From assembly GCA_041397345.1 (NCBI GenBank), contig JAWKWU010000008.1, positions 8,704-72,703 on the forward strand: 64,000 bases of DNA. Reading direction: 5' to 3'. Within the stretch, counting starts at the first letter, position 1. Each line of letters opens with the position of its first letter. This DNA comes from Paracoccaceae bacterium (GTDB taxonomy: Bacteria; Pseudomonadota; Alphaproteobacteria; Rhodobacterales; Rhodobacteraceae). A program made the translations under genes and the position numbers. Shown one piece after another: positions 1 to 64,000 of the stretch. Below the pieces are notes generated by a model. It was not told where the DNA came from and searched no databases. It saw only the letters and a program-made list of their open reading frames with translations.

Positions 1-103
1 CGGTGAAACTGGTCAGCCAGGCGGTATGGCCCGAGGGCGGCACGACGCGGTCTGCCTGACGGGACAGGGCGACAAGGCGGGTCAGGAACGGCGGCAGGGT
101 CAC
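1..103 (-). CDS. ftsX: Cell division permease FtsX, N-terminal fragment (runs off window)
   Basis: GTG at 103 overlaps the ftsE stop (GTGA); translates [34 protein letters not shown]; position directly after ftsE. Confidence 0.75.
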
Positions 104-769
104 AGGTCGGCCCCCGCAAGCTGGATGCGGCGGCGCGAGATCCGCAGCACGCGCGCCGCCACCTGCGCCTTGGCCTGGCGGATCAGGTTCAGGTCGTGGG
201 TGGCGACCAGGATGGTCTTGCCCATGCGGTTCAGCTCGACCAGCAGGGTCAGCAGGCGCACCGACATTTCCCAGTCGACGTTGCCGGTGGGTTCGTCGGC
301 CAGGATCACGTCGGGGTCCATGATGATGGCCCGCGCCAGCGCCGCCCGCTGGCGTTCGCCCCCGACAGCGTCGGCGGCAGCGCGTCGGCCAGATGGCCCA
401 GCCCGACCCAGCCCAGAGATCGGTCAGGTCCTGCGTATCGCCGGTCTTGCCCGCGACGGTCAGCGGAAGTTGCACATTTGCAACAAGCGGCAGGTGGTCG
501 AGGAATTGCATGTCCTGATGGACCACGCCGATCCGGCGCCGGGTGCGGGCCACGTCATCGCGCGACAGGCTTTTCACCTCGCGGTCGAAAAGCGTGACGT
601 GGCCGGCGGTTGGCAGCAGGTCGGCGTATGCCAGCTTGAGAAAAGTGGTCTTGCCGGCGCCGGAGGGACCGGTGAGAAAGTGGAACGAGCCCGGAGCCAA
701 CCGGAGGCTGATTTCGGACAGCAGTTCGCCTCCGCCATAGTTGTAGGCCACATTTTCAAAGGCGATCAC
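100..769 (-). CDS. ftsE: Cell division ATP-binding protein FtsE (two single-base frameshifts at about 416 and 361, probably sequencing errors)
   Basis: GTG start [17 protein letters not shown]; Walker [10 protein letters not shown]; [10 protein letters not shown]; signature LSGGERQR restored by adding one base; C-terminal [11 protein letters not shown]...ATHD. Confidence 0.85.
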
Positions 770-938
770 GGATTAGGCCCTTTGCGCAGGTTCCGGGCGG
801 CAGAATGGACCGGGATGATTGCGCTTTCAATCGCATGAGGTTTAACCATTATACAAGTGCAGGACACGGAGCCTTGGATCGCGGCGTGATCGTTGCTACA
901 ACAACGACGGATTGGCGGTTCCGGCTGGAGACATTGGT

Positions 939-1949
939 ATGCGGCTGGTTTGCCCGAACTGCGACGCGAAATACGAGGTGCCGGATGACGCGATTCCGGA
1001 AGGCGGTCGCGATGTCCAGTGTTCAAGCTGCGGTCACGCCTGGTACCAGATGCGCCCCGAGGCCGAGATTGCGGCCGCGGATGAGGCGGCGCTGTTTGGC
1101 GATGACCTGCCGGTGCCAGAGCCGGAACCGGAGTCTGCACCCGCCCCCAGCCTGCTAGAGCCGAGATCGCGAAACCGGAGATTGCAGAACCCGAGGCGCC
1201 GGTAGAGGCGCCGGCCGCGCCGCCGGAGCCTGCGCCAGAGCCTGAGGTGGAGCCGGAGCCGGCAGCCGCCGCGCCCGATGCGACCGAGGCCGCCATTCTG
1301 GCCGCGATGGCCGATGCCGGCGGTGCGTCCACAGCACCTGCCGAGCCGGAGGCCGCCGAAACCGCCAGCCTGCCGCCGCGGCAGGAGCTGGACGACGATG
1401 TGCTGTCGATCCTGCGCGAAGAGGCCGCGCGCGGAGGAAGCCCGGCGCAGCGAGACGCAGCGCGCCGGTGCCCGCCGTGCCGATGCCGAGGGCAGATGCA
1501 GGTGCAGGAGGAACTGGGCGTCGATGCGGCGGGGGCCGCGGCGCCGCTGTCGCCGACCCAACGCCGGCTGGCGATGCTGAAGGGCGAGGATCCCGATGCG
1601 CCGCCCCGAACCGGCCAAGCCCGCGGCCCGCCGCGACCTGCTGCCGGATGTCGAGGAAATCAACTCGACCCTGCAGCCCAGCGACGACGGGTCGGACCCC
1701 GACGCCGAGGTGGACGCGCTGCCGGACCTGATGAAGGGCCGCAGGGGATTTCGCAGCGGTTTCTTCCTGATGCTGCTGATCCTGGTGATCGCCGCGGCGG
1801 TCTATGTCGCGGCGCCAAAGCTGATCGAACAGTTTCCGGGGCTGGAAGGCGGGCTGACGGCCTATGTCCAGGCCGTCGACGGGCTGCGGCTGTGGCTGGA
1901 TGACGTGATGAAGGCGGCGACCCAGGCGTTGAAGGGCGGCGAGGGGTAA
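939..1949 (+). CDS. Zinc-ribbon (MJ0042-type finger) membrane protein; several frameshifts, likely sequencing errors
   Basis: MRLVCPNCDAKYEVPDDAIPEGGRDVQCSSCGHAW with GGAG RBS; Pro/Glu-rich linker; C-terminal RRDLLPDVEEINSTL and TM helix in another frame. Confidence 0.75.
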
Positions 1950-1963
1950 GCCGGGCGGCTGGT

Positions 1964-4429
1964 CTAGAACAGGTCCAGCAGCCGTTTGAGATAATCCAGT
2001 TCTTCGGTCGGCCGTTCGGCCTGGCCCGAGCGGCGGCGGATTTCGTCGAGCAGTTCCTGCGCGCGCTTGTCCGGGTCGTTCTGCACCATGTTGCGGTCGC
2101 TGCCGATGCGGGCGGCGTCGCCGGGTTCGCGGCCCAGCGGGTCCTTGCCGTTCGGGTCGGCGCGGCCGGCCTCTTGCGTGCCGCCGTTTTCCTGGCCCTC
2201 GCGGTTTTCCTGGGCCAGCGCCTCGCCGAATTCCTTCATGCCCTCGCGCATCGCCTCCATCGCGTCGGCCTGATGGTCCAGCGCGCCATCCAGATCGCCC
2301 TGTTCCAGCGACTTTTCGGCCTGTTTCATCGCGTCTTCGGCCCGGTCCAGCGCGTCGCGGCCGGCCTCGCCGTTTTCCGAGCCGTCGCCGGGCAGCTTCT
2401 GGTCCTGCAGATCGCCCAACCGCTGGCGCAATTCGCGCTGACGATCGGCCAGTTCGCCGGGGTCGGCGCCGGGCTGTTCGCCGTTGCGGCCCTTTTGCAT
2501 GTCGCGGTAGGCGTCGTCGGACAGGCCCTGCTGGTCCTTGAGCGTCTCGCCCAGGTCGCGCATCGGCCCCTGGCCTTCGCCCTGGCCGCCCTGGCCCTGG
2601 GTGACCTGAAGGTTTTCCATCAACTGGCGAAGCTGTTCCATCAGCGCCATCGCCTCGGCGGTCTTGCCTTCCTTCATCAGCCGCTCGATCTCGTCCAGCA
2701 TCTGTTGCAACTGGTCGCCGGTGATCTCGCGCCCCTCTCCGTCCTGCGGCGCGCCCTGCGGATTGCGCTGGGCCTCCTCGGAGAGTTCCTGGGTGTATTC
2801 CTTCATCGCCTGCTGAAGTTCCTTCATCAGCTGGTCGATCTCTTCGGGCGAGGCGCCGTTGCGGATGGCCTCTTCCAGCCGGTCCTGGGCGCGTTGCAGC
2901 CGCTCCATCGCGGAATTCAGGTCGCCTTCCTCGAACATCAGGGCGATGTTCCACAGCGTTTCGGCCATGGCGTCGCGCTGTTCCAGAGACATCGCGCCCT
3001 GCATCCGGTCAAGGTCGCGCAGCGCCACCCGCAAATGCAGCGCGGCGCGTTTCGAGCGGAGGAAATCTTCGGGGCGGTTCGACAGGGCCTTGAGGATCTC
3101 GGTGCTGCGCGGGGCGTTCACCCGGTTCCACAAGAGGTCGCGGCGCATCTCGATCACGGCGGCGGCCATCGGGTCAAAGAAGCGCCGGCCGTGCAGCGTG
3201 ACGGGATAGGGCGCGGATTCGGCCACCTGGCCGGCGGCGTCGGTGGCGGCGAAGACCATGGTCACCGGCAGGTTGGCCAGGACGTGCTTTGACAGATCGT
3301 CGACCAGGATTTCGGAAAAATCGGTGCGCCCGCCCTTGAGCGGCATCGGCAGGTCAAGGATGACGGGGGCGACCGGTTCGGGGTCGACGGTCAGGCCGTG
3401 GCGGCGCGTGACGCTGGCAAGATCCAGCGAGATGGTGACCTTGCCGGCGACGACGCCGTAATCGTCGCTGGCCTTGAAGCCCTGCTTGAAGCTGCCGTCG
3501 GCCTCGCGCTTCATCTCGCCCGAAACCTCGATGGCGGGCATGCCGTCGGGGGTGGCGATGACCTGCCATTCGCGGCCGCCGGGGCCCGAAATGGCCAGGG
3601 TTCCCGACTGACTGACCACCAGGTTGGTCAGGCCGGCGATCCCGTCGGGCCTGGGCGTGTCGGGCGTGGCCGAGGCGGGTTCCGGCGCGACCTGCGCCAC
3701 GGTCTGGTCGACCGAAAGGGCGCCGTCATTGCCGTAAAGCCGGATCTGGATGCGGCTGCCGACCGGCAGTTCCAGCGTGGGCGCGGTCACGTCGGCCAGA
3801 TAGACCGAAGGCTTGCCGGTATAGGCGGGCGGCTGCGCCCAGCCTTCCCAGCTGGGACCGCCGGCCGCGGCCTCGGCCGGGCCGGGGGCGATGCCGGCGA
3901 CAGAGGAGACCCGCCAGAGCGAACCGAACAGCGCCGCCATGACCGCGGCGGTCAGCGCGACATAACGCAGCGAATAGGGATCGCGCGAGGAGAGCCGGAG
4001 GTCGGGTGCGACCGGCCTGGCCTGGGCGGCGCGTTCGGCCATGCGGCGCTGGTGGGCGCGCCAGACCGCCAGAGAGGCCGCATCGCCGGTGCCGATGGCC
4101 TGGGTGTCCTGCAGCGCGGCCAGCGGGCGCCCCGGCAGGGTGGCGTCGAGCCGGGCCAGCGCATCGGCCTGTGTCGGGCGGCGGAACTGCCGCCAGCCCC
4201 AGACGGCGGCGACCAGCATGGCCAGCGCCACGGTGCCGGCGGCGATCTGCACCCAGAGCAGCGGCCCCAGATCCTGCACCCCGAAGGCCAGCGCCGAAAA
4301 GGTCAGCAGCAGAATCGTCCAGAGCGGCCAGAAGGCCCGCGCGATGCGTTCGGCCCACAGGCCCAGAAGGGTCAGGCGGCGGGGCCAGACCAGGTCTTGC
4401 AGGATCGCGGCAGGGGGCTTGCCGTTCAT
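1964..4429 (-). CDS. TIGR02302/DUF4175 family membrane coiled-coil protein
   Basis: N-terminal TMs, DP..LR motif, W..PPAYTGKP, Gln-rich helical C-terminus ending ELDYLKRLLDLF; usual position next to lysA. Confidence 0.85.
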   Translation of the reverse strand: MNGKPPAAILQDLVWPRRLTLLGLWAERIARAFWPLWTILLLTFSALAFGVQDLGPLLWVQIAAGTVALAMLVAAVWGWRQFRRPTQADALARLDATLPGRPLAALQDTQAIGTGDAASLAVWRAHQRRMAERAAQARPVAPDLRLSSRDPYSLRYVALTAAVMAALFGSLWRVSSVAGIAPGPAEAAAGGPSWEGWAQPPAYTGKPSVYLADVTAPTLELPVGSRIQIRLYGNDGALSVDQTVAQVAPEPASATPDTPRPDGIAGLTNLVVSQSGTLAISGPGGREWQVIATPDGMPAIEVSGEMKREADGSFKQGFKASDDYGVVAGKVTISLDLASVTRRHGLTVDPEPVAPVILDLPMPLKGGRTDFSEILVDDLSKHVLANLPVTMVFAATDAAGQVAESAPYPVTLHGRRFFDPMAAAVIEMRRDLLWNRVNAPRSTEILKALSNRPEDFLRSKRAALHLRVALRDLDRMQGAMSLEQRDAMAETLWNIALMFEEGDLNSAMERLQRAQDRLEEAIRNGASPEEIDQLMKELQQAMKEYTQELSEEAQRNPQGAPQDGEGREITGDQLQQMLDEIERLMKEGKTAEAMALMEQLRQLMENLQVTQGQGGQGEGQGPMRDLGETLKDQQGLSDDAYRDMQKGRNGEQPGADPGELADRQRELRQRLGDLQDQKLPGDGSENGEAGRDALDRAEDAMKQAEKSLEQGDLDGALDHQADAMEAMREGMKEFGEALAQENREGQENGGTQEAGRADPNGKDPLGREPGDAARIGSDRNMVQNDPDKRAQELLDEIRRRSGQAERPTEELDYLKRLLDLF

Positions 4430-4457
4430 TCACCTCTCCGGTTGGCCGGACAGCGGG

Positions 4458-5723
4458 TCACAGCCATTCGGGCAGCTTATCGCGGGAAAGCATTTCTTCA
4501 AAGGTAGGCCTTTCCCGAATGACAGCGAATTGATCCCCGTTCACCAGCACTTCGGGCACCAGGGGGCGGCTGTTGTATTCCGAGGCCATGACCGCGCCAT
4601 AGGCGCCGGCGCTGCGAAAGGCGACCAGGTCGCCTTCGGTCAGCAGCGGCATCTCGCGCGCCCTGGCAAAGGTGTCGCCGGTCTCGCAGACCGGGCCGAC
4701 GATGTCATAGGGCTGCGTCGGCGCGCCGGCGGCGGTTTCGATCACCGGGATGATGTCATGGTGGGCGCCATACATCGAGGGGCGGACCAGATCGTTCATC
4801 GCCGCGTCGAGGATCAGGAAATCGCGGCCCTCGCCGTTCTTTACCCAGACCACGCCGGTGACCAGCAGGCCGGAATTGCCGGAAATCAGGCGGCCCGGCT
4901 CGATCTCGATCTCGACATCCAGATCGCCCAGGACCCGCTTGATCATCGCGCCGTAGTCGGTGGGCAGGGGCGGCGCCTCGTTCGAGCGGGCATAGGGGAT
5001 GCCAAGGCCGCCGCCCAGGTCCAACCGGCGGATGTCGTGGCCATCGGCGCGCAGGGCCAGCGTCAGTTCGCGGACCTTGGTGAAGGCGGCCTCGAAGGGG
5101 GCAAGGTCGGTCAGCTGGCTGCCGATATGCACGTCGATGCCCACGACCCTGAGGCCGGGCAGGGCCGCCGCCTCGGCATAGGCGGCGCGGGCCTTGGCGA
5201 TGGGGATGCCGAACTTGTTCTCGGATTTGCCGGTGGCGATCTTTTCATGCGTCCTGGCATCCACGTCCGGATTGACGCGGATGGCGACTGGCGCGGTGAC
5301 GCCCATGGCGGCGGCGATTTCGGAAATCGCCCGCATCTCGGGTTCGCTTTCCACGTTGAACTGGCGGATGCCACCTTGCAGCGCGGTGCGGATCTCGGCG
5401 CGGGTCTTGCCGACGCCGGAGAACACGATCCGGTCGCCCGGAACGCCGGCGGCGCGGGCGCGAAGGTATTCGCCGATAGATACCACGTCCATTCCGGCGC
5501 CCAGGTCGCCCAGCGTCTTCAGCACCGCCACGTTCGACAGCGACTTGATGGCAAAGCAGACCAGATGGGGCAGCGGCGACAGCGCCTCGGTGAACAGGCG
5601 GAAGTGGCGGGTCAGCGTGGCGGTGGAATAGACATAGAAAGGTGTGCCCACCGTGGCGGCGATCTCGGGGATGGCCACGTCCTCGGCATGCAGGACGCCG
5701 CCCCTGTGCAGGAAATGATCCAT
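4458..5723 (-). CDS. lysA: Diaminopimelate decarboxylase
   Basis: Start MDHFLHRGG; FAIKS PLP lysine, HIGSQ, DLGGGLG, EPGR, GPVCETGD, GAYG..MASEYNSRP. Confidence 0.96.
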   Translation of the reverse strand: MDHFLHRGGVLHAEDVAIPEIAATVGTPFYVYSTATLTRHFRLFTEALSPLPHLVCFAIKSLSNVAVLKTLGDLGAGMDVVSIGEYLRARAAGVPGDRIVFSGVGKTRAEIRTALQGGIRQFNVESEPEMRAISEIAAAMGVTAPVAIRVNPDVDARTHEKIATGKSENKFGIPIAKARAAYAEAAALPGLRVVGIDVHIGSQLTDLAPFEAAFTKVRELTLALRADGHDIRRLDLGGGLGIPYARSNEAPPLPTDYGAMIKRVLGDLDVEIEIEPGRLISGNSGLLVTGVVWVKNGEGRDFLILDAAMNDLVRPSMYGAHHDIIPVIETAAGAPTQPYDIVGPVCETGDTFARAREMPLLTEGDLVAFRSAGAYGAVMASEYNSRPLVPEVLVNGDQFAVIRERPTFEEMLSRDKLPEWL

Positions 5724-5862
5724 CCCGTCGGTCTCCTGTCTGGCTGGCCGCTGCCCGCGGGGCATAGCGAAAAGCCGGCGCGATATCAAATGGCTTGCGG
5801 CCTGGCACTGGCAAAGCCGCAAAAGCGGGTTAGGTTTCGGGCAAACGGCAGGAGAAGGCACC

Positions 5863-6837
5863 ATGGCACGCACCGTCATCATCGAAGCCCAGGGCGGACC
5901 CGAGGTTCTGCAACTGGTCGACCGCCCCGTGGGCGAACCGGGCAAGGGCGAGGTGCGCGTCGCGCATCGGGCCTGCGGGCTGAACTTCATCGATGTCTAC
6001 CAGCGCAGCGGGCTGTACCCGATGGCCCTGCCGGCCGCGCTGGGCATGGAGGCCTCGGGCGTGGTCGAGGCGGTGGGCGAGGCGGTGACGCATCTGAAAC
6101 CGGGCGACCGGGTGGCCTATGCCGCCACCCCGCCCGGCGCCTATTGCGAGGCGCGGGTGATGCCGGCCGGCCAGGTCTGCCCCCTGCCCGAGGGGATCGG
6201 CTTTGACGAGGGCGCCGCGATGATGCTGAAGGGCATGACGGTGCAATACCTGTTCCGCCGCACCACGCCGCTGCACCGGGGCGAAACGGTGCTGTTCCAT
6301 GCGGCGGCGGGCGGCGTGGGGCTGATCGCCTGCCAATGGGCGCGGGCCGAGGGCATCCGGCTGATCGGCACCGCCGGGTCGGACGAGAAATGCCGGTTGG
6401 CGCTGGACCATGGCGCCAGCCATTGCATCAACTACCGGACCGAGGATTTTCCGGCCCGTGTGCGCGAACTGACCGGGGGCAGGGGCGTGGATGTGGTGAT
6501 GGACAGCGTCGGCAAGGATACGTTCGACGGCTCGCTGGATTGCCTGCGGCCGCTGGGGATGATGATTTCCTTTGGCAATGCCAGCGGCAAGGTGCCGCCG
6601 CTGGATATCGGGGTGCTGGCGGCAAAGGGCTCGCTCAAGGTGACGCGGGCGACGCTGTTCAGCCATATCGCGGACCCGGCCACCTGTCAGTCGATGGCGC
6701 GCGACCTGTTCGGGATGGTGACCTCGGGGGCGGTCAGGATCCGCATCGGGCAGAGGTTTCCGCTGGAGCGGGTGGCCGATGCGCACCGGGCGCTGGAGGC
6801 GCGCGAAACCACGGGCCAGACGATCCTGACGCTGTAG
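5863..6837 (+). CDS. qor: NADPH:quinone oxidoreductase (zeta-crystallin/MDR family)
   Basis: GLNFIDVYQRSGLY, HAAAGGVG, SFGNASG; AGGAG RBS. Confidence 0.9.
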   Translation: MARTVIIEAQGGPEVLQLVDRPVGEPGKGEVRVAHRACGLNFIDVYQRSGLYPMALPAALGMEASGVVEAVGEAVTHLKPGDRVAYAATPPGAYCEARVMPAGQVCPLPEGIGFDEGAAMMLKGMTVQYLFRRTTPLHRGETVLFHAAAGGVGLIACQWARAEGIRLIGTAGSDEKCRLALDHGASHCINYRTEDFPARVRELTGGRGVDVVMDSVGKDTFDGSLDCLRPLGMMISFGNASGKVPPLDIGVLAAKGSLKVTRATLFSHIADPATCQSMARDLFGMVTSGAVRIRIGQRFPLERVADAHRALEARETTGQTILTL

Positions 6838-6838
6838 C

Positions 6839-6979
6839 CTAATGGCCGACGATGCCGACGCGGGCGGTGCCGGTCAGGGTCAGGCCGGGCTGCGCCGCTG
6901 CCTTGGCGGGGGGCTTTGGCGGGCCGTCGGCCCCGCAGGCGGCCAGAAGCAGGGCAGACAGGATCAAGAGGCTGCGCAT
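6839..6979 (-). CDS. Small lipoprotein (46 aa), not in the ORF track
   Basis: MRSLLILSALLLAA-CGADGPPKPPAKAAAQPGLTLTGTARVGIVGH; lipobox LAAC; downstream of argH. Confidence 0.75.
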   Translation of the reverse strand: MRSLLILSALLLAACGADGPPKPPAKAAAQPGLTLTGTARVGIVGH

Positions 6980-6987
6980 CGCGGGAC

Positions 6988-7188
6988 CTAGTTCTTGCCG
7001 GCCACCGAAACGACCTTGCGGCGCGCCGGGTGGATCTTGGGATAACTGCCGGCACCGCTGGCGCCGTAGACATAGCCGGCGCTGGTGCTGACGATGCGCA
7101 CCGGGGCCGGATCTGGATGAAGGTCTTGGGCGTAAGTACCACAGCTGGCAAGGAACGGGAAGGAGAACACAAGTGCTAGCGGCGCCAT
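6988..7188 (-). CDS. Putative small lipoprotein (66 aa)
   Basis: MAPLALVFSFPFLAS-CGTYAQD; lipobox LASC; AAGG upstream; lower GC than flanks. Confidence 0.45.
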   Translation of the reverse strand: MAPLALVFSFPFLASCGTYAQDLHPDPAPVRIVSTSAGYVYGASGAGSYPKIHPARRKVVSVAGKN

Positions 7189-7244
7189 GCGCGACCTTTC
7201 GTGAGTGATGCGATGCTGACAGGAGTATTGCAGCACCGATTCGC

Positions 7245-8648
7245 TCACTTCAACAGACTATGCCAGCGCGCAACCTGCGCGCGCACCTGGGCCGGCGAAG
7301 TTCCGCCGTAAGACAGGCGGGATCGCACCGAATTCTCGACGCCAAGCACCGAAAACACCTGATCGGTGATGCCCGGATGCACCGCGGTCATGTCGGACAG
7401 GTCCAGGTCGGGCAGGTCGCAGCCCTTTCGCTCGGCCAGCGCCACCAGCGTGCCGGTGACGTGGTGCGCCTCGCGGAAGGGCAGGCCGGCCTCGCGCACC
7501 AGCCAGTCGGCCAGGTCGGTCGCGGTGGAAAAGCCCGAGGCGGCGGCGGCCTGCAGCACCTGGCGGTTGGCGGTCATGTCGCCCACCATGCCGGTCATCG
7601 CCGCCAGACCCAGCATCAGGTTGTCGGCGGCGTCGAAGACCTGTTCCTTGTCTTCCTGCATGTCCTTGGAATAGGTCAGCGCCAGCCCCTTCATCACGGT
7701 GAACAGCGCCACCGTCGCGCCCAGGATCCGGCCCAGCTTGGACCGCAGCAGTTCGGCCGCGTCGGGGTTCTTCTTTTGCGGCATGATCGAGCTGCCGGTG
7801 GTCCATTTGTCGGACAGCCGGACAAAGCGGAACTGCGCGCTGGACCAGATCACCAGCTCTTCGGCAAAGCGCGACAGGTGCATGGCGCAGATCGAGGCGG
7901 CGGCCAGGAATTCCAGCGCGAAATCGCGGTCGCTGACGCTGTCCAGGCTGTTGGCCGTGGGCCGGTCGAAGCCCAGCGCCGTTGCGGTCATGTGCCGGTC
8001 GATCGGAAACCCGGTTCCGGCCAGCGCGGCGGCGCCCAGCGGGCATTCGTTCATCCGGCGGCGGGCATCCTCAAAGCGCGAGCGGTCGCGGGCGAACATC
8101 TCGACATAGGCCATCATGTGATGGCCCCATGTCACCGGCTGCGCGGTCTGCAGATGGGTAAAGCCCGGCATGACCCAATCGGCCCCGGCCTCGGCCTGGG
8201 CGACAAAGGCGCGCATCAGCCCGGTCAGGCCGGCGATGGCCTGGTCGCACTGATCGCGGACCCAGAGCCGGAAATCGACCGCCACCTGGTCATTGCGGCT
8301 GCGCCCGGTGTGCAGCCGCTTGCCGGGTTCGCCGATGATCTCGGTCAGGCGGGATTCCACGTTCAGGTGAATGTCTTCCAGCTCGACCTTGAACTGGAAG
8401 GTGCCGGCCTCGATCTCTGACAAGACCGTGAGCAGGCCTTCCCCGATGGCCTGCGCATCGCTATCGGTAAGGATGCCCGTCGCCGCCAACATCGCGGCAT
8501 GGGCGCGCGAGCCCGCGATGTCCTGTGCGTAGAGCCGTTTGTCGAAACCGATCGAGGCGTTGATCGCCTGCATGATCGCGTCCGGCCCTTCGGCGAAACG
8601 CCCGCCCCACATCTGGTTGGCGGCCTGGGAATTGGGGTCTGCGGTCAT
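7245..8648 (-). CDS. argH: Argininosuccinate lyase
   Basis: [35 protein letters not shown]. Confidence 0.97.
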
Positions 8649-8678
8649 GGGCTGCGGCCTTCGGGAAAGGGAAAGACA

Positions 8679-9215
8679 GTGCGGAAACTTCTGGCGGTTC
8701 TCTACACGGCCCTTGCGCTTGGTGCAAACCCGGCGCTGGCCGAGGTTTCCGCGCTTTTGACCGGCGACATGGCCAAGCTGACGTTGACCGACCCGCAGCC
8801 CTTGCCCGAAGCGGCGCTGCTGACGATGGAGGATGCCGAAGTCACCCTGGCCCAGCATCGCGGCAAGTGGATGGTGGTGAATTTCTGGGCCACCTGGTGC
8901 GCGCCCTGCCGGTCGGAAATGCCGGCGCTGGACCGGTTGCAGGCGGCGATGCCCGATATCGTGGTGGTGCCGGTGGCGACGGGCCGCAACGCCCCCGAGA
9001 CGATCGCGCGGTTCTGGGACGAGGCGGCGATTGCCCACCTGACCACGCTGCGCGACCCGAAATCGGTGATGAGCCGGCAAATGGGCATCGCGGGCCTGCC
9101 GGTCACGGTGATCGTCAACCCCGAGGGGCAAGAGGTGGGCCGGCTGATCGGCGATGCCGCATGGGACGGCCCCGAGGCGATGGCGGTGCTGCGCGCGCTG
9201 ATGGCCGGGGGCTGA
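8679..9215 (+). CDS. tlpA: TlpA-family thiol:disulfide reductase
   Basis: GTG start with signal/anchor; [18 protein letters not shown]; GLPVT; divergent from argH. Confidence 0.88.
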
Positions 9216-9308
9216 CGGCGGGGCGGCAGAGCGGGCGCGTTGCCGCAGGCCGGGGCATCTGCTAGGGTTCGGCATCGTTTCAGCACCTGTCCGATTGGTG
9301 GTTTCGCC

Positions 9309-9914
9309 ATGCCGCATTTGTCCCGCCGCGCCCTTCTTGCCGCTCCGGCCGTTCTGGCCCTGTCATCGCTGCCGGCCGCCGCAGCCGGCCCCATAGGCCA
9401 GACCCGGTCGCTGCGCGGCAGTGGCAAGCTGGTGCATGACGGCCGCCAGTCGCCGCTGTCGGTGGGCATGGTCCTGAACGAGGGCGACACCGTCCGCATC
9501 GGCGCCGGGGCGATTGCGGCGCTGTTCCTGCATACCGAGACCCTGATTCACATGGGCCCCGAGACGCAGGTCACGCTGGCGCGGTATCTGGCCGAGGCGG
9601 GCGGCACCATCACCATCGGCGGCGCGCTGGTGTTCGACCGCCCCGAGGCGGCGCCAAAGGTCGACCTGACGTTCCAGAGCGCATTCGGCGAGATCGGCGT
9701 GCGCGGCACCCGGTTCTTCTTTGGCCCGTCAAAGGGCAAGGTCGCGGTCTTTGTCGACCGGGGCCGGGTGACGGTGTCGAATGCCGGGGTGTCGCGCACC
9801 TTGCGCGGTGGCGACGGCGTGGACCTGGCCCGGGGCCAGCCGCCGTCGGAGGTGTCGCAGTGGAAGGCGCCGCGGATCGAGGCGGCCTTTGCGCTGGTCG
9901 GGCTGAAGCGCTAG
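9309..9914 (+). CDS. FecR-domain periplasmic protein with Tat-like signal
   Basis: [11 protein letters not shown] twin-arginine leader; [16 protein letters not shown] and VDRGRVTV motifs typical of FecR domains. Confidence 0.8.
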
Positions 9915-9978
9915 CCAAGGGCCTTTACGGCGGCGGTGCGGTCGCGCAACCTTGGGCAGGAACCAGGATCCCAGCAAG

Positions 9979-10671
9979 ATGACCGGTCGCGCCTTCTGGA
10001 AATCGTTTCGCATGTTCGCGCCGCTGCCCCCCGAGGTGCTGGAGGCGCTGGCCGCCGCTGCGCAGCCCCGGCGCTGGGCCGCGGGCGAGGCGCTGTTCCA
10101 GCGCGGCGATGACGGCGACTGGCTGCTGGCGCTGGAAACCGGGCGGATCCGGATCAGCCTGACCACGGTTGCGGGCCGCGACCTGGTGCTGCGGCAGGTC
10201 GGTCCGGGCGAGATGCTGGGCGAACTGGCGCTGTTCGATGCCGAACCGCGATCGGCCGACGCAACCGCGGCCGAGCCTGTCCAGGGCCATGTGCTGACCC
10301 GCGCGGCCTTTCGCGCCATCGCGGAGCGGCACCCGGCGCTGAACCAGGCGGCGCTGGCGCATCTGTCGGCGATGCTGCGCGATACCACCGAGCAACTGGA
10401 ATCGATCGCGCTCTACCAGTTGCGGGCGCGGGTGGCGCGGTTCTTCCTGTTCACGCTGACCCAGCTGAACGGCGAGGATATTCCCGACGGCGCGGCGCTG
10501 CGGCTGGCGGTCAGCCAGGGCGAACTGGCGGCGATGCTGGGGGCCAGCCGGCCCAAGGTGAACCGGGTGTTGCAGGAGTTTCGTGACGAGGGCGTTCTGG
10601 CCGACGATGGCGCCGGGGTCTGGCGCTGTGCTGTCGGCGCGCTGCGGGCCGAGGCGGCGGCGGATGACTGA
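9979..10671 (+). CDS. Crp/Fnr family cNMP-binding regulator (Clr-like)
   Basis: cNMP cassette GELALFDAEPRSADA; HTH SQGELAAMLGASRPKVNRVL; no Fnr cysteine cluster. Confidence 0.9.
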   Translation: MTGRAFWKSFRMFAPLPPEVLEALAAAAQPRRWAAGEALFQRGDDGDWLLALETGRIRISLTTVAGRDLVLRQVGPGEMLGELALFDAEPRSADATAAEPVQGHVLTRAAFRAIAERHPALNQAALAHLSAMLRDTTEQLESIALYQLRARVARFFLFTLTQLNGEDIPDGAALRLAVSQGELAAMLGASRPKVNRVLQEFRDEGVLADDGAGVWRCAVGALRAEAAADD

Positions 10672-12505
10672 TCGCCCGCGTCGCCCGAGCGGCCGGCGCC
10701 TGCGCGCGGGCGGGGCGGTGCTGTTGCTGTCGGTGCTGGCGGCGCTGGTGATCTGGGCGTCGCCGGCCGGGCTGGACGACTGGCGGGACCGGGTGTTCGA
10801 CCGGCTGATCCTTGCCTTGCCCGGCCCTGCAAAGGCCGAGACGGGGGTGGTCGTCGTCGATATCGGCGCGCTGGATGAGGCGGGGCGCCCCTGGGACCGC
10901 GCCGCCTCGGCCCGGCTGGCGGCGGCGATTGCCGGGGCGCGGCCCGCCGCCGTGGGGTGGGATATCGTCTTTGCCGGCAATTGCGGCGATGCGCCGGCCA
11001 ACCGGGCGCTGGCTGCGGCGATGGCGCAGGCGCCGACCGTGCTGGGGATGCTGTTGTCCCCCGTCTCCAGCGCGCCACCAAGGCCGCTGCCGGATCTGGC
11101 GCTGGCGGCGGGGGTGCAACCCGGTCTCTGGGCCGCCCCCGGTGCCGAGGCGCCCTGTCCTGCCCTTGCCGAGGCGGCCGGGGCGCTGGCCTCGCTGTCG
11201 TTGCCGGGGGATGCGACGGCGCGGGTCAGGGCGGTGCCGGCGGCAGTCGTGGTGGCGGGCGCGGCCTATCCGTCGCTGCCGGTTGCGGTGCTGCGGCTGG
11301 CCGGAGCGCTGCCGAACCCGCTGATCGCGCCGGGCGCGGGCGGGGGTGTCCTGCATCTGGGGGCGGCCAGCTACCCGTTGGGAGAGGCCGCCACCCTGCG
11401 GTTCCGCCCGACGCCGGCGCAGGCGCGCCGGGACCGCACGCTGGATGCGGTGGCGGTGCTGACCGGCGAGGGGGGAGAGCGGTTGCGGGGCGCGGTGGTC
11501 CTGGTCGGGTCGTCCTTGCCGCAGCGGGGGGGATTGCGGCCGACGGTGACCGATCCGCTGTATCCCTCGGTGCAGATTGCCGCGGACCTGCTGCGCGACC
11601 TGCAAGCCGGGCGGGTGCCGTGGCGGCCCGATGCCGCCGCCGGGGCCGAGGCGCTGGCGCTGGTGGCGGGCGGGGTTCTGGCGGCGGCGATGGTCGTGGC
11701 GCTGTCACCCCTGCGGGCGCTGGCAGGGGGCCTGGGGCTGGCCCTGCTGTGGTTCGGCGGGGCGGGGGTGGTTCATGCGGCGACCGGGCGGCTGATCGAT
11801 CCGGTCTTGCCGGCGCTGGCGCTGCTGGTGGCGGCGACGGCGGGTGTCCTGGGGCAGGCTGCGGCCAGCCATCGCGCGCTGCGCGCCCTGCGCGGCCGCC
11901 TGGGCCAGCTGTTGCCGGAACCGGTCGTCGCGCGGCTGGCGGATGACCCCGGCCTGCTGCGCCTTGGTGGCGAGCGGCGGCAGGTGACGGCGCTGTTCAC
12001 CGATCTGGAAGGGTTTTCCGCCCTGGCCAACAGCCTGCCGCCCGAGGTGCTGATCGAGCGGCTGGACCGCTATTTCGCGGTGGTTTCGGCGGTGATCCTG
12101 CGGCATGGCGGCATGATCGACAAGATCGTGGGCGACGCGGTCCATGCGCTGTTCAACGCGCCCCTGGACCAGCCGGACCATGTCGAGGCGGCGCTGGCGG
12201 CCGCCGCCGCGATCCAGGCCGAGACCGGAACCTTGCGCGCGGTGCTGGGGCTGGGCCGCACCCGCATCGGCATAGAGACCGGGCCGGCGATCCTGGGCGA
12301 CGTGGGGTCGGGCGCGCGGATCGACTATACCGCGCATGGGCCGGCGGTGAATCTGGCGGCGCGGCTGCAAGAGGCGGGCAAGGCGCTGGGCCCGGCGGTG
12401 ATCATCGGCCCGGCGGCGGCGGCGGCGGCCCGCAGCCCGCTGCGCCCGCTGGGGCCGGTCGACATCCGGTCTTTCGGGACGGTGGAACTGTTCACGCTGG
12501 CCTGA
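10664..12505 (+). CDS. CHASE2-domain class III adenylate cyclase
   Basis: N-terminal TM, CHASE2 (VVVVDI, PWDR, VGWDIVF), three TMs, cyclase motifs LFTDLEGFS, DKIVGDA, DYTAHGPAVNLAARLQ; start overlaps the Crp stop. Confidence 0.9.
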   Translation: MTDRPRRPSGRRLRAGGAVLLLSVLAALVIWASPAGLDDWRDRVFDRLILALPGPAKAETGVVVVDIGALDEAGRPWDRAASARLAAAIAGARPAAVGWDIVFAGNCGDAPANRALAAAMAQAPTVLGMLLSPVSSAPPRPLPDLALAAGVQPGLWAAPGAEAPCPALAEAAGALASLSLPGDATARVRAVPAAVVVAGAAYPSLPVAVLRLAGALPNPLIAPGAGGGVLHLGAASYPLGEAATLRFRPTPAQARRDRTLDAVAVLTGEGGERLRGAVVLVGSSLPQRGGLRPTVTDPLYPSVQIAADLLRDLQAGRVPWRPDAAAGAEALALVAGGVLAAAMVVALSPLRALAGGLGLALLWFGGAGVVHAATGRLIDPVLPALALLVAATAGVLGQAAASHRALRALRGRLGQLLPEPVVARLADDPGLLRLGGERRQVTALFTDLEGFSALANSLPPEVLIERLDRYFAVVSAVILRHGGMIDKIVGDAVHALFNAPLDQPDHVEAALAAAAAIQAETGTLRAVLGLGRTRIGIETGPAILGDVGSGARIDYTAHGPAVNLAARLQEAGKALGPAVIIGPAAAAAARSPLRPLGPVDIRSFGTVELFTLA

Positions 12506-12509
12506 CGCC

Positions 12510-12525
12510 TGTTACCGGGGGAACA
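12510..12525. promoter_or_regulatory. Clr-type binding box TGTT-N8-AACA
   Basis: TGTTACCGGGGGAACA, about 70 bp upstream of the cupredoxin ATG; possible extended -10 TGtCACAAC at 12544-12552. Confidence 0.7.
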
Positions 12526-12596
12526 GCGGCGGCCGGGCGGGTCTGTCACAACGGGGCATCGGCACAGGATGCCGACCCATTGGACCGGAGCCTGTC

Positions 12597-12908
12597 ATGA
12601 AGACCTTTCTCACCTCTCTTGGCCTTTCCCTGGCCCTTGCCGCGGCGCCGGCATTGGCCAAGGATCATCGCGTCGAGATCAGCGGGATGAAATTCTCGCC
12701 CGCTGCGATCACGGTGGCGCCGGGGGATACCATCACCTTTGCCAACCTCGACGGCGCGCCGCATACCGCCACGGCCAAGGACGGCTCGTTCGATACCGGG
12801 CGCCTGGCGTCGGGGCAAAGCGCGGTCGTCACGATCACCCAGAGCGGGACATTGGCCTATTTCTGCGCCGTGCATCCCGCGATGAAGGGCAAGATCGTCG
12901 CCAAGTGA
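12597..12908 (+). CDS. Periplasmic cupredoxin (amicyanin/plastocyanin-like type 1 copper protein)
   Basis: Sec signal ending ALA; ligands H (APHT) and C-x2-H-x2-M (YFCAVHPAMKG); GGAG RBS. Confidence 0.9.
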   Translation: MKTFLTSLGLSLALAAAPALAKDHRVEISGMKFSPAAITVAPGDTITFANLDGAPHTATAKDGSFDTGRLASGQSAVVTITQSGTLAYFCAVHPAMKGKIVAK

Positions 12909-12983
12909 CCTGTTGCGGTCACGGCCGGACCCCGGCGCCAGGCCCCCTCCTGGTGTCGGGGGCCGGAGCCGTTTGCGGCGCGG

Positions 12984-13772
12984 TCACAGGTCGAAACGGG
13001 CAAAGACCGGGGCGTGGTCGCTGGGCTGGTCCCAGCCGCGGGCGGCGCGCAGGACGCGGCTGCCATGGGCGGCAGTGGCGATGTCGGGCGTGGCCCAGAT
13101 GTGGTCCAGGCGGCGGCCCTTGTCCGCGGCGTCCCAGTCGGGGGCCCGATAGCTCCACCAGCTGTAGAGCTGCCCCTGGGGAATGTCCTGCCGGGTCACG
13201 TCCACCCATTTGCCGGCCTCTTGCGCGTCGGCAAGGTGTTCCACCTCGACCGGGGTGTGGCTGACGATCTTCAGCAGCGCCTTGTGGTTCCAGACATCAT
13301 CCTCGCGCGGGGCGATGTTCAGGTCTCCGACCAGGATGGATTTCTGCGGCCGGTCGGCGCGGAAGGCGTCGCGCATCTCGGTCAGGTAATCCAGTTTCTG
13401 GCCGAATTTCACGTTCTCGGCCCGGTCGGGAATGTCGCCGCCGGCGGGCACATAGCAATTGTGGATCGTCACCCCGTTTTCCAGCCGCGCCGCGACGTGG
13501 CGCGCATGGCCCAGGCTGGCGTAGTCGCGGTCGCCGGCATCCTCGATCGGCAGTTTCGACAGGATCGCCACGCCGTTGTAGCCCTTTTGCCCGCGCGCCA
13601 CCATGTAGCGATAGCCCAGCGCGGCAAAGGATTCGGTCGGGATCTTGTCGACCGGGCTCTTGCATTCCTGCAGGCACAGGATGTCGGGCGTCTCTTCGCC
13701 CATCAGGCGCAGGACCAGCGCCTCGCGCAGGCGGACCGAGTTGATGTTCCAGGTGGCAAGCGTGAAGGTCAT
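12984..13772 (-). CDS. xth: Exodeoxyribonuclease III
   Basis: ATWNINSVR, LCLQECK, GYNGVAILS, GDLNIAP, YSWWSYR, RRLDHIW, SDHAPV. Confidence 0.95.
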   Translation of the reverse strand: MTFTLATWNINSVRLREALVLRLMGEETPDILCLQECKSPVDKIPTESFAALGYRYMVARGQKGYNGVAILSKLPIEDAGDRDYASLGHARHVAARLENGVTIHNCYVPAGGDIPDRAENVKFGQKLDYLTEMRDAFRADRPQKSILVGDLNIAPREDDVWNHKALLKIVSHTPVEVEHLADAQEAGKWVDVTRQDIPQGQLYSWWSYRAPDWDAADKGRRLDHIWATPDIATAAHGSRVLRAARGWDQPSDHAPVFARFDL

Positions 13773-13920
13773 GGGGCGCGGCTTTCCTGCATGGGGCAAG
13801 GTCTGGTCCGGGGCCGGGCCTGTGGCCGCCGGACCTGTGATCTGCGGGTTATGGCCAGGGCGGGGCGGCAAGGTCAACGCCCCTTTGCCCTGCGGCACGG
13901 ATCGGGCGGGGGGGACCGGC

Positions 13921-13985
13921 AAAGAGAAGCCCGGAGCAAGATGCGCCGGGCCAAGGTCCAACAGGGAGGTAGGGATTCCATATCA
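13921..13985 (-). ncRNA. Second SorX/SuhB-like sRNA copy (short)
   Basis: CCTCCCTGTTGGAC (14 nt identical to the copy at 15367-15380) followed by hairpin GCCCGG...CCGGGC and TTCTCTTT. Confidence 0.5.
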
Positions 13986-14114
13986 TGAATTTGCATCACC
14001 GGATATGCGGGCAAATGGAATCTGGCCTGCCATGGCTTTTCGGTCACAACCGGGGATTGACGAATGTCCGGCGGGCGGGGTTGACGGCCAGTCGCCGGTG
14101 GTGAAAGTGGCGGC

Positions 14115-15335
14115 ATGACCGGGCAGGGCCTTTGGCGTAACCGCAACTTTCGGCTGTTGTTTTCCGCCTCATCCGCCACGAACCTGGGCGATGGGCTGGT
14201 GGCGGTTGCGGTGCCCTGGCTGGCCACGCTGCTGACCCGCGACCCGGTGCTGATCGGCCTGGTCGCTGCCGCCCGGCAGGCGCCCTGGGCCCTGATGTCG
14301 CTGCCGGCCGGTGTGCTGGCCGACCGGCATGACCACCGGCTGATCCTGATCGCGGCCGATGCCGCCCGCATCGCGGCGGCGCTGGCGCTGGTGGCGCTGG
14401 CGGTGATGGCGCCGCCCGGCACGGCCGCCGCGCTGGTGCTGGCCGCGCTGGCCTTTCTGATGGGCGCGGCCGAGGTGCTGCACGACAATACCGCGCAGAG
14501 CTTTTTGCCCGCCATCGTGCCGAAGGACCGGCTGGAGCAGGGCAACGGCACATTGTGGAGCGCGGAACAGGTGCTGAACCAGTTCGCCGGGCCGCCCCTG
14601 GCCGGGATCCTGATCGGCACGGCCGTGGCGCTGCCCTTCGGGTTGCAGGCGGCGATGCTGGCGGGGGCCATCGCCCTGGTCTCGGCGCTGCGCCTGCCCC
14701 CGGCCGAGAAAGGCCCGCCGCAACGCATGGGACCGGCGATCCGCGAGGGGCTGGCCTTTCTGTGGCATCATCCGGCGCTGCGCCGCATGGCGCTGGCGCT
14801 GGGGGCGTTCAACTTTACCGCCTCGATCTTCTGGGCGCTGGTGGTGCTGTATTCCCAGGTGGTGCTGGGCCTGTCGGCCGCCGGCTATGGGGGGATGATG
14901 GCCCTTGTCGCCGTCGGGGGGCTGGCGGGCAGCCTGACTGGCCCGTGGCTGCTGCGGCGCACGGGGCAAAAGGCGGGGCTGCTGATCGGGGTGACAGGAT
15001 TTCTGGGCGCCGCGCTGGTGCTGGCCACCACCCGCAGCGCGCCCGCCACCGCGGCGGCGCTGGCGGCCGAGGCCTATACCGCGATGCTGTGGAACATCGT
15101 CACCGTCAGCTATCGCCAGCGCCATATTCCGGCGCCACTCCTGGGCCGGGTCAATTCGGTCTACCGGTTCATCGGAACCGGGCCTTCGGCCCTGGGCTCG
15201 CTGACCGGGGGGGCCATCGTCGCGCTGGGCGCGTCGCTTGGCCCGGTCGAGGCGATGCAGCTGCCCTATCTGGTCTGCGTCGCCGGCGCGGCGCTGATCC
15301 TGGGCTATGTCGCGCTGGCCCTGCGGCTGGACTGA
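14115..15335 (+). CDS. MFS transporter (DHA3/EntS-like)
   Basis: WRNRNFRLLF, GVLADRHDHR motif A, about 12 hydrophobic segments, RQRHIPAPLLGRVNS. Confidence 0.9.
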   Translation: MTGQGLWRNRNFRLLFSASSATNLGDGLVAVAVPWLATLLTRDPVLIGLVAAARQAPWALMSLPAGVLADRHDHRLILIAADAARIAAALALVALAVMAPPGTAAALVLAALAFLMGAAEVLHDNTAQSFLPAIVPKDRLEQGNGTLWSAEQVLNQFAGPPLAGILIGTAVALPFGLQAAMLAGAIALVSALRLPPAEKGPPQRMGPAIREGLAFLWHHPALRRMALALGAFNFTASIFWALVVLYSQVVLGLSAAGYGGMMALVAVGGLAGSLTGPWLLRRTGQKAGLLIGVTGFLGAALVLATTRSAPATAAALAAEAYTAMLWNIVTVSYRQRHIPAPLLGRVNSVYRFIGTGPSALGSLTGGAIVALGASLGPVEAMQLPYLVCVAGAALILGYVALALRLD

Positions 15336-15337
15336 GC

Positions 15338-15430
15338 AAAAAAAGGCCGGGCACAAGGCCCGGCCAGTCCAACAGGGAGGATGCCGTGTCATGACCCCGG
15401 CACGGCAAGGGGATTCACATAAGGGACCAC
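15338..15430 (-). ncRNA. SorX-like 3'UTR-derived sRNA downstream of the CenR-like regulator
   Basis: Stem TGCCGTG..CACGGCA, anti-SD CCTCCC seed, terminator GGCCGGGC-CTTGT-GCCCGGCC-T7; same position as SorX behind RSP_0847 in R. sphaeroides (recalled). Confidence 0.7.
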
Positions 15431-15497
15431 GAAAGACTACGCGCCTTGCATATCCGATAGTCGTTAATAGCGCGTGAATCCGGCAAGATTCTGGCTG

Positions 15498-16184
15498 TTA
15501 CGCGACCAATCTGTAGCCGCCGCTTTCGGTGACCAGCAGCCGCGCCGACGAGGGATCGGGCTCGATCTTCTGGCGCAGGCGGTAGATGTGGGTTTCCAGC
15601 GTATGCGTGGTCACGCCGGCGTTATAGCCCCAGACCTCGTGCAGCAGCACGTCCCGCGCCACCACGCCGGATTGCGCGCGGTAAAGGAATTTCAGGATGT
15701 TGGTCTCTTTCTCGGTCAGGCGGATCTTCTTTTCCTTTTCGTCGACCAGCAGTTTCTGCGCCGGCTTGAAGGTATAGGGGCCAAGCTGGAAGATGGCGTC
15801 TTCCGACTGTTCGTGCGTGCGCAGCTGCGCGCGGATCCGGGCCAGCAGGACCGGGAACTTGAACGGTTTGGTGATATAGTCGTTGGCGCCGGCGTCGAGG
15901 CCCAGGATGGTGTCGGCATCGGTGTCGTGGCCGGTCAGCATCAGGATCGGGCATTTCACGCCGCCCTTGCGCATGCGGCGGCACAGCTCGCGCCCGTCGG
16001 TGTCGGGCAGGCCGACGTCCAGCATGACCAGGTCATAGATCGCGGCCTTGGCCTTTTCCATGCCTTCGGCGCCGGTCCGGGCCTCGAACACGTCGAAATC
16101 CTCGGTCATCACCAGTTGCTCGGACAGCGCCTCGCGCAGGTCGTCGTCGTCGTCCACCAGCAGGATCTTGCGAAGTTGAGCCAT
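15498..16184 (-). CDS. cenR: OmpR-family response regulator, probable CenR orthologue
   Basis: ILLVDDDD, LDVGLPD, GANDYITKPF, THTLETHIYRLRQKIE; no adjacent kinase; between ribA and xth as for R. sphaeroides RSP_0847. Confidence 0.8.
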   Translation of the reverse strand: MAQLRKILLVDDDDDLREALSEQLVMTEDFDVFEARTGAEGMEKAKAAIYDLVMLDVGLPDTDGRELCRRMRKGGVKCPILMLTGHDTDADTILGLDAGANDYITKPFKFPVLLARIRAQLRTHEQSEDAIFQLGPYTFKPAQKLLVDEKEKKIRLTEKETNILKFLYRAQSGVVARDVLLHEVWGYNAGVTTHTLETHIYRLRQKIEPDPSSARLLVTESGGYRLVA

Positions 16185-16383
16185 CTGCGGCCTCCGTTTG
16201 CGTCTTGGGCATGAGATGCGCCCGGATCGCGAACCCGGCAAGATATGCGACAGAAGACTCACGCCGTCGTGTCGGCTGGGCGGCGAATGTTTCAAAGCTG
16301 TCATCCGGGCGGGGGCTAAGGGGGCCCACCGGGGCCGCGCATGCAGGCTTCCGGTTCCGGCAATTGCAGCCTAGATAGGGGGA

Positions 16384-17472
16384 ATGAGCCTGGGCCCCAC
16401 CATCACCGAACGGCTGAACCGCGCGCGGAGCGATCTGCGCATGGGCGTTCCCGTGGTGCTGGCCGGCGACGGAGAGGCGGCGCTGGCAGTCGCGGTCGAG
16501 GCGCTGGATGCCGCCCGGTTGAGGGCGCTGCGCGACCTGGGCGCGCCCGAACTGGCGTTGACCGCGCGGCGTGCCGAGACGCTGAAGGCGCGCGCCTATG
16601 ACGGCGATCTGGCCCGGATCGCGGTGCCGGCGGATGCGGACATGGCCTGGCTGTCGGCGCTGGCCGATCCGGCAGACGATTTGCGGGTGCCGATGAAGGG
16701 GCCGCTGCGGTCGCTGCGCGACGGTGGGGCCGGCCTGCACCGCGCCGCGCTGGCACTGGCGAAATCGGCGCGGCTCCTGCCCGCCGCGCTGCTGGTGCGC
16801 ATCGCCCAGCCGCTGGTCCTGGCAGGCGAACATGGGCTGACGTTCCTGCGGCTGGATGAGGTGGGGCCGGAACTGTTGCGCCTGCCGCCGGTGGACGAGG
16901 TGGTGGCCGCCCGGCTGCCGATGGCCGCCGCCGGCGCGGGGCGGGTGCATATCTTCCGCCCCGAGGATGGCGGCGACGAACATTACGCCATCGAGGTCGG
17001 CCAGCCGGATCGACGCGCTCCGGTTCTGGTCCGGCTGCATTCGGCCTGTTTTACCGGCGATGTGCTGGGCAGCCTGAAATGCGATTGCGGCCCGCAACTG
17101 CGCGCTGCGCTAAAGCAGATGGGAGAGGCCGGCGGCGGTGTCCTGCTGTATCTCAACCAGGAAGGGCGCGGCATCGGCCTGGCCAACAAGATGCGTGCCT
17201 ATTCGTTGCAGGATCAGGGCTTTGACACGGTCGAGGCCAACCACCGGCTGGGGTTCGAGGACGACGAACGCGATTTCCGCATCGGCGCGCAGCTGTTGGC
17301 AAAGCTGGGCATCCGGCAGGTGCGGCTGTTGACCAACAATCCGCGCAAGGTCGACATGCTTGCCTCCTGCGGCGTGCAGGTGGCCGAGCGGGTGCCGCTG
17401 AAGGTGGGCCACACCGCCGAGAACGCCGCCTATCTGGCGACCAAGGCCGCCAAGTCGGGGCATCTGCTGTAA
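16384..17472 (+). CDS. ribA: GTP cyclohydrolase II (with degenerate N-terminal RibB-like domain)
   Basis: VRLHSACFTGDVLGSLKCDCGPQL, QEGRGIGL.NK, LLTNNPRK, YLATK..KSGH. Confidence 0.93.
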   Translation: MSLGPTITERLNRARSDLRMGVPVVLAGDGEAALAVAVEALDAARLRALRDLGAPELALTARRAETLKARAYDGDLARIAVPADADMAWLSALADPADDLRVPMKGPLRSLRDGGAGLHRAALALAKSARLLPAALLVRIAQPLVLAGEHGLTFLRLDEVGPELLRLPPVDEVVAARLPMAAAGAGRVHIFRPEDGGDEHYAIEVGQPDRRAPVLVRLHSACFTGDVLGSLKCDCGPQLRAALKQMGEAGGGVLLYLNQEGRGIGLANKMRAYSLQDQGFDTVEANHRLGFEDDERDFRIGAQLLAKLGIRQVRLLTNNPRKVDMLASCGVQVAERVPLKVGHTAENAAYLATKAAKSGHLL

Positions 17473-17520
17473 ACCACCACGCCGTATCGCTGCCGAAGCG
17501 CCCCAGCGTGCGAGTCTATT

Positions 17521-17536
17521 TTCAAACCGCTTTGGA
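17521..17536. promoter_or_regulatory. Putative LacI-family operator overlapping the GH13 promoter
   Basis: TTCAAACCGCTTTGGA near-palindrome with central CG; CATAAT -10-like at 17540-17545. Confidence 0.5.
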
Positions 17537-17568
17537 TGGCATAATCTGGCCCAAAGCAGGGGGGTGTC

Positions 17569-19443
17569 ATGGCCGGGCGCGTATCCGACGACGGGGATGA
17601 GATATTCGAGTTGCGGCTGGGGCGGTCGGCGCCGGACCTGTGGCCGATGCTCGACGAGCTTTACGGAGCGCGTTCCGACTATGCCGCGTTTCGTGCCGCG
17701 CTGTTGCGGGCGCTGCGCAAGGGGTGGGCCGACCGCCCCGCGGCGCTGAGGAAGCTGGACCTGATCCGCGACCTAGAGCCCGACTGGTTCCAGCGCCCCG
17801 GCATGGCGGGTTATGTGTTCTACATCGACCGTTTCGCCGGAACCTTGCGTGGCATCCTAGGAAAACTCGATTATCTTCAGGATCTTGGCATTTCCTATGT
17901 CCATCTGATGCCCTGCCTGAAACCGCGCCGCGGCGACAGCGATGGCGGCTATTCGGTGATGGACTACCGCGCCATCAACCCCGCCTATGGCGCCATGGAG
18001 GACTTTGAGGCGGTCGCCACCGCCCTGCGGGAACGGGGCATCTCGCTCTGCGTGGATCTGGTGCTGAACCACACCGCAAAGGAACATGCCTGGGCGAAAA
18101 AGGCGGCCAGGGGGGACGCGAAGCATCAGGACTATTACCTGATGTTTGACAGCGAGGAGATGCCAAAGCGGTTTGAAGAAACCCTGGTCGAGGTCTTTCC
18201 CGACAATGCGCCGGGCAATTTCACCCATTACCCGGAGATCGGCAAATGGGTCTGGACCACGTTCAACGAACACCAGTGGGATCTGAACTGGTCCAATCCG
18301 CAGGTGTTCCTGGAAATCGTCGGGGTCATGCTGCACCTTGCCAACAAGGGCGTCGACGTGCTGCGGCTGGATGCCGTGGCCTTCATGTGGAAGCGCCTTG
18401 GCACCCGCTGCCAGTCGGAACCCGAGGTGCATATGCTGTTGCAGGCCCTGCGCGCCTGTTGCCGCATCGCCTGTCCGGCGGTGATCCACCTGGAAGAGGC
18501 CATCGTCGCGCCCGCCGAGATGCTGCCCTATCTGGGACGCGGGCGGCATGACGGGCGCGAGGGCAACCTGGCCTATCACAACAGCCTGATGGTGCAGTTC
18601 TGGTCGGCGCTGGCCACCCGCGACACCCGGCTGATGACCCATGTGCTGCACAGCCATTTCCCCGAACGGCTGACCAATGCCACCTATGCCACCTACATCC
18701 GCTGCCATGACGACATCGGCTGGGCGGTGACGGACGAGGACGCGGCGTCCATGGGCCTGTCGGGCCAGTCGCACCGCGCATTCCTGTCGGATTTCTACGA
18801 CGGCAGCTTTCCCGGCAGTTTTGCCCGCGGGGCGCTGTTTCAGGTGAACCCGGCGACCGGGGACAAGCGGATTTCCGGTTCCCTTGCGTCGCTGGCCGGG
18901 CTGGAATCGGAAGACGAGGGCCAGCGCGACCTGGCCGTGCAGCGCATCCTGATGGGCCATGCGCTGATCGCGGCCTTTGGCGGCATCCCCCTGATCTACA
19001 TGGGCGATGAACTGGCGTTGCTGAACGACCATTCGTTCAGGACCCGGCCGGACCACGCCCATGACAGCCGCTGGATCCATCGCCCGATGATGGATTGGGC
19101 GCTGGCGGACGGCGTTCAGACATCGGACGGCGCCGCCGCGCAGGTCTATCGCGGCACGCGGCATATCCTGGCCCGCCGCCGCGCCACGCCGGAACTGCAC
19201 GCCGCGCATCCGACGGAGATCCTGCGGGCTGGGGCGCCCGGCCTCTTTGCGTTCCGCCGGGCGGCGCCCACCGGCGCTGTGCTGGGCCTGTTCAATTTCA
19301 CCGAAACCTGGCTGCACCTGCCGCAAGACTGGGCGCGGGCCGAAGGCGCGGCGCGGATGCACGATCTGTTGTCCGATGGCCGGGTCGAGGCGCATCACGG
19401 CAACATCGCCCTGCCGCCCTATGCCCGCGTCTGGCTGGCCTGA
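17569..19443 (+). CDS. GH13 amylosucrase/sucrose hydrolase-like enzyme
   Basis: DGGYSV, DLVLNH, QWDLN, RLDAVAF nucleophile, EAIV acid/base, RCHDDIGW. Confidence 0.9.
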   Translation: MAGRVSDDGDEIFELRLGRSAPDLWPMLDELYGARSDYAAFRAALLRALRKGWADRPAALRKLDLIRDLEPDWFQRPGMAGYVFYIDRFAGTLRGILGKLDYLQDLGISYVHLMPCLKPRRGDSDGGYSVMDYRAINPAYGAMEDFEAVATALRERGISLCVDLVLNHTAKEHAWAKKAARGDAKHQDYYLMFDSEEMPKRFEETLVEVFPDNAPGNFTHYPEIGKWVWTTFNEHQWDLNWSNPQVFLEIVGVMLHLANKGVDVLRLDAVAFMWKRLGTRCQSEPEVHMLLQALRACCRIACPAVIHLEEAIVAPAEMLPYLGRGRHDGREGNLAYHNSLMVQFWSALATRDTRLMTHVLHSHFPERLTNATYATYIRCHDDIGWAVTDEDAASMGLSGQSHRAFLSDFYDGSFPGSFARGALFQVNPATGDKRISGSLASLAGLESEDEGQRDLAVQRILMGHALIAAFGGIPLIYMGDELALLNDHSFRTRPDHAHDSRWIHRPMMDWALADGVQTSDGAAAQVYRGTRHILARRRATPELHAAHPTEILRAGAPGLFAFRRAAPTGAVLGLFNFTETWLHLPQDWARAEGAARMHDLLSDGRVEAHHGNIALPPYARVWLA

Positions 19444-19466
19444 CGGGCCGCAGCCTGCACTGCCCG

Positions 19467-20135
19467 TCAGGCTGGGCGGGCGGCCCCGTAGTCGCGTTCG
19501 CCAAAGATCGCGCTGCCCACCCGCACATGGGTTGCGCCATGGGCGATCGCGGCCTCGAAATCGCTGCTCATGCCCATGGACAGGCCGTCCAGCCCGTTCC
19601 GCGTGGCCATCTCGCGCAGGGCGGCGAAATGCGGGGTCGAGTCCTCTCCCTCGGGCGGGATGCACATCAGCCCCGCGACGGGCAGGCCCATGGCCCGGCA
19701 ACAGGCGATGAACCCATCCGCCTCGGCCGGCAGGACGCCCGCCTTCTGCGGCTCGGCCCCGGTGTTCACCTGCACGAACAATTCCGGGCATTCCCCCCGG
19801 GCCTCGGCCAGACGGGCCAGCTTGTCCGCCAGGCTGGGCCGGTCAAGGGTATGGATCGCGTCGAACAGATCGGCCGCCAGCTTGGCCTTGTTGGTCTGCA
19901 GCGGCCCGATCATGTGCAGGCTGACGCCCGGATAGCGCGCCTTCCAGTCGGGCCACTTGCCCGCCGCCTCTTGCACGTAATTCTCGCCAAAGACCCGGTG
20001 GCCGGCGTCAAGAACCGCCTCGACCCGCGCCGCCGGCTGCACCTTGGACACCGCGATCAGCGTGACCGAGCCTTCGGCGCGTCCCGCCGCCTTTTCCGCC
20101 GCCCGCACCCGCGCCGCGATTTCTGCCAGTCCCAT
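19467..20135 (-). CDS. yggS: PLP homeostasis protein YggS
   Basis: LIAVSK, FGENYVQE, HMIGPLQTNK, LSMGMSSDF, VRVGSAIFG. Confidence 0.95.
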   Translation of the reverse strand: MGLAEIAARVRAAEKAAGRAEGSVTLIAVSKVQPAARVEAVLDAGHRVFGENYVQEAAGKWPDWKARYPGVSLHMIGPLQTNKAKLAADLFDAIHTLDRPSLADKLARLAEARGECPELFVQVNTGAEPQKAGVLPAEADGFIACCRAMGLPVAGLMCIPPEGEDSTPHFAALREMATRNGLDGLSMGMSSDFEAAIAHGATHVRVGSAIFGERDYGAARPA

Positions 20136-20138
20136 CGC

Positions 20139-22310
20139 CTATCCCTCGATCATCCCGTCGGCGCGCAGCCGGTTGATCATCGGCGCCAGCCGGTTGCCAT
20201 AGCGTTCCCAGGCCCGGACCGACCCTTTCGAGATCGGCTGGCGCACCTGGAACACGCTGAGCGTTTCCACCTTGCGGGTGTTTTCGTGGAAGTTCAGGCA
20301 GGCGTCCTCCCACTCCAGCCCGCAGGCGGCAATCAGCGCGCGGCTCTGCGTTTCGGGATCGGCCACCAGGTCTTCGTATTGCACCTCGTAGAACCAGTCG
20401 GGCACCCGTTCGCGCCAGAAGTCGACCATGCGGACAAAGGTCGCGTAATACCGCGCCAGGTCGACCTGATCATAGGCATAGAGATGGGTGCCTTCTGGGA
20501 AGACGTTCTTGTACATCGACAACAGCGTGTCGCGCGGATCGCGCCGCACCACGATGAACCGCGCATTCGGCATCGCCAGCTTCGTCAGCCCCAGCGTCAT
20601 GTAGGTCTGGATCGACTTGTCGGTGATCTGCGGCGTCTCGGGGAATTTCTCGCGCATCATGGCGGCGTAGTCGTTGCCCAGGTCGACCAGTTCACTGTCC
20701 TTGATCAAGGTCGCCGGACGCACCTTGCCATCAAGACCTGTGGGCAGGAAACGGCGCGGCGTCAGTTCCCGCAGCCCGACCTCTCCTGCGCCGGAAACCA
20801 TGGAATGGCTTGAAATGATCTGTTCAATCAGGGTTGTGCCAGATCGCGGCATCCCCGTCACGAATATCGGAGCGGCGTCCGTGGTGCCAAGGATTGGCGT
20901 TCGGTTCCAATCCATACCCTGCAACGATTCAACAAGGCCGTCGATCTGGGTTTCCCGGTCAGCAACGTCATAGGGATAGAGCTTGCGCACCAAGGCATTC
21001 GCCGGATCAAGGAAATCGAACACCTGTTCATAAGACTTGGTATCCTCGGTCGCCTTGGCGATCGCAAAGCCAAAGTGCATGCGGTCACGATCGGAAATCT
21101 GCGGATCGCGGAAATGAACCTTCATCTCCTCGATCAGGGGTTCCCCTTTTTTCGCCTTGTGCGACGTATAATAGTGACGATGGATCTCGCCCGCCTTCGG
21201 GTTGGACTTGATCGCCTCAAGAAACATGGCTTCGCCTTCTTCAAAGCGGCCAAGGCCTTGAAGGAAGACAGCCTTGCTGCCCATGATTTCGGCGTTTCCG
21301 GGCGCCAAAGCGATGGCCTGATTGAAATGCGCCTCTGCGGCGGCATCCATTTGCAGTTTGCTTTCAGCCTGCGCCAGCATCCAGAACACCGCGGAATCCG
21401 GCTTTGAGATCAGCTTTTCCGCAGTCAGGAATGCTTCGTATGCCGCCGGGTAGTTCCTGAGTTTGGTAAAGGTATTGCCACGCAGCAAATGCAGGTCGGA
21501 GTTCTTTGGCTGCAGAAGCGTGGCGCGATTCAACCAATGCTGGGCATTCTCGAATTTCCCCTCCATGTAGCAAAGCTGTGCTATATGGCAGATTGCCTTG
21601 AAAAAATCGGGCGAGAGGCAGATTGACGTCTGGTAGGCCTCTTTTGCATTGGCGCCCTGGTTCATCTTGGAAAACAGGTTCGCCATGTTCATGTAGGCTT
21701 CGGAATAGGCGCCGTCCATTTTTGTGGCGCGGGCATACCAGGCCAAGGCTTCGTTCTGTTTGCCCTGGTTCGCCAATGCAATGGCGCAGGCGTTGGCTGC
21801 AAAGGCGCAGTTCGGGTAGGCCGCCAGAACCTTCTTTGACTGGGCGATGACGCCGGACCAGTTCTGCGCCTTGAGTGCTGCCATGAGCGGGTTGATGACG
21901 GTGGCGGGCGCGCCGCCAAGTTTCGGGCTTGATCCTTTCGATCCAGGTCCGAAGCGATCTGCCAACGCGGTCTTGGTTGGAACCGGAATCTTGGCCACCT
22001 TGAGGGCGGTAAGGAACCCTGTCCTGGCTGCGGCTGAACCTTCCAGGGCGGTGGCCTTTGCCAGTGTCTCCCAGACAGCGGGTTGGCCGGGTGCAAGCTC
22101 GGCTGCCTTGATCGCATGGCGCAGGGCCTGCGGGTAGTTTTCCAATCTCAGCAGGACATTGGCGATCTGATATTCGACTTCGGCAATCAGCGGGTTGGCG
22201 TCATGGATGGTGGAGAAAACCGCCAGTGCATCCTGGTGCTTTCCCGACGCCAGCAATTTCATCCCGTTGTCGTAAGCACGGGTCAGATCCTTGGCTGTGT
22301 TTTCCGGCAT
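20139..22310 (-). CDS. TPR-repeat PAPS-dependent sulfotransferase
   Basis: Multiple TPR-like repeats; 5'PSB FVTGMPRSGTTLIEQII; 3'PB RRDPRDTLLSMY; VQYEDLV, QVRQPI. Confidence 0.9.
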   Translation of the reverse strand: MPENTAKDLTRAYDNGMKLLASGKHQDALAVFSTIHDANPLIAEVEYQIANVLLRLENYPQALRHAIKAAELAPGQPAVWETLAKATALEGSAAARTGFLTALKVAKIPVPTKTALADRFGPGSKGSSPKLGGAPATVINPLMAALKAQNWSGVIAQSKKVLAAYPNCAFAANACAIALANQGKQNEALAWYARATKMDGAYSEAYMNMANLFSKMNQGANAKEAYQTSICLSPDFFKAICHIAQLCYMEGKFENAQHWLNRATLLQPKNSDLHLLRGNTFTKLRNYPAAYEAFLTAEKLISKPDSAVFWMLAQAESKLQMDAAAEAHFNQAIALAPGNAEIMGSKAVFLQGLGRFEEGEAMFLEAIKSNPKAGEIHRHYYTSHKAKKGEPLIEEMKVHFRDPQISDRDRMHFGFAIAKATEDTKSYEQVFDFLDPANALVRKLYPYDVADRETQIDGLVESLQGMDWNRTPILGTTDAAPIFVTGMPRSGTTLIEQIISSHSMVSGAGEVGLRELTPRRFLPTGLDGKVRPATLIKDSELVDLGNDYAAMMREKFPETPQITDKSIQTYMTLGLTKLAMPNARFIVVRRDPRDTLLSMYKNVFPEGTHLYAYDQVDLARYYATFVRMVDFWRERVPDWFYEVQYEDLVADPETQSRALIAACGLEWEDACLNFHENTRKVETLSVFQVRQPISKGSVRAWERYGNRLAPMINRLRADGMIEG

Positions 22311-22387
22311 TCCTATCCCCAGACCTTTTGCGGCAGGCTATCGGCTGGAGGTATGGAAAGAAAGGACGGGAGGGAAGCCCGAAATGC

Positions 22388-22416
22388 AAAAAAGGGCGGG
22401 CCATTGGCCCGCCCTT
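22388..22416 (-). terminator. Rho-independent terminator of the porin gene
   Basis: GGGCGGGCC..GGCCCGCCC hairpin followed by T6 on the minus strand. Confidence 0.8.
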
Positions 22417-22438
22417 CCTTGATCAGGTGATCGTTCGA

Positions 22439-23407
22439 TTAGAACGACATCCCGAGACCGATCGACCACTGGTCGTTGCCCAGGCCGTCGACGTCCGAGC
22501 CGTAGCCCGCCATCACGACAGCACCGCCGCCCAGATCGTAGTTCACCGCAGCGCCCCACGAGTCGAACGAGGGAGCAACGTCCGGCGAAACTTCGCCGTA
22601 GTTCAGGTGAGCCGACAGGGCGCCGGTGGTGTAGGTCAGACCCAGACCGAAGTGGCTGTAGTCTTCCACGCCAGCGTCGTCGAAGTCGGTTTCGATGTAG
22701 CCGACCGAACCCGAGAAGCCGCCAGCCAGTTCAGCAGCGATCGACAGACCGATCGAGTCAGCGTTTTCGTCGGTGGCGAGCGGGTCGATGATGCTGTCCA
22801 GGGCGCCGGTCTGGTAGCCGAGGCCGATGTTCAGCGCGGTGCCGCCCAGGTCGGCGATGTACTTCACACCGATGCCGAAGATATCGTCCGAGGCAACGCC
22901 CGAGACACCACCAGCAGCGACGCCAGCGCCATTGTCAACCTGCTCGGCCGACAGGGCGAAGCCGAAAGCACCGAAGGTGTTTTCGTAGCGGACAACCTGG
23001 CCGTCGCCCGAACCGTCGTGGCCGGTGGCGCCGAACCAAGCGACGTGGGTCGAGTGATCGTCGGCGATCGAGGTCAGGGCGACCGCATCGGTCAGGGCCC
23101 AGTCGATGGCGCCATCGGTGTCACCCATGGTCAGCTTGCCGAACGCGCCCGAGATCCAGACGGTGGTGCCCGAGTCGTCGTCGGTGGTAACGTCGCCTTC
23201 GTCCAGGTCGATCGAGGCGCCGAATTCCAGGCCGCCGTCGGTGGTGCCCGACATGCCGAAGGTCACTTCAACGTCCTGCCAGAAGGCGACGTCGCCAGCG
23301 GCGTCCGACCAAATACCCATTTCAGCGTAGCCGGTCACCGAGACTTCGGCGGCGGCGAAACCAGCGGTGCCCGCCAGCATCGTGGTAGCAAGGAGAATCT
23401 TCTTCAT
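22439..23407 (-). CDS. Major outer-membrane porin (Rhodobacter type)
   Basis: MKKILLATT signal, GYAEMG, TDGGLEFGA, GKLTMGDTDGA, C-terminal Phe; highly acidic. Confidence 0.92.
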   Translation of the reverse strand: MKKILLATTMLAGTAGFAAAEVSVTGYAEMGIWSDAAGDVAFWQDVEVTFGMSGTTDGGLEFGASIDLDEGDVTTDDDSGTTVWISGAFGKLTMGDTDGAIDWALTDAVALTSIADDHSTHVAWFGATGHDGSGDGQVVRYENTFGAFGFALSAEQVDNGAGVAAGGVSGVASDDIFGIGVKYIADLGGTALNIGLGYQTGALDSIIDPLATDENADSIGLSIAAELAGGFSGSVGYIETDFDDAGVEDYSHFGLGLTYTTGALSAHLNYGEVSPDVAPSFDSWGAAVNYDLGGGAVVMAGYGSDVDGLGNDQWSIGLGMSF

Positions 23408-23692
23408 CGTTTTCCCTCGTTGATTCAAGGATGCCCAATTCAGGGGAATCCGAATTGGGTATGGGTCGTATTTCTGCCCTATGGCCTGCGATTGCAACGA
23501 CGACGGGCGGCGTGGCGGGAATCCGGTGGGCGCTGGTGCAGACATGCCACAGTCGGGTTTCCCCCACCGGATCGGGGATTTGGCGGCCCCTTACGCGCGC
23601 GGGCGGGCCGGAACAGGGGCGAACGGGGGGAAAAGCCTTGTTCGGCCCCGGTCGCTCGGCTAGACAGCCGGAGAAGCCTTTCGGAGAGCCGC

Positions 23693-24250
23693 ATGTCCCT
23701 GTCCCTTGTTCTGCGCGCCACGCTTGTCACGGGCCTTCTGGCCGGTCTTGCGGGATGCGGCGGCCTGTCCAGCAACGGTTCGGGCCTGTTCGGCGGCGGC
23801 GCGCGCGATGGCGTGATCACCGAGGCCGAGTTCGAAAGCAAGCAGAAGGCGGACGAGAAGCGTGCCGCCCTGGCGGCGATGGAGACCGACAAGCGTGGCC
23901 GCAAGGGGACGATCTGGGACCTGTTCAGCAATTCCGACGACCCCAATACCACGGTCGAGGTGAACAAGTATCTCTGGCAAGCCAGTCTGGAGGTGCTGAA
24001 CTTCCTGCCCATCGAATCGGTCGACCCGTTCACCGGGGTGATCGTGACCGGCTATGGCACGCCCCCCGGCGGCGGGCGGGCCTATCGCGCCACGATCTAT
24101 GTGCAGGACCCGGCGCTGGATGCGCGCAGCCTGAAGGTGGCGCTGCAGGGCCGTGGCGGCGGCAGCGTGTCGGTCGAGACGCAGCGCGCGGTGGAAGACG
24201 CGATCCTGACCCGTGCGCGCCAGCTGCGCATCCGCGATTCCAAGCTGTGA
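23693..24250 (+). CDS. DUF3576 lipoprotein
   Basis: Lipobox LAGC; VNKYLWQASLEVL.FLP..SVDPFTGVIVT; EDAILTRARQLRI; upstream of leuS. Confidence 0.85.
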   Translation: MSLSLVLRATLVTGLLAGLAGCGGLSSNGSGLFGGGARDGVITEAEFESKQKADEKRAALAAMETDKRGRKGTIWDLFSNSDDPNTTVEVNKYLWQASLEVLNFLPIESVDPFTGVIVTGYGTPPGGGRAYRATIYVQDPALDARSLKVALQGRGGGSVSVETQRAVEDAILTRARQLRIRDSKL

Positions 24251-24259
24251 TGCCGGCGG

Positions 24260-24305
24260 CGGGGGCCAGCCCCGCACCCCCGGAGTATTTCGGCCAAGAT
24301 GAAGG
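24260..24305 (+). repeat. REP-like palindromic element (single copy)
   Basis: GGGGGCCAGCCCC..CCCCCGGAGTATTTCGGCCAAGATGAAG; same core as the two copies at 34654-34795. Confidence 0.7.
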
Positions 24306-24367
24306 GGTGGACCTTGTCCACCGCCCCGGTGTAATTCCGGCGCGGAACGCTTGCATGAGGCCTGTCT

Positions 24368-26998
24368 ATGTCGCGCTATGACCCTTCGGTGATCGAACCC
24401 CGGTGGCAGAAGGCCTGGGATGAGGCAGGGGCCTTTGTGGCGCGGCACGATCCGTCGCGGCCGAAGTATTACGTGCTGGAGATGTTCCCCTATCCGTCGG
24501 GGCGCATCCACATGGGCCATGTGCGCAACTACACGATGGGCGATGTGGTGGCGCGCTACAAATCCTCTTGCGGGTTCAGCGTGTTGCATCCGATGGGCTG
24601 GGATGCCTTTGGCATGCCGGCGGAGAATGCGGCGATGGAGCGGGGCGGGCATCCGCGCGACTGGACCCATGGCAATATCGCCGACATGAAGGCGCAGATG
24701 AAGCCCTTGGGCCTGTCGATCGACTGGAGCCGGGAGCTGGCGACCTGCGATCCGGAGTATTATGGCCAGCAGCAGGCGATGTTCCTGGACATGCTGGAAA
24801 AGGGCCTGGTCTATCGCAAGGCGGCCATGGTCAACTGGGACCCGGTCGACATGACTGTGCTGGCCAACGAGCAGGTGATCGACGGCAAGGGCTGGCGGTC
24901 GGGTGCTGCGGTGGAGCGGCGCGAGCTGGTGCAGTGGTTCTTCAAGATCAGCGATTATTCCGAGGAGCTGCTGTCGGCGCTGGACGGGTTGAAGGACTGG
25001 CCCGAGAAGGTGCGGCTGATGCAGGCCAACTGGATCGGCAGGTCGCGCGGGCTGCAGTTCGCCTTTGATACCGTCGGCGCGCCGCAGGGGTTTGAGCGGA
25101 TCGAGGTCTATACCACCCGGCCCGACACGCTGATGGGTGCCTCTTTCGCCGCGATCAGCCCCGATCACCCGCTGGCGAAGGAGCTGGAGAAGGATCCGGC
25201 CGTCGCCGCCTTTATCGCCGAATGCCGGCGTGGCGGCACCTCGGCCGAGGAAATCGAGACGGCCGAGAAGATCGGTCATGACACCGGCATCCGGGTGAGG
25301 CATCCGCTGGACCCCGATTGGGAACTGCCGGTCTGGATCGCGAACTTCATCCTGATGGATTACGGCACCGGCGCGATTTTCGGCTGCCCCGGCCACGACC
25401 AACGCGATTTCGACTTTGCCACCAAGTATGGCCTGCCGATCAAGGCGGTCTTCCTGGCCGAAGGCGACGGCGATGCCGAACTGGATGCGGCCTTCGTGCC
25501 CCTGAAGTCCGAGAAGGTGCGCTATGTCCGCGGCTTTGCCGGGGCCGGGGTGCAGACGGGCGACGAGGGCGTGGCCGCCGCCATCGCCCATGCCGAACAG
25601 AATGGCTATGGCCAGGGCGTCACCAAGTACCGGCTGCGCGACTGGGGCCTGTCGCGCCAGCGTTACTGGGGCTGCCCGATTCCGGTGGTGCATTGCGCCA
25701 GCTGCGGCGTGGTGCCGGAGAAGAAGGAAAACCTGCCGGTCGAACTGCCCTATGACGTCAGTTTCGACAAGCCGGGCAACCCCTTGGACCGGCATCCGAC
25801 CTGGCGCGACGTGCCCTGCCCCGCCTGCGGTGCCCCGGCCCGGCGCGAGACCGACACGATGGATACCTTTGTCGATTCGTCGTGGTATTTCGCCCGGTTC
25901 ACCAGCCCCCGGGCCGCAACGCCCACCGTGGCGGCCGAAGCCGACTACTGGATGAACGTCGACCAGTATATCGGCGGCATCGAACATGCGATCCTGCACC
26001 TGCTCTACAGCCGGTTCTTTGCCCGTGCCATGCATGCCACCGGCCACCTGCCGGCCAAGGCGATCGAGCCATTCAACGCGCTGTTCACCCAGGGCATGGT
26101 GACGCACGAGATCTACAAGACCACCGATGACAAGGGCCGCCCGGTCTATCACCTGCCCGAGGATGTGACCGTATTCACCATTGCCGACCGCCGGATCGTG
26201 GTGCTGGGCAATGTCGAGCCGCCGCTGGACATGGTCGACGATGTGGATGCCTGGATCCGGGCGCTGGCGGATGAGGGCCTGCTGGTCGAGGTCGTCCCCT
26301 CGGCCAAGATGTCGAAGTCGAAGAAGAACGTCGTCGATCCGATGAACATCATCGCCCAGTTCGGTGCCGATACGGCGCGCTGGTTCGTGATGTCGGACAG
26401 CCCGCCCGAGCGTGACGTGGAATGGACCGCCAGCGGCGCGGAGGCTGCGTTCAAGCACCTGTCGCGCGTCTGGTCGACCTGTGACCGCATCGGCCAGATG
26501 CCCGCCGACCACAAGGGCGAGGGCGACGCGGAACTGGCCCGCAGCGTCGCCAAGGCCATCGACGAGGTTACCCGCTCGATCGACTCTTTCGCGTTCAACA
26601 AGGCGATTGCCGCGCTTTACGGCCTGACCAACGTCATCGCGCGGGCGAATGGCTCGACGCCTGCGATGAAAGAGGCGATCCGCACGCTGGCCAAGCTGAT
26701 GTCGCCGATGACGCCGCATATCTCCGAATCGATCTGGAGCTATCAGGGCGGCGCGGGGCTTTGCGCGCAGGCGCCCTGGCCCAAGGCGGACCCGGCGCTC
26801 TTGGTCGACGATACGGTGACGCTGCCGGTGCAGATCAACGGCAAGCGGCGGGCGGAAATCAGCGTGGCCCGCGACATGCCCGGCCCAGAGGTTGAAAAGC
26901 TGGCGCTGGCAAACGAGGATGTCATCAAGTTCCTCGCCGGGCAGCCGGTGAAAAAGATCATCGTCGTGCCGGGCCGCATCATCAATGTCGTCGTGTAA
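24368..26998 (+). CDS. leuS: Leucine--tRNA ligase
   Basis: [38 protein letters not shown]. Confidence 0.98.
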
Positions 26999-27470
26999 CC
27001 GCCGCTTCCTGATCCTGGCTCCGCTGGCGCTTGTCGCCTGCGGGTTCACCCCGGCCTATGCGCCGGGGGGCGCGGCGACCCGGCTGACCGGCGCGGTCTG
27101 GGCGGCCGATCCCACCGACAAGAACGGCTTTGACCTGGTCGAGCGGCTGGAGGAACGGCTGGGCCGGCCGCAGGTGCATCGCTATGACCTGGCCTACAGC
27201 ATCGTGACCGAGAAGGTCGGCGTCGGCATTACCCCCGACAACCGGATCACGCGCTACAATCTGAAGGGCGCGATCGAATACACCTTGTCCGATACCGGCA
27301 CCGGCGCGCGCATCACCGGCGGGCGGGTGCAGGGCTTTACCGCCTATGCGGCCACCGGATCGACCGTGGCGGGGCTGGCGGCCGAGGAAGACGCGGCCTA
27401 CCGGCTGATGCGGATGCTGGCCGACCAGATCGTTGCGCGGCTGATTGCCGAAGCTGCGAAGCTGCCATGA
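26985..27470 (+). CDS. lptE: LPS assembly lipoprotein LptE
   Basis: Lipobox [10 protein letters not shown]; between leuS and holA; LADQIVARL. Confidence 0.85.
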
Positions 27471-28480
27471 TCCTCAAGGGTGCCGAGGCGGCGCGTTATT
27501 GCGCCCGGCCTGACCCCGGTCGCGCCGGTCTGCTGATCTTTGGCGCCGATCCGATGCGGGTGGCGTTGAAGCGGCAAGAGGCGATCGCCGCCCTGGTCGG
27601 CCCCGAGGGCGAGGCCGAGATGCGGCTGTCCCGCATCGCCGCCGGCGACCTGCGCAAGGACGGGGCGCTGTTGCTGGACGCGATAAAGGAAGTGGGCTTC
27701 TTTCCCGGCCCCCGCGTCGCCTTTGTCGAGGATGCGACCGACGGGCTGACCGAGACGCTGGGCCATGCGCTGGCGGACTGGCGGCCGGGCGATGCGGTCA
27801 TCGTGGTCGCCGCCGGCGGGCTGACCGGCAAGAGCGCGCTGAAGGGCCTGTTCGAAAGGGCCCCGAATGCCGTCTGCATCGGGCTTTATGACGAACCGCC
27901 CTCGCGCGAGGAAATCGAGGCAGAGCTGAAAAAGGCCGGTCTGGCGCAGATCGCCCCCGAGGCGATGGCCGACCTGACCACGCTGGCCCGCGCGCTGGAC
28001 CCGGGCGATTTCCGGCAGACGCTGGAAAAGATCGCGCTTTACAAGCATGGCGACGCCACGCCGCTGACCCCGGCCGAGGTCGCCACCCTTGCCCCCGCCA
28101 CCATCGAGGCCGAGGTGGACGAGCTGATCGCCGCCACCGCCGACCGCCGGGCCGGCGATGTCGGCCTGCTGATGCGGCGGCTGGAGGGGCAGGGCGTGCT
28201 GCCGGTGACCATCTGCATCGGTGCGCTGCGGCATTTCCGCAGCCTGCACATGGCCGCGACCGACCCCGGCGGGGTGCAGGCGGGGCTGATGAAGGCGCGC
28301 GCCTTTGGCCCCCGTCGGGACCAGATGCAACGGCAGGTCAAGGACTGGCCGGTGCGTGTGCTGGAACGGGCGATCACGGAACTGCTGGAAACCGACATGA
28401 CGCTGAGATCGGCCAGCCGGGCGCCTGCCATGGCGCTGATGGAACGGGCCCTGATCCGCGTGGCAATGACCCGAAGATAG
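27467..28480 (+). CDS. holA: DNA polymerase III delta subunit
   Basis: LLIFGAD, LEKIALYK; leuS-lptE-holA synteny. Confidence 0.92.
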   Translation: MILKGAEAARYCARPDPGRAGLLIFGADPMRVALKRQEAIAALVGPEGEAEMRLSRIAAGDLRKDGALLLDAIKEVGFFPGPRVAFVEDATDGLTETLGHALADWRPGDAVIVVAAGGLTGKSALKGLFERAPNAVCIGLYDEPPSREEIEAELKKAGLAQIAPEAMADLTTLARALDPGDFRQTLEKIALYKHGDATPLTPAEVATLAPATIEAEVDELIAATADRRAGDVGLLMRRLEGQGVLPVTICIGALRHFRSLHMAATDPGGVQAGLMKARAFGPRRDQMQRQVKDWPVRVLERAITELLETDMTLRSASRAPAMALMERALIRVAMTRR

Positions 28481-28484
28481 CCCG

Positions 28485-28823
28485 ATGGCCCGCAAACCCG
28501 CCCCCTTCGATCCCTGCCTGGCGCCGCTGTCGCGCCTGGCCAGCCGGTTTCCCGACATGGAAGGCCAGGTGATCTGGTGGGAGGACGGCAACTGGCAGGC
28601 GCAGGACGACGACGAGGCGATGCTGGACGCCGAAGAGGTCGTCTTTTACGCCGAGGGCCTGCTGGCCGAGGGCTTTGCAATGGTCTGGCATGCCCTGGCC
28701 GAGCCCGAAATGCCCGATCGTGTCGTCCTGTTGCGGCTGTTCTTCTGGCAGGGGGATGCGCCGCCCGCGCCCGACCCCGACGGCTGGCACCTGCAGGCAC
28801 AGGGGCGGTGGCCGTCAGCCTGA
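28485..28823 (+). CDS. Hypothetical acidic, Trp-rich protein
   Basis: 4 bp after the holA stop; GC3-biased codons. Confidence 0.6.
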   Translation: MARKPAPFDPCLAPLSRLASRFPDMEGQVIWWEDGNWQAQDDDEAMLDAEEVVFYAEGLLAEGFAMVWHALAEPEMPDRVVLLRLFFWQGDAPPAPDPDGWHLQAQGRWPSA

Positions 28824-30182
28824 GACAGGCTCCGCCTCGCCCCGCGCGGCCTGCTGGGCCCGGACCTTGCGCAACACATCTGCCGCCCACAGCCGCGACA
28901 GCGTGTGATACAGCGGCTCGCGCGCGACCAGCCGTGCCGTGCCATAGCCCAGCATGGCCGAAGCCATGATCGCCACCACATTGGCATGGTTGCCGGTCAT
29001 TTCCAGGATGATCACAAAGGCGGTCATCGGCGCCTGCACCACGCCGGCGAAATAGCCCGACATGCCCAGAACCGCCGCCAGCCCGGCGCTTGACCCCAGC
29101 AGCGCCCCCAGGATCGAGCCCAGCCCGGCCCCCACCGCCAGCGATGGTGCGAACAGCCCGCCGGGAATGCCGGCGACGGTCGAGGCCAGCGTGGCCAGCA
29201 GCTTGGCCGGAAAGAAATACCAGGGCAGGGTCGCGCCCTCGATCCCGTCGCGGGCCTGGTCATAGCTGGTGCCAAAGGTCATCCCGTCGGTGGCGATCCC
29301 CAGCCCCGCCACCATCAGCCCGGCCGCCAGCGCCACCAGCATCAGCCGCGTCAGCGGGGCCACCGCCCGCAGGTTGCGGATACGCCGGGTCAGCCACAGG
29401 ACCGCCCGGCTGAACAGCGCGCCAAAGAAGCCGCCGACCACGCCGCAGGCCACCACCAGCAGCCAGTCGCCGGGAAATTCGGCAACGTCATGCACCACGC
29501 CGAAATAGCTGTAATTGCCCAGGAACGCCAAAGAGGCGACGCCGGCGATGATCACCGCGGACAGGATCACCCCGGTCGTCCGGGCCTGATAGCTGCGGCT
29601 CATTTCCTCGATGGCAAAGACGATGCCGGCCAGCGGTGTGTTGAACGCCGCCGCTATACCCGCCGCCGATCCGGCCAGGATCAGGCCGCGGGCATGGCTC
29701 ATGCCGCCCACCCGCGCCGACATCAGCATCAGCGAGGCGCCCACCTGCACCGTCGGCCCCTCGCGCCCGATCGAGGCGCCCGAGGCCAGGCCCGCGATGG
29801 TCAGCCCCACCTTGCCCAGCACCAGCCGCAACGACAGCAGGTGGTCGCGTTCCTCATCCGTCCGCAGGTGCCGCGCCGCGATCGCCTGCGGAATGCCGCT
29901 GCCCTGCGAGCCGGGAAAATATCGGTCGGCCAGCACGGCACAGGCCACCATGCCCAAGGGCGTCAACAACAGCGGCAGCCAGCGATGCCAGCCGCCGCCC
30001 GAGGTGGCGGCCTGAAAGAACCCCTGCGCATGGTCGGCCAGCACGGCGAACAGCACCGACACCAGCCCCGTGGCCAGCGCCCCCGTCCAGAACACCAGCC
30101 GCGACCGCCACAACCGGGGCGAGGAGACAAGCGCCCGGCTGCGCCGGAACACGCCTTTGCGCAACCTGTGCCGCAATGTCAT
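28815..30182 (-). CDS. ClC family Cl-/H+ antiporter
   Basis: GSGIP, GREGP, AFNTPLAG..FAIEE, GLFAP, PLY; AGGAG RBS before MTLRHRL. Confidence 0.92.
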   Translation of the reverse strand: MTLRHRLRKGVFRRSRALVSSPRLWRSRLVFWTGALATGLVSVLFAVLADHAQGFFQAATSGGGWHRWLPLLLTPLGMVACAVLADRYFPGSQGSGIPQAIAARHLRTDEERDHLLSLRLVLGKVGLTIAGLASGASIGREGPTVQVGASLMLMSARVGGMSHARGLILAGSAAGIAAAFNTPLAGIVFAIEEMSRSYQARTTGVILSAVIIAGVASLAFLGNYSYFGVVHDVAEFPGDWLLVVACGVVGGFFGALFSRAVLWLTRRIRNLRAVAPLTRLMLVALAAGLMVAGLGIATDGMTFGTSYDQARDGIEGATLPWYFFPAKLLATLASTVAGIPGGLFAPSLAVGAGLGSILGALLGSSAGLAAVLGMSGYFAGVVQAPMTAFVIILEMTGNHANVVAIMASAMLGYGTARLVAREPLYHTLSRLWAADVLRKVRAQQAARGEAEPVSG

Positions 30183-30354
30183 GGCATTCTCCTGTTCCTG
30201 GCCCGGCTTGCCCCCGTTGCCACCGCCAATCAACCCGAAACCCGTCACGGGCGCCGAAAAAACCGCCAATCGCCGCCTCTTGCGGTGCGCGCGCGCAGGT
30301 GTTCCCATGCGCGGGGCGCATTCAGCCCCTGCAAATCCATCCCGTCGAGGTCCG

Positions 30355-30780
30355 ATGTCCGCCGCCGCCCGCCTGCACCAGGAAACCGCCCGCCTGGGAA
30401 CCATCCTCTTTACCGTCACCGTGCTTGACCCGGAACGCGCGCTGGTCTGGCGCAGCTATACCTCCCATCCGGTGGAATACCCGTTGCAAGGGAGCAAGCC
30501 GCAGCCCCGCGACGACTGGTTCATCCACTGTGTCGAGGGCCGCCAGACCTTTGTCGCCAACACGCCCGCCGAATTCGAGCAGCATTTCTTCGACCATGCG
30601 CTGATCACCTCGATGGGCCTTGGCTCTGCCGCCAGCTTTCCGCTGGCGGATGACGCCGGCGTGGTGCGGCTGACCGTCAACCTGCTGGCCGGTCCCGGTC
30701 ATTTCACCCCCCAACGGCTGGCCGCCTATGGCGAAATGATCGAAGCGGCCCGCCCGGACATTCTGGCCGAAGCCGGTTGA
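30355..30780 (+). CDS. Stand-alone GAF domain protein
   Basis: LFTV..RSYTSHP.EYP..GSKP, FVAN..F..HFFDHALI.SMGLGS, TVNLL; GAGG RBS. Confidence 0.75.
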   Translation: MSAAARLHQETARLGTILFTVTVLDPERALVWRSYTSHPVEYPLQGSKPQPRDDWFIHCVEGRQTFVANTPAEFEQHFFDHALITSMGLGSAASFPLADDAGVVRLTVNLLAGPGHFTPQRLAAYGEMIEAARPDILAEAG

Positions 30781-30784
30781 CGCC

Positions 30785-31687
30785 ATGGCCTTTACCCTGC
30801 GCCAGTTGCAGTTCTTCATCGCCGCCGCCGAGGCCGGATCGGTCTCGGGGGCTGCGCGGGCGCTGTCGATCTCGCAGTCGTCGGTGACCGAGGCGATCCG
30901 CGCGCTGGAAGACGATCTCGGGGTGGTGCTGTTCGACCGGCTGCCGCGCGGGCTGGCACTGACCCACAAGGGCAGCGCCTTCCTGCGGCATGCCCGCCAG
31001 ATCCTGGCCGATGTCGCCACCGCCCGGACGGCATTCCAGGCCGAGGCCGAGACCGCCACCGGCCGGCTGTCGCTGGGCGTCACCAGCCTGGTCGCGGGCT
31101 ATGTCCTGTCCGACATCCTCAGCCGGTTCCGCCGCGCCTATCCGCGGGTCGACCTGAACGTGACCGAGGACAACGGCGACTATCTTCAGCACCTGCTGAT
31201 CGGCGGCGAACTGGACGTGGCTGTGCTGCTGACCTCGTCGGTAAAAGATCGCATGGCGCTGCATGTCGAGACCCTGCTGGTCTCGCCCTACCGGCTGTGG
31301 TTGCCGCTGGGCCATCCGCTGGCCGAGCAAGAGGCCATCGCGCTGGAGGATGTTGCCGGCCAGCCGCTGATCCAGCTCATGGTGGACGAGATCGAGGAAT
31401 CGACCCGCCGCCTGACCGCGGCCCTGCCGGTCAAGCCGGAAACGGCCTTTCGCACCCGCAGCGTCGAGGCCGTCCGCAGCCTGGTTGCCACCGGCGCCGG
31501 CCTGGCCATCCTGCCCAGCCTGGTCTACCGCCCCTGGAGCCTGGAAGGCGACCGGATCGAGATCCGCGATGTCTCGGGCGACCTGCCGTCGGTGCAGGTC
31601 GGGCTTGCCTGGCGCCGCGGCGCCCCCCTGCCGCCGCCGGCGCACAATTTCATCCGCTCGGCGCAGTCGGCCATTGCCAGCCGCTAG
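30785..31687 (+). CDS. LysR family transcriptional regulator
   Basis: LRQLQFFIAAAEAGSVSGAA..LSISQSSVT; LFDR; substrate-binding domain. Confidence 0.94.
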   Translation: MAFTLRQLQFFIAAAEAGSVSGAARALSISQSSVTEAIRALEDDLGVVLFDRLPRGLALTHKGSAFLRHARQILADVATARTAFQAEAETATGRLSLGVTSLVAGYVLSDILSRFRRAYPRVDLNVTEDNGDYLQHLLIGGELDVAVLLTSSVKDRMALHVETLLVSPYRLWLPLGHPLAEQEAIALEDVAGQPLIQLMVDEIEESTRRLTAALPVKPETAFRTRSVEAVRSLVATGAGLAILPSLVYRPWSLEGDRIEIRDVSGDLPSVQVGLAWRRGAPLPPPAHNFIRSAQSAIASR

Positions 31688-32163
31688 CCCTTGGAGGCGC
31701 CGCCGACAAAGACGTAATAGGTGCTTTTGCCGTCGGTCGCCACGCCGATCCCCATCTCTCGGATCGAGGGGTTCAGGAAATTGGTCATGTGCGGCGGCGA
31801 GGTGATCCAGATTCCCGCCGCCCGCTTGGCCGAGGCTTCGGTGGACTTGGCAATGTTCTCCACCGCGGCGCGATACCGGTAGCCGGCGGTCTTCAGGCGT
31901 TTCTTTAGCGTGGACCCGCCGGGGCCGACGTGGCTGAAATAGCCGCGCCTGGCCATGTCGCAGGCATGGGCCGTGGCCGCCGATGCCAGCGCCGCCGAGG
32001 GTTTCAGCGTGCCCAGGCCCTTCTTGCGCCGCTGGGCGTTGACCCAGTCCACCAGCCCCGCGTCGATCGCCGCCGCATTCGACGGCCTGTCGCAGGCCTG
32101 CGCCTGCCCGGCCGCTCCCCCGGCCATCATGGCCACCAACATCGCAAAGACCAATCGCCGCAT
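31684..32163 (-). CDS. Secreted CAP/SCP domain protein
   Basis: Signal peptide; VNAQRR, AHACDM..GYFSH, ENIA, W..SPPH..N.L, EMGIG. Confidence 0.88.
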   Translation of the reverse strand: MRRLVFAMLVAMMAGGAAGQAQACDRPSNAAAIDAGLVDWVNAQRRKKGLGTLKPSAALASAATAHACDMARRGYFSHVGPGGSTLKKRLKTAGYRYRAAVENIAKSTEASAKRAAGIWITSPPHMTNFLNPSIREMGIGVATDGKSTYYVFVGGASKG

Positions 32164-32233
32164 CGCCTATCCCCCGGTGCCGTTCGCGCCAGCCTAACAC
32201 GGGCCTTCGCAAAAATAACAGCCGCAGGCGACC

Positions 32234-32250
32234 TATCGGAAAAACCGATA
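32234..32250. promoter_or_regulatory. LysR recognition site (T-N11-A palindrome)
   Basis: TATCGG-AAAAA-CCGATA in the intergenic region between the divergent CAP and SBP genes. Confidence 0.65.
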
Positions 32251-32375
32251 ACAAGCATCCGCGTTTTGTTATTGCGAAACGCCAAGGCGCGCCTAGGCTG
32301 TCTGCCATGCCCGGAAATCCGGCACGCACGGCCCGTGCGGTCAAACTTGTGCGGTCCATCTACAGAGAGGTTCAG

Positions 32376-33532
32376 ATGCATTCCATGAAACTCATGGCCA
32401 CCACGGCGCTTTGCGCCCTGACCGGCCTGTCCCCCGCCCTTGCCCAGATGACCGAGGTCGGCCCCGGCGAGGGGCAGGTGAACATCGTCGCCTGGCCCGG
32501 CTATATTGAGCGCGGCGAAACCGACAAGGCCTTTGACTGGGTCACCAAGTTCGAGGAATCGACGGGCTGCAAGGTCAATGTGAAGACCGCCAATACCTCG
32601 GACGAGATGGTTGCGCTGATGAACGAGGGCGGGTTCGACCTGGTCACCGCATCGGGCGACGCCTCGCTGCGGCTGGTCGCCGGCAAGCGCGTGCAACCGA
32701 TCAACACCGACCTGATCCCTCCTGGGAGCAAGGTCGACGCGCGGCTGAAGGATGCCCCTGGTTCACCGTCGACGGCGTGCATTACGGCGTGCCCTACCAG
32801 TGGGGCCCGAACGTGCTGATGTACAACACCGAGGTGTTCAAGGAACCGCCGACCAGCTGGAACGTGGTGTTCGAGAAGATGGACCTGCCGGACGGCAAGT
32901 CGAACGAAGGCAGGGTGCAGGCCTATGACGGGCCGATCCACATCGCCGACGCCGCGCAATACCTGATGGCGCATAATCCGGAACTGGGCATCACCTCGCC
33001 CTACGAACTGAACGAAGACCAGTACAAGGCCGCGCTCGACCTGTTGCGCGGCCAGCGCCAGCTGGTCAGCCGCTACTGGCACGACGCCTTCATCCAGATG
33101 GATGATTTCAAGAACGAAGGCGTGGTCGCTTCGGGGTCCTGGCCGTTCCAGGTGAACCTGCTCAAGGCCGAGGGCCTGCCCGTCGCCTCGACCATTCCCG
33201 CCGAAGGGGCGACCGGCTGGGCCGACACCACGATGATGCAGGCCGACGCTGCCCATCCCAACTGCGCCTACATGTGGATGGAACACACGCTGTCGTCCAA
33301 CCTGCAGGCCGATCTTTCGGTCTGGTTCGGCGCCAACCCGGTCGTGCCCGAGGCCTGCACCGACGGCTCCGGCATGCAGACCGCCGAAGGCTGCACCGCG
33401 AACGGCATGGACGATTTCGACAAGATCCGGTTCTGGACCACGCCGGTGTCGAACTGCTCGCAGGGCGAAGGCGCCTGCGTGCCCTATTATCGCTGGGTCA
33501 GCGACTATATCGGCGTGATCGGCGGCCGCTAA
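32376..33532 (+). CDS. Polyamine ABC transporter substrate-binding protein (YdcS/PotD-like); frameshift near 32755, probably sequencing error
   Basis: Signal peptide; [18 protein letters not shown], continues [16 protein letters not shown] and EGATGWADT in the next frame. Confidence 0.88.
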
Positions 33533-33633
33533 GGGCGCGCCCCCTTTCGGCGGGGGCCGTGCGCTGCGCCGCCGGCCCCCATCCCTTGCCCGGCCCTTCC
33601 GGCCGGGTCGTTCCTGCCTTGCCCGGATACCCC

Positions 33634-34620
33634 ATGACCGCAGCCGTCGAATTCCGTTCCGTCTCGCGCCATTTCGGCCCGGTAAAGGCCGTGGATGGCG
33701 TGGACCTGACCATTGCCGAAGGATCGTTCTTCGCCATGCTCGGCCCGTCCGGATCCGGCAAGACCACCTGCCTGCGGCTGATCTCGGGCTTCGAGACGCC
33801 CACATCCGGCCAGATCCGCATTTTTGGCGAGGATGTCTCGGCGGTGCCGCCGCACCTGCGCAACGTCAATACGGTATTCCAGGATTACGCGCTGTTTCCC
33901 CATCTCAGCGTGCGCGACAACGTGGCCTATGGGCTGATGGTCAAGGGCGTCGGGCGCCGCGCCCGCCACGCCAGCGCCGATGAGATGCTGGCCATGGTCA
34001 AGCTGGACGGCTACGGCAACCGCAAGCCGGCGCAGCTGTCCGGCGGCCAGCGCCAGCGCGTGGCCCTGGCGCGGGCGCTGGTCAACCGGCCCAGGGTGCT
34101 GCTGCTGGACGAACCGCTGGGCGCGCTTGACCTCAAGCTGCGCGAGACGATGCAGGACGAGCTGAAATCGTTGCAGCACCGGCTGGGCCTGACCTTCGTC
34201 TTCGTCACCCATGACCAGCACGAAGCCCTGTCGATGGCCGACCATCTGGCGGTGTTCAACGAAGGGCGCATCGCCCAGATCGGCACGCCGCAGGAAATCT
34301 ATGACCGGCCCGCCACCCGTTTCGTGGCCGATTTCGTCGGCTCGTCCAACGTGCTGCCTCCCGCCCTGACCCAGGCGCTTGGCGGCCCCGCGCAATGGGC
34401 CTCGCTGCGCCCCGAAGCCACGCGCCTGGCCGAAACCGGCGCGGTCACGGGCACGGTCGTCGCGCTGCGCTACCTTGGTTCGGGCACGCGCGTGGTAATC
34501 CGGCTGGGTGATGCGGAAGTTGCCGCGCTTGTTCCCGCCGGCCAGCCGCTGCCGGCCGAGGGCGAAACCCGTGCCATCGCCTTTGACAGCGGCGCGCTGC
34601 ACCTGATGGGGGGCGCATGA
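33634..34620 (+). CDS. Polyamine ABC transporter ATP-binding protein (YdcT/PotA-like)
   Basis: [41 protein letters not shown]; TOBE-like tail. Confidence 0.93.
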
Positions 34621-34653
34621 TGCCCCAGTGGTCCGCCCTTTCCCGGCGTGGCA

Positions 34654-34795
34654 AGAGGGGGCCTTGCCCCCTCGCCCTGCGGGCTCACCCCCAGAGTATT
34701 TCTGCCAAGATGAAGGCACAAAGGCTTTCAGGGCTTCATCTTGGTCCAAATACTCCGGGGGTGAGGGCGAAGCCCGAGGGGGCAGCGCCCCCTTC
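34654..34795. repeat. Inverted pair of about 62-bp REP-like elements forming a long palindrome
   Basis: GGGGGCCTTGCCCCCTC..CACCCCCAGAGTATTTCTGCCAAGATGAAG and its imperfect reverse complement CTTCATCTTGGTCCAAATACTCCGGGGGTG..GAGGGGGCAGCGCCCCC. Confidence 0.8.
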
Positions 34796-34819
34796 GCCGG
34801 CAGGCCTGGGGCGCGCGCC

Positions 34820-35758
34820 ATGAACAGGGGCGCCATTCTTCCCGCGCGCGGCCCGGCAGACCGGCTGACCGGCCTGTTCTGGCGCCGCCCGAACCTGCTG
34901 CTTGCCCTGCTGATCAGCCCGCCGCTGGTCTGGCTGGGGGTGGTCTATCTGGGGTCGCTGGCCGCGCTGCTGCTGCAAAGCTTCTATTCGATCGACGAAT
35001 TCTCGGGCGTGGTGAACCAGGAATTCACCCTCAAGACCTATGCCGAGCTGTTCCGGGCCCAGAACCTGGATATCATCACCCGGACCGTGCTGATGTCGGC
35101 CGCCGTGACGCTGGCCTGCGCCGTGCTGGCCTTTCCCATCGCCTATTTCGCAGCCCGCCATGCCCGCGGCCCCTGGAAAGCGGCGTTCTATCTGGGGATC
35201 ATGCTGCCCTTGTGGTCCAGCTACCTGGTCAAGGTCTATGCCTGGAAGCTGATCCTGGCCCGCGAAGGCATCCTGACCTGGGCGGCAGAGCGCACCCATA
35301 CCACCTTCTTGATCGATGGCCTGCTGTCGATTCCGGGGCTTGAGGGCTCGTCGCTTTCCACCTCGCCCGCCGGTACCTTTGCGGTCTTCGTCTATGTCTG
35401 GCTGCCCTACATGATCCTGCCGATGCAGGCGGCGCTGGAGCGGGTGCCGACCTCGATGCTCGAGGCTTCGGCCGATCTGGGCGCGACCCGCGCGCAGACC
35501 TTCCGGACGGTGATCCTGCCGCTGGCCCTGCCTGGCGTGATTGCCGGGTCGATCTTTACCTTCTCGCTGACGCTGGGCGACTACATCATTCCGCAGATCG
35601 TCGGCAATTCCGCCAATTTCATCGGCATGGCGGTCTATCAGTTGCAGGGCACCGCCGGGAACATTCCTCTGGCCGCCGCCTTTGCGGTGGTGCCGATCCT
35701 GATCATGCTGGTCTATCTGACGCTGGCCAAGCGCGCGGGGGCCTTCGATGCGCTCTGA
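34820..35758 (+). CDS. Polyamine ABC permease (YdcU/PotB-like)
   Basis: PLWSSYLVKVYAW; EAA loop LEASADLGA; FSLTLGDY. Confidence 0.92.
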   Translation: MNRGAILPARGPADRLTGLFWRRPNLLLALLISPPLVWLGVVYLGSLAALLLQSFYSIDEFSGVVNQEFTLKTYAELFRAQNLDIITRTVLMSAAVTLACAVLAFPIAYFAARHARGPWKAAFYLGIMLPLWSSYLVKVYAWKLILAREGILTWAAERTHTTFLIDGLLSIPGLEGSSLSTSPAGTFAVFVYVWLPYMILPMQAALERVPTSMLEASADLGATRAQTFRTVILPLALPGVIAGSIFTFSLTLGDYIIPQIVGNSANFIGMAVYQLQGTAGNIPLAAAFAVVPILIMLVYLTLAKRAGAFDAL

Positions 35759-36557
35759 CCGGCCCTCGCTCCTGCTCCGGCTTTCGGCCATCGGCGGGCT
35801 GCTGTTCCTGCACCTGCCGATCCTGCTGATCTTCCTCTATGCCTTTACCACCGAAGAGCGGACCTACCAGTTTCCGCCCCCCGGCCTGACCACGCACTGG
35901 TTTGCCACCGCCTGGTTCGACCGCCCCGACATCTGGCCGCCGCTTTACCTTTCGCTGAAGGTGGCCGCCATCTCGACGGCGCTGGCGATGATCCTGGGCA
36001 CCTTGGTCGCCGCGGCCATGGCGCGTGCGCGGTTCTTTGGCCGCGACCAGCTGTCCTTGCTGGTCATCCTGCCCATCGCCCTGCCCGGCGTCATCACCGG
36101 CATGTCGCTGCGGTCGGCCTTTGGGCTGATGGACATCCCCTTTTCCACCTGGACCATCGTGCTGGGCCACGCCACATTCTGCATCGTCATCGTCTACAAC
36201 AACGCGGTTGCCCGCCTGCGCCGGCTGTCGGGCGGGATCATGGAGGCCTCGGCCGATCTGGGCGCCAATGCCTTCCAGACCTTCCGCCACATCCTGTTGC
36301 CCAACCTTGGCTCGGCGCTACTGGCCGGGGGCATGCTGGCCTTTGCGCTGTCCTTTGATGAGGTGATCGTCACCACCTTTACCGCCGGCCAGCAATCGAC
36401 CTTGCCGATCTGGATGCTGAACGAGCTGGTCCGCCCGCGGCAGCGCCCGGTGACCAACGTCGTCGCCATCGTGGTCTTTGCCGCCACCTTCCTGCCGATC
36501 CTGGCCGCCTATTACCTGACCCGCTCCGGCTCCGAGACCGCCGGCATGGGCAAATGA
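35748..36557 (+). CDS. Polyamine ABC permease (YdcV/PotC-like)
   Basis: [32 protein letters not shown]. Confidence 0.92.
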
Positions 36558-36568
36558 GGGAGACAGAC

Positions 36569-37999
36569 ATGACCATCCAGACCCAGCTTCTGATCGGGTC
36601 CGCCTTCGAGGCAGGGCAAGAGGCGCCCGAGCCGATCCTGAACCCTCGCACTGGCGAGCTGATCCTCGACGTGCCCGAGGCCTCGACCGCCCAGGTCGAC
36701 CGTGCCGTTGCCGCCGCCCGCAAGGCCTTTGAAACCTGGTCGCGCACCACCCCGGCCGAGCGGTCTGCCGCGCTCTTGCGCATCGCCGATCGGGTCGAGG
36801 CCGAAGCCGACAGCTTTGCCGCGCTCGAGGCGCTGAACTGCGGCAAGCCGATCAACGCCGCGCGTGGCGACGAGATCCCGGCCATCGTCGATTGCTACCG
36901 CTACTTTGCCGGCGCGGTGCGCTGCATGACCGGCACGGTGGCCGGCGAATACCTGACGGGTCATACCAGCATGATCCGCCGCGATCCCATCGGCATCGTC
37001 GCCTCGATCGCGCCCTGGAACTATCCGCTGATGATGATGGCCTGGAAACTTGGCCCGGCCGTGGCCGGCGGCAATTGCGTGGTGTTCAAGCCCAGCGAAC
37101 AGACCCCGCTGACCGCGCTGAAGATGGCCCGCATCCTGGCCGAGGAACTGCCCGAAGGCGTGGTATCGGTGATCACCGGGCGGGGCCAGACCGTCGGCAG
37201 CTACCTGATCAACCATCCCGGCGTCGACATGATTTCCCTGACGGGCGACGTGGCAACCGGCAAGAAGATGCTGGATGCCGCCGCCAAGACGGTAAAGCGC
37301 ACGCATCTGGAACTGGGCGGCAAGGCGCCGGTCGTGGTGTTCGACGACGCCGACGTGGCTGCGGTTGTCGAGGGCCTTCGGGCGTTTTCCTTCTACAATG
37401 CCGGGCAGGATTGCACCGCCGCCTGCCGCGTTTATGCCGGGCGCAAGGTCTATGACAACCTGGTGGCCGACCTGACCGCCGCCGCCGCCTCGATCACCCT
37501 GGGCGCCGAAGACGACACCACGAACGAGATCGGCCCGCTGATTTCCCAGCGTCAGCGCGACCGCGTCGCCAGCTTCGTCAACCGTGCGCGTGAGCTGAAC
37601 CATGTCGAAATCACCACCGGCGGCGCGGCAATGGACCAGGGGTTCTACTACCGCCCCACCGTGGTCGCCGGCGCGAAACAGGATGACGAGATCGTGCGGC
37701 GCGAGGTTTTCGGCCCCGTGGTTTCCGTCACGCCGTTCTCGGACATCGACGACGCCGTGGCCTGGGCCAATGACAGCGACTATGGCCTGGCCTCATCGGT
37801 CTGGACCCGTGATGTCGGCCGCGCCATGGCCACGGCCGCGCGGCTTCGCTATGGCTGCACCTGGATCAACACGCATTTCATGCTGACCAACGAAATGCCC
37901 CACGGCGGCCTGAAGCAGAGCGGCTATGGCAAGGACATGTCGGCCTATGCGCTCGAAGATTACACCGTGGTCCGCCACGTCATGGTGAAACACGGCTGA
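36569..37999 (+). CDS. patD: Gamma-aminobutyraldehyde dehydrogenase
   Basis: [31 protein letters not shown] catalytic Cys, EVFGPV, C-terminal VRHVMVKH; follows ydcSTUV-like genes. Confidence 0.88.
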
Positions 38000-38004
38000 T
38001 CCTC

Positions 38005-38064
38005 CTCGGTCGACTTCGTCGCCTCGTCGGGGAACCGGCGAGGAGTGACGAAGTCATCGACGAG
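38005..38064. terminator. Long hairpin between convergent patD and mttB-like genes
   Basis: GACTTCGTCGC-CTCGTCGG-GGAA-CCGGCGAG-GA-GTGACGAAGTC; no U tract. Confidence 0.5.
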
Positions 38065-38072
38065 CCTGCCGC

Positions 38073-39575
38073 TCAGTTCATCGGCGCGCCGCCCTCGGCC
38101 TTGCGCCGGGCCACGTAATCCGCCAGCTCTTCGGCCCTGTCCGCTGGCAGCACCGGCTCCTGATACTCGGCCAAGAGCCTTGGCCACAGCGCCGCCGCCC
38201 GTTCGGCGGTGCCGATGCCGCCGGCCTCCTTCCAGGTCTCGTGCGGCGACCAGTCCGACAGCAGCGGCCGGTGGAACGCCTCACGATAGCGGTCCAGCGT
38301 ATGCGCCGCGCCAAAGAAATGCCCGCCCGGCCCGACCTCGGCAATCGCCGCCAGCGCCAGTTCGGCGGCATCGGTGCTGACCGGCTCCATCACCGCCTGC
38401 ATCATCTGCAACATCTCGGCATCCAGCAGCAGTTTCTCGAAACTGGCGGTCAGGCCGCCATGCATCCAGCCCGCCGCATGCTCCATCAGATGCACGCCGC
38501 CCATGATCGCGCCCCAGATCGCCATCTGGCTTTCATAGCTTGCCTGCGCGTCCACCGCGTTGGCCGACGTGACATTGGACGACCGGAACGGCACGCCGAT
38601 ATGGCGCGCCAGCTGGCCGCTGGCCATCGCCGCCTTTGCATATTCCGGCGTGCCAAAGGCGGGCGCGCCGCTGGCCATGTCGACGTTCGAGGTAAAGCCG
38701 CCATACATCACCGGCACGCCCGGCCGCACGATCTGGGTCAGGACGATGCCGGCCAGCGCCTCGGCATGTTGCAGCACCAGCGCGCCCGCCAGCGACACCG
38801 GCGCCATCGCCCCGGCCAGCGTGAACGGGGTGATCACGTTGACCTGCCCGTGTTCGGCCAGCGCGATCAGGCCCTCGGCCATCGGGATATCCAGTTGCAG
38901 CGGCGAATTGGTGTTGATGATGCCCAGCAGGCAGGGCGCGGGCAGGCTGTCCAGCGCCGCGCCCATCCCGATCGCCGCCATGGCGATGCCGTCCAGCGTC
39001 CGCGCCCGGCCCAGCGTCTGCGTCTGCCAGTTCTTGTCCAGCAGCCGGATCTGCGCTGCGTAGATATCCAGATGCCGCGTCGCCGCCGGCAGGTCCATCG
39101 GCTCGAACGGGCCGCCGCCTTCCTGCTGGATCACGTTCAAAGCCTGCACCAGCCGCAGGTAGTCTTCCATTTCGGCCAGGGTTCCGTCGCGCCGGCCGCG
39201 CGCCAGATCCATCACATAGGCCGGCCCGCCGACCGAGGCAAAGACCATGTTGGCGCCACCCAGGGCCAGATTCCGCGCCGGGTTCCGGGCCAGCAGCCGA
39301 AAGGACCGTGGCACCGTTGCCAGCCGTTCGGCCACCAGCCCCGGATCCAGGCGCACCGTCAGGTCCTCGACACCCGCCCCCGCCGCGCGGAACCGGTCAC
39401 GGGCGCCGCCGTCCAGCACCCGCAGGCCGGTTTCGGCCAGCACCCGGCAGGCGGCGTGGTGGATCGTTTCCACCTGATCCCGGCTGATCACCTCGACCGG
39501 GGTCAGCCTGCGCGGCACCTGTCCCCAGGGCCGTTGCGGCACCCCGGCGGCGCGGCGCTCTGCCCGGCGGCTCAT
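38073..39575 (-). CDS. Trimethylamine methyltransferase (MttB) superfamily protein, no pyrrolysine
   Basis: INTNSPLQLD, TPFTLAGAMAPVSLAG, FTSNVDM.SGAPAFGTPE, HAAGW..GGL..SFEK, VGPGGHFFG; no in-frame TAG. Confidence 0.92.
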   Translation of the reverse strand: MSRRAERRAAGVPQRPWGQVPRRLTPVEVISRDQVETIHHAACRVLAETGLRVLDGGARDRFRAAGAGVEDLTVRLDPGLVAERLATVPRSFRLLARNPARNLALGGANMVFASVGGPAYVMDLARGRRDGTLAEMEDYLRLVQALNVIQQEGGGPFEPMDLPAATRHLDIYAAQIRLLDKNWQTQTLGRARTLDGIAMAAIGMGAALDSLPAPCLLGIINTNSPLQLDIPMAEGLIALAEHGQVNVITPFTLAGAMAPVSLAGALVLQHAEALAGIVLTQIVRPGVPVMYGGFTSNVDMASGAPAFGTPEYAKAAMASGQLARHIGVPFRSSNVTSANAVDAQASYESQMAIWGAIMGGVHLMEHAAGWMHGGLTASFEKLLLDAEMLQMMQAVMEPVSTDAAELALAAIAEVGPGGHFFGAAHTLDRYREAFHRPLLSDWSPHETWKEAGGIGTAERAAALWPRLLAEYQEPVLPADRAEELADYVARRKAEGGAPMN

Positions 39576-41605
39576 CCCGGCACCGCGAAATCGCGCCGCA
39601 CCAGCGGATCAGCCGCCAGGTCGCGGGCCACCTTGTGCGCGTGATAGATCGCATGGGCCAGCGCGCCCGGCGCGTTCGCGTCACCCGCCAGGTGAACCGA
39701 CGGCGCCCCCAGAGCCTGCAACTCCTCGGCCAGGCCCGATTGCGCGACCCTGGTGCCCACGATCACCACCGAGGCGGCGGGGATCGCGCTTTCCACCCCC
39801 GACAGCATATGCGCCAGCCGGACCTGCCCCTGGTCAAAGTCGACCACCCGCTCGCCCGTGCGCACGACGACCCCCAGCCGGGCCAGCGACTGATGCACCT
39901 GCGGCTGTTCGTTGGTCATGAAGCCCCAGGCCGCCGCCGCCCCGGCCGTCGTCACATAGGTCACCGACAGCCCCGGTTCGGCCAGCCGCTCCGCCAGCGC
40001 CGAACCCAGATAGTAATTGTCGAAATCATGCACCACCACCGGGCCGCGCGGCATCTGCCCCGCCACAAGGTCATCGGGCGTGAACACCCCCGGCCGGTCC
40101 AGCCGGCCTTCGGGAACCTCGTTCGGTCCGCACAGGGCGCGGTCCCATTTCGCGCCGGTCGCCACCACGATGTGATCGGCGCCGAAATCCAGCGCCTCGG
40201 CCGCGGTCATCGGGCTTTCGGGGTAAAGCTGCACGTTCGCCATCGCCCGCAACTGGCCCAGCCGATAGTCCACCACCCGGAACCACTGCCGCAGCCCCGG
40301 CAGGTTGCTTTCCCACAACAGCCGGCCGCCGAAATCGCGCCCCGCTTCGGCCACCGTGACCTGAAAGCCGCCCCGCCCCAGGGTCAGCGCCGCCTCCAGC
40401 CCGGCCGGCCCGCCGCCGATCACCAGCACCCGGCCTTGCGCGTCCGCCGCCACCTTTTCGGGATGCCACCCGCGCCGCCATTCCTCGCCGGCCGTCGGGT
40501 TCTGCGTGCAGCGCACCCATACCCCGTCATGCCAGCTGGAAATGCAGATGTTGCAGCCGATGCACTCGCGGATCTCGACCTCTCGCCCCTGGTCGATCTT
40601 TGCCGGCAGGAACGGATCGGCAATCGACGGCCGCGCCCCGCCGATCAGGTCCAGCACGCCGCGCCTGACCATCGACAGCATGGTATCGGGCGAGGTGAAC
40701 CGCCCCACCCCCACCACCGGCCGGGTCGTCACCTGCTTTACAAAGGCCACCGTCGCCTCGTGGCTGCCCTCGGCCGCATAGCGGCTGGGCGCGCAGTCGA
40801 ACGCGGAATAGTCCATCTTGACGTCGAATAGGTCCGGCGCGTCCTTCAGGTGCCCGATGACCTCATGCGCCTCGCTTTCCGCCACTTCGGACCTCCGCGC
40901 CCGCAATTCCTGCAATGATATCCGCAAGGCCACCGCACAGCGCCCGCCCGTGGCATTGCGGACCGCGTCGATCAACTCTTCGGTCAGCCGCACCCGGTTG
41001 CGCACCGATCCGCCATAGGCATCGGTGCGGCGGTTATAATCCGACAGCAGGAACTGATAGGGCAGGTATCCCATGCCCGAATAGACATAGAGGATGTCGA
41101 ACCCCGCCTGTTCCGCCCGCCGCGCCGCCTCGGCGTGCCAGCGGATCACGTCGCGGATGTCGCCTGCGTCCATCACCCTGGGCCGCGCTGCCGACATGAA
41201 GCCTGTATGCGTCGCCATCCAGGGCACGCCCGACGGTGACATCGGCGCGAACCGCGTGGTGCGGTTCACCGCCGCCGCGCCGCCGTGCCACAGCTCCACC
41301 GCCGCCAGCGCGCCATGGGCATGCACGGCATCCGTCATCAACGCATGGGCGGCGATATCGGCATCGTCCCACAGCGTCGCGTTCGGAAACGGGCTGTCAT
41401 CCGACGACGGATGCACCGAACAGGCGCCGGTCGAGACCACGCCCCAGCCGCCCTCGGCCTTCATCCCGCGAAAGGCGGCGCGCACCCGCGGGCTGGCGTT
41501 GGTCATCCCGCTGGCATGCGGCACCTGAAAGAACCGGTTCCGCGCCAGCTTGGGGCCGATCTGCACCGGCTGGAACAGGATGTCGTACCGCGGGTCCCTG
41601 GCCAT
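39572..41605 (-). CDS. TMADH/histamine-dehydrogenase-like Fe-S flavoprotein (OYE family) with divergent active site
   Basis: MARDPRYDILF, RNRFFQVPH, KAEGGWG, ARPSIADP, 4Fe-4S CIGCNIC..CTQN, IGGGPAGLEAA. Confidence 0.9.
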   Translation of the reverse strand: MARDPRYDILFQPVQIGPKLARNRFFQVPHASGMTNASPRVRAAFRGMKAEGGWGVVSTGACSVHPSSDDSPFPNATLWDDADIAAHALMTDAVHAHGALAAVELWHGGAAAVNRTTRFAPMSPSGVPWMATHTGFMSAARPRVMDAGDIRDVIRWHAEAARRAEQAGFDILYVYSGMGYLPYQFLLSDYNRRTDAYGGSVRNRVRLTEELIDAVRNATGGRCAVALRISLQELRARRSEVAESEAHEVIGHLKDAPDLFDVKMDYSAFDCAPSRYAAEGSHEATVAFVKQVTTRPVVGVGRFTSPDTMLSMVRRGVLDLIGGARPSIADPFLPAKIDQGREVEIRECIGCNICISSWHDGVWVRCTQNPTAGEEWRRGWHPEKVAADAQGRVLVIGGGPAGLEAALTLGRGGFQVTVAEAGRDFGGRLLWESNLPGLRQWFRVVDYRLGQLRAMANVQLYPESPMTAAEALDFGADHIVVATGAKWDRALCGPNEVPEGRLDRPGVFTPDDLVAGQMPRGPVVVHDFDNYYLGSALAERLAEPGLSVTYVTTAGAAAAWGFMTNEQPQVHQSLARLGVVVRTGERVVDFDQGQVRLAHMLSGVESAIPAASVVIVGTRVAQSGLAEELQALGAPSVHLAGDANAPGALAHAIYHAHKVARDLAADPLVRRDFAVPG

Positions 41606-41613
41606 GCTGCCCC

Positions 41614-41714
41614 CTTGTTGAACGGTTGTATAGTAAGCGCGTCCGTCGGTTTCCGTCAAGCTGGCATTGGCGTTTGACAGCACGGCGCCGCTTGTTGCAT
41701 GATCGTTCAACAAG
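41614..41714. promoter_or_regulatory. Divergent promoters with two inverted operator copies (probable TetR sites)
   Basis: CTTGTTGAACGGTTGTATAGTAAG (41614-41637) and CTTGTTGCATGATCGTTCAACAAG (41691-41714); TTGACA-N18-CATGAT on + and TTGACG-N18-TACTAT on -. Confidence 0.75.
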
Positions 41715-41727
41715 ACAGCGGAACCCT

Positions 41728-43740
41728 ATGCCCGATATCCGTTCAGATTTTCCGTTCCAGGTAGAGGTGACCGAAAACCTCTTCATCCCGCTGCCCGACG
41801 GCACCAGGCTGGCGGCCAAGCTATGGCGCCCGGCGGGGCAGGGGGCGCATCCCGCCATTCTGGAATACCTGCCCTACCGCAAGCATGACGGAACCCGCGG
41901 GCGCGACCAGGGAATGCACATGTATCTGGCGGGGCATGGCTATGCCTGCCTTCGCGTCGACATTCGCGGCACCGGCGAAAGCGACGGCACCCTGCATGAC
42001 GAATATTCCGAACCCGAGCTGCAGGACGGCTGCGACCTGATCGCCTGGATCGCCGCCCAGGACTGGTGCGACGGGCAGGTGGCGATGATCGGCATTTCTT
42101 GGGGCGGCTTCAACGGGTTGCAGATCGCCGCCCGCCAGCCGCCGGCGCTGAAGACCGTCATTGCCCTGGGCTTCACCGACGACCGTTATGCCACCGATGT
42201 CCACTACATCGGCGGCTGCCTGTCCAAGGACAACCTCGACTGGTCGGCCACCATGGTCGCCGGCATGGACCTGCCGCCCGACCCGGCCCTGCATGGCGCC
42301 GGCTGGCGTGACCTCTGGCTGCAACGGATTCAGGCCAACGAACCCTGGGGCCTGACCTGGCTGGCCCATCAGCGCCGCGATGCCTATTGGCAGCATGGGT
42401 CGGTCTGCCAGGATTTCGCCGCCATCCGCGTGCCGGTCTATGCCGTCTCGGGCTGGGCCGACAATTATTCCGAGGCCGTGCCCCGCCTGCTGGCCGGCCT
42501 GACCGTTCCCTGCCGCGGGCTGATCGGCCCATGGGCGCATTCCTTTCCACAGGATGTCACCGTTGAACCGGCCATCGGCTGGCTGCAAGAGGTTCTGCGC
42601 TGGTGCGATCACTGGCTCAAGCGGCGCGACACCGGCATCATGGCGGAACCCGTGCTGCGGGTCTGGATGCAGGACGCCGTTCCGCCGCAGACCTGTTATC
42701 GCCACCGCCCCGGCCGCTGGGTGGGCGAAGCGGACTGGCCCAGCCCGCGCATCCGCGACCGCCTGTTCCATCCCGTCGGGCACGGCCTTGCCGCCAGCCC
42801 CCGGCCCGGCGCCGCCACGATCTGCTCGCCGCTCTGGGTCGGTATCGCCTCGGGCGAGGTCGGCCGCTACGGCGCCGATGCCGACTGGCCGCCCGACCAG
42901 CGCGAGGATGATGGCGGCTCGCTGGTCTGGACCACCGATCCCCTGACCGAAGACCTGGAAATCCTCGGCGCCCCGCGGCTTGAGCTGCGGGTGGCGTCGG
43001 ACCGGCCGCTGGCGCTGGTCGCCGTCCGGCTGAGTGACGTTGCCCCGGATGGCGCCTCTACCCGCGTCACCCTGGGCCTGATGAACCTGACCCATCATGC
43101 CGGCCACGACGCGCCGCGGGCCCTGATCCCCGGCCAGCCGGTTGCCGTCACCGTTGAACTTGACGACATCGCGCACCGGTTTCCCGCCGGGCATCGCATC
43201 GCGCTCGCCCTGTCCAGCAGCTATTGGCCCGTCGCCTGGCCCAGCCCGCAGGCCGCCACGCTGACCATCGACACCGGGGCCACCGTCCTGGCCTTGCCGG
43301 TCCGGCCGCCGCGCCCCGAAGACGCCGGCCTTCGCCGCTTTGACCCGGCCGAGGCCGCGCCGCAATCGCCGGTGATCGACCACCCCTGCGCGCCCGCCGC
43401 CCCGCGCCGCATCACCCGCGACCTGCTGTCAGGCCGCATCACGGTGGATTTCCCGCGCTGGACCTATGACCACGAATATCCCGACATCGGCATTCGCCAG
43501 GCCAGCGACGGCCATGCCCGCTATGAGATCACCGAGGGCGATCCCTTGTCCGCCCGCATGTCCACCCACTACCACGTCACCCAGACCCGCGCCGACGGCG
43601 TCTTTACCCATGACAGCACCAGCAGCCTGACCTGCGATGCCGGCCATTTCCACCTGACCGCCGAAATCGTCATTTCCGAAAACGGCCGCGAGATTCACCG
43701 CCGCCACTGGCAAAGGGCCATTCCCCGTGACCACCTCTGA
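41728..43740 (+). CDS. CocE/NonD family hydrolase (peptidase S15)
   Basis: DGTRLAAKLW, EYLPYRK, VDIRGTGESDG, nucleophile GISWGG, IGPWAH, C-terminal GHRIAL; no signal peptide. Confidence 0.92.
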   Translation: MPDIRSDFPFQVEVTENLFIPLPDGTRLAAKLWRPAGQGAHPAILEYLPYRKHDGTRGRDQGMHMYLAGHGYACLRVDIRGTGESDGTLHDEYSEPELQDGCDLIAWIAAQDWCDGQVAMIGISWGGFNGLQIAARQPPALKTVIALGFTDDRYATDVHYIGGCLSKDNLDWSATMVAGMDLPPDPALHGAGWRDLWLQRIQANEPWGLTWLAHQRRDAYWQHGSVCQDFAAIRVPVYAVSGWADNYSEAVPRLLAGLTVPCRGLIGPWAHSFPQDVTVEPAIGWLQEVLRWCDHWLKRRDTGIMAEPVLRVWMQDAVPPQTCYRHRPGRWVGEADWPSPRIRDRLFHPVGHGLAASPRPGAATICSPLWVGIASGEVGRYGADADWPPDQREDDGGSLVWTTDPLTEDLEILGAPRLELRVASDRPLALVAVRLSDVAPDGASTRVTLGLMNLTHHAGHDAPRALIPGQPVAVTVELDDIAHRFPAGHRIALALSSSYWPVAWPSPQAATLTIDTGATVLALPVRPPRPEDAGLRRFDPAEAAPQSPVIDHPCAPAAPRRITRDLLSGRITVDFPRWTYDHEYPDIGIRQASDGHARYEITEGDPLSARMSTHYHVTQTRADGVFTHDSTSSLTCDAGHFHLTAEIVISENGREIHRRHWQRAIPRDHL

Positions 43741-44341
43741 CGCCCCCAGGTTCCGCCGCTACGCCCCCGAGGAACGGGCCGCCATGCTGGTGCAGGCCGG
43801 GCTGGCCTGCCTGGCCGAAGGTGGCATCACCGCCTTTACCGTCGACAACATCTGCCGCCGGGCCGAGGCGTCGCGCGGCCTGATCGCCCATCATTTCGGC
43901 AGCAAGGAAGGGTTGCTGGCCGCCGTCTACGAGGCCGCCTACCAACCGATGCTGGAGATGATTTCCGGCGATCCGCCCTTGCCGCTCGGCACCCTGCTCG
44001 ACCGCATGTTCGACGGCGAAAGCCATGACACCGCCACGCTGCGGATCTGGCTGGCGCTGTGGGGAGAGGTCACGGTCAACCCGGCCCTGCGCGCGGCGCA
44101 CCGCCGCAACTATGGCCGCTACCGCGCCACCGTCGAAGCCGCGATCGAGGATCATTGCTTTGCCCGCGGCCTGAAACTGGATGCAGGCGCATTGGCCACC
44201 ACGGCCATCGCGCTGATCGACGGGCTCTGGCTGGAACAATGCATCGACCCCGAGGGCTTTGATGCCGACCGTGCCCGCGCGTCTGCCCATGCGCTGCTGG
44301 AACCGGTGCTGGGCCCGCTGGACCAGGGCAAAGCGCCTTGA
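43727..44341 (+). CDS. TetR family regulator (BetI-like C-terminal domain)
   Basis: HTH ICRRAEASRGLIAHHFGSKEGLL; ALIDGLWLE. Confidence 0.9.
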   Translation: MTTSDAPRFRRYAPEERAAMLVQAGLACLAEGGITAFTVDNICRRAEASRGLIAHHFGSKEGLLAAVYEAAYQPMLEMISGDPPLPLGTLLDRMFDGESHDTATLRIWLALWGEVTVNPALRAAHRRNYGRYRATVEAAIEDHCFARGLKLDAGALATTAIALIDGLWLEQCIDPEGFDADRARASAHALLEPVLGPLDQGKAP

Positions 44342-44406
44342 CACGCGCTTGCCCCCAGATGCAAACTTTTGATCAAATCCCGACAGGGACAGGGGCAGAG
44401 GTGTGA

Positions 44407-45540
44407 ATGCAGACAGAGATCGTCGCCCTCTCCGGCCCCAGCCCCGGAACCGGCCGCTGCCTGACCCGGCATCATTGGGGTCCGCCCGATGCGCGGCCAA
44501 AGGTCTATCTGCAAGGCGGGCTGCACGCCGATGAAATGCCGGGGCCGCTGGCGCTTTTCCATCTGATGCAGGCGCTGGACCGGGCCGAGGCCGAGGGGCG
44601 GATCGCCGGCCACATCGTCGTGGTGCCGCTGGCCAACCCCATCGGCCTGTCGGAATGGCTGCTGCACAAGCCGCTGGGCCGCCGCGACCTGGAAGGGGCG
44701 CATAACTTCAACCGCGGCTATCCCGATCTGGCCCGGCTGGCAGGCGACCGGATAGAAGGCCAGCTTGGCGCCGATCCGGCCGGCAATACCCGGCTGATCC
44801 GCGCCGCCTTTGCCCAGGCGCTGGCCGACCAGGCCCCCCGCACCGAGGTTGACGACCTGCGCCTGCGGTTGATCCAGGGCTCTTGCGACGCAGACCATGT
44901 GCTTGACCTGCATTGCGACCACCGCGCCGTGCTGCATCTTTATGCCTCGACCGCCCAGCCGCAGACCACCGATCTTCTGGCCCGTTGCACCGGCGCGCGG
45001 CTGGCGCTGATCGAGGACACCTCCGGCGGCCACGCCTTTGACGAGGCGCATACCGCCCCCTGGCGGGCGTTGCAGGCCCGGTTCGGCGATCGTTTCCCGA
45101 TCCCGTCGGCCTGCTTCTCGACCACGCTGGAATATCGCGGCCAGCTCGACACCTCGGATGCGCTGGCCGAGCAGGATGCCCAGGGGCTGCTGGCCTTTCT
45201 TGCGGCGACCGGCGCGCTGCGCGATGGCCCGGCACCCGCCCATCCCCCGGCCGAACAGCAGCCGCTGGCCGGCGCGATCGAGGCCACCGCCACCTTTGGC
45301 GGCATCGTAAGCTGGATCACCGCGCCCGGCGACCGTGTCACCGAAGGCCAGGTCCTGGGCCATGTGACCGATGCCGCCACCCGCCACCGGGTGGCGATAC
45401 CCGCCCCCGCCACCGGCCTGCTGTTCCGTCAGGAACTCTGGCCGACCTGCCTGAAAGGGCAGGGCCTTTGCCATGTCGCCGGTGCCGAACCGCGGCGGCA
45501 GGGCGATCTCTGTCTGACTGAAAACAACAACAGGGAGTGA
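44407..45540 (+). CDS. Succinylglutamate desuccinylase/aspartoacylase family (M14) amidohydrolase; true stop probably 45521
   Basis: LHADE, PLANPIG, NFNR, LDLHCD, TLEYRG; one added C gives the terminus GDLLSD*. Confidence 0.88.
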   Translation: MQTEIVALSGPSPGTGRCLTRHHWGPPDARPKVYLQGGLHADEMPGPLALFHLMQALDRAEAEGRIAGHIVVVPLANPIGLSEWLLHKPLGRRDLEGAHNFNRGYPDLARLAGDRIEGQLGADPAGNTRLIRAAFAQALADQAPRTEVDDLRLRLIQGSCDADHVLDLHCDHRAVLHLYASTAQPQTTDLLARCTGARLALIEDTSGGHAFDEAHTAPWRALQARFGDRFPIPSACFSTTLEYRGQLDTSDALAEQDAQGLLAFLAATGALRDGPAPAHPPAEQQPLAGAIEATATFGGIVSWITAPGDRVTEGQVLGHVTDAATRHRVAIPAPATGLLFRQELWPTCLKGQGLCHVAGAEPRRQGDLCLTENNNRE

Positions 45541-45545
45541 CGCCA

Positions 45546-47137
45546 ATGAAGATGCACGCATTCGCCAGATTGCTGACCGGGGCCGCGCTGGTCCTTGGCC
45601 TCGGCACCGCCGCCCTGGCCGACGACACGCTCGATCGCGGCATCGGCTCGAATGGTCCTCGCTGGACCCGCAGGTGAATTTCGACGCCGCCGCCGGCTGG
45701 ATCATGATGGACGCCTACGAAGGCCTGGTCAGCTTTGGCCCCGGCGGCGGCGTCATTCCCGGCGCGGCCGAAGGCTGGGACGTCAGCGAGGATGGCAAGA
45801 TCTATACCTTCCACCTGCGCGACGGGCTGAAATGGTCGAACGGCGATCCGCTGGTGGCGCAGGATTTCGTCAATTCCGTCCTGCGCACGCTGGACCCGAC
45901 GACCGTCAGCGAAAAGGGCTATTACTTCTACTCGGTGGTGCAGATCAAGGGCGCCTCGGACCTGGCCAATGGTGAAACCACCGACCCCGCCGCCCTGGGC
46001 GTCACCGCCCCCGATGACCGCACCGTGGTGATCGAGATGCTGACCCCCGCGCCGCATATCCTTGATATCCTTGGGGCCTTCCAGATCCCGCCGCTGCATT
46101 CGCCCAGCTTCGCCGCCAATGGCGCCGCGGGCTTTGTCGATCCGGCCAAGGTGGTGTCGAACGGCGCCTATGTCATCAAGGAGATCGTGCCGCAAAGCCA
46201 CATCCTGCTGGAGCGGAACCCGAATTACTGGGATGCGGCCAACGTGAAGATTCCGATGGTGAAATACCACGTCACCGAAGATGTCTCGACCGAGTTCAAG
46301 CGGTTCCAGGCCGGCGAAATCGACATCACCTATGACATCCCGGTGAACCAGATCGACGCCGTGCGCGAAACCATGCCCGACCAGGCATTCATCACGCCTT
46401 CGACCGAGAACACCTATTACACCTTCAACCTGACGCATGAACCGTTGCAGGACATCAACGTGCGCATGGCCCTGTCGCTGGCCATCGACCGTGACACGCT
46501 GGAAAACAAGATCGTCAAGGGCGGGGCTATTCCGTCGTTCTCCTATGCCGGTGGCTTTGATCCCACCTATGCCGGTCCGCAGATGCCGGGCGCCGAGCTG
46601 ACCCAGGCCGAACGCGAGGCCAAGGCGCAGGAGCTGATGGCCGCCGCGGGCTATGGCGCCGACAATCCGCTGACCCTGACCATCGTCACCACCGTGGCGG
46701 AAGACCGCACCCGGCTGGCCCAGGGCGTCGCGCTGATGTGGAAAAAGGTGCTGGGGGTCGAGGCCAAGGTCGAACCGATGGAGCGCAAGGCCTGGCTCGA
46801 TGCCTTCTACGCCGGCGGCTGGGACGTGTTCGCCGACAACCTGGTGGGCGACTTTGCCGGGGCCGAGACCTTCCTGGCCTACATGCGCCCCTCGGCCGAG
46901 GCCGGTTACAACTGGGTAAAGCCGGAATATGACGCGCAGATGGACGTGGCCGCGACCATGCCCGACAAGGCCAGCCGCAATGCGGAACTGGCCAAGGCCG
47001 AAAAGATCCTGCTGGACGATGTCATCTTTGCGCCGATCGCGATCGAACCGTCGCGGATGCTGGTCAGCAGCCATGTCCACGGCTGGGTGCCCTCGCCCGC
47101 CGGCTATTACAACACCCAGTTCCTGACACTGGACTGA
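45546..47137 (+). CDS. Opp/Dpp-type peptide ABC transporter substrate-binding protein; frameshift near 45650
   Basis: Signal MKMHAFARLLTGAALVLGLGTAALA; SLDP, YEGLV, YTFHLRDGLKWSNGDP, SNGAY, RNPNYW. Confidence 0.9.
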
Positions 47138-47143
47138 CGGCAC

Positions 47144-47167
47144 GGGGGCGGCCCTTCGGCCGCCCCC
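47144..47167 (+). terminator. Intercistronic GC hairpin after the SBP gene (stabiliser/attenuator)
   Basis: GGGGGCGGCC-CTTC-GGCCGCCCCC. Confidence 0.5.
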
Positions 47168-47185
47168 GACCGCGCAGGGGGCATC

Positions 47186-48109
47186 ATGCTGCGATTCATC
47201 GGCAAGAGGTTGTGGAACGGCGCGCTGACCCTGGCGGCGCTGGTGACGCTGACCTTCTTTGTCATGCGCCTGGCGCCGGGCGGGCCGTTTTCCCGCACCC
47301 GCAAGATCAGCCCCGACGTGCAGGCCAATATCGAGGCGGCCTTCCACCTGGATGAACCGGTGTGGCAACAGTTCGGCCGCTTCGTCTGGGGGCTCTTGCA
47401 CCTCGACCTTGGCCCCTCGACCCGGTTCCGCGACTATTCGGTGGGTGACATCATCGCCTCGGGCCTGCCCTATTCGCTGACCATCGGGTTCTGGGCCATC
47501 GTCGTCGCCGGGCTGATCGGCGTGGCGCTGGGCATCGCCGGGGCGCTGCGCCGCAACGGCCTGACCGACTATCTGGCCGGCACCTTCGGCGTCATCGGCA
47601 TCGCTATTCCGATCTTCGTCATCGGCCCGGTGTTCCAGCTGATCTTCGCGCTGAAACTCGGCTGGCTGCCGGTGGGCGGCTGGGGCGCGGGGTGGCGGTC
47701 GCTGATCCTGCCGGTGGTCGTGCTGGCCCTGCCCAACATCGCCTATATCTCGCGGCTGACCCGCACCTCGATGATCGAGACCCTGCGCGAGAATTATATC
47801 CGCACCGCCCGCGCCAAGGGGATCGGCTGGCGCCGCACCCTGATGCGCCACAGCCTGACCGGGGCGCTCTTGCCGGTCGTCGCCTATATTGGCCCGGCCA
47901 CCGCCGCCATCATCACCGGCTCGATCCTGATCGAGACCATCTTTGCCGTTCCCGGCATCGGCCGGCACTTCGTCGACGCCGCGCTGAACCGCGACTATCC
48001 CCTGGTGATGGGCATCACGCTGCTCTACGGCGGCCTGCTGATCCTGTTCAACATCGGCACGGATGTGGTCCGCGCCTGGATGGACCCGAGGTTGCGCCAT
48101 GACCGCTGA
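47186..48109 (+). CDS. Peptide ABC permease (OppB-like)
   Basis: APGGPF, LDLGPS, YIRTARAKG, NRDYP. Confidence 0.93.
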   Translation: MLRFIGKRLWNGALTLAALVTLTFFVMRLAPGGPFSRTRKISPDVQANIEAAFHLDEPVWQQFGRFVWGLLHLDLGPSTRFRDYSVGDIIASGLPYSLTIGFWAIVVAGLIGVALGIAGALRRNGLTDYLAGTFGVIGIAIPIFVIGPVFQLIFALKLGWLPVGGWGAGWRSLILPVVVLALPNIAYISRLTRTSMIETLRENYIRTARAKGIGWRRTLMRHSLTGALLPVVAYIGPATAAIITGSILIETIFAVPGIGRHFVDAALNRDYPLVMGITLLYGGLLILFNIGTDVVRAWMDPRLRHDR

Positions 48110-48965
48110 TGCCGCCGGGTCCACCTCGACCCTGCACCTGCAATTCCGCCGCTTCCGGCAGAACCGGCTGGCCATGGTCTCGGTGGCGATCCTGGTGCTG
48201 ATCGTGCTGGCCTGTTTCCTTGGCCCCCATGCCTTTCCCTTTACCGGCGAGGATGCCGATTTCGAGAACATCGCCGCCCCGGTGAACCTGTTCTCCATCC
48301 ATCCCTTCGGCACCGACGATTTCGGCCGCGACCTGCTGGTGCGGGTGCTGGAAGGCGGGCAGGTCTCGCTCTCCATCGGCTTTCTCGGCGCGCTGGTTGC
48401 CGGCGGCATCGGCGTTCTCTACGGCGCCATCGCCGGCTATGCGGGCGGGCGCCTCGACGGGCTGATGATGCGGCTGGTCGAGGTGCTGTACGGCTTTCCC
48501 TATGTGATCCTGGTGATCCTGCTGTCGCTCCTGTTCGGCGGCGGCACCATCGCGCTCTTTGCCGCCATCGTCTTTACCCTCTGGCTGACGCCCGCCGTCA
48601 TCGTGCGCGCCCAGGCGCAAAGCCTGGCGCAAAAGGAATTCGTCCAGGCGGCGCGGGCGGGCGGCATGACCGGTGGCCAGATCGTGCTGGAACACATCGT
48701 TCCCAACTGCATCTCGGTCGTCATCGTCTACGGCAGCCTGCTGGTGCCCGAGGTGATCCTGTCGGAATCCTTCCTCTCCTTCCTTGGCATCGGCATCAAG
48801 GAACCGCAGGCCAGCTGGGGCAACCTGATCCAGACCGGCACTTCCGCCATGGACACCGACCTGCGCCTGCTGCTCCTGCCCGGCACGCTGCTGGCCATGG
48901 TGCTGTTCTGCCTCAACTTCATCGCCGACGGGCTGCGAGACGCCTTTGACCCCAATGACCGCTGA
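48099..48965 (+). CDS. Peptide ABC permease (OppC-like)
   Basis: [37 protein letters not shown]. Confidence 0.93.
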
Positions 48966-49940
48966 ACCGCTTCTTTCCCTGCAGGACCTGACCGTGCGCT
49001 TTCGCCTTCCCGGCGGCACCTCGGTGGCGGTCGACGGCGTCAGCCTCGACCTCGCGGCCGGCGAGACGCTGGGCATCGTCGGCGAAAGCGGCTCGGGCAA
49101 GAGCCAGATCCTCTATGCGCTGATGGGCCTGCTGGCCACGAACGGCACGGTGGGCGGGCGCGCGCTGTTTCGCGGCCAGGATCTGCTGGCGCTGTCGCCT
49201 GCCCGGCTGGACCGCATCCGCGGGCAGGATATCGCCATGATCTTCCGGACCCGATGACCAGCCTGAACCCCTATATCCGCGTCGGCGACCAGCTGGTCGA
49301 GGGGCTGATGGTCCACCAGAACCTGTCGCGCAGCGCCGCCCGGGCCGAGGCGGTGCGCATGCTCGACCGTGTCCGCATCCCCGATGCCGCCAGCCGCGCC
49401 CGCCGCTATCCGCATGAATTTTCCGGCGGGATGCGGCAAAGGGTGATGATCGCCATGGCGCTGCTGGCGCGGCCCCGGCTTCTTCTGGCCGACGAACCCA
49501 CCACCGCGCTGGACGTGACCATCCAGGCGCAGGTCCTTGACCTCATGGCGGAACTGGGCCGCGAAACCGGCACCGCCATCATCCTTGTCACCCATGACCT
49601 TGGCGTGGTCGCCCGGCTGTGCGACCGCGTCGCCGTCCTCTACGGCGGCCGCATCATGGAAGAGGCCGCCGCCGAGACCCTGTTCGATGCCCCGGCCCAT
49701 CCCTATACCCGCGGGCTGCTGGCGGCGATGCCCCGGCTGGAAACCGCGCTGACGGACCGGCTGGGCACCATTCCCGGCAATCCGCGCTCGGGTGGCGGCG
49801 ACCTGCCCGGCTGTCCCTTTGCCCCGCGCTGCGAGGTCCGCCTGCCGCATTGCACCACCGCGCGGCCGCCGCTGCGCGAGCTGTCCACCTTTGGCCCCGG
49901 CCGCCGTGCCGCCTGCCACCTGCTGGGGGCCGCGCCATGA
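48955..49940 (+). CDS. Peptide ABC ATP-binding protein (OppD-like); frameshift at about 49246
   Basis: GESGSGKS; MIF[Q]DPMTSLNP restored by one A; FSGGMRQR; C-terminal Cys motif [12 protein letters not shown]. Confidence 0.9.
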
Positions 49941-50905
49941 CGCTTTTGGAAACCCGCGGCCTTGGCGTCGGCTATACCCTTCCCCCGGCCTCGCTGCTGG
50001 GCCGCGCCCGCCTCTTGCCCATCGTCCACGATGTCTCGCTGACGCTGGCCCCCGGTCGCACCCTGGGTATCGTCGGCGAGAGCGGTTGCGGCAAATCCAC
50101 CCTTGGCCGGGCGCTCCTGCGCCTGATCCCGCCTTCGGCCGGCCAGGTGCTGTGGCAGGGCCAGGACATGGCGCAGATCCCCGACCTGCGCCGCCGCCGG
50201 GCCGAGATGCAGATCATCTTCCAGGATCCCATCGCCGCGCTGGACCCGCGCATGACCCTGGGCCGCATCGTCAGCCGCCCGCTGGCGACGTTTGAGCCCG
50301 GCCTTTCGCGCCGCGATGCCCGCGCCCGCGCCGTGCAGGCGCTGGAACAGGTCGGGCTGTCGGCGGATTTCGCCGATCGCTATCCGCATGAACTGTCGGG
50401 CGGGCAGGCACAGCGCGTCGGCATCGCCCGCGCCATCGTCGGGCGCCCCCGGATGATCGTCTGCGACGAACCCGTATCCGCGCTGGATGTCTCGATCCAG
50501 GCCCAGGTCATCAACCTCTTGATGGACCTGCAGGCGCAGATGGGGCTGGCGCTGGTGTTCATCTCGCACAACCTGGCCGTGGTGCGCCATATCAGCCACG
50601 ATGTCATGGTGATGTGCCTGGGCCGGGTGATGGAAACCGCCCCGCGCAGCGCCTTTTACGCCCGCCCGCTGCATCCCTATTCGCAGGCCCTGATGCAGGC
50701 CGTCCCCGAACCCGACCCCCGGCGCGAGAAGGGCCGGATCGGCTCTGCCCTTCCGGGCGAACTGCCCTCGGTGCTGTCGCCGCCGCAGGGCTGCGTCTTT
50801 GCGACCCGCTGCCCGCGCGCGACCGACCTCTGCCACCGGACGCGCCCGGACCTGCGCACCATCGAAACCGACCGCCAGGTTGCCTGTCACCATGTCGAGG
50901 CCTGA
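49937..50905 (+). CDS. Peptide ABC ATP-binding protein (OppF-like)
   Basis: GESGCGKST, IFQDP, LSGGQAQR, CDEPVSALD, GCVFATRC..ACH. Confidence 0.93.
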   Translation: MTLLETRGLGVGYTLPPASLLGRARLLPIVHDVSLTLAPGRTLGIVGESGCGKSTLGRALLRLIPPSAGQVLWQGQDMAQIPDLRRRRAEMQIIFQDPIAALDPRMTLGRIVSRPLATFEPGLSRRDARARAVQALEQVGLSADFADRYPHELSGGQAQRVGIARAIVGRPRMIVCDEPVSALDVSIQAQVINLLMDLQAQMGLALVFISHNLAVVRHISHDVMVMCLGRVMETAPRSAFYARPLHPYSQALMQAVPEPDPRREKGRIGSALPGELPSVLSPPQGCVFATRCPRATDLCHRTRPDLRTIETDRQVACHHVEA

Positions 50906-52717
50906 ATGACCGATCTTTCCACCCTCTGGGCCGCTGTGCCGCAATTGTCGAACATCCATGCCTCGGGCGACGGGCGGCTGGCCTTCTGGTGCTGGTCGGG
51001 GCTGACCGAGACCGACAATGTCTGGTGCGCCCCGACCGACGGTTCCGCGCCGCCGCAGCAGCTTACCGATGGCAGCGACCATTTCACCATCCGCGATGTC
51101 AGCCATGACGGCAGCCGCCTGATCCTGGGCCAGTCGCCCAGTGCCAGCGAACATGACCATCTTATCCTGCTGGACCGTGCCACCGGCGAACAGCGCCAGC
51201 TTACGCCCAGGCAGGACACGCATTACGTCTATGGCGGCGCCTTGTCGGCCGATGCGGGGGCGGTGTTCTTCCTGGCCGATTTCGACTATGACGCGGGTCA
51301 GGTCACCGCCGGCGCCTGGCTCTGGCGGCAGGATCTGGCCACCGGCGCCCGCACCTGCCTGGCCACCGCCGACAGCCCGCCGCATTTCTACGTCGGCCCG
51401 CAGCTTTCGCCCGATGGCACCCGCCTGCTCTGGCACCGCAGCGACCGCGCGCCGGGCGGCTATCAGCTCTGGGTGATCGGCATCGACGGCGGCGACCCGC
51501 AAAAGGTGCTGGACCTCGGGGCCAGGAACAATGTCCTTGCCAACTGGGTCTCCGACGATCGCATCGCCTTTGCCTGCGACCAGGATGGACGCGACCGGCT
51601 GGGCGTCCTCAGCCTGTCCACCGGCCAGGTCGACTGGATTGCGTCCGAACCCGATCTCTGCCCGCACGACACCCTGGCCGGCACAGCCGGGGCCTTTGCG
51701 GTGATCCACCATCAGGCCAGCCGCACCTGCGCCGCCCTGGTCGACGGCCACCGGGTCACGCCCTTGCCGAATCCCACCGGCCGCCGCAGCCTATTGCCGC
51801 ATGCAGCACTTGCCGATGGCGGCTGGCTGGCCGAGGCCTATGACGCCTCTGCCCCCCATGATCTCGTCGCCCTGGCCGCCGATGGCAGCCACCGGGTGAT
51901 CGCACGCGCTGCCCCTGAACCGGCCCGCCCGCACGTCGCGCCGCAGGATTTCCGCTGGACCGCCCCCGATGGCCGCCCGATGCAGGGCTGGCTCTATCGC
52001 CCCGCCGGTCCGCCCAAGGGCCTGATCGCCTATGTCCACGGCGGCCCGACCTGGCATTCCGAAGACTGGGTCAACCCCAAAATCCAGTTCTGGGCCGCGC
52101 TCGGCTATGCCGTCCTCGACCCGAATTACCGTGGCTCCACCGGTTTCGGCCACGACCACCGCGAGGCGGTCAAGCAAGACGGCTGGGGCGGGCGCGAACA
52201 GGATGACATCCGCGCCGGGGTCGAGGCCGCGCTGGCCAGCGGCCTGCCCGGACCCGTCGCCATCGCCGGCAATTCCTATGGCGGCTTTTCCAGCTGGTTC
52301 GGCATCACCCGCCACCCCGACCTCTACACCGCCGCCATTCCGATGTGCGGCATGTACCGGCTGGACATCGACTATCACGCCACCGAAATGCCGCATGGCC
52401 GGGCCTATTCCGAAGAGATGATGGGCGGCACGCCCGAGGAATTCCCCGAGAAATACGCCAATGCCTCGCCCGGCCGCTTCATCGACCGCATCAGGGGGCA
52501 CCTGATGATCGTGCATGGCCTGGCGGATTCCAACGTCGGCCCGGAAAACACCCATACCGCCGTGCGGGAACTGACCGGGGCCGGCATCCCGCATCAGGTG
52601 ATGCTGTTTGAAAACGAGGGCCACGGCGTGTTTCGCCGCAGCAATGTCGCGGCCTATCTGCGCGCCAGCGCCGCCTTTCTGCAACAGGCCTTCCAGACCG
52701 GCATCCGGCCGGCCTGA
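50906..52717 (+). CDS. S9 family serine peptidase (acylaminoacyl/dipeptidyl peptidase-like)
   Basis: Beta-propeller-like N-terminus; VHGGP, PNYRGSTGFG, GNSYGG, HG..DSNV, EGHG triad; no signal peptide. Confidence 0.92.
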   Translation: MTDLSTLWAAVPQLSNIHASGDGRLAFWCWSGLTETDNVWCAPTDGSAPPQQLTDGSDHFTIRDVSHDGSRLILGQSPSASEHDHLILLDRATGEQRQLTPRQDTHYVYGGALSADAGAVFFLADFDYDAGQVTAGAWLWRQDLATGARTCLATADSPPHFYVGPQLSPDGTRLLWHRSDRAPGGYQLWVIGIDGGDPQKVLDLGARNNVLANWVSDDRIAFACDQDGRDRLGVLSLSTGQVDWIASEPDLCPHDTLAGTAGAFAVIHHQASRTCAALVDGHRVTPLPNPTGRRSLLPHAALADGGWLAEAYDASAPHDLVALAADGSHRVIARAAPEPARPHVAPQDFRWTAPDGRPMQGWLYRPAGPPKGLIAYVHGGPTWHSEDWVNPKIQFWAALGYAVLDPNYRGSTGFGHDHREAVKQDGWGGREQDDIRAGVEAALASGLPGPVAIAGNSYGGFSSWFGITRHPDLYTAAIPMCGMYRLDIDYHATEMPHGRAYSEEMMGGTPEEFPEKYANASPGRFIDRIRGHLMIVHGLADSNVGPENTHTAVRELTGAGIPHQVMLFENEGHGVFRRSNVAAYLRASAAFLQQAFQTGIRPA

Positions 52718-52958
52718 CGGTGTGAAACCCCGGCCCGGCTGGGGACTTGCCGGGCCGGGGCCTCACGCTCCGGTTTGACGCAACATGCGTCTTACGTTGT
52801 GAAAAAGGTATTTTAGAACAGCTACTTGAAAGCAATCTTCAATATAGCCATCCTGCCAGAACCCCCCGCCCTGGTCCAATGACAAAGCCTGTCATGAAAG
52901 CCGGCGGCGCCAGAAACCTGGCGCAAATCCGGCCCGCCGATCCTGACCCCGGCGCAAG

Positions 52959-52989
52959 AAAAAACCCCGCGGCCCTGCGGCCACGGGGT
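52959..52989 (-). terminator. Rho-independent terminator of the DUF1013 gene
   Basis: CCCCGTGGCC-GCAG-GGCCGCGGGG-T6 on the minus strand. Confidence 0.75.
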
Positions 52990-53024
52990 CCGGTCACGGG
53001 GTCCGCCCCCGGCGCAATCCGCGC

Positions 53025-53774
53025 CTAGCGGTGGTCGTCCTCATCCTCGTCATCATCGCTGGCCGGCAGGTTGAAGAAGCTTTCCGCATCCGAGAAATCG
53101 GCCGGCGAAGAGCGGTCCTTTTCCTCGTCGCCAAAGACTTCCAGGCCGGTAAAGGCGGCGACCTTCGGTTCATCCGCGTCCATGCCCAGCGATTGCTCGG
53201 TCGACACCAGCTTGCGCCGCTCGTCGTCGCTCATCACCGTGCCTTCGGCGGCCTTCTTGCGGGCGGCGGCCTGCACCGCCGCGTCCAGCTCCGACTGCCG
53301 GCACAGGCCCAGCGCCACCGGATCGGTGGGAACCATGCTCTGGATGTTCCAGTGCGTCCGCTCGCGGATCGACTGGATCGTGGGCTTGGTGGTGCCGACC
53401 AGCTTGCCGATGGCGCCGTCCGACAGCTCGGGGTGGAACTTGACCAGCCACAGGATCGCGTTCGGCCGGTCCTGCCGCTTGGACAGCGGCGTATAACGCG
53501 GGCCGCGGCGCTTGTCCTCGCCCACGGCGGCGGCGTTGAACTTCAGCTTCAGCTTGTAGAGCGGGTCCGCCTGCCCCCGCTCGATCTCGATCGGGTCCAA
53601 CTGGTTGTTGGCGATCGGGTCGAATCCCTTGACGCCGCCGCCCACGTCGCCATCGGCGATGCCCTGCACTTCCAGCTCGTGCATGCCGCAGAATTCGGCG
53701 ATCTGGCGGAAGGTCAGCGTGGTGTTGTCGACCAGCCAGACGGCGGTGGCGCGGGCCATGATCGGCTTGTTCAT
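53025..53774 (-). CDS. trcR: DUF1013 cell-cycle transcription factor TrcR
   Basis: PIMARATAVWLVDNTTLTF.QIA.FC.MH.LEV..IADG; GPRYTPLSKRQDRP; DPVALGLC. Confidence 0.88.
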   Translation of the reverse strand: MNKPIMARATAVWLVDNTTLTFRQIAEFCGMHELEVQGIADGDVGGGVKGFDPIANNQLDPIEIERGQADPLYKLKLKFNAAAVGEDKRRGPRYTPLSKRQDRPNAILWLVKFHPELSDGAIGKLVGTTKPTIQSIRERTHWNIQSMVPTDPVALGLCRQSELDAAVQAAARKKAAEGTVMSDDERRKLVSTEQSLGMDADEPKVAAFTGLEVFGDEEKDRSSPADFSDAESFFNLPASDDDEDEDDHR

Positions 53775-53896
53775 CTTCCGGCTCCTTTACAAATCTCTCC
53801 CGTGCCGGGAAAACGGCTGCGGGCTGGGCCCGCGGTTCTCCGATGTCGGGGAATTGCGGTGCGTATACTGCCAAACGACGCGAAGGGAAAGTCAAA

Positions 53897-54532
53897 ATGC
53901 GGTGGATTGCGGCGATCCTTGCGGCCCTGCTGGCCGGCCCCGTGGCGGCCGAGGGCGAACGTGCCGGCGACTTCGACTATTACGTGATGTCGCTGTCCTG
54001 GTCGTCGGCCTGGTGCGCGCTGGAAGGTGATGCCCGCCGCGATCCGCAATGCGATGCCGGCAGCGGGCAGACCTTCGTGCTGCACGGGCTCTGGCCGCAA
54101 TGGGAACAGGGCTGGCCCGCCTATTGCCGCACCGTGGAACGCGACCCGACGCGGGCGGAAACCGCGGCCATGGCCGATATCATGGGCGGCGCGGGGCTGG
54201 CCTTCTACCAATGGAAGAAACACGGCCGCTGTTCGGGCCTGTCGGCCGCCGACTATTACGCCACCGCGCGCCGCGCCCATGCCGCCATCGCCGTGCCGCC
54301 GGTGTTCGCCAGCATGACCAAGACGCTGCGGGTGCCGGCCCAGGTGGTCGAGGCCGCCTTTCTCGAGTCGAACCCCGGCCTGACCCGCGACCAGATCACC
54401 GTGACCTGCAAGCAGGGCTATATCCAGGAAATCCGCATCTGCCTGACGACAGACCTGACCCCGCGGCGCTGTGGCGATGACACCATCCGCGACTGCCGCC
54501 TGCAGGATGCCGTGCTGGAAAAGCTGCGCTAG
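53897..54532 (+). CDS. Periplasmic ribonuclease T2 family
   Basis: Signal peptide; FDYYVMSLSWS, FVLHGLWPQ, QWKKHGRC, EIRIC. Confidence 0.92.
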   Translation: MRWIAAILAALLAGPVAAEGERAGDFDYYVMSLSWSSAWCALEGDARRDPQCDAGSGQTFVLHGLWPQWEQGWPAYCRTVERDPTRAETAAMADIMGGAGLAFYQWKKHGRCSGLSAADYYATARRAHAAIAVPPVFASMTKTLRVPAQVVEAAFLESNPGLTRDQITVTCKQGYIQEIRICLTTDLTPRRCGDDTIRDCRLQDAVLEKLR

Positions 54533-54540
54533 GGTCAGGG

Positions 54541-54675
54541 TGGCGGGATCGGCCTTTGAAAAGGGTCTTTGATCGAGGGGAAGATCGGTAAATGGCTTTT
54601 GGTCTACGCTTGACCCGACATGGAACTGGGGATGACAGCCGGGCTAAAGTCTTGGATCAATTGCCGATCCCGCCA
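54541..54675. ncRNA. Candidate structured ncRNA (about 135 nt) closed by a 13-bp perfect stem
   Basis: TGGCGGGATCGGC (54541) pairs with GCCGATCCCGCCA (54663-54675); inner TTGATC/GATCAA stem; CtrA-type promoter adjacent. Confidence 0.45.
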
Positions 54676-54709
54676 GATCACTTCTAGCAAATGCCTTTTG
54701 CGGTTGCGC

Positions 54710-54725
54710 GTTAATCTACCGTTAA
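54710..54725 (-). promoter_or_regulatory. Consensus CtrA box TTAA-N7-TTAAC
   Basis: Minus strand TTAACGGTAGATTAAC, followed 23 nt later by TAGAAG (-10-like). Confidence 0.7.
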
Positions 54726-54795
54726 AGCGGTGCCCTAACGTCAATTTGCCGCTTGCGGGCAGGTGGCGGCAGCCGCGCCCCGCCGGATGGCGGGA

Positions 54796-55787
54796 TCAGC
54801 CCTCGACCTTCAGCACGATCTTGCCGACATGTCCCGGCGTCTCGATCCGCCAATGCGCCTGCGGGCGTCGGCCAGCGCATATTCGCTGTCCATCACCACC
54901 TTGTAGGCGCCGCGCTGGATCAGCGGCCAGACATGGGTTTCCACCGCTTCGGCGATGCGGGCCTTGGCCTGGTCGCCCTGCGGCCGCAGGGTGGAGCCGG
55001 TGATGGTCAGCCGCCGCGTCATCACCTCGGCAAAGTTGATCTCGGCCTTCGCGCCCTGCAGGAAGGCGATCTGCACCAGCCGCCCGTCATTCGCCAGCGC
55101 CTTGATGTTGCGGGCGATATAGGGGCCGCCGACCATGTCCAGGATCAGGTCGGCACCGCCCGCCTTGGCCATCAGCTGCGACCAGTCGTGGTCGCGGTAG
55201 TTCCAGGCCTCTTCCGCCCCCAGCTCCTTGCAGATCCGGCATTTTTCCTCGCTGCCGGCGGTGGCGAAGACCCGCGCGCCGATCGCCCTGGCCAGCTGGA
55301 TCGCCGTAGTGCCGATGCCGCTGGTGCCGCCATGCACCAGGAATGTCTCGCCCGCCTTCAGCCCGCCGCGCATCACCACGTTGGACCAGACGGTAAAGCA
55401 GGTCTCCGGCAGGCAGGCCGCCTCGCGCATCGACATGCCCTGCGGCACGGGCAGGGCGTGCGCCTCGTGGCAGACGGCATATTCGGCGTATCCCCCGCCC
55501 GGCAACAGCGCGCAGACCTTGTCGCCAATCTCCCACCGCGTGACGCCGGGGCCGCATTCCACCACCGTGCCGGAACATTCCAGCCCCGGCAGCGGCGAGG
55601 CGTCGGGCGGTGGCGCATAGGCGCCGGCGCGTTGCAGCGCGTCGGGGCGGTTCACCCCGGCATAGGCGATGCGGATGACGATCTGGCCATGGCCCGGCAC
55701 CGGCACCGGCACCGAACAGGGGTTCAGCACGTCGGGGCCGCCGGGGGCGATGATCTCGATCGCCAGCATGGAATGCGAAAGTGTCAT
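54796..55787 (-). CDS. NAD(P)H-quinone oxidoreductase (PIG3 family); frameshift near 54860
   Basis: AGVNRPDALQRAG.Y, PGLE, LPETCFTVWSN, HGGTSGIG; terminus AHWRIETPGHVGKIVLKVEG* restored by one base. Confidence 0.9.
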
Positions 55788-55797
55788 GTCCGGTCCC

Positions 55798-56490
55798 TCA
55801 ACTGCGGCCAGCGGCATCTGTGGTGGTCCTGCCCGGCAAGTCCCCGGGCAGTCTTGGCGCCCGAATCCTTTCCAGAACCTTGAAAGGCCCGGAAATCAGC
55901 GCCTTGCCAAGCGGATTCGCCGCGAATGCCGCCTTGGCCTTTTCGAATTGCATCACATTCTCGATGCGCCGGTCCAGAAAATCCCACGTCGCCTGGTGGT
56001 CCGTGCTGTCGTCGCCCAGCCAGAACAGCACCGTGGCACCGTAGACCGCCGACAGGCTGGCGCGCTTGGAATACCAGTTGATATCCTCGGACCTGTCGCC
56101 CAGCGCCACCCAGATCGCATCGGCGGTGCCCCAGATCGCGCGCGCGCCGTCGGCGGCGTGCTGCGGCAGGGAAAACAGCGTGGTGCCGCGCCGCACCAGT
56201 TCGCGGTCCGCCGCCTCCAGCCGCAGCCGCACCGCCCGCGCCACCCGGTCGCGGAACCGCAGCGCGCCCAGGTCCTCGGCCGCCAGCCGCCGCACCATCT
56301 CGCGGTCGCCCCGGCGGTGATAGGCCAGCGCCAGATCCACGCCGCCGCGCGGGAACAGCGCCCAAGCCAGCGCGGGGTCTGCCCCCGAATCATCCGCCGC
56401 CGCCCGCAGCGTGGCCTCGGACCAGCCGTCAAAGGCCACATGGGCCAAAGCCGCCTCTACCAGCGCCATCCGGCGTTCTTCTTCCGTCAT
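55798..56490 (-). CDS. COQ9 family protein (rpsU-divergent)
   Basis: HVAFDGWS, FPRG..DL, ADAIW.ALGD.S.D.NWYSKR, FLDRRIENVM. Confidence 0.9.
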   Translation of the reverse strand: MTEEERRMALVEAALAHVAFDGWSEATLRAAADDSGADPALAWALFPRGGVDLALAYHRRGDREMVRRLAAEDLGALRFRDRVARAVRLRLEAADRELVRRGTTLFSLPQHAADGARAIWGTADAIWVALGDRSEDINWYSKRASLSAVYGATVLFWLGDDSTDHQATWDFLDRRIENVMQFEKAKAAFAANPLGKALISGPFKVLERIRAPRLPGDLPGRTTTDAAGRS

Positions 56491-56594
56491 CCCGGCCTCC
56501 CTGGCCTTGTGGTGGACAAAAGCCAGCCCCTTTGCTATAGGGCGCCGGCCTGCACATCAGTGCAACTCTAACTTAGGAAGGTGGTGACAACCAC

Positions 56595-56801
56595 ATGCAG
56601 GTCAGCGTCCGCGACAATAACGTCGAACAGGCCCTCCGGGCCCTGAAGAAGAAACTTCAGCGCGAAGGCGTCTTCCGCGAAATGAAGCTCAAGCAGCATT
56701 TCGAGAAGCCGTCGGTCAAGAAGGCGCGCGAACAGGCCGAGGCGATCCGCCGCGCCCGTAAGCTCGCTCGCAAGAAGGCCCAGCGCGAAGGCGCCCTCTA
56801 G
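56595..56801 (+). CDS. rpsU: 30S ribosomal protein S21
   Basis: [29 protein letters not shown]. Confidence 0.97.
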
Positions 56802-56839
56802 GCGTTAGCGACACTGGGGCCGCAAGGCCCATCCGGTCA

Positions 56840-56870
56840 GCCCCCGTCCGAAAGGCCGGGGGTTTTCCTT
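56840..56870 (+). terminator. Terminator after rpsU
   Basis: CCCCCG..CGGGGG followed by TTTTCCTT. Confidence 0.6.
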
Positions 56871-56888
56871 TGGCATCACACCGGGAAA

Positions 56889-57371
56889 TCACACCGGCAG
56901 CGCCGTGGTCCGCACCACCTCGCGCAGCGCAAAGGAAGATTGCATCTGCCGCACGCCGGGCAGCCGGCTCAGGAAACGGCGGTGGATGCGGGCGAAATCC
57001 TCGGTATCCTCGGCAACGATCTTGATCAGGTAATCGGCCGACCCCGCCATCAGGTGGCATTCCAGGATGTCCGGCACCCGCGCCACCTCGCGCTCGAATG
57101 CGTCCAGCAGTTCCTCGGCCTGCGATTCCAGCGTGATCTCGACAAAGACCGTCGTCGGCTTGCCCAGCTTGCGGGCGTCGACCAGCGCGACATAGCCGGC
57201 GATGAACCCTTCTTCCTCCAGCCGCTGCACCCGCCTGTGGCAGGCCGATGGCGACAGGTTCACCCTTTCGCTCAACTCGGCATTGGTGATGCGGCCTTCC
57301 TTCTGCAATGCAGCAAGAATGCGGCGGTCGGTTGCGTCCAGCGACTGAGGCACAGAAGAATCTTTCGCCAA
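56889..57371 (-). CDS. Lrp/AsnC family regulator of ald (alternative GTG start at 57353)
   Basis: LDATDRRILAALQ, LSPSAC.RRV..LE, ECHLMAG..DY; divergent from ald. Confidence 0.92.
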   Translation of the reverse strand: MAKDSSVPQSLDATDRRILAALQKEGRITNAELSERVNLSPSACHRRVQRLEEEGFIAGYVALVDARKLGKPTTVFVEITLESQAEELLDAFEREVARVPDILECHLMAGSADYLIKIVAEDTEDFARIHRRFLSRLPGVRQMQSSFALREVVRTTALPV

Positions 57372-57504
57372 ATATCAGATTTGTCGGAAATTCTACCGCA
57401 ACGGTGGTCGCGCGCCAGCGAAAAATCAAAGCATCCGCAACGATTCTGCCCGATCCTTGGTCCTACAAGGGCCGCCGCAACAGGCGGCCGCAGGGGAGGT
57501 ATGC

Positions 57505-58623
57505 ATGAAGATCGGTTGCCCGAAAGAAATCAAACCGCAGGAATTTCGCGTCGGGATGACCCCCGACGCCGCCCGCGAAGCCATCGGCCATGGCCATGAA
57601 GTGTTCATCGAGACCAACGCCGGCACCGGCGCCGGCTTTTCCGATGCCGATTACACCGCGGCTGGCGCCAAGATCCTGCCCACCGCGGAAGAGGTCTTTG
57701 CCACCGCCGAGATGATCGTCAAGGTCAAGGAACCCCAGGCGGTCGAGCGCAAGCGCCTGCGCAAGGGGCAGGTGCTGTTCACCTACCTGCACCTTGCCCC
57801 CGATCCGGACCAGACCCGCGATCTGCTGGCCAGCGGGGCCACCTGCATCGCCTATGAAACCGTCACCGACGACCGCGGCGGCCTGCCGCTTCTCGCGCCG
57901 ATGTCCGAGGTTGCCGGCCGGCTGGCGCCGCAGGTCGGCGCCTGGACGCTGCAAAAGGCCAATGGCGGGCGAGGCGTGCTGCTGGGCGGCGTGCCGGGCG
58001 TGCTGCCGGCCAAGGTGCTGGTGATCGGCGGCGGGGTGGTCGGCACCCACGCGGCCAAGGTCGCCGCCGGCATGGGCGCCGACGTGACCGTGCTTGACCG
58101 CTCGATCAACCGGCTGCGCTATCTCGACGATGTGTTCGGCGGCCAGTTCAAGAACGCCTATGCCAGCGCCGGCAACACCATCGCGCTGGCGCGCGAGGCC
58201 GACCTGATCATCGGCGCGGTGCTGATCCCCGGCGCGGCGGCACCCAAGCTGATCTCCAGGGCGCAGCTGAAAGAGCTGAAGCCGGGCGCGGCGCTGGTCG
58301 ACGTCGCCATCGACCAGGGCGGCTGTTTCGAGACCAGCCGCGCCACCACCCACCAGGACCCGATCTACGAGGTCGACGGCATCATGCATTATTGCGTCGC
58401 CAACATGCCCGGCGCCGTGGCCCGCACCTCGACCCAGGCCCTGGGCAACGCCACCATGCCCTTCATGCTGGCCCTGGCGGACAAGGGCTGGAAAAAGGCC
58501 TGCGCCGAGGACAGGCACCTGCTTGCCGGCCTGAACGTCCATGCCGGCAAGCTGACCTATGCCGCGGTCGGCGCCGCGCTGGGCCTGCCCAGCATTTCGG
58601 CCGCCGAGGCGCTGGAGCTGTAG
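57505..58623 (+). CDS. ald: Alanine dehydrogenase
   Basis: [50 protein letters not shown]; GGGGAGG RBS. Confidence 0.97.
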
Positions 58624-58683
58624 TTTTCCGCGACGGAATCGCCGCGACGCAGCGTATATGGGGCACCAGATCACAGGTGCCCC

Positions 58684-59290
58684 ATGACAATTGCAGGTTA
58701 CAAACCCTCGACCTGATCCTCTGGATCATCCTTGCCATTCCCGGCCTGATCATCCTGCCCGACCTGTTCGGCGACGATGCCGGGCCTTTCACCGCCTCTT
58801 GCATCCCACCGGCGAATGGGCGGCCCGCTTCATGATCATCGGCATGATGGCCTCGGGGCTGCTGCTGCTGTTCCGCGGGCGCAGCTGGCCGCGCTGGCTG
58901 ATGCATCACCGGCGCGACATCGAAGTTGCGGCCTTCGTCTATGCCGCGCTGCATACCATCATCTACGTCATCGACCGCGGCACGCTTGACCGCATCCTTG
59001 CCGCGCTGCCGCATACCGATATCTGGACCGGCTGGCTGGCCATGCTGATCTTCATCCCGCTGGCGGTGACCTCGAACGACGCGACCCAGCGTTGGCTGGG
59101 CCGGGGGTGGAAGACGTTGCAACGCTGGGCCTATCCGGCCGCCGTGCTGGTGCTGATCCACTGGGCCGCGCTGCACAACTGGGGCAGCTGGCCGCCGGCC
59201 CTGGTGCATTTCGGCCCGCTGGCGGCGCTGTCGGCCTACCGGCTGTGGTACTGGTATCTGCGGCCGCGCCGCCCGCAGGCGGTGGCCTGA
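58684..59290 (+). CDS. MsrQ-like ferric-reductase transmembrane protein; two N-terminal frameshifts, likely errors
   Basis: HPTGEWA, RRDIEVAAFVYAALH, PLAVTSN, WKTLQRWAY..LIHW; ATG at 58684 joins the frame after two single-base repairs. Confidence 0.75.
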
Positions 59291-59295
59291 CCCGG

Positions 59296-59341
59296 AAAAC
59301 GGAACGGCCCGCAGCGCGAACTGCGGGCCGTTTGCGTCTTT
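59296..59341. terminator. Bidirectional terminator between the msrQ-like gene and mscL
   Basis: AACGGCCCGCAG-CGCGAA-CTGCGGGCCGTT with A-rich and T-rich flanks. Confidence 0.7.
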
Positions 59342-59356
59342 GCCGGCGGCCGTCGC

Positions 59357-59770
59357 CTATTTCTTCTTCAGCTCGGCCAGGATGTCCTTCAGCAGGTCGG
59401 CTTCCGACGGGCCGGCCGGCTCTGCCGGGGCCTCTTCCTTCTTGGCCATCAGCCGGTTCATCGCCTTGACCAGCATGAAGACCACAAAGCCGATGATGAC
59501 AAAGTTGATCACCGCGGTGATGAAGGCGCCATAGGCAAAGACCGGGTTCCCGGCTTCCTTGGCGGCCGCCAGCGAAACCGGCGTCGCATCCGACAGGCTG
59601 ATGAACATGTCCGAGAAGTTCACGCCCCCCAGGATCAGGCCGATGATGGGGTTGATCAGATCGCCGACCAGGCTGTTGACGATGGCGGTGAATGCCGCAC
59701 CGATGATGATACCCACGGCCAGGTCCATCACGTTGCCCTTCAGCAGAAAGGCCTTGAACTCTTTGATCAT
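59357..59770 (-). CDS. mscL: Large-conductance mechanosensitive channel
   Basis: [25 protein letters not shown]; [11 protein letters not shown]; LLKDI. Confidence 0.96.
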
Positions 59771-59929
59771 TCCACGGTTCCCTTGCTGTGCCCTGCGGTT
59801 CTTTCGGCAGGTGCTTTGCCTGCGCGTTCGCGCGCCTTGCCAATATTGCATAGAAATCTTGACAATTTAATCGACAATATTCCCGACGCGCCGGACAGGG
59901 GAATTTTCCGGAAACAATGGCAGCCCGGA

Positions 59930-60877
59930 TCAGCGGGGGGCCGCCGCCCGTGTCAGCCGGTCGTTGATCGCCCGGCCCAGCCCGGTCGCCGGCACCGGGG
60001 CAAAGGCGATGCGGCCCCCCGGTCCGGCCAGCGCGTCGGCCTCGCGCAGGATGTGAAACAGGTTCGCCGCCGCCTCGACCATGTCGCCGGTCTCGCTCAG
60101 GCTCAGGTCGCCCTTGACCGGGCCGAACCCCACCAGGATCTCGCCGGTCTCGGCGGCATGGGCGCCCAGCCGCACCCTTGCCCCCGGCGCGTAATGCGAG
60201 GTCAGCTGGCCGGGCGCGTTCGGGCGCTCGGCATTGCCGGCCGCCTCCAGCCGCTGGCCCAGCGCCGCCTCCAGCGCCTCGGCCGGAATGCCGCCGGGCC
60301 GCAGCAGCGCCGGCGCACCGTCCAGCCCCAGGATGGTCGATTCCACGCCCACCGCGCAGGCCCCGCCGTCGATCACCGCCGCGATGCGCCCCGCCAGACC
60401 TTCCAGCACATGCGCCGCCCGCGTCGGCGACACCCGGCCCGAGGGGTTGGCCGAAGGCGCCGCCACCGGCCGCCCCACCGCGCGCAGCAGCGCCCGCGCC
60501 AGGGGATGCGCCGGCACCCGTATCGCCACGGTCGGCAGCCCCGCCGTCACCAGCGGCGACACGCCCGCATCCGGCCGCAGCGGCAGCACCAGCGTCAGCG
60601 GCCCCGGCCAGAAGGCCAGCGCCACGTTGCGCGCCCGGTCGTCAAAGACCGCAATCCGCTCGGCCGCCGCCAGGTCTGGCAGATGCGCGATCAGCGGGTT
60701 GAACCTTGGCCGCCCCTTGGCCTCGAAGATCCGCGCCACCGCCCGGTCGTCGGTGGCGTCTCCGCCCAGGCCATAGACCGTCTCGGTCGGAAAGGCGACC
60801 AGCTCGCCCGCCCGGATCAGCCCGGCCGCGCGGGCCAGGCCGCTGTCCGTGGCGGAAAGGGTCTCGGTTGCGGGCAT
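59930..60877 (-). CDS. tsaC: L-threonylcarbamoyladenylate synthase (Sua5 type)
   Basis: PTETVYGL, KGRP..NPLI.H, FWPGPLT, APSAN, GVEST, PGQLTSHYAP, DRL.RAA. Confidence 0.94.
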   Translation of the reverse strand: MPATETLSATDSGLARAAGLIRAGELVAFPTETVYGLGGDATDDRAVARIFEAKGRPRFNPLIAHLPDLAAAERIAVFDDRARNVALAFWPGPLTLVLPLRPDAGVSPLVTAGLPTVAIRVPAHPLARALLRAVGRPVAAPSANPSGRVSPTRAAHVLEGLAGRIAAVIDGGACAVGVESTILGLDGAPALLRPGGIPAEALEAALGQRLEAAGNAERPNAPGQLTSHYAPGARVRLGAHAAETGEILVGFGPVKGDLSLSETGDMVEAAANLFHILREADALAGPGGRIAFAPVPATGLGRAINDRLTRAAAPR

Positions 60878-60980
60878 GTGACGCAGCGTCCGTCTTGAAG
60901 GGGGGGCGGGTTTGACTAGCCTGCCCATAGTCGCAAAATGTCTGTCACGACAAGACGTTTCCCAGCAACCGAGGATTCGA

Positions 60981-62681
60981 ATGACGTACCGCGCCCCCTC
61001 TGCCGACCACGAATTCATCCTTCGGCATGTGGTGAATGTGGCGCAGGTCGCGGCAACCGACCGCTATGCCGAGGCAACGCCCGAGACCGTCGCAGCCATC
61101 CTGACCGAGGCGGCGCGGCTTTGCGATGACGTGCTGGCGCCGGTGAACCGCAACGGCGATCTGACCCCGGCGCGGCTGGAAAACGGCGTGGTGCGCAGTT
61201 CTCCGGGCTTTGCCGAGGCCTATCGCGCCATCGCCGCCGGCGGCTGGGTCGGCCTGTCGGCCAGCCCCGACCACGGCGGCATGGGCCTGCCGATGGCGGT
61301 GGCCACCGCCGTGAACGAGATGATGTCGGGCGCCTGCCTGTCGCTGCAACTGAAGCCGCTGTTGTCGCAGGGCCAGATCGAGGCGCTGGAACACCACGCT
61401 TCGGACGAGTTGAAGGCGCTCTACCTGCCAAAGCTGATTTCCGGCGAATGGGCCGGCACGATGAACCTGACCGAACCGCAGGCCGGTTCCGATGTCGGCG
61501 CGCTGCGGACGCGGGCGGAGCCCCGGGGCGACGGCACCTATGCGGTGACGGGGCAAAAGATCTTCATCACCTGGGGCGATTGCGACATCACCGCCAATCA
61601 CTGCCACCTGGTGCTGGCCCGCCTGCCCGATGCCGCGCCGGGGACGCGGGGGATATCGCTGTTCATGGTGCCGAAATTCCTGCCCGATGCCGCCGGCAAT
61701 CCGGGCGCGCGCAACAGCCTCAAGGTCGTCAGCCTGGAACACAAGCTGGGCATCCACGGCTCGCCCACCTGCGTGATGCAGTTCGATGGCGCCACCGGCT
61801 GGCTGGTCGGCGCCGAGAACCGGGGGATGGCGGCGATGTTCACCATGATGAACAACGCCCGGCTGGGGGTGGGCGCGCAGGGTGTGGGCCTGGCCGAGGC
61901 CGCGCTGCAAAAGGCCGTGGCCTTTGCGCAGGACCGGGTTCAGGGCGCCACGGCCGAGGGCGTGCCCGGCATCATCGGCCATGCCGACGTGCGCCGGATG
62001 CTGGCCGAGGCGCGGGCCGAGGTCTTTGCCGCCCGCGCGATTGCCGCGGCCTGCGCGGTGGCGATCGACATGGGCAATGCCACCGGCGATGCCGCCTGGG
62101 CGGCCCGGGCGGCGCTGCTGACGCCCATCGCCAAGGCCTTTGGCACCGAGACCGGCTGCCGCGTGGCGGATGCCGGCGTGCAGGTGCATGGCGGCATGGG
62201 CTTTATCGAGGAAACCGGCGCGGCGCAGTTCCTGCGCGATGCCCGGATCACCCCGATCTACGAAGGCACCAACGGCATCCAGGCGATGGACCTGGTCGGG
62301 CGCAAGCTGGCCGACGGCGGCGAGGCGGCCTTTCGCCTGATCGGCGAGATCGAGGCCGGCGCCCAGGCGGCCCGGCCGGCGCTGCCCGAACTGGCCGAGG
62401 CGCTGTGGTCGGCCGCCGAATCGCTGCGCGAGACGACCGAGGCCCTGCTGGCCCTGTCGCCGGACGACCGGTTCGCCGGCGCCGTGCCCTATCTGCGGGC
62501 CTTTGCGCTGGTGCTGGGGGCGGGCTTCCACCTGACCGCCGCCCAGGCCGATGCGGCCCGCCTGCCGCTGGCGCGGGTGATGATCCTGCGGCTCTTGCCC
62601 GACCATGCGCCGCTCCTGGCGCGGGCACTGCTGGGGGCCGAGGCGCTGTATGCGCTGTCGCCCGAGGCGCTGGCCGGCTGA
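60981..62681 (+). CDS. Acyl-CoA dehydrogenase (DmdC/FadE5-like)
   Basis: GTMNLTEPQAGSD, GQKIFIT, GISLF.VPK, EHKLGIHGSPT, QVHGGMGF, IYEGTNGIQA. Confidence 0.92.
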   Translation: MTYRAPSADHEFILRHVVNVAQVAATDRYAEATPETVAAILTEAARLCDDVLAPVNRNGDLTPARLENGVVRSSPGFAEAYRAIAAGGWVGLSASPDHGGMGLPMAVATAVNEMMSGACLSLQLKPLLSQGQIEALEHHASDELKALYLPKLISGEWAGTMNLTEPQAGSDVGALRTRAEPRGDGTYAVTGQKIFITWGDCDITANHCHLVLARLPDAAPGTRGISLFMVPKFLPDAAGNPGARNSLKVVSLEHKLGIHGSPTCVMQFDGATGWLVGAENRGMAAMFTMMNNARLGVGAQGVGLAEAALQKAVAFAQDRVQGATAEGVPGIIGHADVRRMLAEARAEVFAARAIAAACAVAIDMGNATGDAAWAARAALLTPIAKAFGTETGCRVADAGVQVHGGMGFIEETGAAQFLRDARITPIYEGTNGIQAMDLVGRKLADGGEAAFRLIGEIEAGAQAARPALPELAEALWSAAESLRETTEALLALSPDDRFAGAVPYLRAFALVLGAGFHLTAAQADAARLPLARVMILRLLPDHAPLLARALLGAEALYALSPEALAG

Positions 62682-62731
62682 TCGGCCCGCGCGGGGTTGC
62701 CATCCGGCGCCATCCGGCAGAGGAGGGGGGC

Positions 62732-63754
62732 ATGACCGACGCGATCCACCACCCGTTCCCCGATGCCCCGGCCGAGGGCGAGGCCATCGAGGTGGCGCCC
62801 GGCGTCCTGTGGCTGCGCCTGCCGCTGCCGATGGCGCTGGACCACGTCAACGTCTACGCGCTGCAGGACGGGCCCGGCTGGGCGCTGGTCGATACCGGCA
62901 TGGCCTCGCGCCGCGGCCGCGCCCTGTGGGACCGGCTGCTGGCCGGGCCGCTGGCGGGGCGCCCGGTCACGCGGGTCATCGCCACCCATCACCACCCCGA
63001 CCACATCGGCCTGGCCGGCTGGTTCCAGGACCGCGGCGCCCAGCTCTGGACCAGCCGCGTCGCCTGGTTGTTCGCCCGGATGCTGACGCTGGACGAACAG
63101 CCCCTGCCCACGCCGCAGGCGATGACCTTCTGGCGCCGCGCCGGCCTGTCCGAAGATGCGCTGGCCCGCCGTGGCGCCGAACGGCCGTTCAACTTTGCCG
63201 ATGTGGTGCATCCCTTGCCGGTGGGCTTCAACCGCCTGCAAGAGGGTGACCTGCTGCACCTCGCCGGGCGCGACTGGCAGGTGCGGATCGGCCATGGCCA
63301 CGCCCCCGACCATGTCACGCTCTGGTCCCCCGGCCTGGTCCTGGGCGGCGATCAGCTTTTGCCCGGCATCTCGGCCAATATCGGCGTCTACCCGACCGAG
63401 CCAGAGGCCGATCCCCTGACCGACTGGCTGCAAAGCTGCGCCGCCTTCCAGCCCCATGCGCGCGAGACCGACCTGATCCTGCCCGGCCACAAGCTGCCGT
63501 TCACCGGCCTGCCGTTCCGGCTGCGCCAGATGATCGACAACCACGAAACCGCGCTGGCCCGGCTGACCGACCACCTGGCCCAGCCCCGCAGCGCGGTCGA
63601 GTGCTTTCCGGTTCTGTTCCGCCGCCAGATCGGCCCGGCCGAAGAGGGGCTGGCCCTGGTCGAGGCGGTGGCGCACCTGAACTGCCTCTTGCATCGCGGC
63701 GCCGTGTCGCGTGTGCTGGACGATCACGGGGCCTACCGCTGGGAAAGGGTGTAG
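62732..63754 (+). CDS. MBL-fold metallo-hydrolase
   Basis: LDHVN.Y, VDTG, THHHPDH, GHAPDH, GDQLLP, LPGH. Confidence 0.9.
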   Translation: MTDAIHHPFPDAPAEGEAIEVAPGVLWLRLPLPMALDHVNVYALQDGPGWALVDTGMASRRGRALWDRLLAGPLAGRPVTRVIATHHHPDHIGLAGWFQDRGAQLWTSRVAWLFARMLTLDEQPLPTPQAMTFWRRAGLSEDALARRGAERPFNFADVVHPLPVGFNRLQEGDLLHLAGRDWQVRIGHGHAPDHVTLWSPGLVLGGDQLLPGISANIGVYPTEPEADPLTDWLQSCAAFQPHARETDLILPGHKLPFTGLPFRLRQMIDNHETALARLTDHLAQPRSAVECFPVLFRRQIGPAEEGLALVEAVAHLNCLLHRGAVSRVLDDHGAYRWERV

Positions 63755-63756
63755 CA

Positions 63757-64000
63757 ATGGCGAAACAGACACGGAAACCGGCCGGCAAGGCCAAGCCCGC
63801 GACCACCCCGGCCACCCCGGCGGACAAACCGAAAAGCCCGGCGGACTGGGCCTATGACCGGCTGGTGCTGTATATCCGCAATTTCGAACAGCAGCTCGAT
63901 TCCAGCCAGGAAATCGCCATGGGCTTCGCCGGCGGCGATGCCGGCGTGCTGCAGATCGAGGGCCTGGGCTATTTCGACCCCGACATGATCACCTTTTACG
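63757..64000 (+). CDS. DUF6173-like conserved protein, N-terminal part (runs off window)
   Basis: SPADWAYDRLVLYIRNFEQQLD..QEIAMGF..IEGLGYFDPDMITFY. Confidence 0.7.
   Translation, partial: MAKQTRKPAGKAKPATTPATPADKPKSPADWAYDRLVLYIRNFEQQLDSSQEIAMGFAGGDAGVLQIEGLGYFDPDMITFY

Follow-up and report, generated by a model that had tools for sequence, protein, structure and literature searches.

What does a cyclic-nucleotide regulator, encoded side by side with a membrane-bound cyclase, switch on in a free-living member of Rhodobacterales? The question is raised by four genes and one palindrome in the window, that is, the whole 64-kb stretch of DNA that was analysed. The host assembly is 3.45 Mb and 80% complete. 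The elements are arranged in the following order.

9309-9914, plus strand: FecR-domain periplasmic protein, 201 aa (Pfam FecR, E 2.3e-6), the first gene of the fecR-crp-cya unit
9979-10671, plus strand: Clr-type (cluster G) Crp regulator, 230 aa (Pfam cNMP_binding and HTH_Crp_2; PDB 7pza/7pzb)
10664-12505, plus strand: CHASE2 membrane receptor fused to a class III nucleotide cyclase, 613 aa (Pfam CHASE2, E 1.8e-22; Guanylate_cyc, E 2.4e-11)
12510-12525, no strand assigned: predicted Clr box, TGTTACCGGGGGAACA, which fits HGTYHCNNNNGRWACA and the core GTNNCNNNNGNNAC and begins 5 nt after the cyclase stop
12546-12551, plus strand: hexamer TCACAA, 20 nt past the box, where a -10 element is expected
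12587-12590, plus strand: ribosome-binding site GGAG, read from the sequence, 6 nt before the cupredoxin ATG
12597-12908, plus strand: small secreted type-1 copper protein (cupredoxin), 103 aa (Pfam Copper-bind, E 1.1e-12; Cupredoxin_1)

Pfam domains and sequence reading confirmed the placement of all cassette parts given in the preliminary description. The region is, as far as its sequence tells, a relative of the Clr/CyaD1-type second-messenger cassette in a free-living Rhodobacterales. A 690-aa minus-strand ORF that seemingly overlaps fecR consists of argH and an antisense reading of a plus-strand tlpA-like gene (8499-9215).

The best PDB match of the Crp is Clr of S. meliloti itself (7pza/7pzb, E 2.6e-61; the next best match is 4e-24). 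With the list of DNA-contact and pocket residues taken from PMC10127613, the alignment to 7pza showed that the counterparts of all six DNA-readout residues (Q184, S194, R195, K197, N199, and L152) are identical, within the motifs SQ...GASRPKVN and LESIALYQL. The cNMP pocket residues G85, E86, R95, S96, T140, and T141 are also all identical (motifs GE...RSADATA and DTT). The intact cNMP cassette, the SRPKVN recognition helix, and the Clr/CyaD1-type pair that had been claimed are borne out by these identities. The Crp is a Clr orthologue.

The cyclase gene begins with an ATG at 10664, 8 nt within the crp frame (ATGACTGA); its start overlaps the crp stop, in agreement with the translational coupling proposed earlier. 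The two metal Asp residues, the Lys/Thr pair, Asn, and Arg of the cyclase all align with the CyaC (1wc1) and Cya2 structures. The specificity residues noted before, Lys (DK in GMIDKIVGDA) and Thr (DYTAHG), are both present when aligned to CyaC 1wc1. The cyclase is the sole PF00211 match in the assembly, and both "only class III cyclase" and "small regulon" are provisional, given an assembly completeness of 80%.

The FecR-domain protein is part of the module. A FecR-domain gene adjoins the cyclase in 72 of 80 related cassette loci, and its S. meliloti counterpart, SMc02177, carries a FecR domain (PMC5498481). The preliminary description assigned it a Tat signal. An SRRALL motif is indeed seen at the N-terminus and the twin arginine is kept in orthologues, but the Tat assignment is putative. 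It was also proposed that a periplasmic signal is read via FecR. This conflicts with S. meliloti, the closest studied relative, in which the FecR-domain protein is one of the Clr targets and is dispensable for signal perception (PMC5498481), and the proposal is thus without support from that side. No relaxed box that would point to autoregulation was found upstream of fecR in the window, although genome G204 has one there, after tlpA.

The mechanism that we consider probable is as follows. The CHASE2 receptor-cyclase in the membrane would make cAMP, and possibly cGMP, on an envelope or extracellular cue. The nucleotide would activate the co-translated Clr-type Crp, whose dimer would bind the palindrome TGTTAC-N4-GGAACA just past the cyclase gene. 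Binding would switch on a weak activator-dependent promoter of the next gene, probably class-II-like, and the product, a small blue-copper protein, would be exported by Sec to the periplasm. The nucleotide made, the binding by the Crp, and the direction and size of regulation are points that we infer.

The box matches every position of HGTYHCNNNNGRWACA and fits the experimentally derived Clr consensus (PMC5498481, PMC10127613). The perfect TGTT-N8-AACA site of the preliminary description is present at 12510-12525 and is conserved in sister species. Its left half-site is TGTTAC, not TGTTCC; the consensus permits this variant, and Ensifer has it in front of Sel1 genes. The box is the sole TGTT-N8-AACA site in the window, where 0.11 are expected, and one of 15 in the 3.45-Mb assembly. 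The strict or relaxed motif occurs at 27 sites in the genome, mostly within coding regions or an ORF-free region; those there were not counted as targets.

From the box centre to the cupredoxin ATG the distance is 79.5 nt. In a class II promoter the activator site is centred near -41.5 from the transcription start, and the class-II spacing of the preliminary description is a tentative reading. From the hexamer TCACAA we infer a transcription start near 12559. Site-to-start distances in Clr promoters range from -42 to -76 (PMC10127613). At the same 20-nt offset from the box, four sister species have a CTAnnn hexamer (CTATTT, CTATAC, CTAACC, and CTAATC), to which TCACAA is a poor match, and Rhizobiaceae promoters orthologous to the validated smc02178 promoter have hexamers of the CTAGGA/CTAACT type. 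On the plus strand between cya and the cupredoxin gene, neither a consensus sigma-70 promoter, nor an intrinsic terminator, nor an Rfam family or unusual RNA fold was found.

Across species, the box stands out from its surroundings. In six of the seven cassettes of the genus, it is an invariant island (CTGTT.C....G.AACAGC) in an otherwise diverged spacer; the mean column identity of the alignment is 57%, and the cyclases compared are only 61-69% identical. In 678 kb from 80 cassette loci of Alphaproteobacteria, 69 strict boxes were found against 2.9 expected at the rate of the own genome, a 23-fold excess. At least one strict box is present in 60 of these loci, and in 73 if one end base is left free. 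Because it is conserved, co-inherited with the cassette, and shares its geometry with orthologous smc02178-type promoters, the box is very probably the operator of the cassette Crp in front of the cupredoxin gene.

The box also appears to follow the regulator elsewhere in the genome. A second box, at C10:25728, lies before a gene for a secreted TPR protein downstream of purB, and this protein is predicted to be a second target. The second box is intact in all five cassette-bearing genomes that have the gene; among three genomes without the cassette, it is absent in two and broken by a 1-nt loss in one (G223), which retains a 52-aa fecR relic. Full TGTTCC-N4-GGAACA palindromes number 10 in seven cassette-bearing genomes and 4 in 19 genomes without the cassette, and a control pattern showed no such difference between the two groups. 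Both comparisons (5 vs 3; 7 vs 19) are of few, related genomes. In genome G204, a unit of box and SH3 gene lies behind an alkB-like gene, apart from the cyclase, which indicates that the box and the gene behind it remain together when parted from the cyclase gene.

The product of the next gene has a Sec-type signal peptide ending ALA|KD. The copper ligands His, Cys, His, and Met are in canonical spacing (APH...FCAVHPAM in the alignment to amicyanin), with an amicyanin-like C-x2-H-x2-M loop. They match His53, Cys92, His95, and Met98 of amicyanin. Identity with amicyanin itself (the TIGR02657 equivalog) was rejected, as the NCBIfam score of 44.5 bits falls short of the cut-off of 110.2 and a mau context is missing. 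The neighbours of the gene are the cyclase gene and a gene for an EEP-family nuclease/phosphatase.

The cupredoxin was presented in the preliminary description as the output of the cassette. As a characteristic output of the module this does not hold, since it fills the position behind the box in only two of the seven genus cassettes (two species) and at no locus among the 80 other cassettes. Of the box and the cupredoxin, both of which were looked for in orthologous cassettes, the box was found in 60 to 73 of 80 loci and the cupredoxin in none of these. In sister species the position is occupied by SH3-like proteins or by nothing, and in other lineages by RTX proteins or Sel1-repeat proteins of the SMc02178 type. 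The Sel1-repeat type was seen only in Rhizobiaceae loci, and the target in the window is not of that type. In the own, 80%-complete genome, no SH3-type cargo was found. The closest metagenomic cupredoxins are up to 73% identical, and the homologues of other genera, flanked by mmsA-like and ybdK-like genes, are without a box. Neither a box nor a cyclase neighbour was found at homologous cupredoxins among 29 family loci and 80 metagenome loci. The gene pattern indicates that the cupredoxin is a lineage-specific payload, and that the box and the gene behind it behave as an exchangeable output slot. The data are compatible with the cupredoxin having been acquired once but do not show it, because the cyclase tree did not resolve a sister relationship of the window and genome G213. 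Small proteins with signal peptides abound in the known Clr regulon of S. meliloti (PMC10127613), and the payload of the window matches this.

The strongest competitor, which we regard as unlikely, holds that the Clr module is real but the box is here a relic or a minor input, with the cupredoxin expressed mainly by read-through from fecR-crp-cya or from an unrelated promoter. Because there is no terminator after cya, transcripts could run through into the gene whatever the box does. The poor -10-like hexamer points in the same direction. In two sister species the box is retained although no gene follows it, so a conserved box alone does not prove a productive promoter. On the other hand, the window box is perfect and agrees with the consensus; without its regulator, a box decays, as in G223. 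Weak core elements are typical of activator-dependent promoters, and the survival of the box-cargo unit apart from cya in G204 also argues against a relic.

Two further explanations are both very improbable. One is that the palindrome serves the cyclase gene, as a hairpin at the 3' end of its RNA or as a roadblock or feedback site for Crp at the end of the operon. The box does begin 5 nt past the cyclase stop, and of the five sister cassettes that keep it there, four have it a few nt past the stop and the fifth ~110 nt past it, behind an insert. The half-sites could pair as a stem of 4-6 bp. Such a hairpin would, however, have no U-tract, and the fold is no better than that of shuffled sequences (z -0.74). 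Elsewhere the motif takes up other positions, some of them upstream of genes, some between divergently transcribed genes, and some behind unrelated ones: it precedes crp in Gemmobacter and R. capsulatus, follows tlpA or alkB in G204, and in the own genome follows purB. Invariant half-sites around four central nt that vary freely are as expected for a protein-binding site. The other explanation is that a different regulator of the Crp/Fnr family binds the box and that the cupredoxin answers a signal other than the cyclic nucleotide of the cassette. A second family member does exist in the genome (C5:3919-4506; 35% identical to the cassette Crp), and Crp/Fnr sites are all palindromes of a 5-N-5-like form. 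The FNR-type site is TTGAT-N4-ATCAA. The box matches the Clr consensus, not the FNR type, and its presence tracks that of the cassette across the genus. Finally, a chance palindrome beside unrelated genes is refuted for practical purposes: the motif was sought only after the genes had been recognised, and with 15 per genome a single site is not in itself unusual, but the cross-species conservation, the 23-fold excess in cassette loci, and the expectation of 0.11 per window stand against it.

The preferred reading is that of a CHASE2 cyclase acting through a Clr-type Crp and the box on the cupredoxin promoter, and the comparison among species suggests that the local output of the module is a swappable gene for an exported protein. 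It is possible, and we propose it tentatively, that the trio of Clr, CHASE2 cyclase, and FecR together with a private operator is a portable signalling unit of Alphaproteobacteria, with a slot for small exported proteins (Sel1, RTX, SH3, TPR, or blue-copper) whose payloads are gained, swapped, and lost at the timescale of species within a genus. If this is true, the cupredoxin would be the first among Clr targets whose biochemical function can be recognised, and envelope-sensed cAMP would be tied to periplasmic redox or copper handling in a free-living host with a single cyclase and a regulon of few genes.

All work on the Clr pathway has been done in S. meliloti, with ~28 cyclases, a plant-protein signal, and direct targets that are nearly all hypothetical. 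In the organism analysed here the pathway takes a minimal form, with the one class III cyclase that was found, a single Clr, a few candidate operators, and an assayable type 1 copper target. The comparison also shows that the module is much older than symbiosis and occurs widely in Rhodobacterales, the model organism R. capsulatus among them. The cues of CHASE2 cyclases outside symbiosis and the role of the FecR-domain partner are testable in such simple hosts.

The architecture as such is known and not new, because S. meliloti already has all four parts: clr (smc02175), cyaD1 (smc02176), the FecR-domain gene smc02177, and the Clr-box-controlled gene smc02178 for a periplasmic protein (Zou 2017, PMC5498481; Werel 2023, PMC10127613). 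The novelty claimed earlier stands in part, as no description of the fecR-crp-CHASE2 cyclase module in Rhodobacterales was found in the literature searched. Tian 2012 is reportedly a further source for the S. meliloti locus. The two loci share a cluster-G Crp with identical readout and pocket residues, an adjacent CHASE2 class III cyclase, an adjacent FecR-domain protein, a TGTT-N8-AACA box before a gene for a signal-peptide protein, and a regulon that leans to small secreted proteins. Compared with the Sinorhizobium/Ensifer counterparts, the cyclase is 41-48% and the Crp 44-50% identical. The order here is fecR-crp-cya-box-cargo on one strand, whereas in rhizobia it is crp-cya, a convergent fecR, the box, and the cargo. 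The cargo here is a 103-aa cupredoxin, and the S. meliloti-type cargo is a 286-aa Sel1-repeat protein. A single class III cyclase was found here against at least 28 cyclases in S. meliloti. The signal in S. meliloti is plant uL2/NsrA, which is not to be assumed here because the host is a free-living Rhodobacterales.

Closer relatives were found in Pararhodobacter, Gemmobacter, and Rhodobacter capsulatus, where the trio is orthologous, the cyclase is 50-66% identical, and the box is the same; the literature searched holds no description of these cassettes. Pararhodobacter shares the gene order of the window and has two or three tandem units, each with a box and then a small protein that is secreted and partly SH3-like. 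The box of Gemmobacter and R. capsulatus lies between crp and a divergent gene for an RTX-repeat protein. All three cassettes are without a cupredoxin.

The predicted promoter resembles class II promoters of E. coli CRP, with a dimeric cNMP-activated regulator and a 16-bp palindrome directly upstream of a weak core promoter, but the half-site is TGTTCC in place of TGTGA, and Clr, unlike E. coli CRP, is dually activated by cAMP and cGMP. The cupredoxin resembles amicyanin and small plastocyanin-like cupredoxins in fold family, in its His/Cys/His/Met ligands, and in the short ligand loop; unlike amicyanin, it scores under the equivalog threshold and is not accompanied by methylamine dehydrogenase genes.

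The preliminary description placed five features, from a FecR-domain gene to a cupredoxin gene, in one order in the window; this observation was confirmed, all five being on the plus strand. The fecR-crp-cya trio is here called the cassette, the palindrome behind it the box, and the place of the small secreted-protein gene behind the box the output slot.

Features of the locus (window coordinates)
8499-9215, plus strand, tlpA-like thiol:disulfide oxidoreductase (thioredoxin) gene, upstream of fecR
9309-9914, plus strand, FecR-domain gene (fecR)
9979-10671, plus strand, Crp-family gene (crp)
10664-12505, plus strand, CHASE2/class III cyclase gene (cya), its ATG within the 3' end of crp (ATGACTGA)
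12510-12525, plus strand, palindrome TGTTACCGGGGGAACA (the box)
12597-12908, plus strand, cupredoxin gene of 103 codons, preceded by the ribosome-binding site GGAG and encoding a Sec-type signal peptide
12984-13961, convergent, EEP-family gene, downstream of the cupredoxin gene

A 690-aa minus-strand ORF (7245-9317) that seemingly overlaps fecR consists of argH (~467 aa) and an antisense reading of the plus-strand tlpA gene. The actual order is argH on the minus strand, then tlpA, fecR, crp, and cya, all on the plus strand.

The solved structure closest to the window Crp is Clr of Sinorhizobium meliloti (7pza/7pzb, E 2.6e-61), with mycobacterial and E. coli CRPs far behind (E 4e-24 or weaker). 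Clr reads bases with Q184, S194, R195, K197, N199, and L152, and its nucleotide pocket includes G85, E86, R95, S96, T140, and T141 (PMC10127613). In the alignment to the structure, all 12 positions are identical in the window Crp. From this identity, the operator is predicted to be the Clr site, whose core is GTNNCNNNNGNNAC and whose fuller form is HGTYHCNNNNGRWACA (PMC5498481, PMC10127613), and the box matches this site at every position. Alignment of the cyclase domain to the Cya2 and CyaC structures showed that the two metal aspartates are present, as are the substrate pair Lys/Thr and, at the transition-state site, Asn and Arg. This cyclase is the sole PF00211 match in the 3.45-Mb, 80%-complete assembly, which contains one further, distant Crp/Fnr paralogue. 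The cupredoxin has all four copper ligands in the alignment to amicyanin. Its assignment as amicyanin was rejected, as the score is under the amicyanin equivalog threshold.

TGTT-N8-AACA occurs once in the 64-kb window, against 0.11 expected, and 15 times in the whole assembly, including the box. A search that covered all 26 species in the genus found the cassette in 7. Four of the six other cassettes have a TGTTCC-N4-GGAACA box a few bases 3' of the cyclase stop codon; genome G222 has a variant of this post-cyclase box with GGAAAC as the right half. In the fifth (G205), the box is ~110 nt downstream of the stop codon, with an insert between. The sixth cassette (G204) is split: its box follows tlpA, ahead of an extra Pro-rich FecR-like gene, and a second box with an SH3-type gene adjoins the EEP gene on another contig, behind an alkB-like 2OG-Fe(II) oxygenase gene (L180:436-1446 and L042:2812-3597). 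This box-SH3 unit away from the cyclase argues that the box goes with the gene downstream of it rather than with the 3' end of cya. The cyclases of the genus cassettes are only 61-69% identical. In the spacer alignment, the block CTGTT.C....G.AACAGC is invariant, against a mean column identity of 57%.

In a scan of species-representative genomes, a related cyclase was found at 80 further loci. A Crp gene adjoins it in 75, a FecR-domain gene in 72, and both in 70; this near-universal linkage shows the FecR gene to be part of the module. These loci (678 kb) contain 69 strict boxes, against ~2.9 expected at the rate of the own genome. At least one strict box is present in 60 of the 80, or in 73 when one end base is free.

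Exactly 20 nt past the box, CTATTT, CTATAC, CTAACC, or CTAATC is found in four sister species. Hexamers of the CTAGGA/CTAACT type are at the same 20-nt offset in Rhizobiaceae loci orthologous to the validated smc02178 promoter. These CTAnnn-type hexamers resemble CTATAT, the alphaproteobacterial -10 consensus. As -10 elements, they would put the box centre near -41, fitting the range of -42 to -76 reported for sites at Clr-activated promoters (PMC10127613). At this offset the window has only TCACAA, which is the chief weakness of the case for its own promoter. In the gap between cya and the cupredoxin gene, no terminator, consensus sigma-70 promoter, Rfam family match, or unusual fold was found, and read-through from the operon is thus possible. 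The main rival explanation is such read-through, favoured by the missing terminator, or a box that is non-productive in the species of the window; the poor TCACAA, where the sisters have a CTAnnn hexamer, favours either. In the most likely mechanism, which we consider quite probable, the box right after the cyclase gene puts a small exported blue-copper protein under cNMP-activated control of the Clr type.

The payload behind the box varies. Within the genus, it is a cupredoxin in the window and G213; in G216, G222, and G204, it is a secreted protein of the SH3_3 type. In G208 (L038:6837-6990) and G205 (L039:6915-7063), the box is kept and no ORF precedes the convergent EEP gene. In G208, a leader resembling that of the window is retained, followed by a GC hairpin and TTTT. 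Such geneless boxes could be relics of a deleted payload or belong to a short Clr-dependent RNA.

Pararhodobacter and relatives have the same gene order as the window, and the cyclase tree joins them and the genus in one clade (support 100/100). Their cyclase gene is followed by two or three tandem units (L047:5328-7331, L050:5366-6700, L051:5273-6605, and L053:5253-6907). Each unit has a box, TGTTCC-N4-GGAAC with C or T as the next base, and behind it encodes a signal-peptide protein of 90-118 aa, in some cases SH3-like. The cyclase tree is consistent with, but not decisive for, an older origin of the SH3 cargo in this clade. In P. aggregans and two MAGs, neither a Crp nor a FecR gene precedes the cyclase gene.

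In Gemmobacter and Rhodobacter capsulatus, the box is between crp and a divergent RTX-repeat gene. In Rhizobiaceae, it is between the FecR gene and the gene for a Sel1-repeat secreted protein, which is the smc02177/smc02178 arrangement. The Crp-CHASE2 cyclase-FecR trio of R. capsulatus has a perfect box, TGTTCCGCAGGGAACA (L091:2644-2659 and L106:2669-2684), and its divergent RTX-repeat protein is 625 aa long. This makes R. capsulatus a tractable organism in which to test the module.

Cupredoxin homologues are present in 59 of the 401 genera sampled in the family. The 29 loci examined there have no box and no cyclase neighbour, their usual neighbours being mmsA-like and ybdK-like genes, and 80 metagenomic loci likewise have neither. 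The conserved output slot has thus recruited the cupredoxin recently and in a lineage-specific manner. Nor is the cupredoxin what the module typically puts out, a point on which the preliminary description needs correction: outside the window and G213, the slot has SH3, RTX, or Sel1 proteins, other small secreted proteins, or no gene.

A second good site in the own genome, TGTTCCCCCGGGAACT, is between the purB stop codon and the gene of a TPR protein with a signal peptide (G000:C10:25728-25743; L127:1501-1516). All five cassette-bearing genus genomes with the TPR gene have this site intact; of three cassette-less genomes, two lack it, and in the third (G223) a one-base loss has broken it. Between tlpA and the EEP gene, G223 has a 52-residue fecR relic, 56% identical to residues 139-188 (L174:1456-1611), indicating that the cassette was lost there by deletion. 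In most cassette-less genomes tlpA directly adjoins the EEP gene, so that the 3.7-kb unit as a whole shows a clean polymorphism of presence and absence. Genome-wide counts, which like the purB-TPR comparison come from few, related genomes and are indicative only, were 40 for TGTTCC-N4-GGAAC in the 7 cassette-bearing and 46 in the 19 cassette-less genomes, against 49 and 115 for the reversed control pattern; full palindromes numbered 10 and 4.

Other candidate sites were observed. TGTTCCGTCAGGAACT at window 45422-45437 lies in the 3' end of an ORF (44407-45540). It is 108 nt ahead of the start codon (ATG, 45546) of a gene in a TetR-controlled cluster that encodes a substrate-binding protein with a signal peptide, and may be a third Clr site or a chance match. 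On contig C12 of the own genome, the 16-mer TGTTTCACGTGAAAC(A/T) occurs twice, 5.3 kb apart (L129:1508-1523 and 6850-6865), one copy being where a HemW/HemN-like radical SAM gene begins. This palindrome exceeds a Clr box in length and probably serves another regulator.

In S. meliloti, clr, cyaD1, the FecR-domain gene smc02177, and the gene for the Clr-box-controlled periplasmic protein smc02178 are side by side (PMC5498481), and direct Clr targets are mostly small signal-peptide proteins (PMC10127613). The FecR-domain protein is a Clr target there, and signal perception proceeds without it (PMC5498481). Reading of a signal via FecR is therefore unsupported. The interpretation in the preliminary description is thus supported in part: Clr-type control of the cupredoxin from the box is retained as the likely mechanism, and FecR sensing and the typical output are not retained. 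A full-text literature search turned up no published account of this module from Rhodobacterales. All four elements are common to the window and S. meliloti, but gene order and payload differ. The window cassette is a member of the S. meliloti Clr system with another gene order and payload. It is thus a variant of a known system, of value not for any new mechanism but for its minimal genetic background and the evidence for a swappable secreted-protein output.

Follow-up and report, generated by a model that had tools for sequence, protein, structure and literature searches.

Non-pyrrolysine members of the MttB methyltransferase superfamily number in the thousands among aerobes, and for most of them the substrate is not known. 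So far only the demethylation of glycine betaine has been elucidated, recently and in Ruegeria, and an unlinked, shared corrinoid protein serves related Rhodobacterales (PMC12478193). The substrate-binding motif of the glycine betaine methyltransferase MtgB consists of Y97, F356, R312 and H348 (PMC13080624). In the Paracoccus pathway, a first demethylase is followed by a flavin-dependent N-methylproline demethylase (PMC3950512). CphZ is a characterised beta-Asp-Arg/Lys dipeptidase with named catalytic and substrate-contact residues (PMC9974463). We compared with these systems an island in a Paracoccaceae bacterium, located in a window (the whole stretch of DNA that was analysed) of 64,000 nucleotides from contig JAWKWU010000008.1. 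The island is composite, joining a core to a separable module. The core consists of a CocE/NonD hydrolase, a non-pyrrolysine MttB and a TMADH-family flavoprotein that lacks the cysteine for covalent FMN attachment, usually together with a TetR; the module is made up of a CphZ-like gene, an Opp importer and an S9 peptidase. Its features, in window coordinates, are:

38073 to 39575, minus strand: MttB-superfamily methyltransferase, non-pyrrolysine, 500 aa (PF06253, 615 bits)
39572 to 41605, minus strand: TMADH/histamine-dehydrogenase-family Fe-S flavoprotein, 677 aa (Oxidored_FMN and Pyr_redox_2)
41614 to 41637, no strand: left box CTTGTTGAACGGTTGTATAGTAAG, 24 bp, between the leftward -10 box and the flavoprotein ATG
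41630 to 41703, no strand: divergent sigma-70-like promoter pair (leftward TTGACG-18-TACTAT; rightward TTGACA-18-CATGAT)
41692 to 41713, no strand: 22-bp palindrome TTGTTGCATGATCGTTCAACAA, predicted TetR operator, overlapping the rightward -10 box
41728 to 43740, plus strand: CocE/NonD (S15-fold) serine hydrolase, cytoplasmic, 670 aa (TIGR00976, 246 bits)
43727 to 44341, plus strand: TetR-family repressor with BetI-type C-terminal domain (TetR_N, 47 bits; TetR_C_6, 79 bits)
44407 to 45540, plus strand: CphZ-like M14 zinc hydrolase (AstE/AspA-type; isoaspartyl-Arg/Lys dipeptidase family; PDB 8EIN/8EIP)
45546 to 47137, plus strand: OppA/MppA-like periplasmic binding protein gene (SBP_bac_5, 280 bits)
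47186 to 48109 and about 48063 to 48965, plus strand: two Opp-type permease genes (BPD_transp_1, OppC_N)
48946 to 49940, plus strand: OppD-type ATPase gene (ABC_tran model split over two frames)
49619 to 50905, plus strand: OppF-type ATPase gene, true start probably near 49937 (ABC_tran and oligo_HPY)
50906 to 52717, plus strand: S9 (prolyl-oligopeptidase-family) peptidase, cytoplasmic (Peptidase_S9, 126 bits)

All genes named in the preliminary description were found at their coordinates within 38073 to 52717. Profile and structure matches confirmed its leftward pair, a TMADH-family flavoprotein and a non-pyrrolysine MttB, and profile matches likewise upheld the rightward CocE/NonD hydrolase, BetI-like TetR, M14 enzyme and S9 peptidase. 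The three hydrolases had been described as lacking signal peptides, and in none of them is the N-terminus hydrophobic, with no more than 3 to 6 hydrophobic residues in a row. Within each arm, genes overlap or lie no more than 65 nt apart; the MttB start overlaps the flavoprotein stop (ATGA), coupling the two translationally, and the TetR gene overlaps the CocE stop. A lookup in the ESM Atlas returned a family name only.

The two promoters of the divergent pair at 41630-41703 were the only promoter-like sites between 37900 and 53100, and the presence of two related 24-bp boxes, at 41614-41637 and 41691-41714, agrees with the divergent promoter with paired operators first described. The left box is conserved in 12 loci of the genus. 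In loci from several families, both arms have the motif GTTCAACAA after the -10 box and before the start codon, and in co-directional loci, again from several families, the flavoprotein gene is preceded by the arrangement TTGACA-N17-AACTATAC-N4-GTTCAACAAGG-ATG. The two arms are fronted by a conserved palindrome and half-site, and the motif common to both supports the proposal that they are co-regulated. The 22-bp palindrome has a single perfect match in the 3.45-Mb genome. It lies 30 to 45 nt upstream of CocE in loci of the genus and, with up to two mismatches, was found in about 28 of 80 wider loci, nearly always at the same position before CocE. It also precedes an unlinked CphZ-like module (L034; genome G019) and CocE in loci without TetR (L035/L043, L091, L115 and L061). 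A lone site with two mismatches (C2:358030), beside genes for an AAA-ATPase, a kinase and an ImpA-like (type VI secretion) protein, was rejected as a second regulon member, as it looks like a chance match. That the island TetR acts on the palindrome is a prediction from position. The repressor matches only the BetI-type C-terminal domain family PF13977 (79 bits); it scored 82 bits against the BetI equivalog TIGR03384 (cut-off 201) and 78 against NF001978 (cut-off 118), and we rejected its assignment as BetI proper because both scores fall below the cut-offs.

The flavoprotein combines an FMN barrel, a 4Fe-4S cysteine motif (CxxCxxC, then a fourth Cys) and an ADP-binding domain, which places it in the TMADH family, and carries a GxGxxG motif. 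Its nearest solved structures were 6L6J (1.7e-176), histamine dehydrogenase (3K30, 2e-169) and TMADH (1e-146); a literature search on PDB 6L6J found no report of its substrate. Where TMADH has QVPHC the island protein has QVPHA, so that the cysteine of covalent FMN attachment (Cys30, 6-S-cysteinyl FMN) is absent, and FMN binding is, as judged from sequence, non-covalent. The TMADH active-site set of Tyr60, Tyr169 and His172 is not conserved, with STGACS in place of NTEYCS and YSGMGY in place of YGAHSY.

MttB aligned to model positions 7-500 of 500 in PF06253, covering the full-length TIM-barrel domain, and was assigned as non-pyrrolysine because its frame is open over 500 aa with no TAG or other stop inside the match. 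Its structure matches were PDB 4YYC (4e-98) and MtgB (2QNE/9YCE, 8e-90). When aligned to 9YCE/2QNE, it retains the carboxylate binders R312 and H348 of the published motif (PMC13080624), and the aromatics Y97 and F356 are both Gly, so that the four-residue motif is incomplete; we rejected a glycine-betaine MtgB identity on this basis. No corrinoid protein gene was found within the island. A cobalamin route is plausible even so, because Rhodobacterales relatives share an unlinked corrinoid protein and the genus has such a locus, in which an MtgC-like protein (B12-binding_2 and B12-binding, 241 aa) neighbours DUF1638 and S-methyl_trans genes (genome G001). The syntenic corrinoid/DUF1638/homocysteine-methyltransferase locus in the window's own genome is interrupted by frame changes.

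The CocE/NonD hydrolase scored well above the TIGR00976 cut-off of 66 bits and has its GxSxG nucleophile motif, GISWGG, at residue 122; cocaine esterase is only a distant match (3e-29). The enzyme that had been called an M14 deacylase does belong to M14, and is a close match to the dipeptidase CphZ (PDB 8EIN/8EIP, E = 4.8e-63 across residues 10-363). The zinc triad H50/E53/H179 and catalytic E251 are identical to those of 8EIN (chain numbering offset by 9 from PMC9974463), S216 is conserved, and six of the seven residues in the CphZ substrate set are identical (R102, N112, R113, D181, D222 and E223), the seventh, K366, being His. Plasmid-borne homologues of this enzyme are at most about 41% identical (tblastn). 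The S9 peptidase has a GNSYGG motif, and its nearest structure is the aminopeptidase 3AZO (6e-27).

Neighbourhoods of 80 related loci, of which 64 had enough upstream sequence to be informative, were rebuilt from genome searches and PLSDB annotation. CocE/NonD is the hub gene of the system. It is flanked by MttB and/or the flavoprotein in 55 of the 64 informative loci, and MttB runs in the same direction in 24 loci; on a Fuscovulum ytuae plasmid, a single operon reads Flavo-MttB-CocE-ABC-SBP-TetR. The core is found across Paracoccaceae and in some Hyphomicrobiales and Rhodospirillales. In 35 loci it is accompanied by a different, family-5 ABC importer, never alongside the CphZ module, with a binding protein unlike any known peptide binder. 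The CphZ-like/Opp/S9 module stands alone in genomes G006 and G019 and, from paired gene positions only, in G021. Seven loci with enough upstream sequence hold the module and CocE with no MttB or flavoprotein nearby, and five such genomes have no flavoprotein orthologue anywhere (best match, 46-53%). The island CocE falls within a clade of 18 whose every member is accompanied by the CphZ-like module. Among 24 genomes of the genus, all 10 with the CphZ/S9 module also carry an MttB orthologue, these genomes being kin rather than independent. Clustering of 1,048 ORFs from the 80 loci gave no conserved partner beyond the components listed; lineage-specific additions were an Amidohydro_3 gene with a glutamate-synthase-like trio, and aminotransferase, BKACE and deacetylase genes.

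The two arms of the preliminary description thus do co-occur in other genomes. Its further claim, that one compound is trimmed by three hydrolases as a fixed unit, is not supported by the comparison: the module with CocE occurs in at least five genomes that have no flavoprotein orthologue, and therefore the hydrolases do not need the demethylases. Taken together, these comparisons support co-regulation but not one obligatory three-hydrolase pathway. Because the island is a fusion, it would be unsafe to build conclusions on joint action of the three hydrolases.

The explanation we prefer, to which we give an even chance, is that two modules separate elsewhere have become one repressor-controlled divergent unit for conjugate import, cleavage and two-step demethylation, a general peptide module having been captured in this lineage behind the promoter of the core. 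In the absence of inducer, TetR would occupy both boxes and block both promoters. A small peptide-like conjugate, amide- or ester-linked, would be imported and then cleaved in the cytoplasm by the serine hydrolases and the CphZ-like enzyme, the latter freeing a C-terminal Arg/Lys-type residue. One product would be an acidic quaternary or N-methylated amino acid, and the substrate itself is probably a methylated amino acid bound in a small peptide-like conjugate. MttB would pass the first methyl group on to tetrahydrofolate by way of the shared corrinoid protein that the genus encodes at an unlinked locus, and the flavoprotein would then remove the next N-methyl group oxidatively, comparable to the conversion of stachydrine to N-methylproline to proline. 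The oxidative and cobalamin-dependent routes seen earlier as handling the same amine may read better as two successive demethylations, whose order and electron acceptor are assumptions of the mechanism. Several observations weigh against this explanation. The CphZ residues point to an ordinary beta-Asp-Arg/Lys substrate with no methyl group, the core mostly keeps a different importer, the module and CocE occur in genomes without a flavoprotein orthologue, the repressor-operator pairing is positional, and two importer genes are interrupted as read.

More tentatively, the core with its family-5 importer may constitute an undescribed pathway, in which an acidic quaternary amine would be imported as an amide- or ester-linked conjugate, and the betaine, once released in the cytoplasm, demethylated by corrinoid-dependent and then flavin-dependent steps; its users would be freshwater and marine Alphaproteobacteria.

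We think it rather unlikely that the island is two unrelated functions lying side by side, sharing a promoter region by an accident of gene order in this lineage. The right-hand module would then scavenge ordinary peptides, notably cyanophycin-derived beta-Asp-Arg/Lys di- and oligopeptides from other organisms, while MttB and the flavoprotein would demethylate a free betaine imported by another transporter. The almost fully conserved CphZ residues favor such an arrangement, as do the genomes in which the module stands alone (for G021, by inference from gene positions) or occurs with no flavoprotein orthologue in the genome. Paracoccus and Haematobacter relatives of the CphZ-like enzyme adjoin arginine catabolism genes, and the binding protein is a typical OppA/MppA relative (5e-79 to MppA, 3O9P). 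No S51 cyanophycinase was found in the five genomes searched, on which ground we rejected a local cyanophycin pathway; the same absence fits the "scavenger" pattern described for CphZ (PMC9974463). An accidental arrangement is harder to reconcile with the behavior of CocE, which follows the module in one clade and in the other is linked more tightly than any other gene to MttB and the flavoprotein, or with the same operator standing before the unlinked module in G019 and before CocE-CphZ loci that have no TetR. The S9 gene, moreover, has joined MttB independently in three loci (L071, L072 and L099), all without the CphZ module and in a different layout, and the core's own importer in 35 loci argues that an imported conjugate is the substrate of the core.

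We judge it improbable that the left arm and CocE form a known betaine pathway, such as that of proline-betaine or carnitine-type catabolism, in non-orthologous form, with MttB in place of the Rieske oxygenase, the flavoprotein serving as N-methyl amino acid demethylase, and CocE merely freeing the betaine from an ester or amide. Such a pathway would follow the order of the Paracoccus route (PMC3950512), and a Leisingera plasmid does carry the same flavoprotein family alongside MttB, a Rieske demethylase and an HpbD-like enzyme. The retained carboxylate binders of MttB and the BetI-type ligand domain of TetR point the same way. Against this, the Pfam families for Rieske oxygenase, HpbD epimerase, carnitine dehydrogenase and BKACE were absent from the island genes and from the conserved partners in the 80 loci, as were PutA-type and betaine transporter genes from island and loci. 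Neither stachydrine nor carnitine catabolism as characterised fits the island, and the preliminary description's failure to match the combination to any characterised pathway stands. Known betaine pathways do without a CocE/NonD hydrolase and without a family-5 importer, and the flavoprotein was set beside StcD/HpbA by pathway role. Our literature search found no paper naming both CocE/NonD and MttB, and did not find this gene combination.

The Opp-type importer (SBP_bac_5, two permeases and two ATPases with oligo_HPY tails) had been called complete, which as read it is not, two of its five genes being frame-broken. In the binding-protein gene the frame breaks near 45650, the signal peptide being read from 45546 and the mature protein continuing in the 45674 frame; in the OppD-type gene the break is near 49246, where a 12-residue stretch of the relatives reads MIFRTR*. 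Each break is one base missing compared with relatives, which read through. Both are probably assembly errors, because about one in ten genes of this assembly shows the same defect (four of 44 orthologous loci are split between frames, three of them outside the cluster). A decaying cluster with true pseudogenes for the binding protein and first ATPase is therefore very improbable and was set aside, two deletions among five genes intact in relatives being outweighed by these assembly-wide frame changes, by the multiple frame changes in an essential methionine-synthase-like locus, by a completeness of 80% with only 29 contigs, and by codon bias that stays intact on either side of both breaks.

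If the core pathway is real, it would give the MttB superfamily a new class of substrate in aerobes. The MttB lineage seen here is firmly linked to a hydrolase, to a second enzyme of demethylase-like type, to an importer and to a repressor whose operator is clear. At least 60 loci, from cultured and uncultured members of Paracoccaceae, Aestuariivirga and Pacificispira, have MttB and/or the flavoprotein by the hydrolase. The cluster offers a tractable route to a new methylated-nitrogen substrate, which would be relevant to how carbon and nitrogen are turned over in lakes, in activated sludge and in coastal water.

Among known systems, TMADH and histamine dehydrogenase share with the flavoprotein a three-domain layout, the 4Fe-4S motif and the ADP-binding fold (E = 1e-146 to 1e-176). 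Unlike TMADH, the island enzyme has Ala for the covalent-FMN cysteine, as does 6L6J, and retains neither Tyr60 nor His172. The island MttB has the full-length PF06253 domain and the lack of pyrrolysine of MtgB (glycine betaine), MtpB (proline betaine), MtcB (carnitine) and MtyB (gamma-butyrobetaine). There is no local corrinoid gene, but the genus has, like Ruegeria with its MtgBCD system, an unlinked MtgC-like/DUF1638/homocysteine-methyltransferase locus (PMC12478193). It differs from MtgB in the two Gly residues at the aromatic glycine-betaine-site positions, and from characterised superfamily members in its coupling to a TMADH-family flavoprotein and its linkage to a CocE/NonD hydrolase and an importer.

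CphZ/AotO (PDB 8EIN; PMC9974463) matches the M14 enzyme over its full length and has in common with it the zinc triad, the catalytic Glu, the Arg-carboxylate clamp (R102, N112 and R113) and the cation pocket (D222 and E223). Like many CphZ genes, the island gene adjoins a transporter in a genome without cyanophycinase; unlike CphZ/AotO, it has His at the Asp-moiety contact K366, belongs to an Opp-type rather than Aot-type transporter operon, and is under predicted BetI-like TetR control together with demethylases. CocE/NonD and family-5 importer operons are widespread in Alphaproteobacteria; those in Paracoccus aminophilus (pAMI5), Ketogulonicigenium, Aureimonas and Roseivivax plasmids, likewise uncharacterised, encode a 46-48% identical CocE directly beside a binding protein, two permeases and ATPases, as in the island, but carry neither MttB nor flavoprotein, and their regulator is a LysR or of another kind. 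In stachydrine and hydroxyproline-betaine catabolism of Paracoccus denitrificans and Sinorhizobium, the HpbB/C or Stc2 Rieske demethylase is followed by HpbA/StcD, and the island would resemble this route, by pathway logic, in two successive N-demethylations with a flavoprotein acting second, and in a betaine-type regulator domain. It departs from that route in having no Rieske oxygenase, HpbD epimerase or betaine transporter, in a first step that would be corrinoid-dependent, and in the addition of a hydrolase and a peptide-type importer.

ORF listing together with Pfam and NCBIfam scans recovered every gene that the preliminary description had named for the island, in the following layout:

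38073-39575, leftward: MttB methyltransferase, 500 aa, free of internal stops, translationally coupled to the flavoprotein
39572-41605, leftward: TMADH-family flavoprotein, starting at the ATG at 41605, not at the upstream TTG
41728-43740, rightward: CocE/NonD hydrolase
43727-44341, rightward: TetR with a BetI-type C-terminal domain
44407-45540, rightward: AstE/AspA-type M14 enzyme (CphZ-like, see below)
between the M14 and S9 genes, rightward: family-5 binding protein, two permeases and two ATPases
50906-52717, rightward: S9 peptidase

On both arms the genes overlap or are separated by at most 65 nt, and no terminator-like sites were found in the gaps between island genes. The three hydrolases had been described as lacking signal peptides, and hydrophobic N-termini are indeed absent from all three. 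Next to the S9 gene, 53025-53774 encodes a TrcR-type cell-cycle regulator (PF06242, 200 bits), and a strong hairpin (52962-52991) lies between the two genes. At the other end, a set running convergent to MttB (33274-37999) consists of the ATPase and two permeases of a Pot-type polyamine ABC importer and, after them, an aminobutyraldehyde-dehydrogenase-like ALDH (NF010000, 791 bits). We left this set out of the system because its conservation does not extend beyond the closest relatives, and genome G015 lacks the ALDH.

A single divergent promoter region had been proposed, and across 15 kb there are no sigma-70-like promoters other than the pair at 41630-41703. Paired operators had been proposed as well. 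The boxes to the left (41614-41637) and right (41691-41714) share a half-site, and the right box contains a 22-bp palindrome, TTGTTGCATGATCGTTCAACAA, its sole perfect match in the genome. When up to two mismatches are allowed, nearly all hits across 1.44 Mb of related loci fall 30-45 nt upstream of CocE. The palindrome also precedes CocE at loci that lack TetR (perfect in L035 and L043; also L091, L115 and L061) and, with a single mismatch, the unlinked CphZ-like module of genome G019. At L035, a stretch between CocE and the CphZ-like gene (7470-7625; G014:C93) matches the tetR 3' end and downstream spacer of full-layout loci, and this TetR-less arrangement probably arose by tetR deletion. The flavoprotein leader, TTGACA-N17-AACTATAC-N4-GTTCAACAAGG-ATG, is conserved as a whole, also in co-directional operons and in other families. 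These findings support one regulator for both arms, which we infer from its position to be the window's TetR.

We compared 13 same-genus loci, annotated plasmids, and 80 loci, each centred on a CocE orthologue (at least 63% identity), from Tabrizicola, Rhodobacter, Fuscovulum, Pseudogemmobacter, Defluviimonas, Albidovulum, Frigidibacter, Aestuariivirga, Pacificispira and others. An MttB and/or flavoprotein orthologue adjoins CocE in 55 of the 64 informative loci, those whose sequence reaches 4 kb or more upstream of CocE. Across the 80 loci, MttB is divergent from CocE in 34 and co-directional in 24, the latter layout forming a single operon on a Fuscovulum ytuae plasmid, and TetR is present in 56. 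A second type of family-5 importer, ~32% identical to the window's and with a binding protein that bears no likeness to known peptide binders, occurs in 35 of the 80 loci, 33 of which carry MttB and/or the flavoprotein; the CphZ-like gene occurs in 22, with MttB and/or the flavoprotein in nine. The two importer types never occur together (0/80), and no further gene conserved with the system was found in this set. In the CocE tree, a clade of 18 that includes the window (support 100) has the CphZ-like/Opp/S9 set in all members, and a clade of 46 has MttB and the flavoprotein in all and that set in none. Among cultured strains, Pseudogemmobacter lacusdianii CPCC 101601 has the full layout, whereas Rhodobacter kunshanensis HX-7-19, Defluviimonas aestuarii JCM 18630 and Aestuariivirga litoralis KCTC 52945 have only the core; Fuscovulum ytuae YMD61 carries a binding protein of the core type. 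CocE relatives at 46-48% identity in other Alphaproteobacteria adjoin family-5 importers without demethylases. The CphZ-like/Opp/S9 set stands alone, between unrelated flanks, in genomes G006 and G019, and paired gene positions point to the same in G021; five genomes combine it with CocE but lack a flavoprotein orthologue (best match 46-53%). The island had been presented as one co-regulated unit. Its arms do co-occur and have a motif in common, but it is nevertheless a fusion. The evolutionarily retained unit is the combination of CocE, MttB and flavoprotein, in most cases accompanied by TetR and frequently by an importer. The CphZ-like/Opp/S9 set forms a peptide module sufficient in itself, which this lineage has placed behind the promoter of that core.

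At Aestuariivirga-type loci (L064, 357-5991; L068, 380-2197) an Amidohydro_3 gene follows MttB. In L064 a glutamate-synthase-like trio comes next (GATase, an unknown protein, and GXGXG plus Glu_synthase), whose resemblance to N-methylglutamate synthase hints at methylamine handling; the L068 sequence stops short.

The importer had been called complete. All five genes are present, but two are broken in frame as read: the signal peptide (start 45546) and mature part of the binding protein lie in separate frames, and a second break, near 49246, divides the first ATPase gene. Each break amounts to one missing base, and both genes read through in relatives. Assembly indels are the likelier cause, since frame splits affect 4 of the 44 orthologous loci that we checked against relatives (three of them elsewhere in the genome), the genome's methionine-synthase-like locus carries several frame cuts, and the assembly, in 29 contigs, is only 80% complete. 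The methionine-synthase-like locus, a split one (G000:C2:489500-494500, compared with G001:C1:196500-202000 of a related genome), holds a homocysteine S-methyltransferase, a 241-aa corrinoid protein, DUF1638 and a radical-SAM gene, and the frame changes in several of these point to indel errors across the whole assembly. Of the genome's six MttB paralogues, one (G000:C2:334037-335548, outside the window) has a single in-frame TAG which, given the error-prone assembly, may be an artefact or mark a pseudogene.

The M14 enzyme is present as described, but rather than an anonymous deacylase it is a full-length match to CphZ (PDB 8EIN; E 4.8e-63), the beta-Asp-Arg/Lys dipeptidase of cyanophycin breakdown whose functional residues were defined by Sharon et al. 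(PMC9974463). It keeps the zinc triad and catalytic Glu, the C-terminal-carboxylate clamp (R102, N112, R113) and the cation pocket (D222, E223), plus D181 and S216; the sole difference among those residues is His in place of K366. The nearest relatives of the S9 enzyme are an aminopeptidase and acylaminoacyl peptidases, cocaine esterase is only a distant relative of CocE, and the binding protein is a normal OppA/MppA relative.

The reading we favour, at about an even chance of being right, follows from the retention of the core and the separable module placed behind its promoter: a TetR regulon in which peptide-like conjugates would be imported and hydrolysed in the cytoplasm to an acidic methylated amine, which MttB would demethylate first, via a shared corrinoid system, and the flavoprotein second. 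Its main rival, which we consider rather unlikely, assigns unrelated substrates to the two halves, cyanophycin-type dipeptides to one and free betaine to the other; genomes without demethylases speak for such a division, whereas the operator common to the halves, the role of CocE as hub and an S9-MttB adjacency that arose independently argue against it.

The flavoprotein has its closest matches in PDB 6L6J, histamine dehydrogenase and TMADH and keeps the Fe-S motif, but Ala replaces the FMN-linking Cys of TMADH and histamine dehydrogenase, as in 6L6J, and Tyr60 and His172 of TMADH are absent. A relative 48% identical to it lies in a separate cluster on the Leisingera caerulea plasmid NZ_CP081074 (223-236 kb), with TetR, a Pot-type ABC importer, a Rieske oxygenase, MttB, a mandelate-racemase-family (HpbD-like) enzyme and a GMC oxidoreductase, which is a second context where this flavoprotein family pairs with MttB. 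Aligned with MtgB, the window's MttB keeps both carboxylate-binding residues, R312 and H348, but the two aromatic positions of the glycine-betaine site are Gly (PMC13080624), which fits a substrate that is an acidic quaternary amine but not glycine betaine. No characterised pathway was found to match the island, and we found no description of the gene combination in the searchable literature; every part is from a known family, and the cluster gives a concrete starting point for finding out what aerobic MttB proteins act on. There is no corrinoid gene near the island. In Ruegeria, MttB-type enzymes draw on an unlinked corrinoid protein in common with a split methionine synthase (PMC12478193), and such a locus, with S-methyl_trans, a 241-aa B12-binding protein and DUF1638, is present in the window's genus.
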